61,000 nucleotides of DNA from NCBI GenBank assembly GCA_048938445.1, contig JBHLME010000007.1, positions 1-61,000 of the forward strand, given 5' to 3'. The position numbers and the translations under genes are program-made. Of this stretch, positions 1-61,000 are shown piece by piece; positions within the stretch are counted from its first letter, which is position 1, and each line of letters begins with the position of its first letter. This DNA comes from Promethearchaeota archaeon (lineage in GTDB: Archaea > Asgardarchaeota > Lokiarchaeia > Sigyniarchaeales > SOKP01). Below the pieces are notes generated by a model. It was given only the letters and a program-made list of their open reading frames with translations. It had not been told where the DNA came from and ran no database searches.

Positions 1-124
1 CTTTTTTTTTATTAAAATATGTTTTTATTTTAAAATATCATAAAGTTTTATATTTAATGGTCTTTTATTAATTCTTTAGCCAATTGGAACTTCAATGTAT
101 TAATAATAATTTAACAAAAGATTG

Positions 125-1345
125 ATGCAAATGATAAGTAATTCAAAAAAGCAATTAAAAAATAATCAGATTCATTTCAATAGTAAGATTAGTAAAAGAA
201 AACAAAAGTTAATTACCAAATATGGTGGTTTAATTGAACAAGCTATGAATAAAATTGAAACAGAACAAAATCTAGGACGATTTCTTAGAATTGAACTGGG
301 ATCTTATTTCTATGATATTATAGGTGCATGGATTAAATACAAAACAAGAGAAATTGACAAACCTACTTTAATAAACCATTGCATCAATATGTTAGGAAAT
401 AAGTTCATCGATATATTCATTCAAAAATCACTTTCTGTTTTTAAGGAAAGAAAAAGAAATGTCTATCTTACTTTTTTAGTCATTTTTATATCGGTCTATG
501 CTTTCTGCATGACCTATTTCTTAATTTTAATGCCAGAATTTTATCCAGGAACAAAACCTCAAGGAAATTTCATATTTCCGGGAGACGAAAGACAAGAATG
601 GATATTTACAATGATAATGGCTCCAATATCACTCATAACTTTTTCTTATTTTGCCAGTCTAATACTTCCTCGGTTAACTCTTAGAATTTATACAAAATCT
701 GTAAAAAAAAATCAAAAATTCGGGCTTGTCACTCCACAGCACCTTTTCGGACGTTCATTATATCGAAAATTATTTTTTAGAGCATTAGTTATAGGACTTT
801 TTACATATAACCTGAGTTACACCCTGTCATCCCAGATATTATTCGTTTCGTTCATGAAAAGCGTAGATCCTACTGGTGTTAATTTAATTCCCGATCCTGA
901 ATTGATGATACAAATAATGTGGCTCTCCGTGATTCCGTGTATCTTTATAATTATTCCTGTATGGTTAATGATGGATTTGGGATTAACAAGAACTAAAAAA
1001 ATTGAAGGAGTTGAATCAGAAAGCGTAAATCTTGCGGGAAGCAAGTTTTATAAGGGTATAAAAGGATATGCAGGAATTGGGTTTATTTATAATTTAGTCT
1101 TGTTGATATCTATTTGGATAAGTGATGATGTACCTCTCATAAGAATTATAATGCGTGTTATAAGTCCTATTTTAGTCATCAGTTTTATGTTTCCTTTAGT
1201 TGTATTAATTGATTATAGTAATGAGGCATTTAAACGAAAATTGTGGGAAAAATTAAAGAAATATGAAATAAATAAGAAGTTAAAAATAGTTGTAGAAGAG
1301 GAACCAATCGAAAAGTATGAAGAAATTTATGATTACCTAATTTAA
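125..1345 (+). CDS. Hypothetical polytopic membrane protein (soluble N-terminal region, about 6-7 TM helices)
   Basis: Long ORF with ATG at 125 (TTG at 122). Several 20-aa hydrophobic stretches after residue ~110. No recognised motif. Confidence 0.75.
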   Translation: MQMISNSKKQLKNNQIHFNSKISKRKQKLITKYGGLIEQAMNKIETEQNLGRFLRIELGSYFYDIIGAWIKYKTREIDKPTLINHCINMLGNKFIDIFIQKSLSVFKERKRNVYLTFLVIFISVYAFCMTYFLILMPEFYPGTKPQGNFIFPGDERQEWIFTMIMAPISLITFSYFASLILPRLTLRIYTKSVKKNQKFGLVTPQHLFGRSLYRKLFFRALVIGLFTYNLSYTLSSQILFVSFMKSVDPTGVNLIPDPELMIQIMWLSVIPCIFIIIPVWLMMDLGLTRTKKIEGVESESVNLAGSKFYKGIKGYAGIGFIYNLVLLISIWISDDVPLIRIIMRVISPILVISFMFPLVVLIDYSNEAFKRKLWEKLKKYEINKKLKIVVEEEPIEKYEEIYDYLI

Positions 1346-1635
1346 TAGCTGTTAATAATTTCATAAATTTTACATGTTTAAAATTCCTTAGTATCGCCTA
1401 ATTTAAATTATAAATTTAATATTATCTTAAAATATATTTCTTCCCGTTTGATATCATTAGGTGATCATTGAAACTTTGAATGTATTTTTAAAAAAATAAG
1501 TCTTAATAACTCCAAACCTTTGCTCAATAATCGTTAGAAATGTATTTAACTAAGATATGTAACTATCAGAACATCATGCAACTTATTACATTTTATGAAA
1601 CATAATTTTTTAAATATAGACTATAATTTTTATAT

Positions 1636-2367
1636 ATGGTATTAGATTCATTTGTAATCCTAAATGGTACTTTAAGCCTTATAGTAGTAATAAGTTCTTT
1701 TTTAGCGGGGATATTAATTTTACATAAATATAGAAAATATAAACAAAAAACATTTCTCTATGTAGGCTTTACATCCATAGGTTTATTATCATTTTGGTGG
1801 CCTTCATCTCTTTCCTTTTTAATAGCACTATTTGATGATGTAGGATTACAACCATATCCTTCTGTCTATTTCGTTATTATGGTCTTATTATCTGCTCCGA
1901 CCGTGATATCTTGGATGTTAGCTTTAGATTCTCTCATGGAAAAGAGAAATAAATGGAGAAAATTCTTAATAATATTAATATCACTTGAAGTCATATTCTT
2001 TGAATTGATTTTTATAATCATTGCTGTCTTGAATCCTTTATATATAGGAGATTTAATAAGTCCTGTTGATATTTATTTATTTTTACTTGGATTAATTTTC
2101 TTTATTAATGCGGGTTTGATAATCTCATTAGTTACCATCAGTTTTTCTTTAAATTCTATGAAATCCCCCTTACCTGAAATACGACTTAAAGCAATTTTAA
2201 TTCTAATAAGTGGAATGCTTTTCTTAGTATGTACTTTTGCTGATGGAATTATCCACCTAAATATTATAGCTTTAACAGTTATTAGACTCTTACTGATCCT
2301 AACTGTTTTTATAATGTATTGTGGTTTTCATTTACCAAACTTCCTAAAAAAAATCTTATTAAAATAA
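1636..2367 (+). CDS. 7TM integral membrane protein, paralog of 3641-4369
   Basis: Seven hydrophobic segments. Shares KY..K.K.FL..G..SIG, KS..PEI.LK and Y.G..LP...KKI motifs with 3641-4369. Confidence 0.8.
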   Translation: MVLDSFVILNGTLSLIVVISSFLAGILILHKYRKYKQKTFLYVGFTSIGLLSFWWPSSLSFLIALFDDVGLQPYPSVYFVIMVLLSAPTVISWMLALDSLMEKRNKWRKFLIILISLEVIFFELIFIIIAVLNPLYIGDLISPVDIYLFLLGLIFFINAGLIISLVTISFSLNSMKSPLPEIRLKAILILISGMLFLVCTFADGIIHLNIIALTVIRLLLILTVFIMYCGFHLPNFLKKILLK

Positions 2368-2439
2368 CCTTATAATATTATTTTAGTTGCTTTTAAAATT
2401 AGGTTAAAGAAAGGGGCTTTTAGATAATATAAAAATTTC

Positions 2440-3279
2440 TTAAAATAATCCAAGAAAATCTGTAAATTTATCTGTTTTGTAAAGCTCGATATTGAATCTT
2501 TTTTCGACTATATCTGCCAAATATGATAAATATGGAACTGGTATCTGAATTTTAAATTCATTTTCAAAAAATTCTAAGGCTTTTTTCATTGTAAAAGGAT
2601 TTTTTTTATTATAATTCTTGTTAAAACCAATTAAAGCTTCAACTAGCTTAAATATTTTATATATCTCATCTTTAATTATGATTATGCTTATCTCAGGATC
2701 ATTTTCCGAGAAAAATTTTTGAACAATAGCACGTTCAATCTTTAAATCTTTTTCATTGATTAATTTATCATTATCATTAACAACATTTACACCCTCGAGT
2801 ACTAAAAAATCTCCATATTTATTTTTTTCTTTAATATATTCACTTTCATCAATACAAAATAATTCAAGATTAAAGGAGTCAGAAGTAATATTTATGAAAA
2901 ATTCCAAAATATTTCTTGAGAGTAATTCATTATTGGATATAATAGCAATCTTTTTCCCAATGAATATTCCTTTCAACACGTGAACCATTAATGAAGGTAA
3001 TACACTGAGTCGGATTATATCTATATCATAATTTGCAGAAAGCGAAAATGGCTCTTCAGTTTTAATTTTACCCTTAGGTAACTCGATTTTAAAATCACAG
3101 ACATAGCAGTCTTTTATTTTCAGATCTTTGTCGATAAACACTATGAAAGAATGTTCACATATCGTATCTTGTGCTATATCTACAACAGTAACATTACGAT
3201 GGGAGGATTCTACCATGTTATCTTTGATTTGTATTTGCCCCGTTCTTTTACAAGCAGGACAAGAGATATCTACATTCAT
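2440..3279 (-). CDS. Zn-finger (CPAC...CEH) protein with possible DENN-like core, paralog of 4579-5439
   Basis: N-terminal CPAC and CEHSF. Alignable over its full length with 4579-5439 (LPSLMV.VLKGIF.GKKI, IE.AIVQKFFSE.D). Confidence 0.8.
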   Translation of the reverse strand: MNVDISCPACKRTGQIQIKDNMVESSHRNVTVVDIAQDTICEHSFIVFIDKDLKIKDCYVCDFKIELPKGKIKTEEPFSLSANYDIDIIRLSVLPSLMVHVLKGIFIGKKIAIISNNELLSRNILEFFINITSDSFNLELFCIDESEYIKEKNKYGDFLVLEGVNVVNDNDKLINEKDLKIERAIVQKFFSENDPEISIIIIKDEIYKIFKLVEALIGFNKNYNKKNPFTMKKALEFFENEFKIQIPVPYLSYLADIVEKRFNIELYKTDKFTDFLGLF

Positions 3280-3640
3280 GAGGTAATCATTTTTCTATAT
3301 TACTTAAAACTAATTCTAATAATTATTATAAATAATAATCATGCTTTTTATTTTTATGTCAATAACCTTATATAAATAAAATTCGAATTTTTATTATGAT
3401 TTTAATCTCACTATAATTATCATCATTTTGAAGGTATTGTTGTTATGGTGATTGAATATCTCTTTCTCAAAAAAATAGTAAATTCGCTACTAAGTTTTCT
3501 TATATTCAATAATCACTCAAACTATGATTTTAAAAATGAGAAGCTAAAAAGGATATATTTAAAACAAATTATTTGAAGAGATGTGAAAGTTGAAAATTAA
3601 TGAGCCTATAAAATCAATAAAAAAAAGAGGGGAATTTTAT

Positions 3641-4369
3641 TTATTTTATAAAAATTTTTTTTACTCTTTCTGGCAAGATCAATCCCAGATAAAATGAGAG
3701 AGCACTTATAATGGCAATTATTCTGGCAAGTATCACTAGTATAACGATATCTTGTTGAAGCAGATCAATGAGAGTTCCTATGGGGTATAATATAAGAGCA
3801 ATGAGTAAAAATATCCCTTTTAGTTTTATTTCGGGAATATCTGATTTTAAAGTATACATAGCGAAAATAAAGAAAGGTAAGATCCATAATATTAAATTTA
3901 CAAGGTTTAAGAGAATGAATGGTGGGTAAAAAGTCATCTTAACGGCATTATCAACTTCTGCGAGACTTGATGCATTACCAGTGAATATAAAATTATAAAG
4001 CATTATCAAGTAGAAAGAGTACCACGCAACAACCATTATTAAGATGATTTTTCTTCGTTTTTGAAAGGCAAGTTCTGTAATACCGAGATACCAAAGTGTT
4101 GTAAAAATTGCGAGGGGGGTGAATCCTAATAATAAATTAAATTCAACAGGTAATAAAATACCCCCCGTCCCTAAGGAATATATGACATTAACAACAACGG
4201 GAAGGTAGTGAAAATATTGCCCGATGCTCGCCAATCCTATAAAGAGAAAACTTTTAGATTTCAGTGTAAAATATTTTGACGCAATTACTAATGCAACTAA
4301 TATTGAAATTATTAAAAATATAAGAGTACTTATCCCAGTAATTAATTCAAAATCTGTTATTGGTGCCAT
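3641..4369 (-). CDS. 7TM integral membrane protein, paralog of 1636-2367
   Basis: Seven hydrophobic segments and the same shared motifs as 1636-2367; nearly the same length (242 vs 243 aa). Confidence 0.8.
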   Translation of the reverse strand: MAPITDFELITGISTLIFLIISILVALVIASKYFTLKSKSFLFIGLASIGQYFHYLPVVVNVIYSLGTGGILLPVEFNLLLGFTPLAIFTTLWYLGITELAFQKRRKIILIMVVAWYSFYLIMLYNFIFTGNASSLAEVDNAVKMTFYPPFILLNLVNLILWILPFFIFAMYTLKSDIPEIKLKGIFLLIALILYPIGTLIDLLQQDIVILVILARIIAIISALSFYLGLILPERVKKIFIK

Positions 4370-4578
4370 TTTTCTTCAATTTTTAAAATATTTGATGTTA
4401 TTATAATTTTAGTTCATTAATTTAAACTTTTTTTTTGATTTTTTTTGGAGAACATAGTCATTAATAAGAAGTTTCTCCTCTTATTTCTATAATATTATAG
4501 ATGCTTGGAGTTAATATCTAAAAAGAAGGATATATTTATGCTCATAAAGAAATTAATGATTAGCATAGTTCTTTACTA

Positions 4579-5439
4579 CTATAGTACTCCAAAAAAATCA
4601 ATTACTTTATCCGTTCTATGGAGCACAACATTGAACCTTTTTTCTACTACATTTTCCAGAAATTCGAGAAATGGTATTTGCATTTTAAAATTATATTCTT
4701 TTTCAAAAAAATCCAATGCTTGTTTTAAAGTAAAACGTTTTTTTTCATTAAAATTCTTATTAAATTCAATTAAAGCTTGAGATAAAATATATATCTTATT
4801 TATTTCATTTTTAATTAAAATTACACTGATTTTCGAGTCAGGTTCAGAAAAAAACTTCTGCACTATCGCCCCTTCAATTTTTATGTTTTTTTCATTGATA
4901 ATTTTATCCTTATCATTTATAACAGACGTGCTATCAAGAATTAAAGAATCTTTATACAATTTTTTATTTTTTTTATACTCTACTCTATCAGCTGCTCTCA
5001 ATTCAAGAGGAAAAGAATCATTTGTAATGTTTTTAAAGAATCCAAGGAAATTATTAGAAATAAATTCATTGTGAGAAATTATGATGATTTTTTTACCCAT
5101 GAAGATTCCTTTCAGCACGTTGACCATCAATGAAGGTAATAAATTAAGTTTAATGATATCTACATCATAATCTTTAGAAGCAACAAATTCTTCATAGGTT
5201 TTTATTTCTACTATAGGAAGGTCTATTTTAAAATCACAGATAAATGAATCTCTTATGGCCAGATTTCTATCAATATAAGCTACAAAGGAATGTTCACATA
5301 CCAGATCTTCTGCTACATTTACAGCAGTAATACCCCGATTGGATGAAAGTATTATCTCTTTTTTAATTTGTATATATCCCTTTGTATTACATGCTGGACA
5401 AGTTATTTTTATATCTATGAGTGAATCGCTATCTGTCAT
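4579..5439 (-). CDS. Zn-finger (CPAC...CEH) protein with possible DENN-like core, paralog of 2440-3279
   Basis: CPAC and CEHSF motifs; full-length similarity to 2440-3279. Confidence 0.8.
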   Translation of the reverse strand: MTDSDSLIDIKITCPACNTKGYIQIKKEIILSSNRGITAVNVAEDLVCEHSFVAYIDRNLAIRDSFICDFKIDLPIVEIKTYEEFVASKDYDVDIIKLNLLPSLMVNVLKGIFMGKKIIIISHNEFISNNFLGFFKNITNDSFPLELRAADRVEYKKNKKLYKDSLILDSTSVINDKDKIINEKNIKIEGAIVQKFFSEPDSKISVILIKNEINKIYILSQALIEFNKNFNEKKRFTLKQALDFFEKEYNFKMQIPFLEFLENVVEKRFNVVLHRTDKVIDFFGVL

Positions 5440-5592
5440 TCTTAAAAACCAATCTTTTAGATGACATTAATCTCCTTTTACATATTTATTTTTAATTTTT
5501 TTATATATTATAAAATTTAAAAAATGGAATACTTACTTAAAAATTAATTAATCTTCTGAGAAGATTAAACAAAAAACCATTGTTAAATAGTA

Positions 5593-6501
5593 TTATAAAA
5601 GAATATATCCCTTCTCTATTGGTTCTACTAGTTTCTTGTCTAGGAATTTATTTAAATGATAATGAATCATTATCTTTTCAGCAATAATTTCATATTCTTT
5701 AAATACACCATAAAATTTGTATATAATATTCTTATTTCCAAGATCTTCAGCATTCTTCGGAGTTGTTTCAGAAAGTCCCGCTAATATTAAATCGTCTCTT
5801 TCATGAATTTTTGATAAATAATCATTTAACTTGTCTTTTATCACTCTTGAACCAGTAAATAATCCTTTATGACTTGTAATAGCAAATTCAATATCTAATT
5901 TCATTAATTTTTTAATAGATTCTTCAAAATCAATTACACTTGAGTCTATGCCCGCATACCAAGGTCCAAAACTGGTTAAATCGATATCAGAGAGAAAAGC
6001 AATTTTGGAATTTAATTCAAGAAAACAACAATGTCCTGCGGAATGTCCGGGTGTATGAATTACTTTAACCTGTAAATCATCTCCGATTGAAATTATTTCA
6101 TCATCATTAAAAACAGATTCAATACTCGTGTTTACCATGTTTAACATTTTATACAACCCATCATATAAATTCTCTACTGGAGTATCGATAATACCGTAAA
6201 ATTCATCCATTTTTTTGATATCTTCTATTATGTGTTTATCATTAGGATGGCAGTAAAATTTCGCATTCTCTAGCATGTTATTCCCTGCGATATGGTCCTC
6301 ATGCCAATGGCTCAGAAACACTTTATTAATAGGATATTGTTTGCGCAATTTTCTTACTCGTCTATCAGATATTCCTGTATCAAAAAGACATTCTTCAATT
6401 AACAGTGAATTTGAAAAAGGGTATCGACCATCCCTTTCACCAGTAATAAAAAAAATATTCTCATGATCTTCTGAAATGAGGGAAATGAAATCATTCATCA
6501 T
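5593..6501 (-). CDS. MBL-fold metallo-hydrolase
   Basis: FDTG, HxHxDH (SHWHEDH), HTPGHS and a distal SH motif. Confidence 0.9.
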   Translation of the reverse strand: MMNDFISLISEDHENIFFITGERDGRYPFSNSLLIEECLFDTGISDRRVRKLRKQYPINKVFLSHWHEDHIAGNNMLENAKFYCHPNDKHIIEDIKKMDEFYGIIDTPVENLYDGLYKMLNMVNTSIESVFNDDEIISIGDDLQVKVIHTPGHSAGHCCFLELNSKIAFLSDIDLTSFGPWYAGIDSSVIDFEESIKKLMKLDIEFAITSHKGLFTGSRVIKDKLNDYLSKIHERDDLILAGLSETTPKNAEDLGNKNIIYKFYGVFKEYEIIAEKIMIHYHLNKFLDKKLVEPIEKGYILL

Positions 6502-6646
6502 ATAATATTCTTAATAAATACATTACAAAATAAAAGAACTTAATTATTAATAAAATTTTAATTTTCATTTTTTTTATATATTTGATTAAATAATAGCTGC
6601 CTTTATGTAGAAGGACTTTTTATTTCCAAAAAATTCAGCAAATTTC

Positions 6647-8380
6647 TTATTTAAGAAGTAATATAAAATTAGATCCTTCTTTATATCTTCCTTTTATTCG
6701 ATCTTGAACTTTAATCGTTCCTCCATATCCTTCAATTATCGTTTTTACAAGAGAGAGTCCTATTCCCATACCTCCCTCACTCTTATCTTGAATAATACCC
6801 TTTTCGAAAATCTGATTTTTTCTATTGTTTTCGATACCTTTCCCATTATCTATGAATTCAAGTTTTAAGCCGAAATGATCCTTATTATGTATTTTTGATA
6901 TCTTAATCCATATCTTTTTAACATAACTATTATTGTGAATTATTGCATTTTTTAAGATATTTTCAAATGCATCTTGTAATAGAGATCCTCCTCTAACTAT
7001 TATTTCCCCTTCAGGGAATTCTGTAAGGATCTTTATTTTTTTATCATTGAATTGTACATTCATATTAGCTATTGCATTATTAATTAATTCTTTTAGATCA
7101 ATATTTTTTCCTGAATCTATTTCTTTTCCAAAATTAGATAATTGACCTATTCTAGAGACTAATGAAGAACCCTTTGTAGTATTCATCCTTATTATTTTAA
7201 TTAATTCCCGAAAGTCATTTGTTTTTTCCACTATATCTTTATTTACTTCTATTAAATTCAAGGACAATTGTAGGCTATGAAAAACATTTGCTATATCATG
7301 AACTAATAAATCCCTGTAAAAATCTGAACGATCAAGAGCACTTTTCAGTTCTATTTTTTGTTTCTTTAAAGAATTTTTAATGTTTTCTTGTTCTTGGAGC
7401 AATTTATTTAGAATTAAATTACTATAGCTTAATTCTGAGATTATGGTAGCAAATTTAGTTAAAAACTCTATGGTATTAATAATTTTTTCTTTACTCCATC
7501 GAGGCACCTCATCTAACGCTTTTAGATATAATTCCTTATTGAAACCATATTGTTCTGCTTGTTTTTCGAAGAAATCATAATCAATTTCTTCTTCCTTAAA
7601 GAAAAATTGTCCAACAAAAAGTGTTCCCATGCGTTTTTCTCCTACCATTATGGGCGTGGCTATATCCCACATCTTATTCTTACATTTATATATTGAATAT
7701 TTACCTGGTGTGAGATCTTCTATTAGATGTGTATCACTCTCAGTACAATTCTTCAATGTTAATGGATGTACTCTGTGAAATTTAATGCAAATATCTTGCC
7801 AGTTTGTAACTGCAAGGATATTTCCTTTCATATCCATTATTCCAACACCTATTTTCGTAAGCTTATAAAAGTCATCCAAAAGCCCCTGCAATTCAGATTT
7901 ATTTATTAAACTTCCAATATCTTCTTCGGATAACTCATAATTAGGAGAGATAATTTTATTATAATCTATTTTAATTTTATCTAAAAAAGTATCATATCTA
8001 GTTATTTCTCGAATGAGAATTAAGTATAAAGTTCCTTCTTTCCATTCAACTTTTTGTATATTAACTTCTATTGGAATATTTCTATTATTTTTTGTGATTA
8101 AAAAAGATTCAAATTTTTTGGGTTCCCCATTTCTTTTAATAGAATCACTTAAAATCTCATTCATTTCGTTCCAATTATTTGGATGGATTATGTCTTTAAA
8201 TGATATTTTCTTTAATTCATTTTTTTCAAACCCAACTATTTCTTTAGCTTTTCTATTTGAATAAAGAAATTTTCCCTCTTCATCAATTACGAAGTATCCT
8301 TCATTTGCATTTTCGACTAAACTTTTAAAGATATTACTATCCATATATCCAAAATATATCCTTTTGCATAAATTATACAT
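6647..8380 (-). CDS. PAS + PocR-like sensor histidine kinase (cytoplasmic)
   Basis: N-terminal PAS (LVENANEGYFVIDEEGKFLYSN, IIHP). Central PocR-like region (LQGLLDDF, C..FHR.HP....C.ESD, YKC...WDIATPI...G.LFVGQ). H-box HDIAN, N-box NILKNAIIH, DNGKGI, GMGIGL. Confidence 0.9.
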   Translation of the reverse strand: MYNLCKRIYFGYMDSNIFKSLVENANEGYFVIDEEGKFLYSNRKAKEIVGFEKNELKKISFKDIIHPNNWNEMNEILSDSIKRNGEPKKFESFLITKNNRNIPIEVNIQKVEWKEGTLYLILIREITRYDTFLDKIKIDYNKIISPNYELSEEDIGSLINKSELQGLLDDFYKLTKIGVGIMDMKGNILAVTNWQDICIKFHRVHPLTLKNCTESDTHLIEDLTPGKYSIYKCKNKMWDIATPIMVGEKRMGTLFVGQFFFKEEEIDYDFFEKQAEQYGFNKELYLKALDEVPRWSKEKIINTIEFLTKFATIISELSYSNLILNKLLQEQENIKNSLKKQKIELKSALDRSDFYRDLLVHDIANVFHSLQLSLNLIEVNKDIVEKTNDFRELIKIIRMNTTKGSSLVSRIGQLSNFGKEIDSGKNIDLKELINNAIANMNVQFNDKKIKILTEFPEGEIIVRGGSLLQDAFENILKNAIIHNNSYVKKIWIKISKIHNKDHFGLKLEFIDNGKGIENNRKNQIFEKGIIQDKSEGGMGIGLSLVKTIIEGYGGTIKVQDRIKGRYKEGSNFILLLK

Positions 8381-8540
8381 TAATTTATTTTTAAAATTTA
8401 AGTATTCAATATATTAACCAAAAATTCAAAGAATGTATTGAATTATCTGGAGAACAATAAAAAAGATATTTTTATAACAGTTTGAACTCATTAAATGATA
8501 GATAGGAATAACAATGCAAATATAAAATATTTGAAAAATT

Positions 8541-10016
8541 TTAATAGCTCTTAGCTATATAAACAGTGCATTGTGCAGGTTCTCCACAAATTATGCAACT
8601 AGCAAACTCGTGCTTTTCTTCGCCAACCTTTTTTCCTCTGATGAACCCACCAACTTCTTTTTCAATTATTTCAGCACAATGATATCCTTTCATGGCAATA
8701 GAACAAAATCCGCAGCATACAATTTTACCATTTTCAATCGCTTCTTTAGCAGAATCTCGTTCATGACAAACTTCAATTTGATCTTCAAAATCAAGTAATG
8801 ACTTCTTTTTTATTTCTTTCGTGAAATTTTTAGCTATATCATCAATTTTTTTATTTAAATCACTTTCTTTGATAAATAATTTTTTACCATCGTGTCTCTT
8901 TACAATTACAACTTGATTTTTTTCAAGATCTTTAGGACCAATTTCAATTCTAATTGGAACGCCTTTCATCTCCCATAAATAAAATTTACTTCCCGGTGAG
9001 CCTTCAGATTCGTCCAATTTAACTCTGAATTTTAAATTTAATTCATTTGCAACTTTCTTGCATTTCTCTAAAACTTCTTTTTCTTTCCCTTTGACTATAA
9101 TTGGTATGATGACTATTTGAATTGGAGCTAAATCAAAAGGTAAAACTAAGCCTTTATCATCTCCAAGATATGCAATTAATGCACCATAAATCCTACTTAT
9201 CGCTGGTCCATAGCATGTTTGATAGCAATATTTTTTCTGTCCATCAACATCGGTAAACTTCACATTAAATGGCTTAGAAAAATTCTGTCCTAGTAAATGT
9301 GTAGAGGGAAGCTGTAATACTTTCCCAGAGCCCATTAAGGCATCAGCAGCATATGTATGGACTGCGCCCGCAAACTTGTCCCATTCAGGTCTCTGAAAAA
9401 ATATAATTGGTATGCAAAACTCGTCTTGCAGCATTTGATAAGTCATCTCCATATCTTCAAGTACTTGATTTTTAGCTTCTTCTTCAGTGGCAAAACAATT
9501 ATGAGCTTCAATCCAGTGAAATTCTCTCCCTCTAAAAAAAGGACGGGTCATTTTACCCTCATAACGCCAAACTTGACAAGATTGATATCTTTTAAATGGC
9601 AAATCATTATAACTTCTAATCCAATAAGCATACATTTTATATAAAGCAGTCTCGCTTGTAGGACGAAGCGCCAATCGCTCTTCAAAAGGTCCCGAACTTC
9701 CCGCTTCAGTCACCCAAAACACTTCTGGGGCAAAACCCTCCACGTGTTCAGTCTCTAAGTGGAAATTACTTTCTGGGATGAGAGAAGGCATCACAAGAGG
9801 AAGATGTCCATTTTTATCTAAAAGGTCTTCATATTTCTGGTACATTTTTTTTATTGTAATCGTTGCCCAAGGAAGATAACAGACGAATCCTTTGATATTG
9901 TATCTAATATCTGCGAGTTCACATTTATTTATTAAATCCGTATACCACGCAGAAAAATCTTCCTCTTTCGAAACAGTGATTCCCGTGATAGGTGCTTCTT
10001 TTTTCTTTTTTGCCAT
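8541..10016 (-). CDS. proS: Proline--tRNA ligase, archaeal/eukaryotic type
   Basis: FSAWY, HVEGFAPEV, LRPTSET, FFRGREFHW.EAH, HLLGQNFSK, WEMKGVPIRIEIG and C-terminal AKSY. ATG at 10016 (GTG alternative at 10025). Confidence 0.97.
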   Translation of the reverse strand: MAKKKKEAPITGITVSKEEDFSAWYTDLINKCELADIRYNIKGFVCYLPWATITIKKMYQKYEDLLDKNGHLPLVMPSLIPESNFHLETEHVEGFAPEVFWVTEAGSSGPFEERLALRPTSETALYKMYAYWIRSYNDLPFKRYQSCQVWRYEGKMTRPFFRGREFHWIEAHNCFATEEEAKNQVLEDMEMTYQMLQDEFCIPIIFFQRPEWDKFAGAVHTYAADALMGSGKVLQLPSTHLLGQNFSKPFNVKFTDVDGQKKYCYQTCYGPAISRIYGALIAYLGDDKGLVLPFDLAPIQIVIIPIIVKGKEKEVLEKCKKVANELNLKFRVKLDESEGSPGSKFYLWEMKGVPIRIEIGPKDLEKNQVVIVKRHDGKKLFIKESDLNKKIDDIAKNFTKEIKKKSLLDFEDQIEVCHERDSAKEAIENGKIVCCGFCSIAMKGYHCAEIIEKEVGGFIRGKKVGEEKHEFASCIICGEPAQCTVYIAKSY

Positions 10017-10244
10017 CGTAATCACGATTATAAATATATTAAAAATTAAATATTTAACGTATAGATTAACAAAATCTAATTATGACCTAAAGTTGTATTG
10101 TCCAAATTTAGGATTTGTTAAAATATAGTAATGTTACTATTGAATTGATGACAAATTTAGATATATTTTTGAATAAACATTACAAAATTTAATGTTTTAA
10201 TGCAATTCAATATCTTCTTAATTAAAGTATTACTATGGTGAAAT

Positions 10245-10793
10245 ATGAGTGAGAAATTATTGAATGATGGGATAATTGCTGCTTATACCAAGCGACTTGA
10301 AAATATGAATAAATATAAATTCACTGAAAAAGGAGATGAACTTTATATCTCGACTTTAGTCGCAGAGGTAGAACAAATTAAAGATCTCCACGTTAAAAGT
10401 AATATTGGTGATATATCGATTGAATGTGATGCTCCTAAAGATTTGGGGGGTTCTGGAAATTATTCAACCGCTATGAAATTACTCTTAGCATCCTTAGCAA
10501 ATTGCCTGGAAATCTCAGGTTTATTATATTTTACTTTCGCTAATGTAAAGATTAATTCATTAAAGGTAAAAGTCGAGGGAACTTATGATAAACGGGCTGT
10601 TTTGAATAATAAACAGGCCCCTTTACCGGGATTTTATAATTATAAAATTACTTGGTATATTGACTCAGATGAGAAACTAAAAAAAATTCAGCAGGTGCTC
10701 AAAAAAGTGGAGAGAAATTGCCCTGTTAGAGGATCTCTAGACCGACCTCATGAATTTTCAGAAGAATTAGTAATTGTAAATAAAAACGAGTAA
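10245..10793 (+). CDS. OsmC/Ohr family protein
   Basis: D.P..LGG.G, LLASLANC and a second Cys in ERNCPV. Confidence 0.85.
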   Translation: MSEKLLNDGIIAAYTKRLENMNKYKFTEKGDELYISTLVAEVEQIKDLHVKSNIGDISIECDAPKDLGGSGNYSTAMKLLLASLANCLEISGLLYFTFANVKINSLKVKVEGTYDKRAVLNNKQAPLPGFYNYKITWYIDSDEKLKKIQQVLKKVERNCPVRGSLDRPHEFSEELVIVNKNE

Positions 10794-10803
10794 TAATAAG
10801 ACA

Positions 10804-11553
10804 TTATTCTTTATCATGTAATAATCTTGCGTTAGTAATGATCATCTTGTCTGTAAGCTTTACTGTATATTTTTTTGACTCCAAGTATTTCTTTAACTCC
10901 GCACCAACATTCTTAATTTTTTCTTTATCATCTTCGGGAGTTATTATTAACTCAAGTACGGTATGAGCTGATTTAAACGCATCATCTTTTAAACTTTCAT
11001 CTAAAGGTTTAATTATTATATTGTCAGCGCCCGCAATTTTTCCGATTTTCTTTATTTCTGATTCTAAAGGGCCAATAGCAAAAAATTCATGATTTTTAGC
11101 CTCAAATTTTTCTGCAACTATAGCTTCTAATGCATTTCTAGTTACTTGATCATAAAAAGCCGTTAATTCTTGACTGCTAATAGCTCTATATTTTCCAGAT
11201 ATCAGTGATTCCTTATCTTTAATGAAATCAATAAAAATATCAAAATAATTATCATCAATTTTTTCAAAGTTTTCTACATGTCTCACAAAATCAGTTAAAT
11301 TATCGATGAGATCATAATAAAATTTCAATTTTGACTTGATATCAAGTTTATCACGCATTTCTTTTATTTCAGGGTAATATTTTTTTAAGATTAAATTGAT
11401 TTGTTTAGTAATATTTGCACAAGTCAAGGCAAAATCATCCACGTGCTTGATTGACCTTTCTTTCATTAATTCAAATAATTTCTCATCCAGCACTGTCAAT
11501 CCACTGAAAATTTCATTGATTTTTTCTAAATACTTTTTCTCGATGTAAGACAA
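10804..11553 (-). CDS. Hypothetical protein
   Basis: 249-aa ORF with TTG start and protein-like composition; no motif recognised. Confidence 0.7.
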   Translation of the reverse strand: MSYIEKKYLEKINEIFSGLTVLDEKLFELMKERSIKHVDDFALTCANITKQINLILKKYYPEIKEMRDKLDIKSKLKFYYDLIDNLTDFVRHVENFEKIDDNYFDIFIDFIKDKESLISGKYRAISSQELTAFYDQVTRNALEAIVAEKFEAKNHEFFAIGPLESEIKKIGKIAGADNIIIKPLDESLKDDAFKSAHTVLELIITPEDDKEKIKNVGAELKKYLESKKYTVKLTDKMIITNARLLHDKE

Positions 11554-11690
11554 GTTCTCATACCTGATTTTTTAATTACCTCTATAAAAATGATAAAAGC
11601 ACACCCTTAAATTATTAATGAAAAGAAAAAATTCTTATATTCATGTTTCAAATGAGAAATTTATTTAAAAAGTAATCGATAACTAATGGT

Positions 11691-12038
11691 ATGACGCAAG
11701 AAATAGTATATAATTATATTGATGGTAATGGGAATAAGTTTGTTATTAAAGCGAAGTCTATTGAGTATAATCCCGTGAAACCCGCATTTAGTTCAAGCGG
11801 ATTATATGATGGAGGAGATTATGTAAAGAAAAAAATTACTAATGTTCAATATGATGAAATTATTGCAATAATCAATGAAGCCGTAAGAAAAAAAGAATAT
11901 CACATTAAAAATCGAGTAAAATTGAGTGGTATGATCATTATAAACGATGGATCTAATGAAAAAATCTATATCTTAGCTCCCCTTTCAGAACATGTTATTA
12001 ATATAGAAAAAAAGTTAAAAAAGATAGTTAATATTTAA
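11691..12038 (+). CDS. Hypothetical protein
   Basis: 115-aa ATG ORF filling the gap between flanking genes; contains YIDGNGN and SSSGLYDGG. Confidence 0.7.
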   Translation: MTQEIVYNYIDGNGNKFVIKAKSIEYNPVKPAFSSSGLYDGGDYVKKKITNVQYDEIIAIINEAVRKKEYHIKNRVKLSGMIIINDGSNEKIYILAPLSEHVINIEKKLKKIVNI

Positions 12039-12149
12039 TCTCATTTGATTAAAAAAAAGAGATTATATTTTAAATGACTCAAAAAATAATAACCGAATAA
12101 TCAAGATAATATAAAATTATTCCAACTTAATAAGATTTTTTTATCTAGA

Positions 12150-13010
12150 TTACTGTAAATAATTTACTAGATTTTTTATTGCTGTACAGGTTTTTTTAAA
12201 ATCTGATAAGTAATTTGAAACTTGAAAAACCGTCAAATCTTTATAGGGGTAAAATATCGTTGAAACGTCATTTTTACTTTTAAATTTAAAAATTCCCATA
12301 TCCACAGCACCAAAATGAAGAATACCTTTCATAGCTTGTCGTAACTTCTTATTATCATTTAAATTATTAACAAAAGGTTGATCTAATATTCCATAAGCAT
12401 TTAATGTTTCACGACACGATCCTAATTGAGAAGTTGTTTCCACCGAAAGACAGTATTTAAGTAACATATCTATAATAAAATTCATTTCTATTATGTCTTT
12501 TAAAGAAGAATCTGGAAGTTTTTCAACGATTTTATTAATAAGGATTTCTAAACTGTTCTCTCTTTCTAATAAAGGTGCAAAAAAATAGTCTCCTCCCTTA
12601 TGTCTTTCCCAGGAGCATGCTCTTCCATAAATAAAAGGAATGGGGATGCGAAAGTTTAAAACTCCCGTCCAAGTAGAGACAATCCCATAACTTATCTTAA
12701 GTGGAATGCGGATGTTCCTATATATTAACTTAAGTATGTTCCCATTATTATTAAAGACTATTTTTATCTTATCTTCATAAATTGCTCTAATATGATTAAT
12801 CTCTTTATTAATTTTTTTCAGTTCTTTTTTTGATTTATCAGCTTTTAGGCCTTCTAATTCTTCAATTGCTTTACTAAAGTTCAATCCGTAAATAACATGT
12901 TCTGGAGGATTTTCAATTTCAAATCCAGAAATATATGATTTGATGACTTTTTGAGCAAGATCGTCTTGAGATTCGGTCAAGAATTCATTATCAAATTCTA
13001 ATTCTTCCAT
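12150..13010 (-). CDS. Hypothetical protein
   Basis: 286-aa ATG ORF; no motif recognised. Confidence 0.7.
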   Translation of the reverse strand: MEELEFDNEFLTESQDDLAQKVIKSYISGFEIENPPEHVIYGLNFSKAIEELEGLKADKSKKELKKINKEINHIRAIYEDKIKIVFNNNGNILKLIYRNIRIPLKISYGIVSTWTGVLNFRIPIPFIYGRACSWERHKGGDYFFAPLLERENSLEILINKIVEKLPDSSLKDIIEMNFIIDMLLKYCLSVETTSQLGSCRETLNAYGILDQPFVNNLNDNKKLRQAMKGILHFGAVDMGIFKFKSKNDVSTIFYPYKDLTVFQVSNYLSDFKKTCTAIKNLVNYLQ

Positions 13011-13191
13011 AATTATATATACTCACATTTAATATTTGTCTTTTTTAAATTAATTCTCTATACTTTAAAAAATTAATTTACTTTGAATGTAAAGTATTAA
13101 TAAAAGGATAATGAATATAGAATTTTTATATTAAAATTAAAGAAAAAAACTAGAATTAAATCCCTTTTAGGAATATTTTATAGTTGCTTCC

Positions 13192-14109
13192 TTACAACTT
13201 GTTTTTTATCTGTTTGCTTCGTGAACGTAGAGTGACCTCGGTGACTTTAGCTACTTCACTTACTTCGGCTTGTGTTTTGCGGCAATTGCTTGCCTTAGCG
13301 GCCATATAAATGACTGAAGCGGCTAATCCCTTTGGATCCTTGCCAGTTCGAAGTAATCCGTTCTTGCTTGCTTGAACGAGCATGTTGATTGCCATCTTTT
13401 GCGTTTCCATTGGTAAATCAAGATCATTTCCAAATCGAAATACTAATTGTTCCGCGGTGATCGGCTTGTATTTCAAGTTAAGTTCAGGTAATACCTCCTT
13501 TACCACCATGCCCAAACTGCGGTGAACAGTTCTCCTTGGAGTCATTGATGCTTCGCATACTTCTTCAAGTAATCGTGGAAATTCATGAACTCTAATTGCT
13601 GCATAGAGAGATGCGGCGATGAAACCATCAATGGATCGACCCATTGTTAATTTCTTTTTTGCCACTACTGAATATATCTTCCATGAAGTTTCCTTAATGT
13701 ATTCCGGAACATTCAATTTGGAAGTAAGCATTTTTAATTTTGGCTTGGCTTCCCAGAAATTTCTTTCAATGCTAGAAATTAGTGAATTTTGAATTTTTGA
13801 TAATCTTGAAAATAAAGTCTTACCTTTAGCACCAATTAATCTACCTTTTGAATCAATCTTAGAGTTTGGGAGCATCGTTCGTGGTCCAAATTCTCTCCAT
13901 CGGGGCTCAGTTCGCCTGCGTTTGTTTACTTCTTCAACTGTATACGCACGTCTTTCATTCCCGACGAGATTACGGCCGATAATCATCCCACAATTCAAGC
14001 AAACATTATCCCCATCTCTAGATTCAACCGATGGATTGTCGCAACAGATCTCGGATTCCTCTGATGAACGTGTGTTCATTCGAAGTCGTTCCTTGTAGTT
14101 GTATGACAT
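13192..14109 (-). CDS. tfb: Transcription initiation factor IIB
   Basis: Zn ribbon (CCDN...CLNCG), two cyclin repeats (GRSIDGFIAASLY...PRLLEEV; GKDPKGLAASVIY), TQAEVSEVAKVTEVTLRSR. ATG at 14109 (GTG alternative at 14118). Confidence 0.95.
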   Translation of the reverse strand: MSYNYKERLRMNTRSSEESEICCDNPSVESRDGDNVCLNCGMIIGRNLVGNERRAYTVEEVNKRRRTEPRWREFGPRTMLPNSKIDSKGRLIGAKGKTLFSRLSKIQNSLISSIERNFWEAKPKLKMLTSKLNVPEYIKETSWKIYSVVAKKKLTMGRSIDGFIAASLYAAIRVHEFPRLLEEVCEASMTPRRTVHRSLGMVVKEVLPELNLKYKPITAEQLVFRFGNDLDLPMETQKMAINMLVQASKNGLLRTGKDPKGLAASVIYMAAKASNCRKTQAEVSEVAKVTEVTLRSRSKQIKNKL

Positions 14110-14237
14110 TTTTATCACTTCTTTACATTTTTGATGTATATGTTTTCGGATGCATTTAATTTTTTTATTCTTAGAATGTCAATGATCAAAATCGATACTT
14201 CATAATTGGTTTTCTACATAATTAGTGTCAAATTCCA

Positions 14238-14245
14238 TATATAAA
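14238..14245 (-). promoter_or_regulatory. Possible TATA box for tfb
   Basis: TTTATATA on the minus strand about 130 nt upstream of the tfb ATG. The AT-rich background makes this weak. Confidence 0.3.
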
Positions 14246-14492
14246 TTTATCAATTTTTTTTTATAATCATTTACTTTTTCTTAAATAAATTATAAATCAC
14301 TTTAGTATTTAAATGTACCATACTTAATTTTTGTTGTAACGCCGTAAAACAGACTATAAATGGGAAAAAAATGGGAAAATAATTTACGCTTGTATGAAAA
14401 TCTTTAACAAATTTGTAGAGAAATAGTAAGAAAAAATGGATAAATGATCAATCTCGATAATTTATTCTTAGTAAATTTTACAAATTCCTATA

Positions 14493-16217
14493 TTAATGGA
14501 TGATTTCTCTTACCTTTTCAAAAATATAATTCGTTTTAACACCAGCAGGGCATTTAACCAAGCATAGGCCACATAAAGTACATGCATGAAATATTTCATT
14601 AATGAGCTCATTCAATTTTAATTCTCCATGAACTAAACCATTTAAAATACTTAATCTGCCCCTGGGACTATAGGCTTCTTGTAAATAATGGATTTTAGAT
14701 GGACATGACACCGTACAAAACCCGCATCTCATGCAATTCAATTCAAGCAACTTTTTAGGTTGATTTTTAAGTTTTCTAATACCTCTAATTTTATGGATTT
14801 TCCTGGAATCTCCCTTTCCAATGCCAGGGTTTAAAATACAATTTGGATCAAACAAATTTTTGATGTTTTTCATCATTTCTACTACATGTTTTCCATGTTC
14901 TAATTCAAGATAAGGAGACTTGATTTTTCCTATTCCATGCTCTCCAGTTAGCGTACCTCCAGCAGGTAGTATTATTTCTTTATATAAATAATCAATTGCT
15001 TTTTCAAATTCTTTAACGTCATTCTCATTATTTTCATTAAATAAGAATGTAGGATGTAAATTTCCTTCCATGTGGCAAATTAGAGTTACTTTAAGATTTT
15101 TTGCACTGATTTTAGAGGGGATATCCCAGATTTTTTTTACAATATCAACAAAATCAGTAATTTGAATAGTACAATCCTCTACACAGCAAGTAGGAGCTAA
15201 TCGAGATAATGCAGGTAGATTTGATTTTCGAGCATTTATTAACCTATCTCTTTCTTCTAACGTATTAGCTGTTTTATAAAAAATTGGATTTCTCTTTTTG
15301 ATTAATTCTAAAATAACTACAAATTCTTCCTTAACAGCTTCCAAATTATTACCATCTACTTCTGCTATCAAGACATGTCCTACAGGATAACTTGAGAATT
15401 CCCCACCTAAATATTCATAGACTGCGGTTATCGTAGATTTATCCAAATATTCTAATAAATTCGTTACTATTCCTTTTTTTCTTAATTCCATTGAGATATC
15501 TGCGATATCTTCAATATTTTCAAATATAAAAAAGCCTAACTTTCTTTCTTTTGGAAATGGGCGAATTTTCAATCCAATTTTAGTTATTATTCCTAGTGTT
15601 CCTTCTGATCCAATAAATAAGTCTTTTAAGTTGTATGAAGAAACTGACTTTAAGACTCTTGTTCCTAATTTTATAATTTCTCCATTCGGTAATGCTACTT
15701 CAATATATAAAACATAGTTTTTTGTAACTCCATATTTGAAAGCTTGTACCCCTCCAGCATTACCCGCAACCATTCCCCCGATAGTTGCGACAGAGCTAGA
15801 ACCAGGATCCGGTGGAAAAAAATACCCTTTAAGTTTTAATTCTTCATTCAAATCGTCGCAAATTACACCAGGCTCCAACTCAACTATGTTATTTTCAATA
15901 CTTATCTTAAGTATTTTATTCATTTGACTCAGGTCAATTACAATACCTTTATATGGAGTCATAGTACCTGCAGATAAACTGGTACCACTTCCTCGAGGTG
16001 TTACCGGGATTTTATGTTCATTTGCTAATTTTAAAATTTTAGAGATTTGATTTGCAGATTGAGGGAGTAATACGACATCTGGAATCCATTCTTTGTAAAA
16101 TATAGAACCCCCAAAAGCATAAGTCCACCTTATTTCGAATTCATCAAAATAATACTCTTTTCCAACTATATCTTTTAATTGAAGTAATAAATTCTCAGAT
16201 AATTCATTATAGGTCAT
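14493..16217 (-). CDS. GlcD/D-lactate dehydrogenase-like FAD-linked oxidoreductase with fused 2x[4Fe-4S] domain
   Basis: PRGSGTSL, FPPDPGS, TIGGMVAGNAGG, FIGSEGTLGIIT, GNLHP, GEHGIG, LNPG. C-terminal CMRCGFCTVSC and CTLCGLCLVKC. Confidence 0.9.
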   Translation of the reverse strand: MTYNELSENLLLQLKDIVGKEYYFDEFEIRWTYAFGGSIFYKEWIPDVVLLPQSANQISKILKLANEHKIPVTPRGSGTSLSAGTMTPYKGIVIDLSQMNKILKISIENNIVELEPGVICDDLNEELKLKGYFFPPDPGSSSVATIGGMVAGNAGGVQAFKYGVTKNYVLYIEVALPNGEIIKLGTRVLKSVSSYNLKDLFIGSEGTLGIITKIGLKIRPFPKERKLGFFIFENIEDIADISMELRKKGIVTNLLEYLDKSTITAVYEYLGGEFSSYPVGHVLIAEVDGNNLEAVKEEFVVILELIKKRNPIFYKTANTLEERDRLINARKSNLPALSRLAPTCCVEDCTIQITDFVDIVKKIWDIPSKISAKNLKVTLICHMEGNLHPTFLFNENNENDVKEFEKAIDYLYKEIILPAGGTLTGEHGIGKIKSPYLELEHGKHVVEMMKNIKNLFDPNCILNPGIGKGDSRKIHKIRGIRKLKNQPKKLLELNCMRCGFCTVSCPSKIHYLQEAYSPRGRLSILNGLVHGELKLNELINEIFHACTLCGLCLVKCPAGVKTNYIFEKVREIIH

Positions 16218-16250
16218 AATTTTTAATTTAGGTCATTTTAATTATTAATA

Positions 16251-17141
16251 TTAGGCATCCAATGTACTAAATTCATTACCTTTAAATCCCCATGATTTTA
16301 AGATGTTTTCTGCACCATTTATTTTATCTTCTATGAATTCTTTTACCGATACAATTGAATCGCAATGACCAACTGCCATAGAATGAATTGGACTATCTTT
16401 CAAGGTCAAATGAAATATTTTCTTGTAGAATTTTTCATCAAAGATATCTTGATTGATGCATCTCTTTTTCCATGAATTTGGAGCTAAACTTTCTCTTGTT
16501 GCAATAATAGCACTACCAAAACATACAGCATCTGCACCCATTGCTAATGCTGCTAAAAAACCGCGTGCATCACCAATGCCCCCAGCGGCAATAATGGGTA
16601 TTTTTAACATCTTTTTTGCCATGGTCATATTGATGAGAGTCGTGTTTTGAAAAGGATTTTTGAATCCCGTTCCCTCGAGTCCAACAAGCGTGATGGCATC
16701 TGCACCCGCTTTTTCAGCAGATAATGCATGTTTCATAGTTGAACATTTATGAAACCAATAGCACCCTGCTTTATGTAATTTTTTACCGATATTAGTAGCT
16801 TGATAGGCTGATGTAGTAAAAATTTTGATACCTTCCTCAATTGCTATATCCACGAAATCCATGTAAGATTTTTCATCACGACCGTGTCCTAATTTTTCAA
16901 TCATGAATGGTGGCATGACGGAAAAATTCACTCCGAAGGGTTTATCTGTTAATTTTTTCATTTTTTTTAGTTCATTTTGAAATTCTTCATTAGTATTATA
17001 GTTTAATGCCGTTATAATACCAAATCCACCGGCATTTGAAAAAGCTGCAGCAAATTCTGCTTTTCCAATCATGGCAAAAGCACCCATCATTATGGGATAT
17101 TTAACATTTAGCATTTTAGTAATTTTAGTATTCCATATCAT
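16251..17141 (-). CDS. Nitronate monooxygenase / FabK-like flavin oxidoreductase
   Basis: KYPIMMG, SNAGGFG, TDKPFGVN, GADAI...G.EG, PIIAAGGIGDARG...ALAMGADAV..G. Confidence 0.88.
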   Translation of the reverse strand: MIWNTKITKMLNVKYPIMMGAFAMIGKAEFAAAFSNAGGFGIITALNYNTNEEFQNELKKMKKLTDKPFGVNFSVMPPFMIEKLGHGRDEKSYMDFVDIAIEEGIKIFTTSAYQATNIGKKLHKAGCYWFHKCSTMKHALSAEKAGADAITLVGLEGTGFKNPFQNTTLINMTMAKKMLKIPIIAAGGIGDARGFLAALAMGADAVCFGSAIIATRESLAPNSWKKRCINQDIFDEKFYKKIFHLTLKDSPIHSMAVGHCDSIVSVKEFIEDKINGAENILKSWGFKGNEFSTLDA

Positions 17142-17273
17142 TGCTACTCAAATTCAAGCTTTTATGTATCTCCTTAAATTAATAAATACATGTTATTTTA
17201 TATTTACTAGAGGATACTTATTTTAAAAACGTTTGATTTATAATTACATATAAAAATTTTTTTTGAGATTTTC

Positions 17274-17684
17274 ATGGTTAAGGTAATACAAGATCTCTGG
17301 ATACTTACAGAAGATGGAATTGGCGTGTTTAGCCGAATTCAAGATGAAAAATTAAATGAGCAACTATTTTCAATGTTGCTAAGTGCTTTAAATTCATTTG
17401 CAGAAGAAATATCTTCAGGAGGATTATCTAATTTTGAATTGAGTAACAAGCGCTTCAGTATCGTCAAACGTAATTCCTTTATTTTTGTAGTGAGTTCATC
17501 ACCGAAAACAAAAGAAAAGAAGGCAATTGATGAATTAGAAGTTATAATTAACAAGTTTTTTAAGAAATTTGGGGAAGCTTTAAAAACTTGGAATAATAAT
17601 ATCTCCCTTTTTGAAGGTTTTGAATCAGATATAGATGATTCGTTAGAAGATACGATTAAAAAATTTCAAAATGCGTTTTGGTAA
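17274..17684 (+). CDS. Longin-like domain protein
   Basis: 136 aa with a beta-beta-alpha-beta-beta-beta-alpha pattern (LWILTEDGIGVF; LFSMLLSALNSFAEEI; FIFVVSS; LEVIINKFFKKF), typical of Asgard longin/roadblock-like proteins. Confidence 0.65.
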   Translation: MVKVIQDLWILTEDGIGVFSRIQDEKLNEQLFSMLLSALNSFAEEISSGGLSNFELSNKRFSIVKRNSFIFVVSSSPKTKEKKAIDELEVIINKFFKKFGEALKTWNNNISLFEGFESDIDDSLEDTIKKFQNAFW

Positions 17685-17789
17685 TTTAATCTTTTTCCTT
17701 TCTTATTTATGTTTTATAGAAATAAAATTTAAGATTAAGACATTCTTTTAATTTATTTAGATATCAAATAAAAAAATAAAGGATTCTTA

Positions 17790-18140
17790 ATGAATCAAAA
17801 TAATCCTAATTTTAAAGACCAAGAATTGAATAAAACTTCGTCAATTAATACTGAAGAAAAGGCTGAAAAAAGAATGACTGAAAAAATCAACTTATTATCT
17901 TCAGAACAAATAAACCAATTTATTAATAAATTATCATCTCCGGGATTTTTAGGTTCAATTCATTTAAAAAAAGAAACTGGTCAAAATCCTAGCTTAGTAA
18001 AGAGTCTATTGTATAAAAATCTTGAAACTAATCTGACTAAATCATTAAAAAATCCATTAAATTATCCAGTGACACGATTTTTAATATTACTAATGATACT
18101 TTTTAATATATTATGGATTTTATTTTTCTATATACTATAG
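17790..18140 (+). CDS. Small tail-anchored membrane protein
   Basis: Hydrophilic body and a single C-terminal hydrophobic helix (FLILLMILFNILWILFFYIL). Confidence 0.65.
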   Translation: MNQNNPNFKDQELNKTSSINTEEKAEKRMTEKINLLSSEQINQFINKLSSPGFLGSIHLKKETGQNPSLVKSLLYKNLETNLTKSLKNPLNYPVTRFLILLMILFNILWILFFYIL

Positions 18141-18296
18141 TAATGAATTTCAAGATATTTTTTTTAAGAATTTTTATCTCTATCAATTATAGAAAAAATC
18201 TTTATCAATATCTATAAATTTTAATGAGATACACTAATAGTATAATTATCAAAAAACATGTTTTTAAAATAAAAGAGCTTTTAGGTTTAATAATTT

Positions 18297-19760
18297 TTGA
18301 TTTACGACGTCATTATTATTGGAGGAGGCGTGATTGGTTGTTGTATTGCTCGCACGCTTTCTAAATATGATATTTCTGTTGCACTTTTAGAGAAAGAAGC
18401 CGATATTGCTTCAGGAACAACTAAAGCAAATTCTGGTGTTGTACATGCTGGATATGCAGCAGATAGAAAGTATATAAAGCGTAGTTTATGTATAAGAGGC
18501 AATCAGTTATATACAAAAGCTCATAAGGAATTACAATTTCCTTTTAAAAGAATAGGTTCGTTTGTAGTTGCTTTAGAAGATGAACAAATCGAACATTTAG
18601 ATGAATACAAGCGACTTGGCACTCAAGATGGTGTACCCGGATTAGAATTAATACTAGATAAAGAAAAGATCCTCAAGATGGAACCTAATTTGACACCTGA
18701 AGTAAAAGGTGTCTTGTATGCTCCATCTGCGGGAATAGTAAGTCCCTACGAATTAACTTTTGCTTTAGCAGATAATGCTGCAATGAATGGTGTAAAGTTT
18801 TTTCGAAATCAAGAAGTTATTAAAATAAGACATCAAGATTATATATTTAATATAAAAACCAGAACAGATGAATTTAAAGGAAATCATCTAATTAATGCTG
18901 CGGGTCTTAATTCTTCAAACATTTCTAAAATGTTAGGATTGGATTATTTTGATATCATACCAAGAAAGGGAGAATATATCTTATTCGACAGAAATCAATT
19001 ACACCTAAATAAAATTTTATTTCCCTCCCCCACAAAAGTATCCAAGGGAATACTCGTATGTCCAACCTTACATGGTAATGTATTTGTTGGACCTAATGCA
19101 CAAAACATTGTGGATATTGAAGACCTTTCCACTACCACGGCAGGTTTAAAAGAAGTGTTAGAAGGAGGACAAAAACTAGTACCGAACTTGCCAATAAGAA
19201 GTTCAATCAGAAATTTTGCTGGTTTAAGGGCTGTTCCAGATACCATGGATTTTATTATAGATAATACTGATGTATATGGATTTATCAATGTAGCGGGAAT
19301 TCTCTCTCCTGGATTGACTTCTTGCTTTTCCATCGCTGAGAGAGTTGAGGAGTTTCTTGAATTATTAGGACTTGAAATGAAAATAAAGGAAGATTATAAT
19401 CCCAACCGACCAAAACCTGAACACTTTATTAATCTCTCAAGGGAACAAATCGATAAAAAAATTAAGAATAATCCCGCATGGGGAAGAATTGTGTGTCGTT
19501 GTGAGTCGGTTGCAGAACAAGAAATAATCAACGCAATACACGCACCAGTTGGAGCAAGAACGGTAGATGGTGTGAAATTTCGATGTAGACCGGGAATGGG
19601 GCGATGTCAAGGGGGTTTCTGTAGACCTAGAGTAATGGAAATATTATCGAGAGAGCTAAAAATTCCATATGAAGAAATCACTAAAAGAGGAGAAGACACG
19701 AATATAGTAATTGGTAAGACAAAAGATAGAATATTAAGAAAGATTGAATGGGGGAGATAA
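18297..19760 (+). CDS. FAD-dependent glycerol-3-phosphate dehydrogenase-type subunit with C-terminal BFD-like [2Fe-2S] domain
   Basis: IIGGGVIG, GTTKANSGVVHAG, PRKGEY, FAGLRA, SPGLTS. C-terminal CRCE...GRCQGGFC. Confidence 0.85.
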   Translation: MIYDVIIIGGGVIGCCIARTLSKYDISVALLEKEADIASGTTKANSGVVHAGYAADRKYIKRSLCIRGNQLYTKAHKELQFPFKRIGSFVVALEDEQIEHLDEYKRLGTQDGVPGLELILDKEKILKMEPNLTPEVKGVLYAPSAGIVSPYELTFALADNAAMNGVKFFRNQEVIKIRHQDYIFNIKTRTDEFKGNHLINAAGLNSSNISKMLGLDYFDIIPRKGEYILFDRNQLHLNKILFPSPTKVSKGILVCPTLHGNVFVGPNAQNIVDIEDLSTTTAGLKEVLEGGQKLVPNLPIRSSIRNFAGLRAVPDTMDFIIDNTDVYGFINVAGILSPGLTSCFSIAERVEEFLELLGLEMKIKEDYNPNRPKPEHFINLSREQIDKKIKNNPAWGRIVCRCESVAEQEIINAIHAPVGARTVDGVKFRCRPGMGRCQGGFCRPRVMEILSRELKIPYEEITKRGEDTNIVIGKTKDRILRKIEWGR

Positions 19761-19766
19761 AACTCA

Positions 19767-21095
19767 TTGAAGAATTACAACACTGATGTGGCAATTATTG
19801 GTGGGGGTTCAGCGGGATTGGCAGCCGCTATAGTTATTAAGAAAGCAGGATTAAATGCCTTGATAATTGAGAGAGATAGGGAACTAGGTGGTATAACTCT
19901 TCAATGCATACATAATGGGTTCGGAATTCATGAATTTAAAGAAGAATTGACAGGTCCAGAATTCGTGCAACGATTCATTAATGAAGCAATAAAGCTTGAC
20001 ATCCCCTATAAACTAGATACGATGGTCATAAAAATAGAGAAAAATAAAACAATTTATGCTGTAAGTAATAAAGAAGGGCTCATTAAAATCAAACCTAAAG
20101 CCATCATTCTGGCCATGGGGTGCCGTGAGAGGACGAGAGGAAATATTAATATGCCTGGATTCAGACCAGCAGGAATATACACTGCTGGACAAGCTCAAAG
20201 ATTCGTGAATGTGGAGGGATATTTACCAGGAAATACTTATGTTATCTTAGGTAGTGGTGATATTGGGATGATTATGGCTCGAAGATTAACTTGGGAAGGT
20301 TGTAAAGTTCAAGCAGTAGTGGAAATTCAACCATATGTAAGTGGACTTTTAAGAAATGAAGTGCAATGCCTTGAAGATTATGATATTCCCCTAATAACAA
20401 GTTATACTGTGACGAAAATACATGGAAGACATAGAGTAAAAGGTGTAACGATTTCTAAGGTTGATAGGCGATTTGATAGGATAATCGGAACAGACAGATT
20501 TATCGAGTGTGATACTCTATTATTATCAGTTGGGCTCATACCTGAAAATGAATTAACTCAAAATGCAGGTGCGAACATCTCCCAAAATGGTGGGCCTATA
20601 GTTGATAATAATTTAGAAACAACAATCGATGGGATCTTTGCTTGTGGAAATGTATTACAAGTGCACGATTTAGTTGATTTAGTGGTTGCTGAAGCAAAAA
20701 GAGCTGGATTTAATGCTATTGACTATGTTCAAAATAGATATGGTAAGGACTTAGGAAAAAAAGAGCAAATAATATGTCAACCAGGAGAAAATGTTAATTA
20801 TGTTAAGCCAGATTTAATTAACAAATCTGAGATTTCGAAAGATATAATCTTCTCATTGAGGGTAAAAAGACCTGATAGAAGAATCCTAATCCAATTTAAG
20901 GATGAGAATAACAAAGTTGTATATAAAAGAAAGAAGCGATATGTAATTCCTAGTGAAATGATCGAGTTAAATTTAAATTTAGAAGAGATTGGATTAATTA
21001 GTGATTGTAATAACTTAATAATTGAAGTAATACCTCAACCAGAAGTATTGATTGATAATAAAGAAGAATTTGAAAGGTGGAGGTCGGACGTGTAA
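19767..21095 (+). CDS. Pyridine nucleotide-disulphide (NAD(P)/FAD) oxidoreductase, partner of the G3PDH-type subunit
   Basis: IIGGGSAGLAAA, QCIHNGFG, ELTGPE, AMGCRER, ILGSGDIG, FACGNVLQVHDLVD. Starts 6 nt after the previous gene. Confidence 0.88.
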   Translation: MKNYNTDVAIIGGGSAGLAAAIVIKKAGLNALIIERDRELGGITLQCIHNGFGIHEFKEELTGPEFVQRFINEAIKLDIPYKLDTMVIKIEKNKTIYAVSNKEGLIKIKPKAIILAMGCRERTRGNINMPGFRPAGIYTAGQAQRFVNVEGYLPGNTYVILGSGDIGMIMARRLTWEGCKVQAVVEIQPYVSGLLRNEVQCLEDYDIPLITSYTVTKIHGRHRVKGVTISKVDRRFDRIIGTDRFIECDTLLLSVGLIPENELTQNAGANISQNGGPIVDNNLETTIDGIFACGNVLQVHDLVDLVVAEAKRAGFNAIDYVQNRYGKDLGKKEQIICQPGENVNYVKPDLINKSEISKDIIFSLRVKRPDRRILIQFKDENNKVVYKRKKRYVIPSEMIELNLNLEEIGLISDCNNLIIEVIPQPEVLIDNKEEFERWRSDV

Positions 21096-21098
21096 ACT

Positions 21099-21479
21099 AT
21101 GTCAAAATCAATACCTGAAGGAGAAAAGACAGTACGATGCATTGTATGTCCTACGGGATGTGAAATTCATGTTAAAAATGTTAATGGCGAACTTATCGTA
21201 GAAGGGCATACATGTAAAAGAGGAGAAGAGTATGCTAAAGATGAATTCATTGCACCAAAAAGAATTTTAACATCAACAATGAGAGTAAATAATGGCCTTT
21301 TACCATTAATTCCAATTCGAACAAATCAACCAGTGTTAAAAGAGAAATTAAATGACATTTTGAAAGAAATTGCTGTTAAAGTTGTTGACGCACCAATCAA
21401 AATGGGTGACGTGCTCATAAAGGATGTACTTTCCCTAGGAGTTGACATTATTGCCAGTCGTGATTTAGTTAAAATATAA
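21099..21479 (+). CDS. DUF1667-type small Cys-containing protein (third gene of the operon)
   Basis: CIVCPTGC...C.RG..YA, P.R.LTST, APIKMGDV. Starts 3 nt after the previous gene. Confidence 0.85.
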   Translation: MSKSIPEGEKTVRCIVCPTGCEIHVKNVNGELIVEGHTCKRGEEYAKDEFIAPKRILTSTMRVNNGLLPLIPIRTNQPVLKEKLNDILKEIAVKVVDAPIKMGDVLIKDVLSLGVDIIASRDLVKI

Positions 21480-21604
21480 ATCAGTTTGTATAATAAAATT
21501 TAAAGTTCTAAGGAAATTTTTTTTAAACCTTAATCCTAATTTTTAGATATTAAGATTAATTTCTATAAATAAAAGTAAAATATAATGAACGTTTTGATTT
21601 TTGA

Positions 21605-22081
21605 ATGAATGGGTATGAGAATCCAGAATTAGATGAGATTTATAAAATTAATGAAAATATCTATATTGGTGCTTATTGGCCAAGGTTAAACTTTAAAAAA
21701 ATGAGTAATGAAGGGATCACTGCTATTGTTAATTTAATGGAACACCGTCATTATAGACCTCCTCTTCGCAGATTTAAATATTTATATAAAGGTTTTCCGG
21801 ATAATACATACCCCCCTCATGAATATTTAGATGAAATTTTACATTTTATGGAAGAACATATTAAAAAGAAAAATGGAAAGGTCTTAGTACACTGTGCTAT
21901 GGGGATCTCTAGAAGTGGAGGAATTGTAGTCGCATATCTCTTAAAGGAAAATAAAAATTGGAGTTGGAATGATGCGGTAGATTATGTAAGAAAATCGCGA
22001 GAAATATATCCTGCTATTGAAATCAAGGAATCAATTTTAGATTATTTCGAATCATTAGAAGGATATCGAAGGGAAGCTTAA
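21605..22081 (+). CDS. Dual-specificity phosphatase
   Basis: HCx5R signature VLVHCAMGISRS, followed by AYL...AV.YV...R. Confidence 0.92.
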   Translation: MNGYENPELDEIYKINENIYIGAYWPRLNFKKMSNEGITAIVNLMEHRHYRPPLRRFKYLYKGFPDNTYPPHEYLDEILHFMEEHIKKKNGKVLVHCAMGISRSGGIVVAYLLKENKNWSWNDAVDYVRKSREIYPAIEIKESILDYFESLEGYRREA

Positions 22082-22178
22082 AATATATTATACCTCTTTT
22101 TTAAAAGTGAAAATAATAAATCATTTAGATAATTTTGTAATATAATTAATAGAATTAAATTAGATAAGGTTAAAAAAA

Positions 22179-23438
22179 ATGGGAAATTTATCAAGAAAAA
22201 TTGTGTTAGTTGGAGCCGGAATGAGTAAATTTGGACAACATTTCCCGGTGAAAAGAAATCCTGATCTTTGGGTTGATGCATGGATCGATGCAGTAAAAAG
22301 TGTTGATAATGGTATTGAACCTAAGGATGTAGATGCCTGTTATGTCGGTAATTTCACAGCGGATTTATTTAATCATCAAGGTCATTTAGGTCCTAATATG
22401 GCAAATCTTGTAGGGCTTACACCAAAACCAGCTCCTCGATTTGAAGGAGCATGTGCTAGTAGTGGTATTGCCTTAAGACAGGCAATGCTAGCAATCGCTT
22501 CTGGTGTTCACGATGTGATTGCTGTATGCGGAGTAGAAACAATGTCAGAAGTTCCAACAACGATTGTTACGGATGCATTAGCTGCTGCTGCTGATACGAC
22601 TTATGAATATCCTGCTGGAGCAACCTTCCCAGGATTATATGCTGCTGTTGCTTCAGCACATTTTAAAGAGTATGGTACAACTCCCGAAGATTTAATGAGA
22701 GTGGGAATCAAGAATCACGAGAATGGAAAGGAAAATCCGTTTGCTCAAATGCAACAGTCAATTAAAGAAATTATGGAAAGTAAAAAAGCACGATTTGAAA
22801 GTCAAGGAAGAGAAGTTCCAGATTGGAAAGATGAATTCGATTTTCTTTCCAGTTCTGCGAATCCTTATATTGCATCACCATTAAGATTATTTGATTGCTC
22901 TTTAATTACTGATGGGGCTGCCTGCTTGTTCCTGGCAGGAGCAGATGTTGCTAAACAATTTACCGATACACCTATATGGATAACTGGTACGGGGCAAGGA
23001 AGCGCATCTTTATCATTACATGATAGAAGTTCTTTAACAAGTTTTATTGCTACAAAAGAAGCATCAAAGCAGGCATATCAAATGTCAGGATTAACTCCCA
23101 AAGATATTCAAATAGCTGAAGTTCACGATTGTTTCACGATTGCAGAAATTTTAGCAATGGAGGACTTAGGCTTCTATGAAAAAGGTAAGGCAACGGAAGC
23201 TATAAAGAATGGTGAAACTAAAAGGGATGGAACTCTCCCTATTAACACATCTGGGGGTTTAAAGTCAAAAGGACATCCTGTAGGTGCAACGGGAGCAGCT
23301 CATGCCGTAGAAATTTTCAAACAAATGAGAGGACGTGCTGAAAGAAATCGTCAAGTTAAATTTGATGTTGAAAGAGCATTAACTCATAATCTGGGGGGCT
23401 CTGGAGGTACATGTGTAGTAACAATTTATCAAAAATAA
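22179..23438 (+). CDS. Thiolase (archaeal/SCP-x-type acetyl-CoA acyltransferase)
   Basis: EGACASS, PLRLFDCS.ITDGAA, EVHDCFTIAE, GHPVGATG, HNLGG. Confidence 0.93.
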   Translation: MGNLSRKIVLVGAGMSKFGQHFPVKRNPDLWVDAWIDAVKSVDNGIEPKDVDACYVGNFTADLFNHQGHLGPNMANLVGLTPKPAPRFEGACASSGIALRQAMLAIASGVHDVIAVCGVETMSEVPTTIVTDALAAAADTTYEYPAGATFPGLYAAVASAHFKEYGTTPEDLMRVGIKNHENGKENPFAQMQQSIKEIMESKKARFESQGREVPDWKDEFDFLSSSANPYIASPLRLFDCSLITDGAACLFLAGADVAKQFTDTPIWITGTGQGSASLSLHDRSSLTSFIATKEASKQAYQMSGLTPKDIQIAEVHDCFTIAEILAMEDLGFYEKGKATEAIKNGETKRDGTLPINTSGGLKSKGHPVGATGAAHAVEIFKQMRGRAERNRQVKFDVERALTHNLGGSGGTCVVTIYQK

Positions 23439-23450
23439 GGTGGTCATAAA

Positions 23451-23876
23451 ATGTCAGAAAACAGTAAAGAAATAACAGTCTATAATTACTTAGATTTTTT
23501 GAATAAAAAAGAATTGAAAGGTTCAAAGTGCAAGAAATGTGGAGAACTTTTTGCTCCTCCTAGAAAATTGTGTAGTACATGTGGATCAATTGATATGGAG
23601 TGGGTAAAAATGTCGGGTAAAGGTACTTTAGCTGCCTTTTCGTGTATTAGCGTTGGTACAAAATTTTTTGTAGATAAGGGGTATTCCACGAAAAAACCAT
23701 ATTGTTTTGGTGTTGTAAAACTCGATGAAGGACCAATGATTTCAGCACAATTAGTAGGTGTCGATGAATCTAAACCAGAGACCATAAAAATTGGAACCCC
23801 CCTTAAAATAAAATTCTTGGAAACGCCAATACCTGGAGATGAACCGAGAATTGATTTAGGATTTGAACCTATTTAG
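23451..23876 (+). CDS. DUF35-type Zn-ribbon/OB-fold thiolase partner
   Basis: CKKCG...PPR..CSTC, SGKG, V.LDEG. Directly downstream of the thiolase, with AAGGTGG before the start. Confidence 0.92.
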   Translation: MSENSKEITVYNYLDFLNKKELKGSKCKKCGELFAPPRKLCSTCGSIDMEWVKMSGKGTLAAFSCISVGTKFFVDKGYSTKKPYCFGVVKLDEGPMISAQLVGVDESKPETIKIGTPLKIKFLETPIPGDEPRIDLGFEPI

Positions 23877-24038
23877 AATAATCTTTAATAATTTTAATAT
23901 TTTTTAATTTTATCTCTTTTTTTTTGATGGAATAATATTACATTATTTCAAATTAGTTTTTCCAAAAGTATATTTAGAGAATCTTTTATTATATTTTTAC
24001 ACAGATTTTAATTTCACAATAATAGAGGTAAACCAATC

Positions 24039-24431
24039 ATGTCTGAATTTGAGCAAAATGTTTTAAAAAAACTTGATGAAATTAACCAAAAACTTGATAA
24101 AGTTTTAAAAATGGGTGAATCTCACCAAACTCCTGCACCAGCATCACCCACTCCTACACCAGCTCCCGCAGCTCCTGTCCATCAACCGCCCGCTTCCAGC
24201 TCAACTCCTGGGATCACTAATGTGAGCCCTTCTGCTTTAGTGGAAAGACAAACGGAAATGGAAAAAGCTATTGAAAAACCGCCATTAGAAGGACGTAGAG
24301 TTTGTCCGGCTTGTGGAGGTACCACCTTTAATACTGTAGAAGATAAAACTCAATTACTAAGTGCAATGGGTGGCATAAAGATATATGCAAAAAAAAATAT
24401 TTGTAAGGGATGCGGAAAAGAAGTTCCCTAA
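24039..24431 (+). CDS. Small protein: N-terminal coiled segment, Pro-rich linker, C-terminal Zn ribbon
   Basis: LKKLDEINQKLDKVL; TPAPASPTPTPAPAAP; CPACG...CKGCG. Confidence 0.8.
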   Translation: MSEFEQNVLKKLDEINQKLDKVLKMGESHQTPAPASPTPTPAPAAPVHQPPASSSTPGITNVSPSALVERQTEMEKAIEKPPLEGRRVCPACGGTTFNTVEDKTQLLSAMGGIKIYAKKNICKGCGKEVP

Positions 24432-24439
24432 TTTAGTTC

Positions 24440-24456
24440 TTTTTCTTTTTTTTTTT
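24440..24456 (+). terminator. Oligo(dT) archaeal-type terminator
   Basis: TTTTTCTTTTTTTTTTT run beginning 9 nt after the stop of 24039-24431. Confidence 0.4.
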
Positions 24457-24643
24457 GTATTATTATTCAAAATGAATTAATATACAAATAATATAAACAT
24501 AGAAAATCTAATAGATATTAGTTTTTAATTCTTATTATGTTCATGACCTCCTATTTTTTTGATTTATTTTTAATATACAAAAGAGTTATATATAAACGAT
24601 AACTTACTTGAGTTATTAAAACAATGAATTAAAGGGTGAATAC

Positions 24644-25288
24644 ATGAGTTTATTAGATAAAATTAAAGGATTGATAGGAAGTAATGAAATACAAGAAATC
24701 ATTAAAGAATTCAGCGATACTATTGATGCGGAAAAAAAATTAGTTAAAGAATCAAGACAACGAATTAGTAGCCTTATAGCATATTCAAAGGTTGAAACAC
24801 CCACCTTAAGAGAAGCTATCGAATCATTAGGAAATACTTTTGAAAACATTGATAATGCTAGAGAAGAAAAAATTGATCAAATGCAAGAAAAGTTCATCCA
24901 ACCTCTAAATCTCTTATTGGAAGAATTTAAAACTTTATCAATGGAATTACGTGAATCAGATAAAGCTAAAAAGGATTTAGATAAAGCAAAAGCTAAACTA
25001 ACTAAATTGAAGGGAAAACCAAAGGAAAAAATGAAACCATATCAAGTAGAAGATGCAGAAGATGCAGTAGGTAAAGCTGCACAAGAAGTATTGACAAAAG
25101 AAAAAGAAGCAAAGGAAGCAAGCGAAATATTCAATCGGAAAAAATTAGAGACTATGAAAGCGGTTTTAGATGATGTAATTTCAATTGAAAAAGATTTTCA
25201 TGAAAAAGTAATAAAATTTATGGCAACTGCCCAGAAAAAGACTGAAGCAATCGATTTAGAAGAAAAACCAGCTGAACTGCCCGAATAA
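24644..25288 (+). CDS. All-helical coiled-coil protein, BAR-domain-like
   Basis: 214 aa in three long amphipathic helices; FIQPL kink followed by Lys-rich DKAKKDLDKAKAKLTKLK. Confidence 0.65.
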   Translation: MSLLDKIKGLIGSNEIQEIIKEFSDTIDAEKKLVKESRQRISSLIAYSKVETPTLREAIESLGNTFENIDNAREEKIDQMQEKFIQPLNLLLEEFKTLSMELRESDKAKKDLDKAKAKLTKLKGKPKEKMKPYQVEDAEDAVGKAAQEVLTKEKEAKEASEIFNRKKLETMKAVLDDVISIEKDFHEKVIKFMATAQKKTEAIDLEEKPAELPE

Positions 25289-25376
25289 AAAATAAAAATA
25301 ATTTTTTTTATTTTTTATTTTATTTTTTTAAAACTTGATATATTTTCCCCTTAAGATCTTTAATATGTTACTTTAA

Positions 25377-26783
25377 TTATTCAATTAAAAGTCCACGTTG
25401 TTTGAGTCCTTCTCTCATGTCTGCTTGAAATGGTCCTGGAGTTCCTTCGATAAAAGCATCAACAATATCTTGGTTTTCAATAACTCTAGAATCTCGCTTT
25501 TTTGCCTTCTCTTCAGCCAGTGATGAAATTACCATCTTTGCTATTGATTGAAATTGAGGTGGTGATAATTGTATTAATTCATTGAAAATTTCTTTAGTTT
25601 CAGGAATCCATTTAATTCCATCTCCTTGTTCTACTTTTTCTTTTGCATGACCAATCCCAAATTCACGGCTGGTTATGATATCATCAAGATAATTTTGAAT
25701 GGAATCAACATATTTTGTTGTTGCTTCTTCATTTAATATCACGGCTTTTTTTGCCCATTCCTTACAATAATTACATTCATCACACATCGCGATACAGTTT
25801 TGTTTTTTAAAAAAATCTATGAACCCATTTAATTTATTGTTATCAATATATAATTTAGCTGTAGATTCCTTTCCCAGCGTTCTACCTATTCCCGCGTTGG
25901 GATCAGTCTGTTCTAAGCCTCCATGTGACATTGAAAATCCTTGAATGATATCCACGAGATTACCATCATACTTTCTTTCGGAAAATGCTTTTACCGCTCT
26001 GACAATCCAATCTGTTGACATTCGCCTTCCAGCGATTTTAAAATCAGTTATTCCAATTTCTTCATAATGAGATAAATCCTCAGGACGGACCCAACGACAT
26101 TTGATAATTTCTTCTGGTTGAGAATATTTAATAATATTACAATTTAAAATGCATGTATCTATATAATTTCGCTCAAATTCTTGATGTGTTTGAGATGCGT
26201 GTCCTAATGTATTATAATGATAATGCCGAAAAGGGCACTGATATAAACAACCATCTGTTAAAAGCAAAACTATTTTACACTTTATTGCTTCTTTAATTTT
26301 ACTCAATGTTTTGAAATCCCGATTAATCATCACATCGGGCGTTATTTCGTCAGCACCGAGCATTTCATAGAACTTAGCACGGTTTACACTATTTACATGT
26401 GATATCGTAGAAACTCGGACTTTTAACTTTGGGAATTGCTCTTTAATAAGCTGTATTAAAAATGGAATAGTTACAATCACACTATCGGCTCCAATATCAC
26501 TAATCCATTGAAGATAATTGATAATTTCTTTATGGTAATGTGAATCATATTCCATATTATTCATGCAAGGAGCATTGAGTAAATAAGAAAATTCCATTTT
26601 ATTTTTATGTAATTTTTTGACATATTCTATGATATTCTCTTCAGTTACCTTAGGTAATAAAAAGGAAGGACGACCCCCTCCCACGATGCTATGATCTGTC
26701 ACACCATATAAATCTGCTACGGGATATTTAGCTAATTTATCTATTAACTCAAAATCCCAATTAGTAGCTACGTAGAAATTCAT
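25377..26783 (-). CDS. U32-family Fe-S protein with C-terminal DUF2621/PCP_red-like module
   Basis: GGGRP, YLLNAPC, VST...VNS, INRDF, CLYQCP..HASQ...CILNC, WVRPEDL, FKIAGR, CIAMCDECNYC. ATG at 26783 follows AAGGTGA. Confidence 0.85.
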   Translation of the reverse strand: MNFYVATNWDFELIDKLAKYPVADLYGVTDHSIVGGGRPSFLLPKVTEENIIEYVKKLHKNKMEFSYLLNAPCMNNMEYDSHYHKEIINYLQWISDIGADSVIVTIPFLIQLIKEQFPKLKVRVSTISHVNSVNRAKFYEMLGADEITPDVMINRDFKTLSKIKEAIKCKIVLLLTDGCLYQCPFRHYHYNTLGHASQTHQEFERNYIDTCILNCNIIKYSQPEEIIKCRWVRPEDLSHYEEIGITDFKIAGRRMSTDWIVRAVKAFSERKYDGNLVDIIQGFSMSHGGLEQTDPNAGIGRTLGKESTAKLYIDNNKLNGFIDFFKKQNCIAMCDECNYCKEWAKKAVILNEEATTKYVDSIQNYLDDIITSREFGIGHAKEKVEQGDGIKWIPETKEIFNELIQLSPPQFQSIAKMVISSLAEEKAKKRDSRVIENQDIVDAFIEGTPGPFQADMREGLKQRGLLIE

Positions 26784-26883
26784 TAAATTCACCTTCTTTA
26801 ATTTCAGTTTTTTTCATAGTTTTTAATTTTTAATAAAAAATTTAATTAAATATTAACTTTTTTCAAAATTTCACCAATTTTTA

Positions 26884-28938
26884 TTATTTAATTGCAATCT
26901 CATGAGCCTTTGCGTTTAGGGGTAATAATGGTGCACATGCCATTAGCTTTGTGACATCACCCTCGACAACATACGTTCCAGACATAGTTGCTTGGATTGG
27001 ATCTGATTCTCCTGAATTAACCTTTTTAATCGTATTAAAATTTGTTTTGTGGATGATAGTTGGTACCTCAGGTCCAGAATATTCACCCATTCCCCAAGCC
27101 ATCTTACTATTATTAATATATTGCCAGTAATTCATCTCAGGTTTATCAGTTATAGAATATTGGAATACTAATGTCCCAATAGGTTCTAACATTTGCTCTA
27201 TATCTGGCAATTCATTATAAGCTTTCATAAAGCGTGTAAGATAAGCTTCCCATTCTTCTTTTGTCTCTAATTTTATTTCTTCTTTCATCTGCATTTTTTT
27301 TTTCACCTCCTTTCTTTTTTGATTAGAAATTTGTTTATCATTTATATTTCCCTCATCTTTGGCTTTCTGAGGAAGTAATTCACTGCTAAATGGTAAAGAC
27401 TTGACTGCATATATCTCCTCTTCACTCATGTAGCGCGTTAAATCAATATTCCTTTCGATTAAAAAATCAATATAATCATGCTTAAACGGTTGAGGAACTA
27501 ATTCAATTATAATTGCTATTAATAATTCTTTATTTACTTGTTTTAAACCTTGTTTTTCTGCTGTTCTCTCTGCAGTAAATCCTATTCCCTTTATGGCAGC
27601 ATTCTGTATCTCTTTAGGAATAATTGTCATGACTTCATTTAAGAATGCTTGTGCTTCTGGATCCCATTCTATTCCAAAATATGTATCTGATTCTATATCT
27701 TTAGCAGGAACCTTCAATTTTCTTTCTTCTTTAGGTACAAACATTTCCCAAGTATTAAGATAATCATAGAGATATGACATGAATTCTTTATAAGTCTCTG
27801 TATTCCCTCCTTCAGGTTGAGAATATGCTTTCTTCACAAAATTATTACAATAAAAACATGTAACTCCACAAGATTCTGCACATCTAAGTCCTCCGTGAGG
27901 TAAGTTTTGAATAAAACCGTCTAACTCGTCTCCATCTAATATTGCATCAAAATCAGGAACACTTAACATTATACTTTGGTTATCTGCATCACAACCCATT
28001 TTTTCTTGCCGTGCTGAAAATTCAGAAAATTGATTTCCCGCCAGTATCAATGGATCTGATACGAATGAATAACCATTAAATATTTCTCCTAGATTACCAC
28101 GGAAATCCTTACTACTATAAGCTTTTAAAACATTAATTAACCATTTAGTCCCATATCTTCTACCAGAAATTTTAAAATAATCCATACCAATATCAATATA
28201 TTTATCGAGATCGGATGGTTGGATCCATCTTCCCATAATGACTTGCTCGGGATTGAAGCATTTTTGATTTTGACAAGCAATGGTTGCCCAATCATTATAA
28301 TATCCTTCTAAACAATCATGAGTTTGACTTGCATGAGAACATTCCGTATAATGGAAAAAGCGATATGGACATTCATTAAGACAACAATCATTAGTGAGTA
28401 ATTCAATATCACATTTTACTTTTTCTCGAATTTCTTTAAGAATTGGAAAATTTCGATTAAGCATTATGGATAAAGTTAAAACACCATCAGAACCGATAAT
28501 TTCTTCCCACTCTAATGCTCTTTTTAAAGAATTTATTTCAGATATTACAGAAACTTTCAATTTTAATTTAGGATAGTAGTTTTTAACAAAATTTGCTAAA
28601 TATGGATCACTCACAGTTAAATAATCCATTTCCATATCATCCATCCAATCCAATTCTTTTAATGCTTTGGTTTGCTCTTCCGAATTAAATTTATAATATC
28701 CCAAGCATTCACCATTCCATAACCATGTAAATTTTAGATTTAAATTATGGACCTTGTTAATAAATGCTTCAATTTCTGATATATCTCTTTTAGCCATTAA
28801 AAAAAAGGGACGACCAGAACCAGTAAAACTCATGTCATATGTCCCATAAAAATCATGAACAGTTTGCTTTAATTTAAAATCGTCCTCTATTAGATTCAAT
28901 AAATCTGGCTTCCAGTTGCATGCTAATGAGATTCTCAA
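26884..28938 (-). CDS. U32-family Fe-S protein fused to DUF2621/PCP_red-like and SCP2-like domains
   Basis: GSGRP, LNRNF, CLNECP..HASQ, WIQPSDL, FKISGR, CAESCGVTCFYC. Then the IEWDPEA module and a C-terminal DPIQATMSGTYVVEGDVTKLM. TTG start after GAGGTGA. Confidence 0.85.
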   Translation of the reverse strand: MRISLACNWKPDLLNLIEDDFKLKQTVHDFYGTYDMSFTGSGRPFFLMAKRDISEIEAFINKVHNLNLKFTWLWNGECLGYYKFNSEEQTKALKELDWMDDMEMDYLTVSDPYLANFVKNYYPKLKLKVSVISEINSLKRALEWEEIIGSDGVLTLSIMLNRNFPILKEIREKVKCDIELLTNDCCLNECPYRFFHYTECSHASQTHDCLEGYYNDWATIACQNQKCFNPEQVIMGRWIQPSDLDKYIDIGMDYFKISGRRYGTKWLINVLKAYSSKDFRGNLGEIFNGYSFVSDPLILAGNQFSEFSARQEKMGCDADNQSIMLSVPDFDAILDGDELDGFIQNLPHGGLRCAESCGVTCFYCNNFVKKAYSQPEGGNTETYKEFMSYLYDYLNTWEMFVPKEERKLKVPAKDIESDTYFGIEWDPEAQAFLNEVMTIIPKEIQNAAIKGIGFTAERTAEKQGLKQVNKELLIAIIIELVPQPFKHDYIDFLIERNIDLTRYMSEEEIYAVKSLPFSSELLPQKAKDEGNINDKQISNQKRKEVKKKMQMKEEIKLETKEEWEAYLTRFMKAYNELPDIEQMLEPIGTLVFQYSITDKPEMNYWQYINNSKMAWGMGEYSGPEVPTIIHKTNFNTIKKVNSGESDPIQATMSGTYVVEGDVTKLMACAPLLPLNAKAHEIAIK

Positions 28939-28942
28939 ATAA

Positions 28943-30094
28943 TCACCTCTTTATGACACCTTTTTCCATATTATTCATTTTATTTTTTATAATGTCTATG
29001 ATTTTATCCTGGTGTTGAATGTTTCCATTATGTAATTTTTTTGCGTATTCTATACAATACTCATCGATTTCGTTTTCTTCGGGATAATGTAATTGATATG
29101 GAAATTTTTCACAAAATTCATTAATAATTTCTGGTTTTAATTGCATCATTGAATTCTTAACCCCATCTCGTGACCAGTAGTTTCCATATGGTTGGGGTAT
29201 GTTCAAAATTTCTTCAAAATTTACTGAAAGTTCTTTATTATCATAATTATTAATAATTCTCACTATTTTATCAGTTGAAAAACCACCAGTATAGAGAACG
29301 TAAGTTTCATATCCCAAATTTTCATATTGTTCAATATTACTTGGTGAAATCCAACCAGATTTTAAGAGATTTTCAGGATTTTCTAACCGTTCTTTCCAAC
29401 AATAAAGTAAGGGATAATCAAATTCATTTTCGACATCGGATAATTCTTCTTGATTAGGGAATACAGGAGAATTTATCGTCCGATGACTTTGCATGTTATG
29501 ATGTTGATACCAATGTATGCAACCCCAATTACAACCAATGTTTAATGGTAAAATGCAGTCAATTTCTTTAGTTTTCTTAAATTCTTGCTTGATCTTGATA
29601 AAATTTTTTAAAATTCTAAAATATCGAATAATATCTGGATGTAGGATAATATTGTCTGCTCCTATTTCAAAAAAAATCTTACCACGGTTCAAGGATGTTA
29701 CATATTGCGAATATGATAAGTATATCTTTGAGGAAAAATAATTTTCTTTAACAAAACCAATGTTATTTGGCGAAGATACAAGTAAGTTTTTATATTCCAA
29801 TCCTTGCAATGTTTCAAATAATTTCTTAGTAGCTTTATATTGTTCCATGTGAGCTTCAAGGTTCCCTTGACAAGTTGAATCAATTCCTGCTATAGGGATG
29901 ATACCATTATCTTGGATTGTTTTAGTATAATTCTTAAATTCTTCAAACGTAGGATTCTTTTTAGGTAAAAAAATTGATCCATTCCCAATTGGATTTTGAG
30001 GTACATGAACAATAACGTGTGAAACTGAGAGGTTCTTTTTTCCAATTTGGGTAATTAAATCTTCATCGTAATCTCCATCAATTATTAACTTCAT
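28943..30094 (-). CDS. Divergent U32-family protein
   Basis: IGNG, VTSLNRG, HPDIIR, CNWGC..H..SH, WISPSNIEQYE align with the two neighbouring U32 proteins. The FKxxGR motif is absent. Confidence 0.7.
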   Translation of the reverse strand: MKLIIDGDYDEDLITQIGKKNLSVSHVIVHVPQNPIGNGSIFLPKKNPTFEEFKNYTKTIQDNGIIPIAGIDSTCQGNLEAHMEQYKATKKLFETLQGLEYKNLLVSSPNNIGFVKENYFSSKIYLSYSQYVTSLNRGKIFFEIGADNIILHPDIIRYFRILKNFIKIKQEFKKTKEIDCILPLNIGCNWGCIHWYQHHNMQSHRTINSPVFPNQEELSDVENEFDYPLLYCWKERLENPENLLKSGWISPSNIEQYENLGYETYVLYTGGFSTDKIVRIINNYDNKELSVNFEEILNIPQPYGNYWSRDGVKNSMMQLKPEIINEFCEKFPYQLHYPEENEIDEYCIEYAKKLHNGNIQHQDKIIDIIKNKMNNMEKGVIKR

Positions 30095-30140
30095 TGTTTA
30101 CTCTTTTTTTTGTTTAATTTTTATTAAAAAAAAATAAATT

Positions 30141-31751
30141 TTATTTATATGAATCAATTCCTGCCTTACAACCCATTGCTAAGAAATCTACCATGGTTCC
30201 ATTGTAGTCATTTTCAATCTTATAGTAGTGGCCATTAGGTGTGAAAGTAACTCCCCAAATTGCTTTCTTAGAATCACTTTGGAGAGGTGTTCTTTCTAGA
30301 AAATCTTTCATTAATGGATGAAAATGTACTGGTACATCTTCAGTTTTATCACATGACATCCCAAAACATAAACGTTCAATTTTATCTGAATTCCAGCTAA
30401 ATGTGTAATTTAAATGAGCGGCCTTCATGCATCCTTCCATCGCTTCCTTTGATACAGCTTTAAATCCCAGGTCTTCAACAAGTGCTACACAATTTTCATA
30501 AGATGATTTGGGTGGTTCTTTAAGCATGAAATAAATATTTACTGTCTTATGTAGAAAATCAAATGCAAATAGACTAAATGCTGTTAATCCATGCCTTTCA
30601 AAGTATTTTTTATAGTTCTTCATGCTTTCTGGTATATATTTCATTGAGAAAATTGGTTCAATTGAACCTGGAACAATAAATGGCCAGATTTTTGATAATC
30701 CTGTACTTGCATCTACATCTACACCATAACCCATCATTTGAAAAGTTTCCATGGTTTCCCTCATCATGCTATGAATCGGATGATCATCTTTTTCAATTAA
30801 TCCCTCATTAACAGCGTGTGTATAAGGATCTGGATCATGAGGCATGAAAAATTCAACATATCTAAGTGCAACATCTCTTTTTTCAACTGGTTTGGTTGTA
30901 GTTCGAATTGAGACTGGTGCTCCTGCAAAGAAATCTTTATAGGCTTCTATGGCTTTCTGAGCCGTGTTCTTATTGAATTTCACTCCTGTTATATCACAAA
31001 TTTTCTCAAAATCTATTAACATTTGATTCAAATCATTTGTACATTTAAAGTTAGATTGTACTTTAGCCAGATATCTATTATAATCAACTCCCATTTTTTC
31101 CAGATCCGCTGCCATAACCGGTTGAAATGCAGTAGGTGTAACTTCAAACAAAGCAACTATGAGATCTACTTCTGCTACAATCTTTCCTTGTCGCTCTTTA
31201 CATTTAATTTCAGTCTTTTCTAATAGTTCAGGTGCTACAACAGGTCTTACCATTTCTGGCATGTTTAAAACAACCTTATCATAGAGTTCTTTTACTTCTG
31301 GGGCCCATTCCATTGTACTAGACACAGCTGAATTATCAGTTATTGAAGCAGATCCAATTACTTTTTCATGAGCAACTACTTGTAGAGGTAATAAAGGAGC
31401 GCAAGCCATTAGTTTAGCCATATCCCCTTCAACCACGTAAATACCTTGCATGGTTGCTTCTATTGGATTTTGTTCTCCGTTAAATACCTTTCTCACGACT
31501 TCAAAATCAGCTTTATGAACGAGTTTAATATAATCTCCATTTTCAGGATTCTCACCCATCCCTCCACGAATACCATTTTTATCAAAAGCGTGCCAAAAGT
31601 TCAACTCTGGATGATCATTTAAACTATATTGGAATATAGTTGGTTCAATATTACTTAAAATCGGAGTAACATCGGGTAAAGCATTAAATGCTTTGGTTAA
31701 TTTTTCTATATAATCAGTCCAATTAGTTAAATCTCGCAATTCATTTATCAT
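30141..31751 (-). CDS. ABBA-type (NphB/CloQ family) aromatic prenyltransferase with N-terminal SCP2-like and DUF2621/PCP_red-like domains
   Basis: The C-terminal ~300 aa follow the NphB/CloQ motif order: DPY..AV.EGL....HPI, YGVD....GLSKIW, F.RHGL....FDF..KTVNIYF, LVEDLGF, YTFSWNSDKIERLCF, G.TFTP.GHYYKIE.DY. Confidence 0.85.
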   Translation of the reverse strand: MINELRDLTNWTDYIEKLTKAFNALPDVTPILSNIEPTIFQYSLNDHPELNFWHAFDKNGIRGGMGENPENGDYIKLVHKADFEVVRKVFNGEQNPIEATMQGIYVVEGDMAKLMACAPLLPLQVVAHEKVIGSASITDNSAVSSTMEWAPEVKELYDKVVLNMPEMVRPVVAPELLEKTEIKCKERQGKIVAEVDLIVALFEVTPTAFQPVMAADLEKMGVDYNRYLAKVQSNFKCTNDLNQMLIDFEKICDITGVKFNKNTAQKAIEAYKDFFAGAPVSIRTTTKPVEKRDVALRYVEFFMPHDPDPYTHAVNEGLIEKDDHPIHSMMRETMETFQMMGYGVDVDASTGLSKIWPFIVPGSIEPIFSMKYIPESMKNYKKYFERHGLTAFSLFAFDFLHKTVNIYFMLKEPPKSSYENCVALVEDLGFKAVSKEAMEGCMKAAHLNYTFSWNSDKIERLCFGMSCDKTEDVPVHFHPLMKDFLERTPLQSDSKKAIWGVTFTPNGHYYKIENDYNGTMVDFLAMGCKAGIDSYK

Positions 31752-32167
31752 ATTCTTAACCTCTTTTATAATTTATTTTCTTTAAATTTTTTTTAATTAT
31801 TTATTACTTTTTCATGAGCTACTACTTGTAATGGTAAAAAGGGAGCGCAAGCCATTAATTTAGTCATATCCCCATCAACCACATAAAGTCCTGCCATAGT
31901 AGCTTGGACAGGATTTTGTTCTCCAGAAAAAACTTTTCTCACGATATCAAAGTTAGCTTTATGGATGAGTTTGATATAATCTGTATCTTCTGTATTTTCA
32001 CCCATCCCTCCTCGAATACCATTTTTATCAAAAGCGTGCCAAAAGTTCAGCTCTGGATGATCATTAAGATTATATTGGAAAATAGTAGGTTCTACATTTG
32101 TTAATAGTGGTTTGATTTCTGGTAAATCATTAAATTCTTTTGTTAACCTTGTTATATAATCCGTCCA
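31356..32167. repeat. Direct repeat of a 366-bp SCP2-like domain (31356-31721 and 31802-32167)
   Basis: Two copies offset by 446 nt. Hand alignment gives 96/122 identical residues. They share the identical stretch cgaataccatttttatcaaaagcgtgccaaaagttca. Confidence 0.9.
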
Positions 32168-33304
32168 TTCGCTAATATCTAATAATTTATGTTCCTTAGA
32201 TGCGGAAACATCAATAGTATCGCTACAAGGACAACGTGTGCATATCGGTAAAAGTTTATCATTTATCATCCCCTGACGAAATTTACGTATTTGATCTGAA
32301 TCCCACACTTCAGTTAATGGTTTCTCAGTTATATTGCCAAAACTTTTTACTATATATGGACAGTTATAGACGGAACCATCTGGTCCCACATTTGGTGTTA
32401 GTGGCGGCATTAAAGTTAATTGACAGATCGGTTGTTCTTGTTCTCTTAGGGTTCTCCTCCAATAAATTTCAGGATGATCCCCAAAAAATTTTGAGAAAAA
32501 CATTACTTGAATTCCAGATTTCTTCCCTTCTTCTTTCGCAGCATTTATACTATTGATTAATTGTTGTTCTGTATATGATAATTCTCCAACATGTCCATTA
32601 ATCTCAACATCCTCACCAATCCATTTTTTCATTAATTTTTTAGATTCTTTTATCTCATCTTCAGTGATTACATGTCCAAAGATAAAATTTACAGATCCTA
32701 CACCTAATTCAGCACCTAATTTAACCATATCGGGCAATACGTTAACATTTTCATTGACAATAGTGCAATGAATCCATGTCGACAAACCTGCATCTACAAG
32801 CATTTTAATAGCATCTATAGATTTTTGGGGCGCTTTTGTTGAACCCCGGATCTTGCCATCTATTTCACCTGGTGCATTCAATGATACCTGAATATTGACA
32901 AAATTCTCTAATGCTGCTAAACGTTTCACAATAGATTCAGTTATCATCGTACCATTTGTAGACATTATTTGATTTATTCCTTGAGCATCAAAATATTCGA
33001 TCATTTCTATCATTTCATTAATAACGAATGGTTCACCCCCTAAATGGAATAAAACCTTCGCATCCTTAAATCCTTCTTTAATTTGCTCTAATGACATGGA
33101 TGGAATCTTACGGCCTTTCATGTGTTTTACAAGGCACATGTAGCAATTTAAATTGCAATTGTAACTAGCATAAAAACACACATCACCAAGACCACCAGAA
33201 AGTCCATTTTCTCCAATTTTTTTTATAACTTCTAAGGGAGTATCCTTTCCCAATGGCATGGCTTCACGAAGTGATACACCACATCCTATTTGTTCTTCAT
33301 TCAT
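31793..33304 (-). CDS. Radical SAM / twitch-SPASM protein with C-terminal SCP2-like domain
   Basis: CNLNCYMC, GGEPF, STNG, IRG, C...PDGSVYNCP..FGNI....L.EVW...CTRC, then the SCP2-like domain. Confidence 0.9.
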   Translation of the reverse strand: MNEEQIGCGVSLREAMPLGKDTPLEVIKKIGENGLSGGLGDVCFYASYNCNLNCYMCLVKHMKGRKIPSMSLEQIKEGFKDAKVLFHLGGEPFVINEMIEMIEYFDAQGINQIMSTNGTMITESIVKRLAALENFVNIQVSLNAPGEIDGKIRGSTKAPQKSIDAIKMLVDAGLSTWIHCTIVNENVNVLPDMVKLGAELGVGSVNFIFGHVITEDEIKESKKLMKKWIGEDVEINGHVGELSYTEQQLINSINAAKEEGKKSGIQVMFFSKFFGDHPEIYWRRTLREQEQPICQLTLMPPLTPNVGPDGSVYNCPYIVKSFGNITEKPLTEVWDSDQIRKFRQGMINDKLLPICTRCPCSDTIDVSASKEHKLLDISEWTDYITRLTKEFNDLPEIKPLLTNVEPTIFQYNLNDHPELNFWHAFDKNGIRGGMGENTEDTDYIKLIHKANFDIVRKVFSGEQNPVQATMAGLYVVDGDMTKLMACAPFLPLQVVAHEKVINN

Positions 33305-33338
33305 ATTTTATTCACTTTTTTTGTCTTTTTTTGGTTTT

Positions 33339-34754
33339 TTATTTTTGATATAATGCAAATTGAACATTGCTCATTTCATCAAATCCTTCTGGATTATTGA
33401 ATCCCAGTCCAGGCATCATCCATCTTGGATTTGCTTTACCATAATTTCTTACAACTTTAAAAAGATCTACCTCTTTGATCTTTGGAGATATATAAAATCT
33501 TGGTTTTAGTAGATTTTCTCCTAATTGTATGATTCCTTCTTCTTCGGCTATTAGCTGAAGGGGTGTATGGGGATAAATTCTCATCCCTACAAAGACTATT
33601 ACATCTCCATCTCCTTGCCACAAGTTCCCTTTATGACTTTTTATTGATTCAAGCCTATCTAAGGAAGCTTGAACCGTTTCGAGAGTCTCTCCCGGACCTC
33701 CAACAATAATATGAATTAATTGTTCTATCTCCAAATCTACACATTTTTCTGATGTAAGGATTGCATCATCGGGAGATCTCTTCTTGTTCATGTTTTCCAA
33801 CATTTCTTCAGATAAGGATTCGATACCTGTTGCAAAATGAACTGCACCACTCTCTTTCATCAAGGGCATTAAATCAAGAAATTCTTTACTTGGAACATAG
33901 TTAGCACCCCATTTTACATCGATTTTAGAGTTTATAATTTCTTGGCAAGTGTTCCTTACATGATTATGATTTAAATTAAATATACTATCAACAAAAAATA
34001 AGTTTTTTATTCCATAATTATTTACCATTAATTCAAGCTCTGTTGCGATACTTTTAGGAGACCGATACCGAACATTTGAACCTTCAATATATCTATAACT
34101 ACAATAAATGCAATTCATTGGGCATCCACGCTTGCTTTGAATGTTTCCCCAAGTAACATTAGATTTTTTCAATGGATCAATAAAATAGGCATCATTTTCC
34201 AATAATTCTCTTGTAGGTATAGGAAGATCATCTAGATTTTCAACACGCCATGGTGGCTTCTGATGATATTTTCCATTTTTATCTATGAAACATATGCCTT
34301 TCTCTAGGTTCCTAATATCTTCATCATTTTCGATTTTCTTTAATATTTCAGCTAATACATATTCTCCATCACCAACCACGCCAATATCATGATTCAAATC
34401 CCTAAGAATTTCTTCTGAAAATATTGAAAAACCCGCGCCACCTAAAATGATAGGGATCTCTGGTTCTACAAGGTCTTTTATAAATTGAATTATATTTTTG
34501 ACCGGTAAGTAAAAAAATAGATTTCCGGGGTATGTCGTTGAGTCAACGTTTCGAATTGAAATACCTATTAATTGCGGAGAAAAATCATCAATTATCTTTG
34601 AAATATCCCTTTTATGATCATTACTTAATGTTAAATCAATCAACTTTACTTCATGACCTTGATTAAGGAGATACGCTGCTATATATGCTTCTCCTATGGG
34701 TGGAACCATGACGTGAACTATTTCCCGACTTCCGGAGATTATTAACACTCTCAT
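33339..34754 (-). CDS. Cobalamin-dependent radical SAM protein (resembles the 'lipid biosynthesis B12-binding/radical SAM' family)
   Basis: PPIG, GISIRNVD, ILGGAGFSIF, QSKRGCPMNCIYC, FVDSIFN, GGPGET, GMRIYPHTPL, LLKPRFYISP. Confidence 0.88.
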   Translation of the reverse strand: MRVLIISGSREIVHVMVPPIGEAYIAAYLLNQGHEVKLIDLTLSNDHKRDISKIIDDFSPQLIGISIRNVDSTTYPGNLFFYLPVKNIIQFIKDLVEPEIPIILGGAGFSIFSEEILRDLNHDIGVVGDGEYVLAEILKKIENDEDIRNLEKGICFIDKNGKYHQKPPWRVENLDDLPIPTRELLENDAYFIDPLKKSNVTWGNIQSKRGCPMNCIYCSYRYIEGSNVRYRSPKSIATELELMVNNYGIKNLFFVDSIFNLNHNHVRNTCQEIINSKIDVKWGANYVPSKEFLDLMPLMKESGAVHFATGIESLSEEMLENMNKKRSPDDAILTSEKCVDLEIEQLIHIIVGGPGETLETVQASLDRLESIKSHKGNLWQGDGDVIVFVGMRIYPHTPLQLIAEEEGIIQLGENLLKPRFYISPKIKEVDLFKVVRNYGKANPRWMMPGLGFNNPEGFDEMSNVQFALYQK

Positions 34755-34787
34755 TCTTTTTTACCTTCCTTTTTCACACTTTAAATT

Positions 34788-36188
34788 TTATTCAATTAAT
34801 TCAATTTCTTCTTCTAAAACATTTTCCACTTTATGATCATGGTCGTTTTCATGCCAACAAAAAGGGAACGATCCAAAAAAATCACCTGTGATATATTCAG
34901 CAGTCACACGACAACCGCCTCCACAATATTTGAGATGATGGCAAGATGCACACTTTCCCTTTATTTTCTTTCTATCCCGAATATCCTTATAGAGTTGGGA
35001 ATTTAATACATCTTCAAAATTATCTTTTAATGCATTTCCAAGGGTTAATTTTGTTGGATATCCAGCAGGATATATTGTTCCATCTATACCAATTCCCATC
35101 ATCGTCCTACAAGCAAGACAACCAACTCCCCATTCAATTGCAGCCAGTTCCTTATCGTCTTTGGGTTGTTCCATAAAAGGCATCATGTCATATATTTCAT
35201 AAGCGGGTAAAGTACCAGCATCACCTTTTTTTATTGTTTCTATAGCATGCTTGTATTTAAAATCATACATCTTTTTGTATTCTTCCGTATTGAGACCAAT
35301 TTCATCCCAATATTCAGCAGCTCGATTTTGTTTTACCACGCATCTAAAATATGGTTGTGAACCCCATTTTTCTGACAATTCTTTAAGTTCTTCAAGCTCA
35401 TCAACATTTTGTTTCATGATTGTAATTGATGAGCAGACAAAAATCCCATATTTCAAACAAACATCAATTGCTTTTTTAGCATATTCTAAGGAATTGGGAA
35501 ATCCTCGAAGTTCATCATTTTTTTTTGGATCAGAACTGTCAAAACTGACGAATACATGACTGATATTGTTTTCCTTACACATTTTGGCAAAATTTTCATC
35601 AAACCTTACACCATTGGTAATGAGCGCATGGATGTAATCCTTATCTTTACAAAATTTCATGATCTCCCCAATATCTTTTCTTAGAGTAGGTTCACCACCA
35701 AACCATACAAAACAAGCATGTCTTCCTTGTTTTCTTAAGCCTTCTTCAACATTTTCTATGATATGGCACCATTCTTTCGCTGATATTTCGGGACGAGGTA
35801 TGTGATCATCCGCTGCACAATGAAGACATTTTTGATTACACTTATCCGTAAGATACATCGCAAAATGGATATTACCTGGATGAAATCCTCTTTCCAACTT
35901 TTGCCAAGACACTTTCAGGCGATCTTTTATATCCTTGAGTTCAATGTATCGATCAACATCAATCCCTAATGATGTCAAGTCTTCAACCATTATGGATTTA
36001 AATGCTTCTGGAATGATATCAAATATCCCCATAACAACATCAGCATCATTAATATAAGCACCATTTCTATCCAGGCATCGATTTTCAGCGGCTTCTACTA
36101 TTAAGGGTTCTACAGAAGGACGGAATCCTTGTGGCATTTGTTCAACAATTCTACCAAACAATACTTGCGTTTCTTTTTCCCATTCCAT
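34788..36188 (-). CDS. Radical SAM/SPASM protein with N-terminal DUF2621/PCP_red-like module
   Basis: CNQKCLHC, FGGEPTLR, TNG, SFD; SPASM CASCHHLKYCGGGCR...PFC. GAGGTGA precedes the start. Confidence 0.9.
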   Translation of the reverse strand: MEWEKETQVLFGRIVEQMPQGFRPSVEPLIVEAAENRCLDRNGAYINDADVVMGIFDIIPEAFKSIMVEDLTSLGIDVDRYIELKDIKDRLKVSWQKLERGFHPGNIHFAMYLTDKCNQKCLHCAADDHIPRPEISAKEWCHIIENVEEGLRKQGRHACFVWFGGEPTLRKDIGEIMKFCKDKDYIHALITNGVRFDENFAKMCKENNISHVFVSFDSSDPKKNDELRGFPNSLEYAKKAIDVCLKYGIFVCSSITIMKQNVDELEELKELSEKWGSQPYFRCVVKQNRAAEYWDEIGLNTEEYKKMYDFKYKHAIETIKKGDAGTLPAYEIYDMMPFMEQPKDDKELAAIEWGVGCLACRTMMGIGIDGTIYPAGYPTKLTLGNALKDNFEDVLNSQLYKDIRDRKKIKGKCASCHHLKYCGGGCRVTAEYITGDFFGSFPFCWHENDHDHKVENVLEEEIELIE

Positions 36189-36199
36189 AAAATTTCACC

Positions 36200-37597
36200 T
36201 CAGATTTGTTTTTGAACAATCGATTTTTCACTAAGATAATCTTCATGTTCATGATCATCATCATGCCAGCAGAAAGGTAGAGCTGCTAAAAAATCACCTG
36301 TTTCATTTTCAGCATGCACCCTACAACCACCACCACACATCTCGAGATGATGACAAGTTGAGCATCTTCCTTTTATCTTCCTATCTCTAATAGCTTTAAA
36401 CATGTCAGAATCCATAATTTCTTGAAAGCTTTGTGTTAAAACATTGCCTAAAGTTAACTGAGAGGGATAATCACAAGGGAAGAAATCTCCATTTACATCG
36501 ATACCCGATACAGACCTACAAGCTTGGCATCCTACACCCCATTCTAATGCAGTTCGTTCTTCATCCGTGCGAGGGCATTCCATAAAGGGAACCATATCAT
36601 AAGTATAAACCTTGTTGAGAAAATTGGCTTCACCTTTCCTAACAGCTTCAACTACATGCTTAAACTTGAAGTCATAAAATTGGCGATATTGATCATAATC
36701 CAATCCGATATCTTCCCAATTTTTCTCTGCTGTTCTTTGCTTGATAACTGCTCTAAAATAAGGTAATGCACCCATAGATTCTAATTTCTCTTGGATTTTA
36801 TCTAACTCATCAAAATTCTCTTGTTGAACTGTGGCGGTACAAATAACGAGATGACCATAGTCAAGTGCTAATTTAATAGCTTTTTCAGCAGCTTCTTGTG
36901 CTTTTGGATGCCCTCTTATTTTAGCAGCCCTTTCGGGATAAACACTATCATAGCTTATGAATACGTGATGCATCTTAACATCAGCACATAGTTTAGCTAA
37001 GTCTTCATTAAATAATAGACCATTTGTAGAAATTGCTTGAAAATATCCTTTTTCACCAGTATATTTAATAAGTTCTTTAATATCATTGCGAAGAGTGGGT
37101 TCTCCTCCAAACCAAATATAGCAACCTCGACGATCTTGTTTGCGTAATGTTTGTTCAACATTTTCTAAAATATCAATCCATTGTTCTGTCGATAATTCTG
37201 GACGTTTACCCATTAATTCAGCAGCACAATGAAGACATTTTTGATTGCATCGATCAGTTAAATACATGGTAAAATGATATACTCCTGGGGCCCATGCTCC
37301 TCCTATATCATCCCATGTGCGAGCATATGCTTTTCTCGCTTCAGATAATTTTATATATCGATCTGTATCAATCCCTAGTTTCGTCAAATCTTGTACAACA
37401 GCAGGTTGAAATGCCTCTGGCGTTATTTCAAATAATGCCGATAATAAATCATCCTTATTGACATATCCAGAATTCCTCAACCGTGCTGTCTTTTCAGCAG
37501 CCTCATGGAGCATTGGTGCTATTGATGCACGGAACATTTCAGGTGTCTGCGCCATGATTACATCATACATTCCTTTAATTTCTTTTTTCCATTCCAT
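36200..37597 (-). CDS. Radical SAM/SPASM protein with N-terminal DUF2621/PCP_red-like module, paralog of 34788-36188
   Basis: CNQKCLHC, FGGEPTLR, STNG; SPASM CQAC...GDFFPC...CSTCHHLEMCGGGCR...PFC. Confidence 0.9.
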   Translation of the reverse strand: MEWKKEIKGMYDVIMAQTPEMFRASIAPMLHEAAEKTARLRNSGYVNKDDLLSALFEITPEAFQPAVVQDLTKLGIDTDRYIKLSEARKAYARTWDDIGGAWAPGVYHFTMYLTDRCNQKCLHCAAELMGKRPELSTEQWIDILENVEQTLRKQDRRGCYIWFGGEPTLRNDIKELIKYTGEKGYFQAISTNGLLFNEDLAKLCADVKMHHVFISYDSVYPERAAKIRGHPKAQEAAEKAIKLALDYGHLVICTATVQQENFDELDKIQEKLESMGALPYFRAVIKQRTAEKNWEDIGLDYDQYRQFYDFKFKHVVEAVRKGEANFLNKVYTYDMVPFMECPRTDEERTALEWGVGCQACRSVSGIDVNGDFFPCDYPSQLTLGNVLTQSFQEIMDSDMFKAIRDRKIKGRCSTCHHLEMCGGGCRVHAENETGDFLAALPFCWHDDDHEHEDYLSEKSIVQKQI

Positions 37598-37702
37598 ATT
37601 AATACACTTCTTTAGGTTTTAAAAATACGTATTTTATTTTTTTAAATTTAAGTTTAAAATGCAAATTATTTTTGAATCTATAATATATTGAAAATTTCAT
37701 TA

Positions 37703-38446
37703 TTAGATTACCCTCATTTGTTTAAAATCTTTATTAAAATCAGAATAATTATTAATTATGAGATGAGGAATATGAAAGGTTGAGTAATAAAAACTTGATC
37801 CCAAAAATCCATGAAGAAAATAAGAAGAAACAGTACTTCCATGAAATTTATTATATTGGAATTCAACTTTTTGATAAAAATTAGTATTTTTTATTTTTGT
37901 TTTTTTCCAAAATCTAAATAAAGTAGGGGCTTTTCCTTTTATTTTGGGAAATTGTCTAATGTAATTCTCAGTAGGATCATTATAGAGGTCACCTTTCTGC
38001 TCAACATTTGGTTTAAGCATGGTGGGTTGATATGTTATGGGAATGGATGATTCTTCTGATGTTTGAGAATCATCATTAGTATTAAGCTCACAAAAATCTA
38101 TATATAGGTATATTTGGAACTTCCTGCTAATAAACACGACTTTTATGTAATGATAAAAGGTCGTGTCAAGGAGAAACAAAAGATTTATTATAATAATAAG
38201 ATCTATCAAATGTCCAAGGGTAAATCCCCCTAGATTAGAAGATGATGGAATAGATGGAATTATCTCAATTCTCGGAAAATATGGAAAAAATAGAGAATTA
38301 CCAGATAAAATATAATCCTGAAAAAATATTGAAAAAACAGAAGTGTTTGTTAATTGTAAATATATGAATATAACTGGAAGCAATGAGAGAAATGAAATAA
38401 CTAAGAATAGTGCTATAAATTTAATGTTTTTTTTCTCTTTATGCAT
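37703..38446 (-). CDS. Hypothetical membrane protein upstream of the operon
   Basis: 247-aa ORF with two hydrophobic segments and atypical composition; no motif recognised. Confidence 0.45.
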   Translation of the reverse strand: MHKEKKNIKFIALFLVISFLSLLPVIFIYLQLTNTSVFSIFFQDYILSGNSLFFPYFPRIEIIPSIPSSSNLGGFTLGHLIDLIIIINLLFLLDTTFYHYIKVVFISRKFQIYLYIDFCELNTNDDSQTSEESSIPITYQPTMLKPNVEQKGDLYNDPTENYIRQFPKIKGKAPTLFRFWKKTKIKNTNFYQKVEFQYNKFHGSTVSSYFLHGFLGSSFYYSTFHIPHLIINNYSDFNKDFKQMRVI

Positions 38447-38753
38447 TTTTTGTCATTTATTCTGTGAGTATTCAAGATTTATTCTAATTTTGAATATAAT
38501 TACACTAGTTGCATTTTTTAAAAAGTTAATGTAAAAAAAAAAAAGTTTAGATTTTGAAAAATAATATTTATTTTGAGAATGCATTACACTTCAAAAACAA
38601 CAATTAAAAGTATTGTTCTTTATAAAATAAAAAATTTTAAATTTATTAGATTTTTTTGTAGTAATCCAAGATGAAAAAAGCATAAAGATTATAATAAGCC
38701 ACTTCTTTTGTATTTAAAGCAAGATTATTCAAACCAAAAGGAATGAACTAAAT

Positions 38754-40199
38754 TTGCGTGTATTACTCATAATGCCAGATTATCCTGATAACAATGGATT
38801 TGGACCCCAAGCAAGTATAATTCTCCCTCCTTTGGGATTAGAATATTTGGCAGCGAATATTGAGGATATTGCTGACGTTTGTATACTTGACGAGCGTTTA
38901 AAAGATACAAATTTAAAAAGCATAGAAAATAAAATCGATACTTTTAAACCAGACTACGTGGGTATTAGTAGTAATTATAGTTTTCAGATTTATAAAGCTC
39001 TTAAAATTGCCAAAATTGCTAAAGAGCATGGTTCTCAAACGATTCTTGGAGGATGGCATCCTACATTAGCTTTTAGTGAAACACTTAATTCTGAATTTGT
39101 CGATATCGTTGTTAGAGGTGAGGGGGAAAACACTTTACGAGAATTGATAAAAAACAATAGTCCAATTGGTATTAAAGGATTATCTTATAAAAATAATGGA
39201 AAACAGATTCATAATCCAGATCGTGAGCTGATGAATTTAAAGAATCTTAAATTTCCCGCTCGTCACTTACGTTCAAAAGAAGCAAAAAGAGCATACAACT
39301 TTTTTGGCATTCCCGTTGAAAGTATCGAAACAAGTAGAGGTTGCCCATTTTCTTGTAATTTTTGTTGTATTCACCATTTTTATAAAGAATCATATAGACA
39401 AAGAAGAATTCAAGAAATTATATTAGAATTAAAATTAGTAGATATCAAAAATCGGGCAAGTATAATATACATTGTTGATGATAATTTCGTTGTGAATAAA
39501 AAATTCACATTGGACTTGTGCGATGCTCTTATTAAATATGGAATTAATAAATATTTCATGTCTCAAGCTCGAGTTGATATGGTTGTAAATCATCCTGTAA
39601 TATTTAAAAAAATGGCAGATGCAGGATTTATTTTCCTATTTTTAGGACTAGAAAGTTTTTCCGACAGAACTTTAATAAAATTAAACAAGCGAATAAAATT
39701 TGAGGAAATAAAATCAGCGATCAAGATTCTTCATGATTTGGGTTACATTATTCAGGGTAACGTTATATTAGCTGCAGATTTACAGGATAGAGAACAAGAT
39801 CTCAAATCTACCATTGAAATCGCAAGTACATTAGACGTAGATATACCCACCTTTTCTTTATTGACTCCATTTCCTGGTACTAAATTAATGGAGCAAGTCA
39901 TAGAAGAAGATCTCTTGCTCACGAGGGATTGGCGGAAATTTAATTGGACCGCCCCTACAATTAAATATCAACATTTATCCCCAGATGATTTAAATATTTA
40001 TTTGAAGAAAGCTTATAAAGAAGTTGGATTCCATCCTAAAGAAGGATTTAAACGTCTCATTCAAATTAGGGGGTTGAAATTTCACATAAAACGTACGATA
40101 AATCAGGCCATGTTTACAGGTATTACAATGATGATAAAAACATTAGCACAAGAACTTAGCAATATGTTTAATAAGAATTCTAATAAAAAATTAGATTAA
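38754..40199 (+). CDS. Cobalamin-dependent radical SAM protein
   Basis: PPLGLEYLAA, GGWHPT, RGEGE, SRGCPFSCNFC, VDDNF, ARVD, GLES, TPFPGT. Confidence 0.92.
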   Translation: MRVLLIMPDYPDNNGFGPQASIILPPLGLEYLAANIEDIADVCILDERLKDTNLKSIENKIDTFKPDYVGISSNYSFQIYKALKIAKIAKEHGSQTILGGWHPTLAFSETLNSEFVDIVVRGEGENTLRELIKNNSPIGIKGLSYKNNGKQIHNPDRELMNLKNLKFPARHLRSKEAKRAYNFFGIPVESIETSRGCPFSCNFCCIHHFYKESYRQRRIQEIILELKLVDIKNRASIIYIVDDNFVVNKKFTLDLCDALIKYGINKYFMSQARVDMVVNHPVIFKKMADAGFIFLFLGLESFSDRTLIKLNKRIKFEEIKSAIKILHDLGYIIQGNVILAADLQDREQDLKSTIEIASTLDVDIPTFSLLTPFPGTKLMEQVIEEDLLLTRDWRKFNWTAPTIKYQHLSPDDLNIYLKKAYKEVGFHPKEGFKRLIQIRGLKFHIKRTINQAMFTGITMMIKTLAQELSNMFNKNSNKKLD

Positions 40200-40250
40200 T
40201 AATTCAGAACTTATATTTATCCTTTTTCACTTACATAGAATAATTTCATT

Positions 40251-41711
40251 TTAAGTAGTTAGGAACATGTTCGCAGTGCTCAATAATAAAATCAAATTAG
40301 CTACCTTAATTGATAACGAAGACAAACTTTTGGTATCATAATTAATTACATTATAATAATAAGAAGTTTTAGTGTGCTTGAAAGAATTTACAACCTCTGG
40401 AAATGAAGTATATTTTAATTTTATTCCAAATTTTTCGGGTGATTCATGAGCTGGAGAACCTGGAAAAATATAAAAGGGTTCGTTCATCATCGTTACTGGT
40501 GTAGAATGGGATGTCCCATATTTTAAACCACATTTTATCGCATATTGATAATCCTTAAGGACGTCAACACGTTTTTGGAATGGAAAACCAATGGTAAGCC
40601 AAATCCTCAAGATTCTATTATATAGGCTAGAATTTTTGATTAAATCATTTATTTGATTTTTAGGAAATTTAAATGTTGGGTCACATATTTTTCGTATTTT
40701 ATATTGAGCTCTTTCTGAAGTTGTTCTAGGAGAAATGCTAACAGATGAATATTTACGTCGAAATGTCTTAGAAAAAATCTCCCACATATCTCTAGGGAAA
40801 GGCAATCGCCAAATTTCTAGATCAGCGGCAATATCTATCTTTTCTTCCTTAATCAGGCTGAAAATTTGTTTCCAGTATTTAAATGTTCCAGGATACGTGC
40901 CATGACCAAAAAAAATACTCGGTATTTTGTAATTATCATTAATTTCTCTGATATCTTCAACCACTTTTTCTGGACTCCTAAGGATTACTTTATTTCGAGC
41001 CGAATTTCTTATTTGAGCTCTTTGTCCTCCACCACAATATGGACAATTAAATGGACATCCCCTTCCTATAGGAAGATTGAGAGAAATTCCCATGAGTCTT
41101 CTACTACATTCAAGATATTGTTGAGCATTATGAAGAAGTGATACATTCACGAAATTCAAATCATCCAAGTTCTTAGCAACATAACTGATTGGATTAACCT
41201 TTATATGATTAGAGGAATTTCTATAAGATAAATTAGGAACAGAATCAAAAGGTTGGTTTTTTTTAAAGTTTTGAATATAATTTAATAAGGGAATTTCACC
41301 TTCTCCCTTAATAACGCCATCAACATTCTTATAATATTTTAGAATTTGTTCATGATAATATGAAGCGCTAAAACCTCCAAGAATAACTCTTGCATTGGGA
41401 TTAACCTCTTTCACTATTTTAGCAACTTCAATAGCGCCATGTGCATTATGAATCCAATGTAAATCTATTCCACATGTATCAAAATCAATAGTTTTTAGAT
41501 AATCAGCTAAAGACCAATTATGATTTAAATAATCCTCTAAAGGATAATTCAGCATTTTTACTCCAAATCCCTCTCTTTCAATCAAATCTGCAATTGCGAA
41601 AACACCCATAGGAATAAAAATGTATGAGCCTCGTTTAAATCTATTATTTTTGCCTTTATAAGGATTGATCTCCCTTGGTGGATGAATAAAAATTATGTCG
41701 TAATGTTTCAC
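40251..41711 (-). CDS. Cobalamin-dependent radical SAM protein (Ta0216-like subfamily)
   Basis: FIHPP, PMG, GIDLHWIHNAHGA, GGFSAS, GEGEIPL, GRGCPFNCPYCGG, PGSP. Confidence 0.88.
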   Translation of the reverse strand: MKHYDIIFIHPPREINPYKGKNNRFKRGSYIFIPMGVFAIADLIEREGFGVKMLNYPLEDYLNHNWSLADYLKTIDFDTCGIDLHWIHNAHGAIEVAKIVKEVNPNARVILGGFSASYYHEQILKYYKNVDGVIKGEGEIPLLNYIQNFKKNQPFDSVPNLSYRNSSNHIKVNPISYVAKNLDDLNFVNVSLLHNAQQYLECSRRLMGISLNLPIGRGCPFNCPYCGGGQRAQIRNSARNKVILRSPEKVVEDIREINDNYKIPSIFFGHGTYPGTFKYWKQIFSLIKEEKIDIAADLEIWRLPFPRDMWEIFSKTFRRKYSSVSISPRTTSERAQYKIRKICDPTFKFPKNQINDLIKNSSLYNRILRIWLTIGFPFQKRVDVLKDYQYAIKCGLKYGTSHSTPVTMMNEPFYIFPGSPAHESPEKFGIKLKYTSFPEVVNSFKHTKTSYYYNVINYDTKSLSSLSIKVANLILLLSTANMFLTT

Positions 41712-41904
41712 CGTGGCTAACCAAATTTTTAATTATGAATAAATTTTTATATATCTGCAATTTAAGAACTATTAAATATCTATGTTTTAATTATTTTTAG
41801 ATATTATTTTAATTGGTTATGGGTTAATTATAAATTAATAAAAAATTTAAGTAAGTATTATGATTATATCTTTAGATAAATAAAAAATAAAGAGAAAAAT
41901 TCAA

Positions 41905-42423
41905 GTGAGTAATATGGATTATAAATCAATGTTTTCTTGTCCTCGTTGCGGTTTAGTTGGAGCCATTTTTTTACTAAAAGTAGGTAAAACGGATATAGTT
42001 ATAAAGCAAAGATGCCCACGACATGGTGGCAGAGCTTTTAGAGTACCTTTGATGCATAAGGACCAATATATTGATCTAGTTCGTGATGCAGTTTTTCGTT
42101 GTTATAAATGCGGTCAAGAAGCAATGGTAAGTTTTATGAAACCTTCTGGACCTTGGGCTATAATCAAATGTTCTTGTCCTGTACATGGAAGAATGCCTGT
42201 TCAAAAAATTTGGAATCCGATTTATGCTGAAATCTCTCAGCTTTCTACAAACCTAGCACAACAACAAGATCAACTACAACCTGTTCAACCACAGCCCGCT
42301 CAACCACAGCCCGCTCAACCACAATCAACTGAAAGTAATTCAAAAAAGTTTTGTGCGGATTGTGGCGGCCCAATTCAAGATTCTGAGAATTATTGTGGCA
42401 CTTGTGGGGCAAAAATAGAATAA
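41905..42423 (+). CDS. Multi-zinc-finger protein (two C3H-type units, Gln/Pro linker, double zinc ribbon)
   Basis: CPRCG...CPRHG; CYKCG...CPVHG; QPAQPQ repeats; FCADCG...YCGTCG. Confidence 0.85.
   Translation: MSNMDYKSMFSCPRCGLVGAIFLLKVGKTDIVIKQRCPRHGGRAFRVPLMHKDQYIDLVRDAVFRCYKCGQEAMVSFMKPSGPWAIIKCSCPVHGRMPVQKIWNPIYAEISQLSTNLAQQQDQLQPVQPQPAQPQPAQPQSTESNSKKFCADCGGPIQDSENYCGTCGAKIE
42271..42323 (+). repeat. 15-bp in-frame tandem repeat (QPQPA)
   Basis: caaccacagcccgct occurs exactly at 42286 and 42301, with a degenerate copy at 42271 and a partial copy at 42316. Confidence 0.85.
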
Positions 42424-42958
42424 TGATTTAAATATTTATTTTTTTATATTTATTTTTTTTTAAAGTCATCGATCTAATTTATTTCACTGAATCTTAATTG
42501 TTTTTTAAGTTAATAATGCTGCAATTGATAAATTTAATAAAAAAAAAAATGATTGGAAAATTAATACTTCTTTTCTATTTAATTATTCATTATCATGAGA
42601 TTATAATAACACGACTTAATGAAATGGTAATAAACCATCATTATTACAATATCTTTAATTATTTAAATATTAAATAGATATGACAAGTATACTGTCTTCG
42701 AGAAAATATAAATAATTTCACTTTTATCATTTAAACTTTGTAATTTATAAACAAACTATTGAGAAAAATTTAAATCATTGCTTAAAAAATAAAAATTGAG
42801 TTAATTATTGATGAAATGAAGTTTTACTCGAGTTTTATTTGAAACGCCATAATATTTAAAATTGTTTTCACTTTTTTATAAATACTATATCATTTATTTT
42901 TTAATTAGATTGTATAAAGATTATAATACATTTTTGTCATAGAATTATTTGAAGAAAT

Positions 42959-44419
42959 ATGAAAACAATACTAATCTATCCTAAACTTGATTTCGTTGGT
43001 ACTCAAGTCCCTACACCTCCTTATTCCATTTTATTTATTGCTGATTATTTGGTTAAACGAAATATTGACGTAGAAGTTTTCGATTTAAGGTATGATTCAT
43101 TAAATAAAGTGATGGATGGGATTTCAAACAATGAACCAGAATACATTGGTGTTTCTGTAATGACAGGACCACAGATATATCATGCATTGGATGCTTGTAG
43201 TACCATAAAGAAAGAATTTAAAGATATAAAAATCGTATGGGGGGGGCTCCATTCAACTATTCTTCCAAATCAAACACTTCAAAATAAGTTAATAGACTTA
43301 TTAATTAGGGGTGAGGGTGAAAGACCTTATTATAACCTAGTAAGTGGTAAACCTTTAAGTCAAATAAAAAATCTTTCTTTAAGAAAAAACGGACAAATCT
43401 TTCATAATCCTAATAATGATTTATTAAATAGTTCGGAATTAAATGAACTATCAATTCCCTGGGATTTAATAAATCCAAGTCTTTATATAAGAAATGGTAA
43501 TTTTACTATCATAACCAGTCGTGGTTGTCCCTATAAATGTAGTTTTTGTTATAATACTTTATTGAATAATTATTGGAGAGGATGGAAATCTGAAAAAGTC
43601 ATTGAAGAACTCGATAAAGCTTTAGATTATGGTGCTAAAAATATAACGTTTTTTGATGATAATTTTTTTGCTAATTCAAAACGAATAAAACCACTTTTTA
43701 AATATTTTAAAACTAGTGATATAAAATGGAAGGCAGAACTGCGAGTTGATCGGTTAAATCATTCATTAGCTGAAGAAGCTAAAAAACATGGTTGTAGTCA
43801 AATGTTTTTTGGTGTAGAATCTGGTTCTCAAAAAGTTTTAAAATTATTAAATAAAAATATTTCTCTAATTGATATATTAAGAAGCGCAAAAATAACGCGT
43901 GATGTTAATATTTTTGCAGATTATAGTTGGATGATCGGTATACCGGGAGAATCCATCAAGGATGTAAAAAAAACTCTATCTTTAGTTAAAAAGGTGAGGG
44001 AGATTAATCCTGATAGTGAATTTTCGATTAAAATTTTGTTTCCTTATCCCAAAACCGAGATTTATGATCGAGCAATAAAAATGGGATTTAAATCTCCAAA
44101 AAACCTCCTCGGTTGGGCGAAAATAAGAAGAGAGAAAGCACCAAACTATTTAAAACATCAAAATTTCTTAGAAATGATTTCAATTACTAGTGCTCTCGTC
44201 GGTAGGAAACTATTTGAACAAGAAAATGCTCCAATTTTCAAATTAATTAGACATCCGGCAAATTTTCGGTGGAATAAAGAAGTTTTCAGTGCTGGATTTG
44301 AGAACTTATTTTTTAAAATATTTAGAAGAATTTTTGAAAAAGTAATAAGTAAGGGAAGTTCAATTGAATATGATCCTTTTAAAAGAGAGCTTGTCTCTGT
44401 AGATAAGAATAATAAATAA
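42959..44419 (+). CDS. Cobalamin-dependent radical SAM protein
   Basis: GVSVMTGPQ, WGGLH, RGEGE, SRGCPYKCSFC, DDNFF, RVD, GVESGS, GIPGE, PYPKT. Confidence 0.92.
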   Translation: MKTILIYPKLDFVGTQVPTPPYSILFIADYLVKRNIDVEVFDLRYDSLNKVMDGISNNEPEYIGVSVMTGPQIYHALDACSTIKKEFKDIKIVWGGLHSTILPNQTLQNKLIDLLIRGEGERPYYNLVSGKPLSQIKNLSLRKNGQIFHNPNNDLLNSSELNELSIPWDLINPSLYIRNGNFTIITSRGCPYKCSFCYNTLLNNYWRGWKSEKVIEELDKALDYGAKNITFFDDNFFANSKRIKPLFKYFKTSDIKWKAELRVDRLNHSLAEEAKKHGCSQMFFGVESGSQKVLKLLNKNISLIDILRSAKITRDVNIFADYSWMIGIPGESIKDVKKTLSLVKKVREINPDSEFSIKILFPYPKTEIYDRAIKMGFKSPKNLLGWAKIRREKAPNYLKHQNFLEMISITSALVGRKLFEQENAPIFKLIRHPANFRWNKEVFSAGFENLFFKIFRRIFEKVISKGSSIEYDPFKRELVSVDKNNK

Positions 44420-44504
44420 ATTTTTTATATCTTTTAAAGAATTATCGTTGTAAAAAAAAAAAAATGAAGTTTAATATTTTTATTTATTAATATAAACTGA
44501 GATT

Positions 44505-44987
44505 TTACATGACTGAGTCGCTCGTTGGAGGTTCAACATCAATTCTGCGCTCTTCTAGTAACTGTTTCATGAGATTTCCAAAAACACTTTTTCTTTGTTC
44601 ATAATCGCCTTTAGGTTCATTTTTATGAGGCTGGAGGACAAATTTCCATTTCTTCATCTTAATATTTCCATGTTTATCTGTGACTAATTGACCTTTTTTG
44701 CGCAGTTTTAATTCTACGATTAATACTCCTGGTTTTTTCTCAACAAAATTAAATATATCATGCCATCTTACCCATTTACTCTTTCCAGCAGAAATATACC
44801 CACTCCTCATAGGATTAAATTTTATTCTCCAAGAAATTCCATTTTCACCAGCTACAAAATAACCATATTCATTATCAAGCCTAACTTTTGAAGTAATTAT
44901 AGGATCTCCAACTGGATAAGTAGCCATCATTTTTTCAAACCTTTCTACACTATCTGAAGAAACTTCCCAATTTGGAATTATTGGCAA
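44505..44987 (-). CDS. Hypothetical protein, possibly PH-like fold
   Basis: 160-aa ORF with TTG start. The beta-rich pattern GYFVAGENGISW...VRWHDI...VLIVEL and a C-terminal helix recall PH-like domains. Confidence 0.6.
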   Translation of the reverse strand: MPIIPNWEVSSDSVERFEKMMATYPVGDPIITSKVRLDNEYGYFVAGENGISWRIKFNPMRSGYISAGKSKWVRWHDIFNFVEKKPGVLIVELKLRKKGQLVTDKHGNIKMKKWKFVLQPHKNEPKGDYEQRKSVFGNLMKQLLEERRIDVEPPTSDSVM

Positions 44988-45301
44988 TTTATATCACTTT
45001 TTTAATATAAGTAGATTTATTTTTTTTTTTCTTTTGTATTAAAGGATTTTATTAAATCACTTATAAGTTCAAGATCTATAAAAAAATTACTATTTTAATA
45101 CTAATAATATTATCATTTTTGTAAAATTAAGATTAATATCTTTAGTATGTTTGTTTATCCTAAATTTTAAAGTGAAAGGTATTATAATTTAAGGTTATAT
45201 GAAAAAATTTCATAAAATTTAAATTAAATTATTATTTTAATTACAAATTCATTATATCCTATTAAGATTAATAGTAATTTCATTTAATATTGGTTATTAA
45301 A

Positions 45302-46234
45302 ATGCCTGATATAATCTTTTCAATAGTATTTCCTTTAGTATTACTTGCTTTTCTTATTATTATATTCGTTAGTGGATTTTCAAAAACTGTTCCAGAACAA
45401 CAATTTATGAGCTTGGATGAATTTATCAAGGATTGGCTTAAGGATCACGGACAAGCTCATAAGTTGGATGAACAATTTGCAAAAATGAAAAAGGATCCGA
45501 GTGGCGCATTTTACATGCCTATAACATATAAAGGTGCTAAACTATTTATCAAATGGGGTTTGTCTGCTAATAAAGTATCGTTTATAAATCTAATAATGTC
45601 TTTTTTTATATTTTATGGAGTAATAATGGCTAGTGATGGGCATAATCTTGGATTATTATTTACAGTTCAACCATTATATGGATCATGGTTTATACTCCTT
45701 GCATTATTGGTTTTATTTACAGGAATAATCGACGGAATAGATGGAGCAATCGCCAGGTTATTGAATAAAAAGTCTAAAAGTGGTGCTTGGTTAGATAATG
45801 TTATTGATAGGGTAAGTGATATATTAATGTTAGTATGCTTAATTCCTTATGGTTTTTCAGGTCTACTTAATCTTGAGCTTAATTTTATTTTTATTTGCTT
45901 TGTCTGGACAAATATATTCATAATTTTTATTTACGAATATATGAGGGCAAGACATGAAGGCCTCGGTCTTCACGAAACAAAACCCTATCCTGGTGAAAGA
46001 ATAACCCGAGTTTTAGTTACGACTACATTTTTTCTTATTTACGGTATTTCAAGTTTCGTTGTTTTACTTACAATTTTGATTAATCCTTCTACTATTACAT
46101 TTTGGACAATTTCTCATTCATTTGTCGTCACTTGGATAATGTTAATTTTCCAAATCACGTTATTTGTCATTATGACGTCATCATCAATACTTCTTGGGAA
46201 ATATAGTTTCCAACAACTAAAAAAAATGGATTAA
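45302..46234 (+). CDS. CDP-alcohol phosphatidyltransferase family protein
   Basis: Signature DGIDGAIAR...S.SGAWLD..IDR.SD, plus AN.VS, Y.RAR.E and ER..R; multiple TM helices. ATG at 45302 (TTG at 45290). Confidence 0.93.
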   Translation: MPDIIFSIVFPLVLLAFLIIIFVSGFSKTVPEQQFMSLDEFIKDWLKDHGQAHKLDEQFAKMKKDPSGAFYMPITYKGAKLFIKWGLSANKVSFINLIMSFFIFYGVIMASDGHNLGLLFTVQPLYGSWFILLALLVLFTGIIDGIDGAIARLLNKKSKSGAWLDNVIDRVSDILMLVCLIPYGFSGLLNLELNFIFICFVWTNIFIIFIYEYMRARHEGLGLHETKPYPGERITRVLVTTTFFLIYGISSFVVLLTILINPSTITFWTISHSFVVTWIMLIFQITLFVIMTSSSILLGKYSFQQLKKMD

Positions 46235-46318
46235 AATCATTGAATATAAAAAAAACTTAATTATAGATTACTAAACAATAAATAAAAAAAGGTTTTTACT
46301 ATTAAGAAAATAAGATTA

Positions 46319-47665
46319 TTGTGTTATGGATTAGTATTATTGTCGTATTTTGTTTTATTACATTTATTTTTTCCATCATCTTGGCCATCAAGTATAAAAA
46401 ATGGGATTGATGCTTTATTTACTAATCCATTAGGTAACTGGTTAGGTATCATTCCATTTATCGGATTAATGGTAGTATTAATGCTTGTGATATATTATGG
46501 TATACATTTCCTCGCATCTTTTGGTTCTGGTTTTAATAGTAAAACAAATACCTTTCCAGAAATTAGTATATTAATTGCTTCTAAAAATGAAAAAATTTTA
46601 TTAGAAAGTACCTTGAATTCTATAATTCAATCTAATTATCCAAAGGAAAAGATTCAAATAATAGTAGTATTAAGTGGTCCTCAAGATGATTCAATAGAGT
46701 ATTGTCAAGAATTTACAGACGCTCAAACCACAATAGATATTAAAATTTTATCTGACGTACTTCCTAAAAAAGGCAAACCTCCTGCTTTAAATCATGGTCT
46801 AAAATATGCAAAAAATGAAATAATAATTCTATATGATTCAGGCTGCATTTTGCAACCAGACACGTTAAAAAATTTAGTAGCACCATTTCAAAAAAAAGAA
46901 ATCCATGCAGTTATCGGACCTGTTTTAGTCAAGAATTGGAAAAAAAACAAAATAACTAAAGGAATATTTCTCGATTATGGTATTGTTTCTGGTGGTGGAT
47001 TATTATTTGAAATTAAAAACAGGTTAGGATCCTCTGCTTATTCATTTGGACGAAATCTAGCAGTTAGTAAAAAAACTCTACTAAAATATGGTGGTTTTAA
47101 TGAAGATTCACTTACAGAAGATCTTTATCTATCCGTGCTTCTGAATTTAGATGGCATCATAATTCGTTATGCTCCTAAAGCAAAAGTATATGAATATGTA
47201 CCAGAAACTTGGGAAATTTTAAAAAAACAACGTACACGCTGGCTTGCTGGATATACAGCGGATGCGCCACAATTAATGTCTATGAAAAGTGAAATAAAAG
47301 ACGGAAAATTTATAATTATTTCAAGGAACCTGACAATGATGCTAATAGGTAATATAGATACATGGATGCCCATAGTTATTGGACTTGTTATATTACATTT
47401 CCTTATTGGAGATTATTACATGCTACTTTGGAGTCTTTCCTGTTTATTCTTTCAATTTGGATATTTGTTCAATTCAATTAGAAAATATTGCGATAAACAC
47501 TATAGTCTCTTGTTTTATTTCTTAGTTAGTGGTTATATTCATCTTTTCATGTTTTTACACCAATTTAAACTCCCAAAAGAATTAAGTTGGGAAAAAACAC
47601 CAATGTTATTAGAAAAACAAGAAGCAGAAATAATTGCTTTATCAACAATTACAACAACAAAATAA
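46319..47665 (+). CDS. GT2 glycosyltransferase, membrane-bound cellulose-synthase-like type
   Basis: ISILIASKNE, YP, GKPPALN.G, GGFNEDSLTED, QRTRW; N- and C-terminal TM helices. Confidence 0.9.
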   Translation: MCYGLVLLSYFVLLHLFFPSSWPSSIKNGIDALFTNPLGNWLGIIPFIGLMVVLMLVIYYGIHFLASFGSGFNSKTNTFPEISILIASKNEKILLESTLNSIIQSNYPKEKIQIIVVLSGPQDDSIEYCQEFTDAQTTIDIKILSDVLPKKGKPPALNHGLKYAKNEIIILYDSGCILQPDTLKNLVAPFQKKEIHAVIGPVLVKNWKKNKITKGIFLDYGIVSGGGLLFEIKNRLGSSAYSFGRNLAVSKKTLLKYGGFNEDSLTEDLYLSVLLNLDGIIIRYAPKAKVYEYVPETWEILKKQRTRWLAGYTADAPQLMSMKSEIKDGKFIIISRNLTMMLIGNIDTWMPIVIGLVILHFLIGDYYMLLWSLSCLFFQFGYLFNSIRKYCDKHYSLLFYFLVSGYIHLFMFLHQFKLPKELSWEKTPMLLEKQEAEIIALSTITTTK

Positions 47666-47759
47666 ATTTTGATTTTTAATTATAAGTAAGTTATCCTAAA
47701 TATTTATAAGATTAATTAAATCAATTTTATAGATTTTTTTTGCTTAAATTAACACCTAA

Positions 47760-48506
47760 TTATTTCTTTTTATCATATTTAGCGATTGCATTGATTGGAA
47801 ATTTAATATTCTTTTTCTTCATTATTAAAATGAGAAGACTAAATATAACAATAGCAACACTAATACTCAATATAAATTTAATAAAATCAATCCTTAAAAC
47901 ATTTATAAGAAATATAAACAATACGATAACTAAAACTGCGTTTAGAACCATTAAAATATGAATAAAATCACTTAAAAAGTTAGGTCTAATATAACGCCGC
48001 TTATTAATACCTTCAATTCCAAATTTTAAACCCATTATAATTAAGAAAGTAGCACTTACCAAAAATATTTCTGAGTATTGTGTAAAAAAGTTAGGAATGA
48101 TGTAATACATGGATGGGAATAGATTTTCTGAATATCTAATTTGACCATGAACAGATAAATGAAATAAAAATTGAGTAATTATCATCACATCCAATGTCAT
48201 AGCGCATATAGGTGTTGTTTTTTCTGGATTTGATTCAAGTATTCGAAGTATAAAAACAAAAGCATACAAAGAAAAAGATGCTAATGCCCAGTTTAAAAAC
48301 ATGAGAGTAATTGAAAATATTGTAAAAATAATCATTTCAATTGGAGGGATGGGATTAGTTTTTGGTATAAAGTTTGATAATACATTCAAAGGATCAAGAA
48401 AGTTCAATAACCATGAGAATCCATAAACTACAGTTAAAAATATCAATATGATAAAAAAAATAACTTGGAATCTAAAGACTATTCGATTTTTTGTTTTGCT
48501 ATTCAT
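47760..48506 (-). CDS. Hypothetical polytopic membrane protein (about 6 TM)
   Basis: 248-aa ORF dominated by hydrophobic helices. Confidence 0.7.
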   Translation of the reverse strand: MNSKTKNRIVFRFQVIFFIILIFLTVVYGFSWLLNFLDPLNVLSNFIPKTNPIPPIEMIIFTIFSITLMFLNWALASFSLYAFVFILRILESNPEKTTPICAMTLDVMIITQFLFHLSVHGQIRYSENLFPSMYYIIPNFFTQYSEIFLVSATFLIIMGLKFGIEGINKRRYIRPNFLSDFIHILMVLNAVLVIVLFIFLINVLRIDFIKFILSISVAIVIFSLLILIMKKKNIKFPINAIAKYDKKK

Positions 48507-48647
48507 TTCATCACGATATATAATAATAATTTATTTAATAAAATAGTAAATGAGTTAATATTATCTTTTAGAATGAATCAGTAAATTTTTCATTACTTTA
48601 TTAAATTTATTAATATTAATATTTTAAAAAATATAGAGTTTTTTAAA

Positions 48648-49949
48648 ATGTTTTTAAAATTTCATGATCTCTTACCAGAAGATTTAAAAAGAAAATTTTT
48701 TGATTTTGAACCAAGAATTTATGATGATGATAAATTTTGTAAAGATTTGGCAGACCAAATTAATTTATCATATAAAAATTGCGAATACTATCAAAAAAAG
48801 CTCTGCAATAAATTCAATTATAAAATTACTGATGAACTTAGTATTGATGATATAGCAACCATTCCCTATATTCCAACAGAAATCTATAAAAAGTCAGGAA
48901 ATCGAACACTGCACCTATTAAAATCACCTCTTGATGATATTGCCCTCTTCTCGTGTTCATCTTCCACATCTGGAGATCCATCGATAGTCCCACGTACCTT
49001 AGAAGATTTTATACAGATTCAATATAATTCAATTAAAGTTTTTTCAGAGTTTTTTCGATGGAAAGAGTTTAAAGATGGTACAAAAAGAAGCCTTGTTTTT
49101 AATTTTTCTCCAGACCGTTTATTTATGACATTAATGGCTAAAAGAAGTTCTAAAGGATTTGAGTATGTAGATAAAGTAAGATATTTTACCGCTTGTATGA
49201 ATAAACCATGGGAATACTACGGTTATGAAGAATATCTAATTAAATTTAAATATTTAAGAACACTCTGGGCGATTATTTCCACTTTTTCGATAAAAGGAGG
49301 TTTTGTGTTAGATGTTAGCAAAATGTTAAAAATTATTGATAATGTGTTAAAAACGGGATATTGGAAAGATACAGAGGTAAGTAAGTTTTTATTCGGAGGA
49401 AGTCCACTTTTAATGAATAACATGCTCACAAAACGATTATTAAAGGAAAATATAACCTATGACCTAGATGGATTATCTGTTGTTGGATGTGGTGGAGGAG
49501 GTTGGGACGGAGTAAAAGGAGAAGCTAAGATGGATACCGTTGAAAAAGTTTCTTTTATCAGTAAATATGAAAAGGTATTTAATATCAAATCAAAGGATAT
49601 AGCGGATATTTATGCCTTTACAGAAGGACCAACACTATTTGGTGGACATTGGTCAGAAAAATATCAAGATTTTTTATTGCATTGTCCTGATACAACTCGT
49701 ATAATTGTAAGAGACCTAAATAAATTAGAACCAATAGAAACAGGTGGAGAAGGTCTTTTAGAAGTAATTACTCCTTATGGTGTTAATGGTTCAATTAATC
49801 AAGCAGTTTTAGTTGATGACATCGTTGAACTGATATCAAAAACTAAATGTCCAGAATGTGGGTATCAAGGTGCCACATTCCGGATCTTAGGACGTTTGAA
49901 AAATGCTCAAGGAAAAAGTTGTTCATCGTTGATTAATTGGATTTATTAA
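48648..49949 (+). CDS. LuxE-like acyl-protein synthetase
   Basis: IPYIP...YK, SSSTSGDPS loop, GGGGWDG, DIYAFTE, IIVRD...LEP..G.EGLLE, DD.V, F.ILGR and C-terminal SCS. Confidence 0.8.
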   Translation: MFLKFHDLLPEDLKRKFFDFEPRIYDDDKFCKDLADQINLSYKNCEYYQKKLCNKFNYKITDELSIDDIATIPYIPTEIYKKSGNRTLHLLKSPLDDIALFSCSSSTSGDPSIVPRTLEDFIQIQYNSIKVFSEFFRWKEFKDGTKRSLVFNFSPDRLFMTLMAKRSSKGFEYVDKVRYFTACMNKPWEYYGYEEYLIKFKYLRTLWAIISTFSIKGGFVLDVSKMLKIIDNVLKTGYWKDTEVSKFLFGGSPLLMNNMLTKRLLKENITYDLDGLSVVGCGGGGWDGVKGEAKMDTVEKVSFISKYEKVFNIKSKDIADIYAFTEGPTLFGGHWSEKYQDFLLHCPDTTRIIVRDLNKLEPIETGGEGLLEVITPYGVNGSINQAVLVDDIVELISKTKCPECGYQGATFRILGRLKNAQGKSCSSLINWIY

Positions 49950-50063
49950 AGATCCTTTTTTTATAGAAATTTTAATATTAAAATTAAGTACAAAGATTTT
50001 TCTATGATGAAATAAGTTAAAATTAAACACAGTAGTTATGGTCAATTTAGGAGTTACCTTTTA

Positions 50064-51509
50064 ATGAAAATATATCTTATCAATCCCGCACCTTTAATAT
50101 TGCTCGATGGACAAAAGGAAACATTATTTTCAGCTTCTGCACCTCCATTAGGATTAATGTATATTGCAGCAAATTTAAAAGATGCGAGTCATGATGTCAT
50201 AATATTAGATCAAGCAGCTTTAAATTATAGCAATAGTGAAATAATACAATCGATAAATAAAGGAGATCCTGATGTAGTAGGTTTTTCAACAATATGCTCC
50301 TCCTTTGAAAATGCGAAACTAATATCAAAAGAAGTAAAAAACTTAAATCCAAACCTGAAAGTCATTTTTGGGAATTATCTTGCTACGTTTTATGCAAGGA
50401 AAATATTAGAAAATTATGATTGGATAGATTTTTGTGTTAGAGGTGAAGGTGAAATTACTTTCAATGAACTCATAGAGGTACTCGATAAAAATAAAGATCT
50501 TGATACGATTGATGGAATTACATTCAGGTTTAATGGTAAAATTAAAGAAAATAAAGATCGTAAACATGTTAAAAATCTCGATAACTTAACGTTTCCTGAT
50601 AGAAACTTGGTACAAATAGCATATAAAAATCGAATTGGTGGAATAGATCTTTCCAAACGCAAATTTACAACAATGGTTTCTTCTAGAGGTTGCCCATTTT
50701 CATGCACTTTTTGTGCTTGTTCAGCATTTACTCAAGGTATATGGAGAACTCGCTCTATTGACAATATTATTGAAGAACTATGTATGTTAGCAGATCAAGG
50801 TTATCGAGAAATCCTATTTGTTGATGATAATTTCACATTAAATAAAAAGAGAATTTTTGAATTTTGTGATAAAGTGAAAAAAGAAAATTTGGATATGGTA
50901 TATATTTGTGATGGAAGAGTCAATAATAGTTCTATTAATTTACTGAGAAAGATGAAACAATCAAATTTCGAGATTTTAATGTTTGGAATAGAAAGCAGTT
51001 CTCAAAGAATTTTAGATTCTTACAATAAAAGAATTACTCCTCAGATGAGTCAGATTGCTATAAAAAATGCCCGAAAAGCAGGTTTTAATGTTATTGTAGG
51101 TTCATTCATGATTGGTGGACTTGATGAGACGTATGAAGAAGCAATTAATACTCTTAAGTTTATATCAAAATTAGATATTGATTTTCCTCACATAATTTTT
51201 ACTCGTGCATTACCTGGGACTCAACTCTTTAATTATTTAATTCAAAATAATTTTATAGATGAGGATAAATACTGGGAAAGTGGAATAGATCTTATAGATT
51301 TACCAAATGCGAAAATGAAACGTGAAGTGATCTATAAAATAATAAAAGATCAATTTCATGTACATTTCTTTAGACCAAACTATTTAATTAAAGCATTTTT
51401 ACGAACAATAATAAGCAAATATCGACAAGAAATTATATTAAGTCATTTAAGTGTTAAAGAATTTGACAAATTTATAAAATTGATAAACAACCCCCCAGAT
51501 TTATTTTAA
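50064..51509 (+). CDS. Cobalamin-dependent radical SAM protein
   Basis: PPLGLMYIAA, RGEGE, FPDR, SRGCPFSCTFC, VDDNF, GIES, LPGT. Confidence 0.92.
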   Translation: MKIYLINPAPLILLDGQKETLFSASAPPLGLMYIAANLKDASHDVIILDQAALNYSNSEIIQSINKGDPDVVGFSTICSSFENAKLISKEVKNLNPNLKVIFGNYLATFYARKILENYDWIDFCVRGEGEITFNELIEVLDKNKDLDTIDGITFRFNGKIKENKDRKHVKNLDNLTFPDRNLVQIAYKNRIGGIDLSKRKFTTMVSSRGCPFSCTFCACSAFTQGIWRTRSIDNIIEELCMLADQGYREILFVDDNFTLNKKRIFEFCDKVKKENLDMVYICDGRVNNSSINLLRKMKQSNFEILMFGIESSSQRILDSYNKRITPQMSQIAIKNARKAGFNVIVGSFMIGGLDETYEEAINTLKFISKLDIDFPHIIFTRALPGTQLFNYLIQNNFIDEDKYWESGIDLIDLPNAKMKREVIYKIIKDQFHVHFFRPNYLIKAFLRTIISKYRQEIILSHLSVKEFDKFIKLINNPPDLF

Positions 51510-51536
51510 ATATGAGCTATTAGAGGTAAACTTCAA

Positions 51537-53042
51537 ATGAAAATTGCACTTATCAATCCTAGTTTGGAAACAAATATCTATACTCCATGGGTTCCACTAG
51601 GAATTTTATATTTAGGAACGATGTTAAAAGAAAATGGATTTAATGTTCAATTATTAGATGCTGGAGCAAAAAATTATGATAAATTTAAAGTTTTAAATTG
51701 GTTAAAACAAATTAAACCTGATATTGTTGGAATTTCTGTCTTTACAGTGGGATTTCTACCTTCTATCAATCTCATAAAAATTATTAAAGAATGGAATCCT
51801 TCTATTAAAATAGTATTAGGGCATTATCATTCGAGTATAGAAGCAGAAAACATAATTCGAAAATATGGTGACCTTGTTGACTATTGTGTGAGAGGAGAGG
51901 GAGAATATACCTTTTTAAAATTATGTGAATTCTTAGATAAGAAACATGATAAATTACCAAAGGAAATAAATGGTCTTGCCTTTCAAGATTTAAATAAGAA
52001 GATCATATTAACTCCAGAAGCACCTCTAATCACGGATTTAGATGCTCTACCTTTTCCAGATAGAACGTTAATTGACTATGATTATAAATGGAATTTTTCA
52101 GGATTTGAATTTTCAAAATCTAAACTTACATCAATAATATCTTCTAGAGGTTGTCCTTTTAATTGTTCTTATTGTGCATGTACAAAATTTGCGAAAAGAC
52201 GATTTCGCCCTAGGAGTCCCGAGAATATAATTGAAGAAATGTTGTTAATAGAAGAACAAGGATATACACAACTTAATTTTGTTGATGATAATTTTACATT
52301 AAAACCTAAAAGAACCATAAAGATCTGTGAATTAATTAAAAAAGAAAAAATTGATATTAATTGGCATACAGACGGTCGAGTTGACCAAACATCTCAAATT
52401 ATGTTGAAATGGATGAGAAAAGCCGGATGTAAATCCATATGGTATGGATTTGAAAGTGCAAATCAGCGAATTCTTGATATTTTTAATAAAAGAACTAAGG
52501 TTTCTCAATTTAATGAAGCAATTCGCAAAGCACGTAAAGCGAATATTGATCTTATTGTTGGATTATTTATGCTCGGGGCTCCAACTGAAACATTAGATGA
52601 AGTAAAAAATACAATAAAATTCGCAGTAAACTCTGACATTGATGTCCCATTTTTCAATGTTGTAGAGATTTTCTCAGGGACAAAATTTTGGGAGGATTAT
52701 TGTTCCAAAGGTATAATTAATTCAAATGATATTGTAAAAGCTAATGTAGGTAATGAAACTTATGAAGTTGAACGGTGGGAAACTACTACAAGAGTGATAG
52801 ATTTCTTGCTAACTCAAGAGGAACGAGATAAAATGCTCAATGAAATTCAAAATGCTTACCAATTATTTTTCTCTTTTGAGAGAAAGAAAATTTTCCTTTT
52901 AAAGATGTTATTCCGCACTATAAGAAGTAAATTCATGATAAATATGGCGCGTAATATAATCAAAAATCATAAAGATGCAATTAATGCAATAACAACATTT
53001 AGGAATTCAAAACCAAAAGGTTTTGGGGTATATGATGAATGA
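51537..53042 (+). CDS. Cobalamin-dependent radical SAM protein
   Basis: PLGILYL, RGEGE, FPDR, SRGCPFNCSYC, VDDNF, RVD, GFES, G.PTET. GAGGT precedes the start. Confidence 0.92.
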   Translation: MKIALINPSLETNIYTPWVPLGILYLGTMLKENGFNVQLLDAGAKNYDKFKVLNWLKQIKPDIVGISVFTVGFLPSINLIKIIKEWNPSIKIVLGHYHSSIEAENIIRKYGDLVDYCVRGEGEYTFLKLCEFLDKKHDKLPKEINGLAFQDLNKKIILTPEAPLITDLDALPFPDRTLIDYDYKWNFSGFEFSKSKLTSIISSRGCPFNCSYCACTKFAKRRFRPRSPENIIEEMLLIEEQGYTQLNFVDDNFTLKPKRTIKICELIKKEKIDINWHTDGRVDQTSQIMLKWMRKAGCKSIWYGFESANQRILDIFNKRTKVSQFNEAIRKARKANIDLIVGLFMLGAPTETLDEVKNTIKFAVNSDIDVPFFNVVEIFSGTKFWEDYCSKGIINSNDIVKANVGNETYEVERWETTTRVIDFLLTQEERDKMLNEIQNAYQLFFSFERKKIFLLKMLFRTIRSKFMINMARNIIKNHKDAINAITTFRNSKPKGFGVYDE

Positions 53043-53129
53043 AAGCGGGATATATAGTGTCTCTTTAAAGTTTTTAAATAAAAAATTGATGATATAAATT
53101 TAAAATTTAATAATTAAAAGTGAAAATAT

Positions 53130-54569
53130 GTGAAAATCGCTTTAATTCTTCCAGTTCCAATGGATTTAAACAGAGAAGATCCTCGACCAATGTTTTCGAG
53201 TTTTGCTGAACCTTTAGGATTATTATATATCGCAGGCGTGTTGATAAATGATGGGTACGATGTTTCAATATTGGATCACGGTGCTACAAATTATACTTTT
53301 TCACAAGTGTTAAATTGGATTAAAAACCAGGATCCAGATGTTTTAGGCATTTCAGTCTTAACCCGATCTTTTCTCTCTGGAATTAAAATAGCACAATTAG
53401 CAAAAGAATGGAATCCAAACATCTCTATAATTTTAGGGAACTTTCAAACTGTATGTGCTGAAAGAATCTTAAAAAAATATGATTTTATTGATTTTTGTGT
53501 GAGAGGTGAGGGGGAACATACTTTAAGAGAATTATTACCATTAATTCAAAATAATAATACTAATTATGAAGATATAAAAGGGATATTTTATCGAAAAAAT
53601 GGAATAATTAAATCTACATCTCCTCGAGAATTAGAAAAAGATATTGATAAGTTTCCGATCCCTGATAGAAAAATGCTCAAAAATAACAAATATAAGATGT
53701 CAATGGGAGGAATAGATATCTCCAATGACAAATCTGGAACTATAATTATGAGTAGAGGATGTTCTTTTCAATGCAGATTTTGTTCAGTAAACCAAAGGAG
53801 TTGGCGTCATCGATCAGCACAAAATATAATCCAAGAGCTAGAAATTTTGGAGTCTGAAGGATATAGGGAAATAATGATAATGGATGATAATTTCACAATA
53901 AATCCTAAATGGGTAAAAGAGATATGCACGCATATTGTAAAAGAAAAAATCGATCTAAATTTTCACTGTGAAGCGAGAGTTGAGGGAACTAAAGAAATGT
54001 ATGATTACATGAATAGAGCTAATTTTAAAACGGTCTTCTATGGTATGGAAAGTGGAAGTCAACGAATATTAGATTATTACAATAAAAATATAACACTTTC
54101 TCAGTGTAAATTAGCCCTAAAAAAAGCAAGAAAAGCAGGAATTGACATGCTAATGTCATCTTTTATTATTGGCTCACCTATCGAGACAATAAATGATATT
54201 CAAACAACAATTAAATTTGCCCTGAATTTAGACATTGATTATGCTATGTTTCATGTTTTTGAGGTATTTCCGGGTATAAAAATCTGGGATGAATTAGTAG
54301 AACAAAATAAATTAGATGAAAATAAATATTGGGAAACTGGTGTGAGAGTCCCCGAACTTCCATTTTATAATATCGATTTGGATTTCTTAACAAATGTAAT
54401 TAAAAGAACCTATAGAAAATTTTACTCTTTATCAAGACCAAATTTTATATTAAAACAAATCTCGAGGACATTTAAGAGTAGCTATCGTCGTGATAAAATA
54501 TTGAATTTAGCTAAAGATTTTAGATCCGCATTTAGAATGCTAGATTCACTAAGCGAAAAAAGATTCTAA
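53130..54569 (+). CDS. Cobalamin-dependent radical SAM protein
   Basis: EPLGLLYIA, RGEGE, PDR, SRGCSFQCRFC, DDNF, GMESGS, GSPIET, FPG. Confidence 0.92.
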   Translation: MKIALILPVPMDLNREDPRPMFSSFAEPLGLLYIAGVLINDGYDVSILDHGATNYTFSQVLNWIKNQDPDVLGISVLTRSFLSGIKIAQLAKEWNPNISIILGNFQTVCAERILKKYDFIDFCVRGEGEHTLRELLPLIQNNNTNYEDIKGIFYRKNGIIKSTSPRELEKDIDKFPIPDRKMLKNNKYKMSMGGIDISNDKSGTIIMSRGCSFQCRFCSVNQRSWRHRSAQNIIQELEILESEGYREIMIMDDNFTINPKWVKEICTHIVKEKIDLNFHCEARVEGTKEMYDYMNRANFKTVFYGMESGSQRILDYYNKNITLSQCKLALKKARKAGIDMLMSSFIIGSPIETINDIQTTIKFALNLDIDYAMFHVFEVFPGIKIWDELVEQNKLDENKYWETGVRVPELPFYNIDLDFLTNVIKRTYRKFYSLSRPNFILKQISRTFKSSYRRDKILNLAKDFRSAFRMLDSLSEKRF

Positions 54570-54717
54570 TCGTTTTTCTTTAATTATTTGACATTTATAT
54601 TTAATTTTTCTCTCTAATTAATATTTTTATCTCAACAATGGCAAGAATCTTTATCAAATAATAAATAAAAAATAGATATTTTGTAATAAGATTAAAAAGT
54701 ATTAATCAAGGAAAATA

Positions 54718-55311
54718 CTACCAAAAATATGGGGAAAAAAGATTCAAATTTACAATTCCATATATGATTAAAGGTCCTATAATCGCAGATAGTCCTAAAG
54801 CTATGCAATTGAATATAATACTTAAAATACTAAAAACATTTCCTACTTTTTGAACAGTATTTTCTGTTTCAGATTTTCCTTTTGAAGCATTTACTTTTGC
54901 TATAATACTAAACGTTAATCCTAATCCATATAATATCAATGTGGGAATTAAACCTGTATACCTCATGCTCGAAGGGGTAAATAAAGGGAATCCAGACATG
55001 CCAAGATTGCTTAAGAATGATAAAAATAGTACTCCTGAACTGACTATAAGACCCGCTACTAACAATCCTAAGGATATAAGTGAAAAAATTAAACCTTTTT
55101 TAGAATATGGACCTATTGCTGAAGGTTTTGATTGATAGGATGGGATTGTTGAACCTGGTTGTGTTGTACTTGGTTGAGTAGTTGATATTTGGGGTGACCT
55201 CGATTGAGTTGCTTGATCATTCACCTGAGGAGTTGAAATTTGACTTCCACACATAGGGCAATAAATTACATCTGAACCAAGATCAGATGTACCACAATTT
55301 GGACAATACAT
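54718..55311 (-). CDS. Zinc-ribbon + 3TM membrane protein (divergent member of the downstream array family)
   Basis: YCPNCG...YCPMCG, S/T/Q/P linker, IGPYSKKGL.F and E..N.VQKVG echo the array motifs. Confidence 0.8.
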   Translation of the reverse strand: MYCPNCGTSDLGSDVIYCPMCGSQISTPQVNDQATQSRSPQISTTQPSTTQPGSTIPSYQSKPSAIGPYSKKGLIFSLISLGLLVAGLIVSSGVLFLSFLSNLGMSGFPLFTPSSMRYTGLIPTLILYGLGLTFSIIAKVNASKGKSETENTVQKVGNVFSILSIIFNCIALGLSAIIGPLIIYGIVNLNLFSPYFW

Positions 55312-55486
55312 AAATTTTCATCATTTTTTATAATTCTATATAACTCTAACTATTAAAAGAAAATACGATTATTTAAGAGTATTCCTTGATTAAAATTGAT
55401 TTGAATAATTATTAAATAATTGAATTTAATATTTTTATAAATTAAAAAAAAATAATGGGATTTAAAGATATTGATTTAATATTAGA

Positions 55487-56722
55487 TTATATCCAAGTTA
55501 CTAAAGAGGAGCATCCAAGTCCTTCTTTTTTTTCATATCTTCCTAAAACTCTAAACGTTGATCCTTCATACCCACATTCGGGACATTTATTTTTGGAGAT
55601 TAATTCAACGCGATCATCAACACCAACCGCATGTTTTACGGAAGCATTAGATCCGAAGGGTGTTAACACTTCTAAAAAGCCTCTATCTCCTTCTTTTGTT
55701 AATGGTTCTAAGGTATCAATATCTCTCACTAAAATTCGTGCATATGGTGGACAATGGAATACAAAATCTTCATGTTTATCTGACCAATGGCTTCCAAATA
55801 GAATAGGACATTCAGTAAAACTGTACATATCCACAACTCGATTTCTTTCAACTCCAAATAATTCAGAGATTTTTGAAACGAAATATGATTTGGGTATAGG
55901 ATTATATTTTAACTGTGCTTTATGTCCATCCCATCCGCCCCCACCGATTACTACATCAAATCTATCCCCCAAATTGTATTGAATATTATTATCTTCCATG
56001 TATTTCAAAAATTGGAGAATTAAAAGATTGCTCCCCCCCATTGCAGCATATTTTTTCTTTTCTTCCATGGCTTTAAGATTCTTATTTATATATTCTAAAA
56101 ACCGTGATTGTTTGATATAAAAACCTCCTACAATCTTTCCTGTTTTAATAATAGCTTTTAAAGCCTTTAGAATTGAAAAAGTAAATAAATAATCATTTTC
56201 GACCATTGATTCCGCTGCCGTGTAATAGTTTCCACTATAAGCAATTATGGGTCGTTGTTTAGTATATCTCATGCATAGTCTATTTAACATTTTTGGACTT
56301 GGAGAAAATAAGTGAACTCTAGCATTATCCCAATCTCTTGGAATAAAATCTAAAAAGGCTTTTCTTGACATTTCAAGTAAAAAATCCATGTCTTGTTGAT
56401 TAGTTCCAACTAAAGAAGGATCACCGTTGGTTGTAGACGAGCAATTCCAATGTAAGATTTGATCTTCTGGAATTTTTAGTAGTTTTTTATATAAATTCCC
56501 ACTTTCTTTATATGATACTGCTGGAATATAGGGTATTGTTTCTATATCTTTAATGGTATTAAGGTTATCGACTTGGTATCCTTGTTTATTAGCAAGTTCT
56601 CTATATACTGAATTTTTATCTATGGTGTCTGTTATAATTTCACGCATTAGATTAACGAATTCAATATCTTGATAGTTTTTGCTGAGAGCATCAACTATTT
56701 GATTTTGTGTAATTTCTAACAT
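55487..56722 (-). CDS. LuxE-like acyl-protein synthetase, paralog of 48648-49949
   Basis: IPYIP, CSSTTNGDPS, GGGGWDG, DMYSFTE, HWS, ILVRD, GFLEVLTP.G, KCPECGY.G.TFR.LGR, GCSSL. Confidence 0.8.
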   Translation of the reverse strand: MLEITQNQIVDALSKNYQDIEFVNLMREIITDTIDKNSVYRELANKQGYQVDNLNTIKDIETIPYIPAVSYKESGNLYKKLLKIPEDQILHWNCSSTTNGDPSLVGTNQQDMDFLLEMSRKAFLDFIPRDWDNARVHLFSPSPKMLNRLCMRYTKQRPIIAYSGNYYTAAESMVENDYLFTFSILKALKAIIKTGKIVGGFYIKQSRFLEYINKNLKAMEEKKKYAAMGGSNLLILQFLKYMEDNNIQYNLGDRFDVVIGGGGWDGHKAQLKYNPIPKSYFVSKISELFGVERNRVVDMYSFTECPILFGSHWSDKHEDFVFHCPPYARILVRDIDTLEPLTKEGDRGFLEVLTPFGSNASVKHAVGVDDRVELISKNKCPECGYEGSTFRVLGRYEKKEGLGCSSLVTWI

Positions 56723-56953
56723 GTTTTTTATCCCTATTTAAATTTATCTTTTAATGTTTAGGTTATATTCACAATAGTTTTAATACTTACTGATAAAATC
56801 TATGTTCTTGATAAAACTAGAATATATTTGGTATTTAATACAATATTGATTTTTAATTCAATATAAATGTTTTTGAAAACTCAAAAAAATTTTTTAAAAA
56901 TAATATAGTGTGTGGTTACATTAATCGAGATTTAGTAATAATATGGATAAAGT

Positions 56954-57505
56954 CTATATATACCTATATATGCCAGTAAACATTAGAGTATCATATAAAG
57001 CTATATTCCCTATTACTATTGAAACAAATATAATCCCAATAAGCCCCATTACACTTCCCATTTTTTGCATTTTGTTGGTTGATTCAAGCTTTTCTGCTTT
57101 ATTACCATTTGACCTAGCTAAAATACCAAAAACTAATCCAAATACAATTGATACCAACAAGCTTATACCTATTAAGAAAACTATTACAAAATCATACATA
57201 TATATTGAAAAATTTATTGGACTAGGACCAGAATAATAGATATTTACGAAAGTTGAAGAAATTAAGGAAGTTATCCCGAAAGCCAAACTTCTTTTTGAAT
57301 GTATTCCTATTTTCCTTGGAATAGTTGATTTTAGTTGATATCCTGAATCTCGTTTTGGAATCTGCGAACTAGATTGAGTATTCATAATTGTTAGCTGCGA
57401 ACCTGATTGAGAAGTAGTAGTGGTTGTCTTATTTACAGTTCCACATTTTTGACAAAATCTTTGATTTATTTCAATAAATTTCGTGCCACATTTATCGCAA
57501 AACAT
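56954..57505 (-). CDS. Zinc-ribbon + 3TM membrane protein, array copy 1
   Basis: MFCDKCG...FCQKCG, IGIHSKRSLAFGITS, FGILARSNGNKAE, MQK.G.VMGL.GII. Confidence 0.88.
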   Translation of the reverse strand: MFCDKCGTKFIEINQRFCQKCGTVNKTTTTTSQSGSQLTIMNTQSSSQIPKRDSGYQLKSTIPRKIGIHSKRSLAFGITSLISSTFVNIYYSGPSPINFSIYMYDFVIVFLIGISLLVSIVFGLVFGILARSNGNKAEKLESTNKMQKMGSVMGLIGIIFVSIVIGNIALYDTLMFTGIYRYI

Positions 57506-57658
57506 GTAATTTTCACCTTTTATTATTATTGTTAAGTAAATTAAATCTAATTATATTTAAAAATGCATTTTTGGTATGAATTTGAGATTATTTTTTTTGT
57601 TAATATTCCTAAGTTATTAAATAAAAAAAGAAAATATATTTTGTATAATATTGAATAT

Positions 57659-58228
57659 TTAAAAGAATGGAGATGGATAACCTGTTAGAAAGTAGTAAGC
57701 ACTAGATAATACACCAAATAAAACAATGGTACCTATTATTAATGAAACAATTATAATTCCGATAAGCCCCGTTATCTTTCCCGCTTTTTGCATTCCATTA
57801 CTTGATTCGAATGATTCCGCTTTATTACCATTTGACCTCGCTAAAATACCAAAGACCAATCCTACAACTATTAATGCCACTATAGGGATATATGTAAAAA
57901 TAGTCGTGGAAATAGTTACACCAGTAAAATATGACGAAAAGCTAATTGGAAACAAATAAAATAAACTAACAATAGTAGAAGAACCTAAGGAGGTTATCCC
58001 AAAAGCCAAGCTTCTTTTTGAATGCATTCCAATTTTTCTTGAAATAGGTAGCTTTTGTTGATCTACTGAAACTTGTTCTGTGTTTTGCTCACTAGATTGA
58101 GTACTCATTATTGTTAGCTGTGAACCGGATTGGGATGTAGTAGCGGTCATCTTAACTATAGCTCCACATTTTTGGCAAAATTTTTGATCTGGTTCTAATA
58201 AGTCCGCACCACATTTATCGCATGGCAT
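57659..58228 (-). CDS. Zinc-ribbon + 3TM membrane protein, array copy 2
   Basis: Same conserved motifs as copy 1. Confidence 0.88.
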   Translation of the reverse strand: MPCDKCGADLLEPDQKFCQKCGAIVKMTATTSQSGSQLTIMSTQSSEQNTEQVSVDQQKLPISRKIGMHSKRSLAFGITSLGSSTIVSLFYLFPISFSSYFTGVTISTTIFTYIPIVALIVVGLVFGILARSNGNKAESFESSNGMQKAGKITGLIGIIIVSLIIGTIVLFGVLSSAYYFLTGYPSPFF

Positions 58229-58380
58229 AAAATTTTCAACTTTTAATTTTGTAATTAAGTACTTTAATCATTATCAATTTAAAAATACATTTATGTCAAA
58301 AATCTAAGATATACTTACTTTTTTAAATTCCTAATGTCTTATGAAAAAAAATGGAAATGAATGTTATAATGTAGATTTTA

Positions 58381-58965
58381 TTAATAAATTGGATAATAAT
58401 ATGGATAAGGTCTAAGTATATAGAACGCAAGACTTAAGACAGATAATAAAACAATGGTTCCTACTATTAATGAAAACATTATGATTCCGAGAAGCCCCAT
58501 GACTTTTCCCGCTTTTTGCGTTCTATTACTCGATTCGAATAGTTCCGCTTTATTACCATTTGACCTCGCCAAAATGCCAAAAACTAATCCCATGACTAAT
58601 AATACCAAGAGAGCTATAGAAAAAATAATAGATATTAAATTTCTTATACTCGACGACATGTACATGGGGGTAACGATGGTAAATGGATACATTAAATCAT
58701 AAACAACAAAAGAACAAGATCCAAAGGAAGTTATTCCGAAAGCCAAGCTTCTTTTTGAGTGAATTCCAATTTTTCCAGGAATAGATCGTTTTTGTTGATA
58801 TCCAGAAACTTGTTTTGGAATTTGCGAACTTGATTGAGTACTCATTACTGTTAGCTGAGAACCTGATTGATATGTAGTAGCAGTCGTCTTAGTGATAGCT
58901 CCACATTTTTGACAAAATTTTTGATCTAATTCTATAAATTTGGTGCCACATTTATCGCAAAACAT
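58381..58965 (-). CDS. Zinc-ribbon + 3TM membrane protein, array copy 3
   Basis: Same conserved motifs as copy 1. Confidence 0.88.
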   Translation of the reverse strand: MFCDKCGTKFIELDQKFCQKCGAITKTTATTYQSGSQLTVMSTQSSSQIPKQVSGYQQKRSIPGKIGIHSKRSLAFGITSFGSCSFVVYDLMYPFTIVTPMYMSSSIRNLISIIFSIALLVLLVMGLVFGILARSNGNKAELFESSNRTQKAGKVMGLLGIIMFSLIVGTIVLLSVLSLAFYILRPYPYYYPIY

Positions 58966-59139
58966 GTAATTTTCATCTTTAAATTTTTAGTTAATTATTT
59001 TAATCATATTTTAATTAAAAATATTCTCAAAACCAAAATTAAAAACTAAATCTAATTCAAGTTCCTAGTGTCTTATAACAAAAAGAATTTGAATATAATA
59101 GGAATATCGTGGAACTTATTAAAAAGATGGAGGTCTCCT

Positions 59140-59661
59140 CTAATAATAAAAACCAATTATGTGGAACATAATTGTTAACACAAATCCTAATGCCCCAAAT
59201 ATTATTCCAATAAGCCCCATTATTTTTCCCGCTTTTTGAAATTTATTGCTTGCTTCAAATTCTTCTGCTTCATTACCATATGACTTGGCAAATATACCAC
59301 ATGTTAATCCTACTAAAGAAAAAATTACCTGAGATATTATTTGAATATATTGTGGATAGTAATAATATGAAGGATAAACAACAACACTAGATAAATATAA
59401 TCCAATTCCGCTAAGTACTAAAGATACTATTCCAAAAACAAAGCTTCTTTTTGAATGTATTCCAATTTTTCTTGGAATAGGAGTTATTTTCTGATCTTCA
59501 GGAATTTGTTTTGATACTTGCGAACTTGATGGATTAATCAATAGTGATGACTGTGAACTAGATTGACTTACAGTAGAGGTCGTTTTAATTATAGTTCCAC
59601 ATTTTTGACAAAATTTTTGATCTGTTTCAATAAATTTCGTGCCACATTTATCGCAAAAAAT
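59140..59661 (-). CDS. Zinc-ribbon + 3TM membrane protein, array copy 4, start codon changed ATG->ATT
   Basis: The frame stays open 40 codons upstream of the tracked start (59541) and reads IFCDKCGTKFIETDQKFCQKCG. ATT sits where the paralogs have ATG. Confidence 0.75.
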   Translation of the reverse strand: MFCDKCGTKFIETDQKFCQKCGTIIKTTSTVSQSSSQSSLLINPSSSQVSKQIPEDQKITPIPRKIGIHSKRSFVFGIVSLVLSGIGLYLSSVVVYPSYYYYPQYIQIISQVIFSLVGLTCGIFAKSYGNEAEEFEASNKFQKAGKIMGLIGIIFGALGFVLTIMFHIIGFYY

Positions 59662-59832
59662 GTAATTTTCATCTTCTAATTTTTAATTAAATAACTTAAT
59701 CATGATATAAATAAAAATACTTTTATGTCAAAAATTTGATATTAGTATTTATTTTTAAAATTCTTATTCTATAATTTAAGAAAGAAAATACAGAAAATAA
59801 TGGAATTATTATAGAATTCATTATTTATACGG

Positions 59833-60372
59833 TTAAACAATAGATCGGAAAATGGTGTAATCTAATCTAAGTACATCGAATAATACCATATTTCCAATCC
59901 CTAATGCGCTAAAAATAATTCCTAAAAGACCCATTACCTTTCCTGCTTTTTGCATTTCATTATGTGGTTCGAACACTTCCGCCTTATTGCCGTTTGATCT
60001 AGCTAAAATACCGAAGACCAATGCAGCAACAATAAATAAAGCCTTGATAATTAATTGGATGAAAAATGGAAAATAGGTAGAAAAATATAGTGAATTCATG
60101 CCCATTATCCCCCCAACTAAATTAAGTCCTAAAGAAGTTATCCCAAAAGCAAGACTTCTTTTTGAATGTATTCCAATTTTTCTTGAAATAGATGTTTTTT
60201 GCTGATCTCCAGAAATATGTTTTGGAACTTGCGGACTTGATTGTGTATTCATTATTTTTAGCTGTGAATCAGATTGAGATATAGTAGAGGGCTTCTTGGT
60301 AATAGCTCCACAATTCTGACACAATTCTTGATTAGATTCTATTAATTTCGTGCCACATTTATTACAAAACAT
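59833..60372 (-). CDS. Zinc-ribbon + 3TM membrane protein, array copy 5
   Basis: MFCNKCG...LCQNCG and the same conserved TM motifs. Confidence 0.88.
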   Translation of the reverse strand: MFCNKCGTKLIESNQELCQNCGAITKKPSTISQSDSQLKIMNTQSSPQVPKHISGDQQKTSISRKIGIHSKRSLAFGITSLGLNLVGGIMGMNSLYFSTYFPFFIQLIIKALFIVAALVFGILARSNGNKAEVFEPHNEMQKAGKVMGLLGIIFSALGIGNMVLFDVLRLDYTIFRSIV

Positions 60373-60527
60373 GCAATATTTATCTTTCTTTTTTAGTTAA
60401 GTAATTAAATCCCATTCTATAAAAATATTTTATGATAAAATTTGGAGCTTCTTTTCAAACATCCTAATGATTTATAACAATAAAAAAAGATTTTTCTATT
60501 TAATTTTTTTTTTGAAAATGGATAGTA

Positions 60528-61000
60528 TTACAGATATCTAGCAAAGTTAAAAATATAGTAATCAAAATCAAGTATATCTAATAATACCATGTCAAATATC
60601 CCTAATGAACAAAATATAATTCCAAGAAGCCCCATTACCATTCCAGCTTTTCGCATGCCATTTAGAGATTCAAATTCTCTTGCCTTATTACCATTCGACC
60701 TAGCCAAGATTCCAAATACCAATGCTGCAACTAGGATTAATGCTCGGATGATCAAAGTTGTTATCCAAGATGTGATACCATATTAATGATACATGTGATA
60801 TCCTTCTGACTTTAGAGGAGATAAAAATATTATTCCCGCAGCTAAATTTAATCCTAAAGTGGTTATTCCGAAAGCTAAACTTCTTATTGAATGTTTTCCA
60901 ATATCTTTTGGTACATGTGGTTTTTGTTGGTATTCAGATTGTGAGCTTGTTTGAGTATTCATTGCTGTTAGTTGGGAACCGGATTGAGTTGTTGATGAAG
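60528..61000 (-). pseudogene. Array copy 6: 5' end outside the window, in-frame TAA at 60785-60783
   Basis: One frame reads ...QSGSQL...IGKHSIRSLAFGITTLG...YHMYH*YGITSWITTLIIRAL...FGILARSNGNKA. Confidence 0.75.

What the first reader, a model, noticed from the sequence alone, without database searches (positions are those of the whole stretch)
25377..37597. Eight-gene operon for a candidate O2-independent prenylated-aromatic (quinone-like) pathway in an Asgard-like archaeon
Seen in sequence: eight co-oriented genes with gaps of 4-100 nt, several preceded by AGGT(GA)-type Shine-Dalgarno motifs. In transcription order they encode rSAM/SPASM, rSAM/SPASM, B12-rSAM, rSAM/twitch-SCP2, SCP2-ABBA prenyltransferase and three U32 proteins. 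Established: the U32 proteins UbiU/UbiV, RlhA and TrhP are Fe-S, prephenate-dependent O2-independent hydroxylases; UbiUV works with the SCP2 protein UbiT in anaerobic ubiquinone synthesis; NphB/CloQ enzymes prenylate phenols, naphthalenes and phenazines; B12-rSAMs commonly methylate. Inference: prenylation, anaerobic hydroxylation, methylation and lipid-binding SCP2 domains together mirror the logic of the Ubi pathway built from different parts. The product could be an unknown electron carrier or meroterpenoid. I know of no described pathway with this composition.
Basis: partly seen in the sequence, partly recalled or inferred. Interest (0 to 1): 0.95.

Follow-up and report, generated by a model that had tools for sequence, protein, structure and literature searches.

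The report
Asgard oxygen-free prenyl-aromatic lipid operon
A conserved but unstudied operon of Loki-type Asgard archaea combines an aromatic prenyltransferase, iron-sulfur enzymes of the oxygen-free hydroxylase family, radical-SAM enzymes and lipid-carrier domains, so it probably builds or tailors an unknown greasy aromatic lipid without oxygen, though probably not a classical respiratory quinone.

Summary
Eight co-oriented minus-strand genes (25377-37597, gaps of 4-100 nt) encode two rSAM/SPASM enzymes, a B12-rSAM, an rSAM-SCP2 fusion, an SCP2-ABBA prenyltransferase and three U32-like Fe-S proteins.

- One 85-residue PCP_red/DUF2621-like helical domain sits on five of the eight proteins. In this genome it occurs only in this cluster and a second copy on another contig.
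- g7 also carries an SCP2 domain.
- A small membrane protein and a Ta0216-type B12-rSAM lie upstream and are conserved.

The gene order recurs in many Asgard MAGs but is patchy: the prenyltransferase was found in 19 of 301 sampled genomes of the phylum.

The "Ubi-like logic" is plausible, but the "electron carrier" reading is weak:
- No NuoH, NrfD, NarI/HdrE, cytochrome b, MqnA or UbiC family was found in the 96.5%-complete genome.
- About half of the g8-type U32 loci lack the prenyltransferase.
- The closest bacterial U32 relatives sit in fatty-acid-synthesis operons.
- Polar-lipid genes (CDP-alcohol transferase, GT2, LuxE/LuxC) recur nearby.

My best reading is an oxygen-independent, SCP2-chaperoned pathway to a prenylated aromatic membrane lipid of unknown structure. 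My searches found no paper describing it. This scan has already flagged the same cluster in at least 10 other windows.

The parts
36200..37597 (-). g1: X domain (residues 1-85) + radical SAM + SPASM, 465 aa
   Evidence: Pfam Radical_SAM 3.6e-19 and SPASM 2.6e-10. Best NCBIfam matches are NirJ1/AhbD/AhbC-type, 124-136 bits, far below their cut-offs of 500-650. The CX3CX2C motif is visible in the sequence.
34788..36188 (-). g2: X domain + radical SAM + SPASM, 466 aa, paralogue of g1
   Evidence: Pfam. AhbD-type 145 bits, below the 500 cut-off. Orthologues are 72-89% identical in relatives.
33339..34754 (-). g3: B12-binding radical SAM enzyme, 471 aa
   Evidence: Pfam B12-binding 2.5e-16 and Radical_SAM 5.3e-21. 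TIGR04072 'lipid biosynthesis B12-binding/radical SAM protein' 278 bits (cut-off 360); BzaD 209 bits (cut-off 450). The closest solved chain is 6wte, a tryptophan C2-methyltransferase, at 4.7e-20.
31793..33304 (-). g4: radical SAM + short SPASM/twitch + C-terminal SCP2, 503 aa; an optional member
   Evidence: Pfam. NF033640 twitch-type 2e-19. Present in only 2 of 45 archaeal loci and in L042 in two copies. No solved relative at E<=1e-5.
30141..31751 (-). g5: SCP2 (1-135) + X domain (about 145-229) + ABBA aromatic prenyltransferase (241-524), 536 aa
   Evidence: PTase_Orf2 8.5e-52, 176.8 bits against a cut-off of 22. Solved relatives: AmbP1 2.4e-33, 5ynt 1.8e-32, AmbP3 2.5e-32, 4ee6 6.2e-32, NphB-type 1zb6 3e-20, CloQ 1.4e-12. 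Its SCP2 is 74% identical to that of g4.
28943..30094 (-). g6: divergent U32-like protein, 383 aa, without X domain or second Cys motif
   Evidence: No Pfam or NCBIfam hit. BLASTP to g8 2e-24 and to g7 2e-15. Keeps the Cys equivalents of C76, C182, C186 and C218. Found with g7 in 7 of 45 loci. It is never seen without g7; g7 without g6 is seen only on two short contigs.
26884..28938 (-). g7: U32-like + second Cys motif + X domain + SCP2, 684 aa
   Evidence: Peptidase_U32 1.7e-9, DUF2621 0.0016, SCP2 0.0018. 32% identical to g8 over 494 columns, 5e-85.
25377..26792 (-). g8: U32-like Fe-S protein + second Cys motif + C-terminal X domain (probable start at ATG 26783, 468 aa)
   Evidence: Peptidase_U32 1.6e-13. 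AF2 model pLDDT 88. Best solved fold is U32 Mk0906 (5d88), E 1.3e-10, TM 0.74 on the target. Invariant C76, C182, C186, C218 and C333, C337, C340, C343 in 37 sequences.
37703..38446 (-). g0: small membrane protein; only the first 105 residues or so (two hydrophobic segments) are conserved
   Evidence: No Pfam hit. tblastn matches 28-38% identical upstream of g1 in relatives. Alignment of 8 copies.
40251..41711 (-). B12-binding radical SAM enzyme (Ta0216 type), the most persistent neighbour; here separated from g0 by an inserted plus-strand B12-rSAM gene (38754-40199)
   Evidence: Pfam. TIGR04190 262 bits, cut-off 500. Present in 19 of 45 archaeal loci and directly upstream and co-oriented in most.
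37343..37597 (-). X domain copy 1 (g1 N-terminus). The other copies are at 35934-36188 (g2), 31056-31319 (g5), 27424-27678 (g7) and 25380-25619 (g8).
   Evidence: All five copies weakly match PF11084 DUF2621 (7e-6 to 1e-2); the g7 copy also matches PCP_red at 0.0026. Alignment A2 has invariant W, P, P. AF2 gives four main helices, pLDDT 91. The two top Foldseek rows are PCP_red-type NMR structures 2kru and 2l09, E 0.1. There are 9 copies in the genome, all in the two clusters.
26887..27273 (-). SCP2 domain of g7. The other copies are at 31796-32191 (g4 C-terminus) and 31347-31751 (g5 N-terminus).
   Evidence: 16 of 16 aligned segments match PF02036, best 2.1e-7. The profile weakly matches solved SCP2 proteins 4uei (0.01), 3bn8 and 3cnu.
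45290..49949 (+). Loosely linked lipid genes: CDP-alcohol phosphatidyltransferase-like (45290-46234), GT2 glycosyltransferase (46319-47665) and a LuxE-like acyl-protein synthetase (48648-49949), followed by three B12-rSAM genes up to 54569
   Evidence: NCBIfam and Pfam. The cdp and/or GT2 genes lie near the cluster in 15 of 45 archaeal loci, in varying arrangement. In L083 they form one co-oriented array with the g8-type U32, LuxE and LuxC.

Best explanation
The eight genes are an accessory operon of Loki-type Asgard archaea. A small upstream membrane protein belongs with them, and ancestrally so did a Ta0216-type B12-radical-SAM gene. The operon most likely makes or tailors a hydrophobic, prenylated aromatic lipid without O2.

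Proposed course (all steps inferred from family membership unless marked):
1. The soluble ABBA prenyltransferase g5 attaches a prenyl chain to an aromatic acceptor. The family is shown; the substrate is unknown.
2. The greasy intermediate is held by SCP2 domains. Here they are fused to g4, g5 and g7; in most relatives SCP2 is a free 130-aa protein.
3. The U32-type Fe-S proteins (the g6+g7 pair, and g8) oxidise or hydroxylate it. By analogy with UbiU/UbiV the oxygen would come from prephenate, which this genome can make.
4. The B12-radical-SAM enzyme g3 adds a methyl group to carbon.
5. The two AhbD/NirJ-like SPASM enzymes g1 and g2 do radical side-chain chemistry such as decarboxylation or C-C bond formation.
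6. The 85-residue PCP_red/DUF2621-like domain on g1, g2, g5, g7 and g8 is a shared non-catalytic adaptor that ties these enzymes to one substrate, carrier or partner.

The product is more likely a membrane-resident specialised lipid, possibly connected to the nearby polar-lipid genes, than a classical respiratory quinone.
For: Shown:
- Gene order, domains and short gaps.
- The prenyltransferase is a full-length ABBA barrel (176.8 bits; AmbP1 2.4e-33 over residues 239-522).
- g8 folds like the solved U32 protein.
- Four Cys are conserved across g6, g7, g8 and the bacterial homologues. A second CX3CX2CX2C motif is present in g8, a CX3CX3CX2C variant in g7, and it is absent from g6.
- SCP2 matched in 16 of 16 segments.
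- The X domain occurs 9 times in the genome, only in this cluster and its paralogue on contig C144.
- Among 1.84 billion representatives only 272 match the X domain at E<=1e-3. Of 59 long ones scanned, 14 carry PTase_Orf2, 14 U32, 7 radical SAM, 3 SCP2, 3 a 2Fe-2S ferredoxin, and 1 each LuxC, HpaB, PNPOx and a methyltransferase. These partners are mostly enzymes that decorate aromatic rings or lipids.

Conservation:
- 13 of 18 related stretches are collinear.
- g1+g2+PT+SCP2+g8 lie together in 15 of 45 archaeal loci.
- 18 of 19 genomes with the prenyltransferase also have g8.

Other support:
- Prephenate supply: chorismate synthase and CM_2 are present.
- g3's nearest named relatives methylate aromatic carbon (6wte, a tryptophan C2-methyltransferase; BzaD) or belong to lipid clusters (TIGR04072).
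- Three canonical U32 genes elsewhere in the genome (153-265 bits, against 36-47 bits for the cluster copies) could cover RNA-type roles.
- Precedent for U32 + SCP2, including a UbiT-UbiU fusion with ubiV next to it: PMC6747719 (passages read). Prephenate as the O donor: PMC10990095 (passages read).
Against: - No chemistry is shown, and every catalytic role rests on family membership. None of the NCBIfam matches reaches its curated cut-off.
- The Cys spacing (CXnCX3CX31C) differs from the CX6CX15CX3/4C motif described for most U32 families (against PMC6747719).
- No gene for an aromatic precursor was identified in the cluster.
- 23 of 45 archaeal g8-type loci lack the prenyltransferase in the retrieved stretch. 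Several of these are short contigs, but L061, L062, L071, L074 and L088 span about 20 kb. The U32/SCP2/rSAM core therefore also works without aromatic prenylation.
- The nearest bacterial homologues of g8 (43-48% identity) lie in fatty-acid synthesis operons. In other Asgard the U32 sits between GT2 and LuxE/LuxC. Both point to acyl or polar lipids rather than aromatics.
- Patchy distribution and several paralogous clusters per genome fit specialised metabolism, not an essential cofactor.
- Co-transcription is untested.
Confidence: 0.48

Rival explanations
1. Membrane-lipid tailoring. The U32, SCP2 and radical-SAM core acts on acyl or isoprenoid lipid chains or on a polar lipid head group. The prenyltransferase is an optional add-on in some lineages, and the product is a modified membrane lipid rather than a prenylated aromatic.
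For: - g8-type U32 lies in FabG/FabF/ACP/PlsX/MaoC operons in Dehalococcoidia. The neighbour families recur in 18-25 of 34 loci.
- L083 holds a co-oriented array of CDP-alcohol transferase, GT2, U32, LuxE, LuxC and SDR. In L085 a LuxE-like gene abuts g8.
- cdp and/or GT2 lie near the cluster in 15 of 45 loci.
- g3's best family name is 'lipid biosynthesis B12-binding/radical SAM protein'.
- The window holds seven B12-rSAM genes, two LuxE-like genes and a thiolase/DUF35 pair.
- PT-less clusters exist.
Against: - Where the prenyltransferase is present it sits inside the operon and carries the same X domain as the other enzymes.
- 18 of 19 PT genomes have g8.
- All characterised members of PTase_Orf2 prenylate aromatic acceptors (general knowledge; review PMC7253389, passages read).
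- The characterised U32 reactions are on sp2 ring carbons (PMC10990095 and PMC11574389, passages read).
- The lipid genes are linked only loosely and in variable arrangement.
Confidence: 0.22
2. One reading: the operon makes a new membrane electron carrier, a quinone or methanophenazine analogue, for anaerobic energy metabolism.
For: - Prenylation + oxygen-free hydroxylation + C-methylation + SCP2 mirrors ubiquinone logic.
- One close solved relative of the prenyltransferase is 4ee6 (6.2e-32). I recall this as the phenazine prenyltransferase EpzP; the PDB title says only 'Prenyltransferase'.
- X-domain fusions to an HpaB-type hydroxylase, a methyltransferase and a 2Fe-2S ferredoxin occur in other organisms.
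Against: - Not found in this 96.5%-complete genome: NuoH, NrfD (35), NarI/HdrE (36), cytochrome b (37), MqnA/D (100), UbiC (101).
- Patchy, accessory distribution: 19 of 301 genomes.
- Two paralogous clusters per genome.
- Loki-type Asgard archaea are regarded as fermentative syntrophs (my own knowledge).
Confidence: 0.12
3. A RiPP cluster. The SPASM and B12 radical-SAM enzymes, the prenyltransferase and the U32 proteins modify a ribosomal peptide.
For: SPASM enzymes also match peptide maturases such as MftC, PqqE and WgkB at 1e-25 to 1e-31. B12-rSAM methylases and prenyltransferases do occur in RiPP pathways (general knowledge).
Against: - No conserved small precursor ORF was seen. The conserved upstream ORF is a two-segment membrane protein.
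- The N-terminal domain of g1 and g2 is the helical X domain, not a recognisable RRE.
- Up to three SCP2 lipid-binding domains per cluster.
- No protease or transporter lies within the operon.
Confidence: 0.04
4. There is no common pathway. The genes are neighbours by descent only, and the U32 proteins serve RNA hydroxylation as TrhP and RlhA do.
For: The only NCBIfam hit of g8 is TrhP, at 24.6 bits against a cut-off of 534.
Against: - Collinearity across genera with 50-90% identity.
- A shared domain exclusive to the clusters.
- Fusions of U32 with SCP2.
- Three canonical U32 genes elsewhere in the genome.
Confidence: 0.03

Closest known systems
UbiT/UbiU/UbiV O2-independent ubiquinone hydroxylation system of Proteobacteria (PMC6747719, PMC10990095; passages read)
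   Same: U32-family proteins with four conserved Cys, in adjacent genes, working beside an SCP2 lipid-binding protein. A U32-SCP2 fusion exists in both: UbiT-UbiU in Zymomonas, g7 here. The substrate is hydrophobic and the setting is anaerobic. The prephenate pathway is present.
   Different: No orthology: the UbiU and UbiV models are not hit, and the Pfam U32 match is only 36-51 bits. The Cys spacing differs, and g7 and g8 have a second 4-Cys motif. There are three paralogues rather than two. An X domain is present. The host is archaeal. There are no Ubi methyltransferases and no UbiA-type prenyltransferase in the cluster. The genome lacks recognisable quinone-using modules.
ABBA (PTase_Orf2) aromatic prenyltransferases: AmbP1, AmbP3, 4ee6, NphB, CloQ
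   Same: Full-length match to the ABBA barrel (E 8.5e-52 to Pfam; 1e-12 to 2e-33 to solved members).
   Different: Archaeal clade with an N-terminal X domain. Most members are 390 aa. 4 of the 112 listed relatives are 530-536 aa, long enough to also carry SCP2; P0005-P0007 match over the whole query, while P0070 was not checked. In the review I read (PMC7253389, passages) ABBA enzymes are described from bacteria and fungi. Acceptor and prenyl donor are unknown.
Class B (B12-binding) radical SAM methylases: TsrM (6wte), BzaD (TIGR04385), TIGR04072 lipid-cluster enzymes
   Same: B12-binding + radical SAM architecture with CX3CX2C. Best family scores 278 bits (TIGR04072) and 209 bits (BzaD).
   Different: Below every equivalog cut-off. 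The substrate is unknown.
AhbD/AhbC/NirJ radical SAM/SPASM enzymes of anaerobic heme and heme d1 synthesis
   Same: Radical SAM + SPASM with 120-145-bit matches across the whole catalytic part. These enzymes remove or alter carboxylate side chains on aromatic macrocycles (my own knowledge).
   Different: Scores lie far below the cut-offs (500-650). There is an extra N-terminal X domain. No tetrapyrrole genes are in the cluster.
PCP_red (PF08369) / DUF2621 (PF11084) small helical domains, e.g. the C-terminal domain of ChlB/BchB (2kru) and asr4154 (2l09)
   Same: Weak but consistent sequence matches for all five copies. The two top Foldseek rows are these structures.
   Different: All scores are below the Pfam cut-offs. 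Foldseek E is 0.1. In the VIA-wide search generic AAA+-lid-like helical bundles score as high (Z 7.8 against 6.7 and 5.7). The function of the family is unknown. Here the domain is fused to enzymes of three unrelated folds.

Membership tests
UbiT/UbiU/UbiV system | Peptidase_U32 domain (PF01136) in two adjacent proteins | tested here: met
   g7 37.7 bits and g8 50.9 bits against a cut-off of 22.4. g6 qualifies only through paralogy to g8, 2e-24.
UbiT/UbiU/UbiV system | Four conserved Cys able to bind a 4Fe-4S cluster | tested here: met
   C76, C182, C186 and C218 are invariant or nearly so in 37 g8 orthologues and in g6, g7 and the bacterial homologues. The spacing differs from CX6CX15CX3/4C (PMC6747719). 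Metal binding itself was not tested.
UbiT/UbiU/UbiV system | SCP2 accessory protein encoded with the U32 genes | tested here: met
   SCP2 is fused to g7, g5 and g4. A free SCP2 gene lies next to g8 in 20 of 45 loci.
UbiT/UbiU/UbiV system | Orthology to UbiU or UbiV | tested here: not met
   No NCBIfam model other than TrhP is hit, and that at 24.6 bits against a cut-off of 534. The closest solved relative is the uncharacterised Mk0906.
UbiT/UbiU/UbiV system | Embedded in a ubiquinone pathway (UbiA, UbiD/X, UbiE/G, 4-hydroxybenzoate supply) | tested here: not met
   No UbiC was found. The cluster's prenyltransferase is ABBA, not UbiA. Three UbiA-family genes and one UbiD lie on other contigs. 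No class I methyltransferase is in the operon.
UbiT/UbiU/UbiV system | Prephenate-dependent hydroxylation of a ring carbon | not testable with these tools
   Only the supply side could be checked: chorismate synthase and CM_2 are present.
ABBA aromatic prenyltransferase (PTase_Orf2) | Full-length match to the family profile and to solved ABBA barrels | tested here: met
   176.8 bits against a cut-off of 22, profile positions 3-283 of 287. AmbP1 chain residues 2-289 align to query residues 239-522.
ABBA aromatic prenyltransferase (PTase_Orf2) | Prenyl transfer to an aromatic acceptor | not testable with these tools
   Needs an enzyme assay.
Class B radical SAM methyltransferase | N-terminal B12-binding domain + radical SAM core with CX3CX2C | tested here: met
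   Pfam. The motif is visible in the g3 sequence.
Class B radical SAM methyltransferase | Membership of a named equivalog (TIGR04072, BzaD, TsrM-type) | tested here: not met
   278 bits against 360, 209 against 450, 96 against 500.
RiPP biosynthetic cluster | Precursor peptide gene and an RRE domain on the maturase | tested here: inconclusive
   I did no systematic search for small ORFs. The conserved upstream ORF is a membrane protein. The N-terminal domain of g1 and g2 is DUF2621/PCP_red-like.
PCP_red / DUF2621 domain family | Profile match above the curated cut-off, or a clear fold match | tested here: inconclusive
   PF11084 16-26.5 bits against a cut-off of 27.7; PF08369 18.2 against 32.5. 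Foldseek E 0.1. VIA Z 6.7 and 5.7 among unrelated helical bundles at Z up to 7.8.

The most novel reading that the evidence does not exclude
Loki-type Asgard archaea make, without oxygen, a previously unknown redox-active prenylated aromatic membrane lipid: an archaeal counterpart of ubiquinone built from unrelated parts (ABBA prenyltransferase, two-cluster U32 oxygen-inserting enzymes, radical SAM decarboxylase- and methylase-like enzymes). The pathway would be assembled as a metabolon through a dedicated PCP_red-like docking domain and SCP2 carriers. This would give the closest prokaryotic relatives of eukaryotes a membrane electron or antioxidant carrier that nobody has looked for.
Probability: 0.12. 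Interest if true: 0.9.

Novelty: new variant of a known kind. Interest (0 to 1): 0.62.

Why it matters
If the reading holds, three things follow.
- It would be the first pathway outside ubiquinone synthesis and RNA modification to use U32 oxygen-free oxidases.
- It would contain the first archaeal ABBA aromatic prenyltransferases.
- It would show a new way of organising a lipid pathway: one small adaptor domain grafted onto enzymes of three unrelated folds, plus SCP2 carriers.

The product would be a new lipid class in Asgard archaea, whose membranes matter for ideas on how eukaryotes arose. It is also a candidate biomarker for anoxic sediments.

The question is directly testable by anaerobic expression, by identifying the ligand bound to SCP2, and by 18O-shikimate labelling. 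If the product instead proves to be a tailored ordinary membrane lipid, the finding still assigns a lipid role to a large, unstudied two-cluster branch of the U32 family.

Tried and rejected
- Promoter and terminator scan. The counts equal those of shuffled sequence, and the bacterial consensus does not apply to an archaeon, so it is uninformative. A T-rich tract follows g8.
- Expression. No RNA holder was listed for the stretch, so read laying was not run and co-transcription stays untested.
- Complex prediction of the g5 SCP2 domain with the X domain. The verdict was 'no answer' (score 0.02 against a mark of 0.32), which is not evidence either way.
- Fold of the X domain. Foldseek found nothing at E<=0.001. 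VIA-wide gave only middling Z values among generic helical bundles. The profile against PDB sequences found nothing significant.
- g4 against PDB sequences: no match at E<=1e-5.
- Notes on this genome near the finding: none.
- Literature searches that returned nothing relevant: Asgard + 'aromatic prenyltransferase'; Lokiarchae/U32/radical SAM/SCP2; 'peptidase U32'/SCP2/radical SAM/lipid; TIGR04072; Dehalococc/U32/fatty acid, which returned one unrelated paper. Subscription journals are not in the library.
- Considered and rejected:
  - A tetrapyrrole-modifying role, suggested by the AhbD/NirJ/BchE/PCP_red resemblances. There are no tetrapyrrole genes in the cluster, and the SCP2 and ABBA enzymes do not fit.
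  - The U32-like protein as the missing enoyl reductase of the Dehalococcoidia FAS operon. Those loci often hold two SDR genes (44 members in 25 loci), so nothing need be missing.
- ESM Atlas. The best cluster (score 0.97) is probably the protein's own family. Its 'Bacteria 63%' label rests on few records and was used only as a lead.

Full report
OBSERVATION

One search lists eight minus-strand ORFs at the reported coordinates:
- g1 36200-37597
- g2 34788-36188
- g3 33339-34754
- g4 31793-33304
- g5 30141-31751
- g6 28943-30094
- g7 26884-28938
- g8 25377-26792

The gaps are 11, 33, 34, 41, 46, 4 and 91 nt. Orthologues of g8 align from residue 4, and the database copy of the window's own protein has 468 residues. 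The real start is therefore probably the ATG at 26783, preceded by GAAGGTGA, which makes the last gap 100 nt. Similar GAGGTGA-type motifs precede g2, g3, g5 and g7; those of g1, g4 and g6 are weaker. A T-rich tract follows g8. The bacterial-type promoter and terminator scan was uninformative.

DOMAINS

- g1 and g2: Radical_SAM + SPASM.
- g3: B12-binding + Radical_SAM.
- g4: Radical_SAM + SPASM plus weak SCP2. NCBIfam also hits a twitch-type model.
- g5: SCP2 + PTase_Orf2 (8.5e-52).
- g7: U32 + SCP2.
- g8: U32.

g6 has no family match. It is a divergent paralogue of g8 (2e-24) and of g7 (2e-15). g7 and g8 are 32% identical (5e-85).

The SCP2 calls are firm. All 16 of 16 aligned SCP2-like segments from the window and its relatives match PF02036.

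No NCBIfam match reaches its curated cut-off. g1 and g2 are nearest to NirJ1/AhbD/AhbC (124-145 bits). g3 is nearest to TIGR04072 'lipid biosynthesis B12-binding/radical SAM protein' (278 bits against 360) and to BzaD (209 against 450).

By sequence against solved structures:
- The prenyltransferase is nearest to AmbP1, 5ynt, AmbP3 and 4ee6 (1.8e-32 to 2.4e-33), then to NphB-type and CloQ enzymes.
- g3 is nearest to the tryptophan C2-methyltransferase 6wte (4.7e-20).
- g1 is nearest to PqqE, SkfB and a tetraether synthase, through the radical SAM core only.
- g8 is nearest to the uncharacterised U32 protein Mk0906.

(a) A shared 85-residue helical domain, which I call X.
- It lies at the N-terminus of g1 and g2, between SCP2 and the barrel of g5, and behind the U32 part of g7 and g8.
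- All five copies weakly match PF11084 (DUF2621); one also matches PCP_red.
- The AF2 model (pLDDT 91) has four main helices.
- Its two top Foldseek rows are PCP_red-type NMR structures, but only at E 0.1. An exhaustive structural search puts generic helical bundles at the same level. The fold assignment is therefore tentative.
- In this genome X occurs nine times, only in this cluster and in a second cluster on contig C144.
- In 1.84 billion representative proteins only 272 match at E<=1e-3.
- I scanned 59 of the longer hits among the 150 listed. Of these, 14 carry PTase_Orf2, 14 U32, 7 radical SAM (6 with SPASM), 3 SCP2, 2 the SCP2-like Alkyl_sulf_C, 3 a thioredoxin-like 2Fe-2S ferredoxin, and one each LuxC, HpaB, PNPOx and a methyltransferase.

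(b) A conserved small membrane protein, g0, lies upstream of g1.

(c) A Ta0216-type B12-rSAM (40251-41711) lies directly upstream and co-oriented in most relatives. Here an extra plus-strand B12-rSAM gene separates it from g0.

(d) The U32 proteins carry conserved cysteines.
- C76, C182, C186 and C218 (g8 numbering) are invariant or nearly so in 37 orthologues.
- The same four are kept in g6, g7 and the bacterial homologues.
- g8 carries a second motif, CX3CX2CX2C. g7 has a CX3CX3CX2C variant, and g6 lacks it.
- The g8 model (pLDDT 88) matches the solved U32 fold best (5d88, E 1.3e-10).

CONSERVATION AND DISTRIBUTION

Relatives of the prenyltransferase.
- 139 proteins match at E<=1e-3.
- 112 of the 120 listed rows carry PF11468.
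- Wherever a source names them, the label is an Asgard one or marine sediment.
- Most are 390 aa (X + barrel). Four are 530-536 aa, long enough for an added SCP2; three of these match over the whole query.
- The SCP2 of g5 is 74% identical to that of g4, so the fusion looks recent.

Sampled genomes.
- In 301 sampled genomes of the phylum, 24 matched the g5 query. Five of these matched only through the SCP2 or X parts, so the prenyltransferase itself is in 19 of 301.
- Those 19 are 17 of 68 genomes of the window's own family, one in another family of the same class, and the window's own genome.
- g8 orthologues (E<=1e-100) are in 23 of 301.
- 18 of the 19 prenyltransferase genomes have g8. Five g8 genomes have no prenyltransferase, and two of those five are only 82-83% complete.

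Gene order.
- In 13 of 18 stretches cut from these genomes, g1, g2 and the prenyltransferase are collinear with the window.
- Two forms recur. The short form is g1-g2-(g3)-PT-free SCP2-g8. The long form has g6-g7 in place of the free SCP2.
- g4 is rare.
- The window's genome holds both forms. The short one, on C144, has two tandem prenyltransferases.

Named public records.
- A pattern scan of one genome per species returned 79 loci. 45 are archaeal by title; one of these is titled Deferrimicrobium, at 70% identity, and is probably misbinned. The other 34 are Chloroflexota/Dehalococcoidia.
- Some of the 45 are the same contigs as the 18 stretches above, so the two sets are not independent.
- Among the 45: PT in 20, g1 in 19, g2 in 18, g3 in 15, the upstream B12-rSAM in 19, a free SCP2 in 20, the g6+g7 pair in 7, g4 in 2.
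- The full set g1+g2+PT+SCP2+g8 is in 15 of the 45.
- 23 lack a prenyltransferase in the retrieved stretch. Several of these are short contigs, but L061, L062, L071, L074 and L088 span about 20 kb.

CONTEXT THAT BEARS ON FUNCTION

For the U32 analogy.
- The genome has chorismate synthase and a chorismate mutase domain, so prephenate is available.
- Three canonical U32 genes lie elsewhere in the genome (153-265 bits, against 36-47 bits for the cluster copies). The cluster copies are therefore a separate, divergent branch.
- The papers I read in passages give the background. UbiU and UbiV form a heterodimer in which each protein binds a 4Fe-4S cluster through four Cys. UbiT is an SCP2 protein. 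A ubiT-ubiU fusion with ubiV downstream exists (PMC6747719). Prephenate is the oxygen donor, and most U32 subfamilies are uncharacterised (PMC10990095). As of 2024, characterised U32 oxidases act only in ubiquinone synthesis and RNA modification (PMC11574389).

Against a respiratory quinone.
- NuoH, NrfD, NarI/HdrE, cytochrome b, MqnA/D and UbiC families were not found in this 96.5%-complete genome.
- Three UbiA-family genes and one UbiD lie on other contigs.

Pointing to lipids.
- The closest bacterial homologues of g8 (43-48% identity, without X) are in Dehalococcoidia. There, conserved neighbours are an SDR (25 of 34 loci), a FabF-type ketosynthase (24), ACP (21), PlsX (21), MaoC dehydratases (20) and an AMP-ligase (18).
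- In the Asgard MAG behind L083, the g8-type U32 lies in one co-oriented array with a CDP-alcohol phosphatidyltransferase, a GT2, LuxE, LuxC, an SDR, two B12-rSAMs and a second U32. In L085 a LuxE-like gene abuts the U32.
- Homologues of the window's CDP-alcohol transferase (45290-46234) and/or GT2 (46319-47665) lie near the cluster in 15 of 45 archaeal loci, in varying arrangement.
- The window itself holds two LuxE-like genes, seven B12-rSAM genes and a thiolase/DUF35 pair.

INTERPRETATION

The operon is real, conserved and accessory. The enzyme families, the SCP2 domains and the cluster-exclusive X domain argue that its proteins act on one hydrophobic substrate.

I commit to an oxygen-independent route to a prenylated aromatic lipid, with the steps given under Best explanation, at about 0.48. 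Only the family memberships, the Cys motifs, the domain sharing and the conservation are shown. Substrates, the order of steps, oxygen transfer, methylation and the adaptor role of X are all inferred.

The main rival (0.22) is that the U32/SCP2/rSAM core tailors ordinary membrane lipids and the prenyltransferase is an add-on. A RiPP reading gets 0.04 and mere neighbourhood 0.03.

COMPARISON AND NOVELTY

The cluster works like UbiTUV in outline but fails the tests for membership: there is no orthology and no Ubi context. My searches found no paper describing the cluster, archaeal ABBA prenyltransferases or this U32 branch. Subscription journals and supplementary files were not searchable.

Earlier notes of this scan describe the same cluster or its X domain in at least ten other windows of other genomes. 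They also describe U32 relatives beside lipid genes. Those are unchecked AI notes and not independent evidence. The points I rely on I tested here.

I rate it a new variant of a known kind, with interest 0.62.

Noticed in passing
window 24644-25288 (+): A 214-aa protein with a BAR domain (Pfam BAR 5e-11, FAM92 2.5e-9) lies convergent to g8, directly beside the lipid cluster. BAR is a eukaryote-type membrane-curvature domain.
   Followed up: no
window 33339-54569: Seven B12-binding radical SAM genes lie in one 61-kb window: 33339, 38754, 40251, 42959, 50064, 51537 and 53130. Several are nearest to HpnJ, BchE or HpnR models but lie below their cut-offs.
   Followed up: partly
window 45290-54569 (+) and 55487-56722 (-): A second lipid-flavoured array: CDP-alcohol phosphatidyltransferase-like, GT2, a LuxE-like acyl-protein synthetase and three B12-rSAMs. 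Another LuxE-like gene lies on the other strand. The first two recur near the cluster in 15 of 45 archaeal loci.
   Followed up: partly
L092-L104, L106-L126 (Dehalococcoidia/Chloroflexota MAGs): A two-Cys-motif U32 protein, 43-48% identical to g8 but without the X domain, sits inside the fatty-acid synthesis operon (FabG-like SDR, FabF, ACP, PlsX, MaoC dehydratases, AMP-ligase). Its role there is unknown.
   Followed up: partly
L083 2762-17928 (Asgard MAG titled CR_4): A long co-oriented array: DUF169, unknown, CDP-alcohol transferase, GT2, U32 with X domain, LuxE, LuxC, SDR, then two B12-rSAMs and a second U32 without X. A different assembly around the same U32 branch.
   Followed up: partly
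G000 contig C144 (L045 1-11000): A second, short-form cluster in the same genome with two tandem prenyltransferase paralogues (68% and 50% identical to g5). It is cut by the contig end inside g8.
   Followed up: partly
window 31347-31751 and 31796-32191 (-): The SCP2 at the N-terminus of g5 is 74% identical to the SCP2 at the C-terminus of the preceding gene g4, but only 45% to that of g7. This suggests a recent local duplication that created the SCP2-prenyltransferase fusion. The fusion length (530-536 aa) is rare: 4 of 112 listed relatives.
   Followed up: partly
window 18297-23876 (+): A glycerol-3-phosphate-dehydrogenase-like trio (DAO+BFD, Pyr_redox_2, DUF1667), a dual-specificity phosphatase, and a thiolase plus DUF35/ChsH2-type OB protein (the pair that starts the archaeal mevalonate pathway, from my own knowledge) lie just downstream of the cluster.
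   Followed up: no
L044 12268-12465 and L034 19605-19805: Free-standing or truncated copies of the X domain lie next to the cluster in relatives. The L044 copy contains a stop codon.
   Followed up: no

What the first reader, a model, noticed from the sequence alone, without database searches (positions are those of the whole stretch)
25377..37597. One ~80-aa helical module fused to five enzymes of three unrelated families: candidate docking or assembly tag
The pattern (M/I)(E/K)W..E....(F/Y/L)......P..(F/V/I)(R/Q).........(A/T)E.......V/I...........P..F(Q/K)......L...(G/N) appears five times. It is N-terminal in both SPASM enzymes (37355-37597, 35946-36188), internal in the prenyltransferase (31071-31313) and one U32 (27430-27672), and C-terminal in the last U32 (25377-25616). 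It has an internal pseudo-repeat (TPEMFR / TPEAFQ) and no conserved Cys or His. It resembles DUF2621 and the PCP_red C-terminal domain of DPOR BchB (recalled, not searched). Position-independent fusion to unrelated catalysts in one operon suggests a protein-interaction tag that assembles a metabolon, or a shared substrate- or carrier-recognition element analogous in role to an RRE.
Basis: partly seen in the sequence, partly recalled or inferred. Interest (0 to 1): 0.88.

Follow-up and report, generated by a model that had tools for sequence, protein, structure and literature searches.

The report
Shared helical adaptor domain on Asgard enzymes
An Asgard archaeon attaches the same small, non-catalytic helical domain of unknown function to five enzymes of three unrelated families in one operon that probably makes a greasy prenylated aromatic compound without oxygen; what the domain binds is still unknown.

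Summary
Five ~84-aa segments at the stated coordinates are homologous (9 of 10 pairs, BLAST E <= 0.004). A profile of them finds 9 copies in this genome (E <= 4e-29) and then nothing better than E 0.29. Four of the nine lie in a second, paralogous cluster on another contig.

The module folds alone (AF2 pLDDT 94) as a duplicated strand-helix-helix unit. It is a distant relative of Pfam DUF2621/PCP_red. All five copies score below Pfam's cut-offs, but free-standing relatives pass them.

The operon is conserved in Promethearchaeota, and one Clostridia genome bin holds a related cluster. It holds U32 proteins, SCP2 domains, an ABBA prenyltransferase and radical SAM enzymes. It looks like a UbiT/U/V-style oxygen-free pathway to a prenylated aromatic lipid.

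Module copies group by partner enzyme, which implies three old fusions followed by duplications.

Function is inferred, not shown. The best guess is a non-catalytic adaptor that holds the enzymes on a shared lipophilic intermediate or its carrier complex; a cis substrate lid is the main rival.

This scan noted the same module before in 7 windows of 6 other genomes, with the same reading. I found no paper on it.

The parts
37346..37597 (-). Module copy 1, N-terminus of rSAM-SPASM enzyme A (residues 1-84)
   Evidence: A1 alignment. Profile hit E 2.0e-38. DUF2621 16.5 bits. AF2 pLDDT 94.3.
35937..36188 (-). Module copy 2, N-terminus of rSAM-SPASM enzyme B (residues 1-84)
   Evidence: Profile hit E 3.5e-38. 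DUF2621 19.8 bits. 48% identical to copy 1.
31062..31313 (-). Module copy 3, internal in the SCP2-module-prenyltransferase protein (residues 147-230)
   Evidence: Profile hit E 7.6e-38. DUF2621 18.1 bits. Position.
27421..27672 (-). Module copy 4, internal in U32b (residues 423-506), between the U32 domain and the SCP2 domain
   Evidence: Profile hit E 2.9e-34. DUF2621 23.2 bits and PCP_red 18.4 bits.
25380..25616 (-). Module copy 5, C-terminus of U32a (residues 393-471); lacks the last short helix
   Evidence: Profile hit E 1.5e-30. DUF2621 26.3 bits.
36200..37597 (-). Gene: module + radical SAM + SPASM (enzyme A, 465 aa)
   Evidence: Pfam Radical_SAM and SPASM. Nearest NCBIfam models are NirJ1, AhbD and AhbC, all below their cut-offs. 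AF2 pTM 0.85. Foldseek matches SkfB, anSME, CteB and SuiB.
34788..36188 (-). Gene: module + radical SAM + SPASM (enzyme B, 466 aa), a paralogue of A
   Evidence: Pfam. 49% identical to A over 453 residues.
33339..34754 (-). Gene: B12-binding radical SAM enzyme; carries no module
   Evidence: Pfam B12-binding and Radical_SAM. No module at E < 0.9.
31793..33304 (-). Gene: radical SAM-SPASM enzyme C with a C-terminal SCP2 domain (31796-32179); carries no module
   Evidence: Pfam. Its SCP2 domain is 75% identical to the SCP2 of the prenyltransferase protein.
30141..31751 (-). Gene: SCP2 (31368-31751) + module + ABBA aromatic prenyltransferase (536 aa)
   Evidence: PTase_Orf2 E 8.5e-52. Sequence matches to the solved AmbP1, AmbP3, NphB and CloQ.
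28943..30094 (-). Gene: U32c, a divergent U32 paralogue without a module
   Evidence: BLASTP against U32a E 2.7e-23. No Pfam hit. Module profile only E 0.08.
26884..28938 (-). Gene: U32b = U32 + module + SCP2 (26887-27264), 684 aa
   Evidence: Pfam. Invariant Cys residues, including a CX3CX3CX2C group at 353-364.
25377..26792 (-). Gene: U32a = U32 + module, 471 aa
   Evidence: Peptidase_U32 E 1.6e-13. Invariant Cys at 76, 172, 182, 186, 214, 218 and a CX3CX2CX2C group at 333-343.
37703..38446 (-). Gene: conserved unknown membrane protein (247 aa, two hydrophobic segments) at the head of the operon
   Evidence: Found directly upstream of enzyme A in 19 of the 22 Asgard loci L011-L030, L032 and L033, and elsewhere in the locus in one more (L016). 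Alignment and hydropathy. No Pfam or NCBIfam hit.

Best explanation
The module is an autonomous, non-catalytic helical domain of about 84 residues from the DUF2621/PCP_red superfamily. It was fused long ago to three kinds of enzyme (U32, rSAM-SPASM, ABBA prenyltransferase) and was then carried along through gene duplications.

The operon most likely makes a prenylated, hydroxylated and methylated aromatic lipid (quinone-like) without O2, in the manner of the proteobacterial UbiT/U/V system.

In that setting the module most likely acts as an adaptor. Through type-specific surfaces it holds each enzyme in a common assembly around the lipophilic intermediate, which is carried by the SCP2 domains. 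The intermediate is then handed from enzyme to enzyme instead of being lost to the membrane or the cytosol.

Shown here: homology of the copies, fold, superfamily, fusion pattern and conservation of the operon. Inferred: the product class, and every statement about binding.
For: 1. The copies are homologous and specific to the operon. This genome has 9 copies, all in two paralogous clusters. Loci L011-L033 hold 88 copies: 45 on SPASM enzymes, 18 on prenyltransferases, 18 on U32a and 7 on U32b.

2. It is an independent fold. AF2 on the module alone gives pLDDT 94.3 and pTM 0.84. Free-standing forms of 80-100 aa exist in many bacteria.

3. Nothing suggests catalysis. The only universally conserved positions are W3, P19, E35, P60 and F63, plus near-universal R41, D50 and L71. 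No Cys or His is conserved.

4. It tolerates any position. It is N-terminal, C-terminal or internal. Prenyltransferases carry it N-terminally in 17 loci and C-terminally in 1 locus (L028) and in representatives P0010 and P0017. Read directly from the sequence, the linkers are Gly/Ser/charge-rich in U32a (about 12 aa), U32b (about 22 and 55 aa) and between SCP2 and the module (about 15 aa).

5. It co-occurs with a lipid carrier. SCP2 is present in 18 of the 23 loci L011-L033; four of the loci without it are cut by contig ends. SCP2 is fused to the module in U32b-module-SCP2 and SCP2-module-prenyltransferase.

6. Among the 75 longer database hits the partners are again mostly pathway enzymes. 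By my local profiles: 27 U32, 15 prenyltransferase, 9 SPASM, 2 SCP2 and 1 B12-rSAM. Pfam adds single cases of a class I methyltransferase, an HpaB-type hydroxylase fragment, a PNPOx-like protein and LuxC+SPASM. This is the enzyme repertoire of quinone-type lipid pathways.

7. There is precedent. In E. coli the SCP2 protein UbiJ binds ubiquinone intermediates and organises a multi-enzyme Ubi complex. UbiT (SCP2) accompanies the U32 hydroxylases UbiU and UbiV, and a ubiT-ubiU fusion exists (PMC6747719, passages read).
Against: No binding is shown by anything done here.

Module copies group strictly by partner enzyme, and within-type conservation is high. That equally fits a domain that works in cis with its own catalytic domain.

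In the full-length AF2 model of enzyme A the module joins the core through a confident helix (residues 78-91), and only residues 94-96 fall below pLDDT 50. The overall pTM is 0.85. This does not look like a freely swinging tag.

Not all pathway enzymes carry the module. The B12-rSAM, U32c and SPASM_C proteins lack it.

The related cluster in a Clostridia genome bin has six module-bearing enzymes. Its prenyltransferase lacks the module, and no operon-type SCP2 was found in that 4.3-Mb bin.

Some loci keep only one or two module-bearing genes (L018; G144), so a full set of tags is not required.

Distant relatives sit on proteins with no lipid link: NuoE-like 2Fe-2S proteins and BchB-like proteins.
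Confidence: 0.42

Rival explanations
1. Cis-acting substrate lid or clamp. The module packs against its own catalytic domain and forms part of the entrance for the shared hydrophobic substrate (for example the prenyl tail). It would act much as N-terminal accessory domains do in SPASM peptide maturases, without bridging to other proteins.
For: The module tree follows the partner enzyme. Many positions are conserved within a type but differ between types. In enzyme A the connection is short and confident, and pTM is 0.85. Foldseek alignments of the full model to CteB and SuiB span 409-449 columns. From my own recall, those enzymes carry an N-terminal accessory domain in the same place. The enzymes that lack the module (B12-rSAM, U32c) would simply not need it.
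Against: The domain works at either end of the prenyltransferase. It is separated by long, low-complexity linkers in U32b. It exists free-standing and membrane-anchored in bacteria. Tandem module-module forms exist (P0046, P0140, P0082). An 84-residue compact bundle with a packed core offers little room for a lipid on its own.
Confidence: 0.3
2. Docking site for a shared redox partner. The module recruits a low-potential electron carrier (ferredoxin or flavodoxin-like) to the Fe-S enzymes of the pathway.
For: Most carriers of the module are Fe-S enzymes: rSAM-SPASM, U32 with invariant Cys groups, and one B12-rSAM. In U32a and U32b a second invariant four-Cys group lies about 50 residues before the module. 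Relatives include NuoE-like 2Fe-2S proteins with two modules and BchB-like proteins.
Against: The ABBA prenyltransferase is not a redox enzyme, yet 18 of 19 of them in the loci carry the module. A class I methyltransferase fusion also exists. No ferredoxin or flavodoxin gene is conserved in the operon.
Confidence: 0.1
3. Passive structural or folding aid. The domain is inherited for solubility or stability and has no specific ligand.
For: Only core and helix-capping residues are conserved across all types. No partner was identified.
Against: It has been kept on three enzyme families across a phylum and in a bacterium. Within-type conservation is high. It has been fused independently to many other enzymes.
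Confidence: 0.12
4. Peptide-recognition element of a RiPP-like pathway. The module binds a leader peptide or a protein substrate, as an RRE does.
For: The architecture 'accessory domain + rSAM + SPASM' resembles RiPP maturases. The nearest solved folds are SkfB, CteB, SuiB and PqqE. A conserved unknown protein is encoded at the head of the operon.
Against: The fold is helical, with only a two-residue bridge rather than a winged helix with a three-stranded sheet. A Pfam scan at E <= 10 gave no PqqD or RRE family. SCP2 domains, an NphB/CloQ-type prenyltransferase, U32 proteins and, in the bacterial cluster, DAHP synthase and a UbiE-like methyltransferase all point to a small aromatic lipid.
Confidence: 0.06

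Closest known systems
Pfam PF11084 (DUF2621), function unknown
   Same: The whole module aligns to model positions 56/57 to 128-137 in all five copies. Free-standing relatives retrieved by the module profile pass the family cut-off in 5 of 10 tested. The nearest ESM Atlas clusters are 85-96-aa bacterial proteins, of which 22-47% of members carry DUF2621.
   Different: The window copies score 16.5-26.3 bits, below the 27.7-bit cut-off. The Bacillota members found here are single-copy proteins of about 145 aa with an N-terminal hydrophobic segment and no enzyme fusion. They lie next to ccdC in 2 of the 5 loci whose neighbours I scanned. From recall only, I equate these with B. subtilis YneK.
PCP_red (PF08369): C-terminal domain of DPOR subunit BchB/ChlB, and small proteins such as Asr4154 (PDB 2kru, 2l09)
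   Same: The first half of the module (strand, helix, 'P..F.R' helix, 'AE..A' motif) matches this 45-position model in one window copy and in 28 of the 75 rows of alignment A3. Entries 2l09 and 2kru are among the fold matches (VIA Z 6.3 and 5.6; Foldseek ranks 9 and 8). Like the module, it is a small helical appendage on an Fe-S enzyme that handles a hydrophobic substrate.
   Different: PCP_red covers only about half of the module. All scores are below the 32.5-bit cut-off. No nitrogenase-like protein is involved here. I found no assigned function for PCP_red either. The DPOR papers I read in passages discuss a different BchB helix (residues 398-420) that caps the substrate.
UbiT/UbiU/UbiV O2-independent ubiquinone hydroxylation, and the UbiJ-centred Ubi complex of E. 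coli
   Same: U32 proteins with invariant Cys groups occur together with an SCP2 lipid-binding domain. U32-SCP2 fusions occur here and in Zymomonas. In E. coli the SCP2 protein organises a multi-enzyme complex around lipid intermediates (PMC6747719, passages read).
   Different: No module is described in the Ubi proteins. The prenyltransferase here is a soluble ABBA (NphB/CloQ-type) enzyme, not UbiA. Radical SAM enzymes stand where UbiD/X/E/G would be expected. The Cys spacing in U32a (CX3CX27CX3C, read from the sequence) differs from the CX6CX15CX3/4C pattern quoted in the paper. The host is an anaerobic Asgard archaeon and the product is unknown.
RiPP recognition elements (PqqD-like RRE) fused to diverse RiPP enzymes
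   Same: One small accessory domain recurs on unrelated enzymes of one cluster. It sits at the N-terminus of rSAM-SPASM enzymes.
   Different: The fold differs and no PqqD family match was found. No precursor peptide was recognised. The cluster has lipid-pathway features.
AAA+ lid domains (BchI, MCM, ORC, Rpt) and histone folds
   Same: These are the best raw fold matches: BchI lid Z 8.0, MCM and ORC lids Z 7-8. Histone folds head the Foldseek list at E about 0.1. The 'AE..A...g..V...D' motif resembles the lid and histone helix-strand-helix motif.
   Different: None of the five proteins has a P-loop ATPase core. The Z values lie within the range the tool's own note calls a common helical arrangement. 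The sequence matches are not significant (E >= 0.07).

Membership tests
Pfam DUF2621 (PF11084) | Score at or above the curated gathering cut-off (27.7 bits) | tested here: not met
   The five window copies score 16.5, 19.8, 18.1, 23.2 and 26.3 bits.
Pfam DUF2621 (PF11084) | Colinear alignment to the family's C-terminal domain, and a chain of relatives that are accepted members | tested here: met
   All five copies align to model positions 56/57 to 128-137. 54 of the 75 rows of A3 match at E <= 0.01, best 3.4e-12. 5 of 10 free-standing relatives score 30.4-34.7 bits.
Pfam DUF2621 (PF11084) | N-terminal hydrophobic segment (model positions 1-55), as in the Bacillota members | tested here: not met
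   The window copies match only from model position 56/57. The Bacillota proteins of 142-177 aa have the segment.
Pfam PCP_red (PF08369) | Score at or above the cut-off (32.5 bits) | tested here: not met
   Only the U32b copy matches, at 18.4 bits; the other four give nothing at E <= 10.
Pfam PCP_red (PF08369) | Same fold as the solved PCP_red domains 2kru and 2l09 | tested here: inconclusive
   VIA Z 5.6 (60 aligned residues, rmsd 2.7) and Z 6.3 (57 residues, rmsd 3.3). Foldseek E 0.3, TM-score by target 0.54 and 0.59. These lie within the range of common helical arrangements.
Pfam PCP_red (PF08369) | C-terminal appendage of a nitrogenase-like BchB/ChlB subunit | tested here: not met
   The partners here are U32, rSAM-SPASM and ABBA prenyltransferase. 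True BchB-like carriers were seen only in Bacillota loci L060 and L061.
RiPP recognition element (PqqD-like) | Winged helix-turn-helix with a three-stranded sheet; PqqD family match | tested here: not met
   The AF2 model (pLDDT 94) has five helices and one two-residue bridge. No PqqD family appears at E <= 10.
AAA+ lid domain | Follows a P-loop AAA+ ATPase core in the same protein | tested here: not met
   None of the nine operon proteins has an AAA+ family hit. The fold likeness of Z 7-8 alone is inconclusive.
UbiT/U/V-like O2-independent hydroxylation system (operon level) | U32-family proteins with conserved Cys groups for Fe-S clusters | tested here: met
   Peptidase_U32 matches at E 1.6e-13 and 1.7e-9. 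U32c is a paralogue. Invariant Cys groups occur in 15, 8 and 8 aligned sequences (window protein included) of U32a, U32b and U32c. Cluster binding itself was not tested.
UbiT/U/V-like O2-independent hydroxylation system (operon level) | Accompanying SCP2 lipid-binding protein or domain | tested here: inconclusive
   The three window domains score 17.0-19.5 bits against a cut-off of 21.3. Relatives with the same architecture score 45.5 and 66.3 bits (P0091 and P0014).
UbiT/U/V-like O2-independent hydroxylation system (operon level) | Hydroxylates a polyprenyl-phenol or quinone intermediate; the product is a quinone | not testable with these tools
   This needs expression and lipid analysis.
Docking or assembly tags (for example PKS/NRPS docking domains, dockerin-cohesin) | Demonstrated specific binding between tag and partner | not testable with these tools
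   This needs binding experiments.

The most novel reading that the evidence does not exclude
The module types form a pairing code. Type-specific module-module contacts (or contacts between a module and the 247-aa membrane protein) would assemble a soluble or membrane-tethered, SCP2-centred metabolon that builds a so far undetected prenylated quinone-like redox lipid in strictly anaerobic Asgard archaea. This would be a genetically encoded docking-domain system for a lipid pathway. It would imply that DUF2621/PCP_red domains elsewhere (BchB, NuoE-like proteins, YneK-like proteins) are assembly modules too.
Probability: 0.15. Interest if true: 0.85.

Novelty: new variant of a known kind. Interest (0 to 1): 0.62.

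Why it matters
DUF2621 and PCP_red are widespread domains with no assigned function. Here one of them is used systematically on three unrelated enzyme folds of a single pathway. That is the strongest available hint that the superfamily is an adaptor rather than an enzyme, and it gives an 84-residue, well-folding object that is easy to test by NMR or pull-down.

The host operon is apparently undescribed. [quoted passage not shown] That bears on their energy metabolism and on models of eukaryogenesis. If the adaptor reading holds, it would also be a compact natural tool for scaffolding pathways.

Tried and rejected
1. Complex prediction of the SCP2 domain (A4) against the module (A5): the job returned 'no answer' (score 0.00, controls not run). 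It counts neither for nor against binding.

2. Sequence search of the PDB with module profiles A1 and A3: nothing significant. The best hits were histone-fold proteins, Lon and a mite allergen at E 0.07-0.3.

3. TPR/STAND-NTPase proteins in the representative search (P0028, P0087, P0106, P0120, P0136, with 5-10 stretches each): the broader A3 profile does not find them again. I treat them as repeat-driven false hits. I infer, but did not check per protein, that the TPR, nSTAND_NTPase5 and PNP_UDP_1 tallies belong to them.

4. A degenerate module in U32c (profile E 0.08, residues 322-369): rejected, because that stretch aligns to the catalytic part of U32a.

5. The search for homologous proteins with A3, 'longer' lengths: the list was crowded by SPASM_A orthologues (23 of the 24 hits; the other was a U32 protein) and gave no new partners.

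The neighbours of the Bacillota DUF2621 genes are heterogeneous: CcdC, epimerase/DUF1731, a xylose-isomerase-like TIM-barrel protein, SbcD and an AAA_28 kinase-like protein. No functional lead came from this.

7. Short module-only frames in Asgard genomes G210, G144 and G204: two of the four (G210) sit beside a second copy of the 247-aa protein gene and look like remnants of a decayed second operon copy; the other two look like remnants too, and none looks like a trans-acting version.

8. Literature: no paper holds 'DUF2621'. 'PCP_red' gave six irrelevant papers. Asgard with UbiU/UbiT, with U32/prenyltransferase/radical SAM, and with quinone biosynthesis, and U32+SCP2+archaea, all gave nothing on this cluster or domain.

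9. The histone-fold reading (handshake dimer): not adopted, because AF2 gives a compact monomeric bundle and the Foldseek E values are about 0.1 or weaker.


Full report
WHAT IS THERE

On the minus strand, 25377-38446 holds nine co-directional genes. In order of transcription:
- an unknown 247-aa protein with two hydrophobic segments;
- module + radical SAM-SPASM enzyme A;
- module + radical SAM-SPASM enzyme B;
- a B12-binding radical SAM enzyme;
- radical SAM-SPASM enzyme C + SCP2;
- SCP2 + module + ABBA aromatic prenyltransferase (PTase_Orf2, E 8.5e-52);
- U32c, a divergent U32 paralogue (BLASTP E 2.7e-23 to U32a);
- U32b = U32 + module + SCP2;
- U32a = U32 + module.

The five module segments align without large gaps. 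They are 24-48% identical to the first copy, and W3, E6, P19, E35, P60, F63 and L71 are invariant.

IS IT MORE THAN CHANCE?

Yes. Nine of the ten pairs among the five copies give BLASTP E between 0.004 and 4e-25 at a proteome-sized database; SPASM_A against U32a is linked only through the other copies. A profile of the five finds nine places in the 4.6-Mb genome at E 2e-38 to 4e-29, and the next match is at E 0.29.

The four extra copies lie in a paralogous cluster at the end of contig C144. That cluster holds a U32a cut by the contig end, a free-standing 135-aa SCP2, two module-prenyltransferases, a B12-rSAM, two module-SPASM enzymes and the 245-aa unknown protein.

WHAT KIND OF DOMAIN IS IT?

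All five copies hit Pfam DUF2621 over model positions 56/57 to 128-137 (E 8e-6 to 9e-3, 16.5-26.3 bits, cut-off 27.7). The U32b copy also hits PCP_red (18.4 bits, cut-off 32.5).

A search of 1.84 billion representative proteins with the profile gave 245 hits at E <= 1e-3 and 71 at E <= 1e-10. Of the 150 listed hits, 75 are shorter than 130 aa. Some of these are gene fragments, such as P0004 and P0008. Many are complete proteins of 80-100 aa.

I aligned 70 of the short hits with the five window copies (A3, 75 rows). Of these rows, 54 hit DUF2621 (best E 3.4e-12) and 28 hit PCP_red (best E 1.1e-8) at E <= 0.01. Five of 10 free-standing relatives tested singly pass the DUF2621 cut-off. The ESM Atlas places the module nearest to clusters of 85-96-aa bacterial proteins that are partly annotated DUF2621.

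I therefore call the module a distant relative within the DUF2621/PCP_red superfamily. By Pfam's own thresholds it is not a member of either family.

FOLD

AF2 with alignment A3 gives pLDDT 94.3 and pTM 0.84. The elements are strand 2-3, helices 5-17 and 20-40, strand 45-46, helices 48-58 and 61-73, and a short helix 79-82. A profile-profile comparison of the two halves gives P 6.8e-5 (probability 63%, 24 columns).

Foldseek finds nothing at E <= 1e-3. Histone folds head the list, and the solved PCP_red structures 2kru and 2l09 are at ranks 8 and 9. The Foldseek-independent search puts AAA+ lid domains first (BchI Z 8.0; MCM, ORC and Rpt Z 7-8), with 2l09 at Z 6.3 and 2kru at Z 5.6. The tool's own note says such values are common for helical bundles. 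The fold is consistent with PCP_red but does not prove the relationship.

CONSERVATION AND HISTORY

A scan of one genome per species with enzyme A returned 24 loci. Twenty-two are from Promethearchaeota-type Asgard bins (labelled Loki, Thor, Hermod or Hel). One is from a bin labelled Pseudobacteroides (Clostridia). One is an unrelated weak hit.

The core arrangement is: unknown membrane protein, module-SPASM A, module-SPASM B, usually a B12-rSAM, module-prenyltransferase, free-standing SCP2, and U32a-module. An extended form adds SPASM C-SCP2, U32c and U32b-module-SCP2, as in this window.

These loci hold 88 module copies: 45 on SPASM enzymes, 18 on prenyltransferases, 18 on U32a and 7 on U32b. 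Eighteen of 19 prenyltransferases carry the module, 17 at the N-terminus and one (L028) at the C-terminus.

In a sample of 301 genomes of the phylum, 30 have the module, with 1-10 matches each. Twenty-three of these are among the 68 other sampled genomes of the window's own family.

A tree of the 93 operon modules splits by partner: (U32a, U32b) against ((SPASM_A, SPASM_B), prenyltransferase), with supports of 0.94-1.0 for the type clades. The U32a-U32b and SPASM_A-SPASM_B alignments run through the module. So there were three old fusions, then duplications, and no recent exchange between partners.

Universal conservation is limited to W3, P19, E35, P60 and F63, plus R41, D50 and L71. Each type has many positions of its own. 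Because the orthologues are close, that second point is weak.

PARTNERS ELSEWHERE

By local profiles, the 75 longer representative hits divide as follows:
- 27 U32 + module;
- 15 prenyltransferase + module (either end);
- 9 module + SPASM;
- 2 SCP2 + module fragments;
- 1 B12-rSAM + module;
- 16 with a module and other or no recognised partners;
- 5 TPR proteins, which the broader profile does not find again and which I discount.

Pfam on ten of the others shows LuxC + module + SPASM, an HpaB-type hydroxylase fragment + module, module + class I methyltransferase, module + PNPOx-like protein, and three proteins with a thioredoxin-like 2Fe-2S domain after the module region (two modules by my local profile); the sources of one cluster (P0082) name it NuoE.

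In Bacillota, 12 of 301 sampled genomes have a match. Eight are single-copy proteins of 142-177 aa with an N-terminal hydrophobic segment (DUF2621 proper), and a ninth is cut by a contig end. Two are BchB-like proteins of 502 and 540 aa with a C-terminal PCP_red. One is the Pseudobacteroides bin.

WHAT THE OPERON PROBABLY DOES

U32 proteins with invariant Cys groups, together with SCP2, recall UbiU/UbiV/UbiT. In that system UbiU-UbiV is an Fe-S heterodimer of O2-independent hydroxylases and UbiT is an SCP2 accessory protein. UbiJ's SCP2 binds ubiquinone intermediates and organises a multi-enzyme complex (PMC6747719, passages read).

The prenyltransferase is of the soluble aromatic NphB/CloQ/AmbP type. 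The SPASM enzymes are nearest to AhbD, NirJ and AhbC, and the B12-rSAM is nearest to lipid and BzaD-type enzymes, but all are far below the family cut-offs.

The related Clostridia cluster adds DAHP synthase, a UbiE-like class I methyltransferase, two HemN-like radical SAM proteins and a NUDIX protein.

Together this points to a shikimate-derived, prenylated, hydroxylated and methylated aromatic lipid made without O2. That is inference; no product is known.

WHAT THE MODULE PROBABLY DOES

Nothing suggests catalysis. The module is autonomous, tolerates any position, is often flanked by low-complexity linkers (U32a, U32b, SCP2 side), and recurs on successive enzymes of one pathway together with a lipid carrier. 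My best reading (0.42) is an adaptor that keeps the enzymes together on the lipophilic intermediate or its carrier complex.

The main rival (0.30) is a cis-acting substrate lid. The module tree follows the partner. In the full-length model of enzyme A (pLDDT 84.9, pTM 0.85) the module is joined by a confident helix (78-91), and only residues 94-96 fall below pLDDT 50.

Two points argue against a role tied strictly to SCP2. The Clostridia bin has six module-bearing enzymes, yet no operon-type SCP2 was detected in its 4.3 Mb; the bin may be incomplete. Some Asgard loci keep only one or two module-bearing genes.

A redox-partner docking role (0.10) fits the Fe-S partners and the NuoE/BchB relatives, but not the prenyltransferase and methyltransferase fusions. 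A RiPP-type peptide-recognition role (0.06) fits the architecture of the SPASM enzymes (Foldseek: SkfB, anSME, CteB, SuiB, PqqE), but not the fold or the lipid-pathway context.

NOVELTY

The domain family is catalogued but has no function, and I found no paper on it or on this cluster.

The scan itself has noted the same module in 7 windows of 6 other genomes, with the same conclusion and the same open question. I reached my reading before seeing those notes, and they are not independent evidence.

New here relative to those summaries:
- the second paralogous cluster in one genome;
- the partner-wise module tree (three fusions);
- the module-bearing bacterial cluster without a detected SCP2;
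- the decayed operon remnants;
- the second invariant four-Cys group just upstream of the module in U32a and U32b.

Noticed in passing
window 24644-25288 (+): A 214-aa protein with a BAR domain (Pfam BAR E 5e-11, 43.1 bits against a cut-off of 28.5; also FAM92 and BAR_3). This is a eukaryote-type membrane-curvature domain encoded right beside the operon in an Asgard genome.
   Followed up: no
G000 contig C144, 1-9203 (locus L046): A second, paralogous copy of the cluster in the same genome. It has a free-standing SCP2 and two tandem module-prenyltransferase genes, and it is cut by the contig end inside U32a.
   Followed up: partly
window 37703-38446 (-): The unknown 247-aa protein at the head of the operon is conserved in the Asgard loci. 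It has two hydrophobic segments, conserved 'Y..SG.S.F.P' and 'G.LID' motifs, and a variable tail that ends in a conserved '..EG' in most homologues, though not in the window's own copy. It could be the membrane anchor of the pathway.
   Followed up: partly
window 25377-26792 and 26884-28938 (-): Besides the Cys residues inside the U32 domain, U32a and U32b have a second invariant four-Cys group (U32a 333/337/340/343; U32b 353/357/361/364). It lies about 50 residues before the module and suggests an extra Fe-S cluster.
   Followed up: partly
L044 and L045 (G301 contig C57): A bin labelled Pseudobacteroides (Clostridia) carries a related cluster. It holds three U32a-module genes, three module-SPASM genes, a module-less prenyltransferase, a B12-rSAM, two HemN-like radical SAM genes, a UbiE-like methyltransferase, DAHP synthase, NUDIX and an adenylation-carrier protein. 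This could be transfer between domains of life or a binning error; I did not resolve which.
   Followed up: partly
L047 (G210 contig C4), L048 (G144), L049 (G204): Short module-only frames (65-85 aa). In G210 they sit beside a second copy of the 247-aa protein gene. They look like remnants of decayed operon copies.
   Followed up: partly
window 38754-40199 (+) and 40251-41711 (-): Two further B12-binding radical SAM genes flank the operon. The related Asgard loci also have one to three such genes upstream.
   Followed up: no
window 22179-23876 (+): A thiolase and a ChsH2/DUF35-type OB-fold protein lie side by side. From recall, this pairing is typical of the archaeal acetoacetyl-CoA thiolase complex that feeds the mevalonate pathway. 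It lies 1.5 kb from an operon that needs prenyl donors.
   Followed up: no
window 18297-21479 (+): Three genes in a row: DAO + BFD-like 2Fe-2S, a Pyr_redox_2 protein, and a DUF1667 protein. From recall, this looks like an anaerobic glycerol-3-phosphate dehydrogenase-like gene set.
   Followed up: no
L054 and L059 (Bacillota): The membrane-anchored DUF2621 gene lies next to a CcdC (DUF1453) gene in 2 of the 5 loci whose neighbours I scanned. From recall, this matches the ccdA-ccdB-ccdC-yneK arrangement of B. subtilis.
   Followed up: partly

Follow-up and report, generated by a model that had tools for sequence, protein, structure and literature searches.

The window, i.e., the whole stretch of 61,000 nucleotides that was analysed, carries on its minus strand an operon (Table 1) whose genes are separated by gaps of 4–105 nt. 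Within it, the list of window ORFs contains an ATG-started frame of 536 aa occupying exactly 30141..31751 (-). The earlier note had described its product as a three-domain fusion ending in an ABBA (NphB/CloQ-type) aromatic prenyltransferase (PT), and this layout is borne out: an SCP2 domain, a helical module and a PTase_Orf2 ABBA domain follow one another. All NphB/CloQ motifs listed there are found in the translation, in the order given. An Rfam scan of the window returned no RNA family.

Table 1. Positions of the operon genes, of the domains of the prenyltransferase gene and of a neighbouring gene in the window.
Feature	Position	Strand	Basis or remark
Gene K, B12-binding radical SAM	40251..41711	-	Pfam; often just upstream of gene A elsewhere
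Gene A, 247-aa membrane protein, first in operon	37703..38446	-	Hydrophobic regions 6-34 and ~72-101
Gene B, helical module + radical SAM/SPASM, 465 aa	36200..37597	-	Pfam
Gene C, helical module (residues 1-88) + radical SAM/SPASM, 466 aa	34788..36188	-	Pfam
Gene D, B12-binding radical SAM, 471 aa	33339..34754	-	Pfam B12-binding + Radical_SAM
Gene E, radical SAM/SPASM + C-terminal SCP2, 503 aa	31793..33304	-	Pfam
PT gene: SCP2 lipid-carrier domain, residues 1-132	31356..31751	-	Pfam, AF2 model, PDB fold match
PT gene: linker, residues 133-146	31314..31355	-	14 residues, Gly/Ser/Ala/Thr-rich; alignment
PT gene: five-helix module, residues 147-235, DUF2621/PCP_red-like	31047..31313	-	AF2, BLAST
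PT gene: ABBA (PTase_Orf2) aromatic PT barrel, residues 236-536	30144..31046	-	Pfam, PDB search, AF2; stop codon 30141-30143
Gene G, divergent U32-like paralogue, 383 aa	28943..30094	-	BLAST to gene I
Gene H, U32 + helical module + C-terminal SCP2, 684 aa	26884..28938	-	Pfam
Gene I, U32 + C-terminal helical module, 471 aa	25377..26792	-	Pfam

The C-terminal domain matches the PTase_Orf2 profile (PF11468) over residues 241–524 (E 8.5e-52; 176.8 bits against a cut-off of 22), spanning profile positions 3–283 of 287. PDB sequence matches include AmbP1 (2.4e-33), FamD1, AmbP3, EpzP (6.2e-32), NphB (3.1e-20) and CloQ (1.4e-12), and a profile of the Asgard family finds FamD1, AmbP3 and AmbP1 at ~1e-57. 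Five residues, K354, N405, Y407, R460 and K511, do not vary in any of the 30 family members aligned; their counterparts in the strand motifs of NphB are K, N, Y, R and K, whose role we take to be prenyl diphosphate binding, and D293 aligns with an NphB aspartate, presumably a Mg2+ ligand. ABBA enzymes are defined by a 10-stranded antiparallel β-barrel made of five α-β-β-α repeats (PMC7839719, available part), and the AF2 model is such a PT barrel, with 10 strands between residues 280 and 514 and pLDDT mostly above 90. In the structure comparison suggested by the earlier note, Foldseek places AmbP3 (5y72) at E 1.2e-25, TM 0.91 and rmsd 2.2 Å; EpzP, NphB and CloQ match too. The protein is predicted to be soluble, its Kyte–Doolittle maximum over 19 residues being 1.63, reached at one marginal stretch of the helical module. 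Judged by profile and model, the gene encodes a genuine soluble ABBA-type aromatic prenyltransferase, whose family and fold are established.

AmbP1, AmbP3 and FamD1 are the top sequence and fold matches (E 2.4e-33 to 2.5e-32; 26–29% identity) and share with the window PT the 10-stranded barrel and the strand motifs, with TM values of 0.89–0.92 for the A chains (normalised by target length) and 0.86 for three FamD1 B chains. They are described as single-domain proteins of ~300 aa using C5/C10 donors on indole isonitriles or hapalindoles (PMC7839719, available part). In contrast, the window protein has additional SCP2 and helical domains and lies in a radical SAM/U32 operon rather than in an alkaloid cluster. 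The actinomycete enzymes EpzP, NphB (Orf2) and CloQ belong to the same Pfam family and fold at 18–25% identity (TM 0.82–0.88, 0.79–0.85 and 0.80–0.83, respectively); unlike the window protein, they lack SCP2 and helical modules. UbiA/MenA and the archaeal DGGGP synthase catalyze the same formal type of reaction as ABBA enzymes, but are unrelated integral-membrane proteins; prenyl transfer in lipoquinone and lipid pathways is assigned to the UbiA superfamily (PMC7839719, available part).

In the AF2 model, the helices of the module preceding the PT lie at residues 151–232 (block pLDDT 70–93). The claim that this module is shared with neighbouring genes proved correct: by BLAST, residues 147–228 share 35–45% identity with the N-terminal parts of genes B and C, and the module shares 26% with that of the U32 gene I. 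In Pfam, the PT module misses the DUF2621 cut-off (17.7 bits against 27.7; E 0.0038), as do those of genes I (22.4 bits) and H (18.9 bits); the threshold is reached only by a bacterial U32 homologue (27.9 bits against 27.7). An ESM Atlas structure search returned stand-alone DUF2621 proteins of 85–89 aa (TM 0.85–0.87), which we treat as a lead only. The module was also considered as PCP_red, and no PF08369 match was obtained in Pfam, even at E 10. The module does not match PqqD either.

Residues 1–135, scanned alone, match SCP2 (PF02036) with 23.0 bits, above the cut-off of 21.3, and fall below it (19.5 bits) when scanned within the whole protein. All 14 of 14 related modules match SCP2 at E ≤ 0.1 (best 2.8e-07). 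The separately folded domain gives a model with pLDDT 91.4, whose top PDB fold match is UbiJ-SCP2 (6h6p; E 4.1e-07, TM 0.72), followed by TT1886 and animal SCP2s; 39 PDB matches reach E ≤ 0.001, and the entries listed among them are either SCP2 proteins or larger enzymes with an SCP2-like domain. The SCP2-like domain proposed by the earlier note is thus confirmed by both profile and modelled fold. It is 75% identical to the C-terminal SCP2 domain of the upstream gene E. The full-length model is poor in the SCP2 region, because the joint SCP2/helical/PT alignments (n = 3) misplaced H-type SCP2 modules; SCP2 was for this reason folded on its own, and the models inform on the single domains. A complex prediction of the helical–PT part (147–536) with SCP2 scored 0.00 with no control runs, and counts as evidence neither way.

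The link between SCP2 and PT takes several forms. The N-terminal SCP2–helical–PT arrangement occurs in the window protein and in three protein clusters from other sources (P0001–P0003; 536 aa, 68–76% identity). P0066 has the order helical–PT–SCP2, and P0126 combines SCP2 (17.2 bits, below threshold) and PT without a helical module. In other loci, a free SCP2 gene encoding a protein of 130 aa lies directly 5′ or 3′ of the PT gene. In the tree, the four N-terminal fusions are spread over three well-supported positions, and their grouping in one clade is rejected (p-AU 2.8e-5). The linker of the window protein ends at a methionine corresponding to the start of the 390-aa homologues, and that of P0001–P0003 has the same length and a similar composition. 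The SCP2 fusion is a rare derived variant, the normal form being a helical–PT protein of 390 aa. Since SCP2 and PT have been joined repeatedly and differently, we consider them functionally linked.

The possibility that the contig is a contaminant or chimera, or that the three-domain ORF is an assembly artefact, was tested and found without support. It could be raised on account of the genome bin, which is 96.5% complete with an estimated contamination of 8.2%. However, the window also encodes TFIIB, an archaeal/eukaryal-type ProRS and a BAR-domain protein, and its G+C content is even (0.26–0.35). The gene belongs to an operon conserved over 30 Promethearchaeota-type loci, some of them on contigs of 461–498 kb, and is therefore neither a bacterial contaminant nor a chimera, which upholds the archaeal host. 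The junction between SCP2, linker and helical module is spanned, with 0 differences, by a contig from a second sample of the same study (X2, record 4, 31227–31581), and the fused form recurs in P0001–P0003; runs X3–X5 gave short pieces over the region that do not span the junction. Among the 17 runs containing part of the window, none was listed as RNA. We regard this explanation as extremely improbable.

The operon around the PT, absent from the earlier note, is the most informative part of the locus. Judged by hydrophobicity, only gene A encodes transmembrane segments, the operon enzymes having none; it has no Pfam or NCBIfam match, and its homologues are only 28–40% identical, mostly within the N-terminal ~110 aa. 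Genes B and C have PT-adjacent bacterial homologues that are 52–61% identical to one or the other. Gene D has as its top NCBIfam match TIGR04072, a "lipid biosynthesis B12-binding/radical SAM protein" family, with 278 bits, below the cut-off of 360. Gene E combines Radical_SAM (2.9e-17), SPASM (2.8e-11) and SCP2 (17.0 bits). Downstream of the PT, genes H and I match Peptidase_U32 with 37.7 and 50.9 bits (cut-off 22.4) in addition to the DUF2621-like module, gene H also matching SCP2 with 19.1 bits. Gene G, without a Pfam match of its own, is 24% identical to gene I over 370 aa (90.9 bits), and five of its cysteines are invariant in 8 of 8 homologues. In gene H, Cys 176, 186, 190 and 222, along with a CX3CX3CX2C motif at 353–364, are invariant in 7 of 7 homologues. 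This gives gene H the spacing CX9CX3CX31C. Gene I, which likewise has a set of invariant cysteines in a similar pattern, shows CX9CX3CX27CX3C and a further four-Cys motif, CX3CX2CX2C. The small ORFs in 41700–43000 are of low complexity.

The combination of U32 proteins with SCP2 resembles a known system, in which UbiT (SCP2) and UbiU/UbiV (U32, 4Fe-4S) serve as O2-independent hydroxylases of a prenylated aromatic, which is held for soluble enzymes; a natural UbiT–UbiU fusion is described in Zymomonas (PMC6747719, available part). The counterpart of that SCP2–U32 fusion is gene H. The likeness has limits. The cysteine spacing of the window proteins (CX9CX3CX27–31C) differs from the four-Cys pattern CX6CX15CX3/4C given for U32 families in the available part of PMC6747719. 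The window operon has a soluble ABBA PT instead of a membrane UbiA-type enzyme, radical SAM enzymes are added, and the host is an archaeon, whereas UbiT, UbiJ, UbiU and UbiV belong to a proteobacterium. None of UbiA, UbiE, UbiG or Mqn was found among the window ORFs scanned (seven ORFs of at least 100 aa were left out); the operon is therefore not a ubiquinone pathway, and the likeness is one of logic only.

The PT family comprises more than 100 protein clusters at 90% identity (112 of 120 matches listed). Among the matches listed, all 21 of the 21 clusters with an organism name come from Asgard MAGs, and one more is labelled "marine sediment metagenome"; 17 of those clusters are already automatically named "aromatic prenyltransferase", and the length is normally 390 aa. 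The Asgard PT is not a lone archaeal oddity, even if it occurs patchily, in 32 of 400 genomes from the phylum. In a scan of 40 relatives, 33 lack the PT, including the three single-contig genomes from the same order, so that it may be missing from cultured strains. The gene order around the PT is kept across the 30 Promethearchaeota-type loci: SCP2 and a U32 gene are each present in 27 and the helical radical SAM in 24, the three loci without SCP2 being pieces of 2.7–8.8 kb ended by contig ends. A gene D homologue occurs in 19 of the 30, and a further B12 radical SAM gene (best match K, J or L) in 15; the K-type gene usually lies directly upstream of gene A. Outside Asgard archaea, a helical radical SAM of this kind is a direct neighbour of the PT at 5 of 9 bacterial loci and at 3 of 3 loci from other archaea. 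The locus search used the Asgard alignment A1 as its query and therefore samples bacterial relatives too thinly for more than an indication of their taxonomic range; of 20 clusters looked up, 6 had a source name, and 3 of these gave a genus. A Pseudobacteroides locus encodes two HemN-like radical SAMs, three U32–DUF2621 proteins, a NUDIX protein and a DAHP synthase; one Thermoanaerobaculia locus has two cytochromes P450 and no U32 gene, and one Clostridia locus has a SAM methyltransferase. Together, these single loci, one each, repeat a logic of prenylation, hydroxylation and methylation around a shikimate-derived aromatic.

The reading that we consider somewhat probable, by analogy with known systems, is that the PT performs the lipid-committing step of an O2-independent pathway whose product is an aromatic lipid bearing prenyl, hydroxyl and methyl groups, and that SCP2 carries the hydrophobic intermediates, as UbiT and UbiJ do. 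Taking the domain identities, folds, operon conservation and repeated SCP2–PT fusion as observations, we infer how the steps are ordered, what the SCP2 and helical domains do and what kind of product results, as follows. The soluble ABBA enzyme would attach an isoprenoid chain to an aromatic acceptor, which would commit it to a lipid fate. The prenylated intermediate would be held by SCP2 domains, which here form part of the PT, of a radical SAM/SPASM enzyme and of a U32 protein and elsewhere occur free as the 130-aa protein, and would be presented by them to soluble tailoring enzymes. The U32 Fe-S proteins may be UbiU/UbiV-like anaerobic hydroxylases, the B12-dependent radical SAM enzymes probably perform methylations, and two SPASM radical SAM enzymes may also tailor the intermediate. 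The DUF2621-like module could serve the PT, SPASM and U32 enzymes that carry it as a common handle for assembly or docking. A quinone- or phenol-like compound or a secondary metabolite would result, and the pathway would be accessory, patchy in Loki-type Asgard archaea and common to anaerobic bacteria. The earlier note had suggested that SCP2 might hold a longer isoprenoid chain than the usual C5/C10 donors; the carriage of a prenylated product and intermediates between soluble operon enzymes appears to fit the context better than a long prenyl donor. Against this reading of the operon as a lipid pathway, the enzymes closest to the PT in structure use C5/C10 donors on indole alkaloids and phenazines, for which no lipid carrier is needed.

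More tentatively, we speculate that Loki-type Asgard archaea and anaerobic bacteria may have in this operon an undescribed, fully O2-independent and membrane-free way of making a new isoprenoid quinone or phenolic lipid, in which the ABBA enzyme replaces UbiA/MenA; we regard this as possible, though rather doubtful. In such a route, the U32 Fe-S proteins would hydroxylate and B12 or HemN-type radical SAM enzymes would methylate, and the DUF2621-like docking handle would let each enzyme take its substrate from the SCP2 carrier, as a lipid analogue of biosynthesis guided by carrier proteins or leader peptides. A profile scan of the genome (96.5% complete) gave no match to NuoH-type proteins (PF00146) or MqnA/D (PF02621), so that a respiratory quinone would have no obvious user, which tempers a reading of that kind. 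Three UbiA-family genes lie elsewhere in the genome, and the ABBA enzyme is thus an addition to them and not their replacement.

It is unlikely, in our estimate, that the operon matures a ribosomal peptide instead, the PT prenylating a side chain, the SPASM and B12 radical SAMs cross-linking and methylating the peptide, the helical module recognising a leader and SCP2 shielding the lipopeptide. Cyanobactin prenyltransferases prenylate peptide side chains. Peptide maturation is the typical setting of SPASM radical SAM enzymes that carry an additional N-terminal domain, which speaks against the lipid pathway. Three radical SAM/SPASM enzymes of the operon bear such an additional domain at a position that peptide-recognition domains often occupy; their NCBIfam matches include MftC, PqqE, PapB and AlbA-type maturases (all far below cut-off), the PDB sequence matches of gene B include PqqE and SkfB, and B12 radical SAMs occur in peptide pathways as well (ApyD and RiPP C-methyltransferase matches). 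However, a search confined to the locus found no precursor ORF in the gaps of the operon, the PT belongs to PF11468 with small-molecule enzymes as top matches, and the helical module resembles DUF2621/PCP_red rather than PqqD. The DAHP synthase, NUDIX, P450s and small-molecule methyltransferase of the bacterial loci also speak against a peptide, and the presence of U32 together with SCP2 points to a lipid-tailed aromatic.

Quite improbable, too, is a stand-alone secondary-metabolite PT acquired from bacteria, to which the neighbours and the SCP2 fusion would be functionally unlinked. Its patchy occurrence in the phylum, its closest non-Asgard relatives, which the tree places in anaerobic bacteria, and three bacterial loci that have the PT without the other genes (L060, L061 and L064) would agree with this. 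Against it stand the gene order kept in the 30 Promethearchaeota-type loci, the pairing of the PT with the helical radical SAM across domains, the presence of one helical module on both the PT and its neighbours, and the fusion of SCP2 to the PT in at least three arrangements. We give still less credence to a pathway modifying a tetrapyrrole or a membrane lipid, e.g., the anaerobic synthesis of a prenylated tetrapyrrole whose macrocycle would be bound by the PCP_red-like module. The top NCBIfam matches of genes B and C are AhbD/AhbC/NirJ radical SAMs (121–145 bits), gene D matches BchE, and the resemblance of the helical module to PCP_red of (bacterio)chlorophyll reductases gives a lead, though only that; the top match of gene D is the "lipid biosynthesis" family. 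Nevertheless, these matches are far below their cut-offs (145 against 500 and 278 against 360 bits) and are common for SPASM and B12 radical SAMs, and no tetrapyrrole biosynthesis gene was found among the window ORFs scanned. We know of no ABBA enzyme acting on a tetrapyrrole.

Nearly all work on ABBA prenyltransferases concerns single-domain enzymes from the natural-product pathways of actinomycetes, cyanobacteria and fungi, and a literature search found no description of the present PT family or operon. Here the enzyme is fused to a predicted lipid carrier within a conserved operon of strictly anaerobic chemistry, in an Asgard host, the Asgard archaea being the archaeal lineage closest to eukaryotes. 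Should the product prove to be a redox- or membrane-active prenylated aromatic, these archaea would gain a lipid class, together with a pathway logic (soluble enzymes, SCP2 chaperone, U32 hydroxylases) for which proteobacterial ubiquinone synthesis is so far the only known example. Two orphan elements, the DUF2621/PCP_red-like module and a large group of anaerobe U32 proteins, would also be placed in a functional context for the first time. The repeated SCP2 fusions offer a ready experimental handle, since activity can be compared with and without the carrier.

In the tree, Streptomyces SCO7190-like and Nocardia sequences, included as stand-ins for actinomycete PTs, fall outside the clade of the window protein. 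The pair of helical radical SAM and PT occurs in anaerobic bacteria and in a Thermoplasmata genome.

The gene encoding the SCP2–helical–prenyltransferase protein (hereafter PT) is a minus-strand ORF of 536 codons with an ATG start, spanning exactly 30141..31751. Its translation contains all the NphB/CloQ motifs that an earlier note had read from this DNA, in the order stated there, and the search against the Pfam profile PF11468 (PTase_Orf2) that it had suggested gives a clear match at residues 241–524 (E 8.5e-52; 176.8 bits, cut-off 22), covering profile positions 3–283 of 287, nearly the whole profile. The closest solved structures by PDB sequence search are AmbP1 (2.4e-33), FamD1 (5ynt), AmbP3 and EpzP (6.2e-32); NphB (3.1e-20) and CloQ (1.4e-12) are also matched. 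An AlphaFold2 model built with 30 homologues, with pLDDT mostly above 90 at residues 240–530, has ten strands between 280 and 514. Its best Foldseek match is AmbP3 (TM 0.91, rmsd 2.2 Å, 288 columns), followed by FamD1, AmbP1, EpzP, NphB and CloQ, so that the structural comparison, likewise suggested in the note, returns a 10-stranded PT barrel. The predicted structure agrees with the definition of the ABBA family in PMC7839719, an antiparallel barrel whose 10 strands are contributed by five alpha-beta-beta-alpha units. No membrane segment was found in the PT protein. In the alignment of 30 family members, K354, N405, Y407, R460 and K511, located on barrel strands, are invariant (30/30) and D293 is kept in at least 90%; they align with the Lys/Asn/Tyr/Arg/Lys and Asp of the NphB motifs, whose counterparts in NphB we take to be diphosphate and Mg2+ ligands. 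By sequence, predicted fold and solubility, PT belongs to ABBA/PTase_Orf2 and is a putative prenyltransferase.

Residues 1–135 score 19.5 bits against Pfam SCP2 in a whole-protein scan, under the cut-off of 21.3, and 23.0 bits when scanned separately; SCP2 is matched in 14/14 related modules from the window and related loci (best 2.8e-07). Modelled by itself on the 14-row alignment, the domain reaches a pLDDT of 91.4 and is closest in the PDB to the fold of UbiJ-SCP2 (6h6p; E 4.1e-07, TM 0.72), with further matches to Thermus TT1886 and to animal and yeast SCP2s. On this score and modelled fold, what the note had called an SCP2-like N-terminus is a true SCP2 domain. A 14-residue Gly/Ser/Ala/Thr-rich linker separates it from the Met that begins the common 390-aa form, and residues 147–235 are modelled as five helices. 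This helical module shares 35–45% identity with the N-terminal ~82 residues of both operon radical SAM/SPASM proteins, bearing out the sharing noticed earlier, and 26% with that of one operon U32 protein. Pfam DUF2621 is matched below its cut-off of 27.7 bits by the PT module (17.7) and by the operon U32 proteins (22.4 and 18.9), and is barely passed by a bacterial U32 homologue (27.9). A structure search of the ESM Atlas returned free-standing DUF2621 proteins of 85–89 aa (TM 0.85–0.87) and weaker PCP_red rows, both as leads only. Residues 50–136 of gene B, part of the helical module plus linker, weakly resemble residues 590–674 of 7bkb_D, a 'formate dehydrogenase' chain (E 1.8e-4, PDB sequence search).

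Counting from gene A, PT comes sixth in a compact minus-strand operon that runs from 38446 to 25377 with gaps of 4–105 nt. A B12 radical SAM gene, K, is often found directly upstream of gene A in related loci.

Genes of the operon and other features of the window
Feature	Coordinates	Strand	Description
A		-	membrane protein, 247 aa
B		-	helical module + radical SAM/SPASM
C		-	helical module + radical SAM/SPASM
D		-	B12-binding radical SAM; best NCBIfam match a 'lipid biosynthesis' family, 278 bits, below cut-off
E		-	radical SAM/SPASM + SCP2
F	30141-31751	-	PT
G		-	remote U32 paralogue
H		-	U32 + helical module + SCP2
I		-	U32 + helical module
K	40251-41711		B12-binding radical SAM
	33339-34754 (gene D)		B12-binding radical SAM
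	38754-40199		B12-binding radical SAM
	42959-44419		B12-binding radical SAM
	50064-51509		B12-binding radical SAM
	51537-53042		B12-binding radical SAM
	53130-54569		B12-binding radical SAM
	45290-46234		CDP-alcohol phosphatidyltransferase
	46319-47665		family-2 glycosyltransferase
	48648-49949		LuxE-like acyl-protein synthetase
	55487-56722		LuxE-like acyl-protein synthetase
	18297-21479	+	DAO/BFD-type FAD oxidoreductase, pyridine-nucleotide disulphide oxidoreductase, DUF1667 protein
	21605-22081	+	dual-specificity protein phosphatase
	22179-23876	+	thiolase, then ChsH2-type zinc-ribbon/OB-fold (DUF35-like) gene
	24644-25288	+	BAR-domain protein, 214 aa

Conservation was followed in 42 named loci from species-representative genomes, with ORFs labelled by BLAST against the window proteins; these loci overlap the genomes of the related-genome surveys, and the counts are not independent. 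Among the 30 loci of Promethearchaeota type, an SCP2 domain or gene and a U32 gene are each present in 27, a helical radical SAM in 24 and a D-type B12 radical SAM in 19; the loci without SCP2 (L027, L035 and L040) measure 2.7–8.8 kb and are truncated where their contigs end. Two gene orders are found repeatedly: A-B-C-D-PT-G-H(-I), with H bearing a fused SCP2, and A-B-C(-D)-PT with a free 130-aa SCP2 and I in varying order. The window's own genome carries a second, shorter operon copy on contig C144 (L022, 987–10974), ordered K-A-B-C-D, two further tandem PT genes of helical–PT form without SCP2 (437 and 390 aa) and a free 135-aa SCP2.

A search of 5.8 billion proteins gave 139 matches, and 112 of the 120 listed are PF11468 proteins, nearly all of ~390 aa (helical + PT); the 536-aa layout is common only to P0001–P0003 among the matches listed. 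A source name accompanies 22 of the 112: 21 are Asgard MAGs, mostly Promethearchaeota or Lokiarchaeota, plus Hod-, Thor-, Hermod- and Odinarchaeota, and one reads only 'marine sediment metagenome'. The automatic name 'aromatic prenyltransferase' already stands on 17 listed proteins. The family is present in 8/41 related genomes, every one within the window's own taxonomic family, and in 32 of 400 genomes of the phylum, comprising 28/134 in that taxonomic family besides the window's genome and 3/5 in two other families of the same class; it is absent from the remaining families among these 400. In a library of 1.84 billion representative proteins, only 214 match the PTase_Orf2 superfamily as a whole at E <= 0.001. 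Further fusions in the superfamily join PT to a polyprenyl synthetase (P0236, 627 aa) and to an FAD_binding_4 oxidase (P0146, 611 aa).

The SCP2–helical–PT architecture is found in the window and P0001–P0003, helical–PT–SCP2 in P0066, PT–helical in P0110 and P0112, and PT alone in P0111; the distant representative P0126 is SCP2–PT without the helical module, its SCP2 sub-threshold at 17.2 bits. In some loci a free SCP2 gene lies directly before or after PT, as in L026 (E, free E-type SCP2 gene, 390-aa PT). By this repeated fusion, SCP2 and PT are linked. The SCP2 of PT shares 75% identity with the one at the C-terminus of gene E, which lies upstream, and 48% with that of H. A careful IQ-TREE analysis of 51 rows of the helical + PT part puts the four N-terminal fusions at three well-supported positions, the window PT grouping with the unfused P0005 and P0006 (support 100/97); a single clade of these fusions is rejected by the AU test (p 2.8e-5), and the fused/unfused state requires a minimum of three changes. 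However, the linkers of the window protein and P0001–P0003 are of equal length (14 residues) and similar make-up, a hint that their SCP2–helical junctions share one origin, in conflict with the tree. Both observations could be accommodated by recombination between paralogous clusters, and repeated fission is another candidate; the L026 intergenic spacer is not homologous to the window's linker.

In a quick IQ-TREE of 87 PT domains, the Promethearchaeota PTs form one clade (41 rows, SH-aLRT 100) within enclosing groups of 56 (support 82) and 66 rows (support 93), whose other members are a Thermoplasmata MAG, a Helarchaeota MAG, Deferrimicrobium, Aminicenantes, Anaerolineae and Clostridia/Bacillota, including Acetivibrio clariflavus and Pseudobacteroides. 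Several of these bacterial PTs also bear the helical module. With such neighbours, the family has been transferred between archaea and anaerobic bacteria; the horizontal acquisition raised in the note stands as exchange, and its direction is unreadable with an assumed root (Streptomyces SCO7190-like and Nocardia sequences) and moderate deep supports. A helical radical SAM adjoins PT in 5/9 bacterial and 3/3 other archaeal loci. In L051, L054, L056, L058, L059 and L063 it is 52–64% identical to window B/C, the PTs only 32–42%, so it is far more constrained than PT or was more recently exchanged. Single loci add further enzymes: in Pseudobacteroides, three U32–DUF2621 proteins, two HemN-like radical SAMs, a HEAT-repeat protein, NUDIX and DAHP synthase; in a Clostridia locus, a class-I SAM methyltransferase; and in a Thermoanaerobaculia MAG (L063, 783–6530), two cytochrome P450 genes after PT and the helical radical SAM. 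The latter locus has no U32 gene, and its P450s may be the oxygen-dependent counterpart of the U32 hydroxylases.

We hypothesize, with somewhat better than even confidence, that PT prenylates an aromatic compound, SCP2 carries it, and U32, B12 radical SAM and SPASM enzymes tailor it. The operon enzymes other than membrane protein A are of soluble, oxygen-independent types. The acceptor would probably be shikimate-derived; SCP2 would capture the greasy prenylated product, which H, I and G would then hydroxylate and the B12 radical SAM enzymes would methylate. The SPASM enzymes might add a further step, e.g., decarboxylation or C–C coupling, and protein A may take delivery of the product. The best explanation for the shared helical module is that it would serve the proteins carrying it as a common element for docking or assembly. 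Weighing most for a small molecule are the hydroxylase and methylase types that recur around a constant core of PT and helical radical SAM: the hydroxylase is U32 in most loci and P450 in the Thermoanaerobaculia one, and the methylase is B12, HemN or class I. A peptide (RiPP) pathway, to which the SPASM enzymes also point, is unlikely, as no precursor gene was found in the gaps of the operon, the helical module does not match PqqD, and U32, SCP2 and DAHP synthase would be left unexplained. A tetrapyrrole or bulk lipid as substrate would fit the PCP_red resemblance of the helical module and the AhbD/NirJ/BchE matches of operon enzymes, but those matches are far sub-threshold and we consider it very unlikely.

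Conserved synteny, the shared helical module and the fusions contradict the idea that PT is a horizontally acquired secondary-metabolite gene without link to its neighbours, which we find quite unlikely. The probability of contamination or artefact is close to nil: the window holds archaeal markers (TFIIB, ProRS with an archaeal/eukaryal C-terminal domain, the BAR-domain protein) and an even G+C of 0.26–0.35, in accord with the archaeal host named in the note, in a genome of 4.63 Mb (256 contigs, 96.5% complete, 8.2% contamination). As for the product of the proposed prenylation and tailoring, no NuoH-type or MqnA/D match was found in the genome, which holds three ordinary UbiA-family genes; these points and the patchy operon distribution count against a respiratory quinone. 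We therefore give equal odds to an electron carrier and to an accessory metabolite or membrane-active phenolic lipid.

When ubiquinone is made independently of O2, the U32 Fe–S hydroxylases UbiU and UbiV occur together with UbiT, an SCP2 protein, and a natural UbiT–UbiU fusion exists; polyprenylated intermediates are bound by the SCP2 of UbiJ, which also organises the soluble enzymes of the Ubi pathway (PMC6747719). The window operon would work alike, yet would not be part of that system: no Ubi genes were found among the window ORFs scanned, and the Cys sets of its U32 proteins, invariant among homologues, differ in spacing from the published motif. An ABBA enzyme bearing SCP2 and DUF2621-like modules is a new domain architecture, and the operon itself and its occurrence in Loki-type Asgard archaea and strict anaerobes are also new; no literature on Asgard or archaeal ABBA prenyltransferases, on quinone-related prenyltransferases of Asgard archaea or on an SCP2/U32/radical SAM operon was found in a search outside which lay subscription journals and supplementary files, and PF11468 by name led only to unrelated work. 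Only tentatively do we suggest that the operon as a whole might be a new pathway.

Among other genes of the window, the oxidoreductase/DUF1667 trio, followed by a protein phosphatase, resembles what we take to be an anaerobic glycerol-3-phosphate dehydrogenase set. The thiolase and DUF35-like pair presumably corresponds to that of the archaeal acetoacetyl-CoA thiolase/HMG-CoA synthase complex, which starts the mevalonate pathway in archaea; no HMG-CoA synthase lies beside it. The protein directly adjoining the operon contains a BAR domain (PF03114, E 5e-11, plus FAM92 and BAR_3), a membrane-curvature domain of eukaryotic type, here in an archaeon. The 61 kb contain seven genes for B12-binding radical SAM proteins, and their region, with the LuxE-like, glycosyltransferase and CDP-alcohol phosphatidyltransferase genes, resembles a more extensive island for lipid or other biosynthesis.
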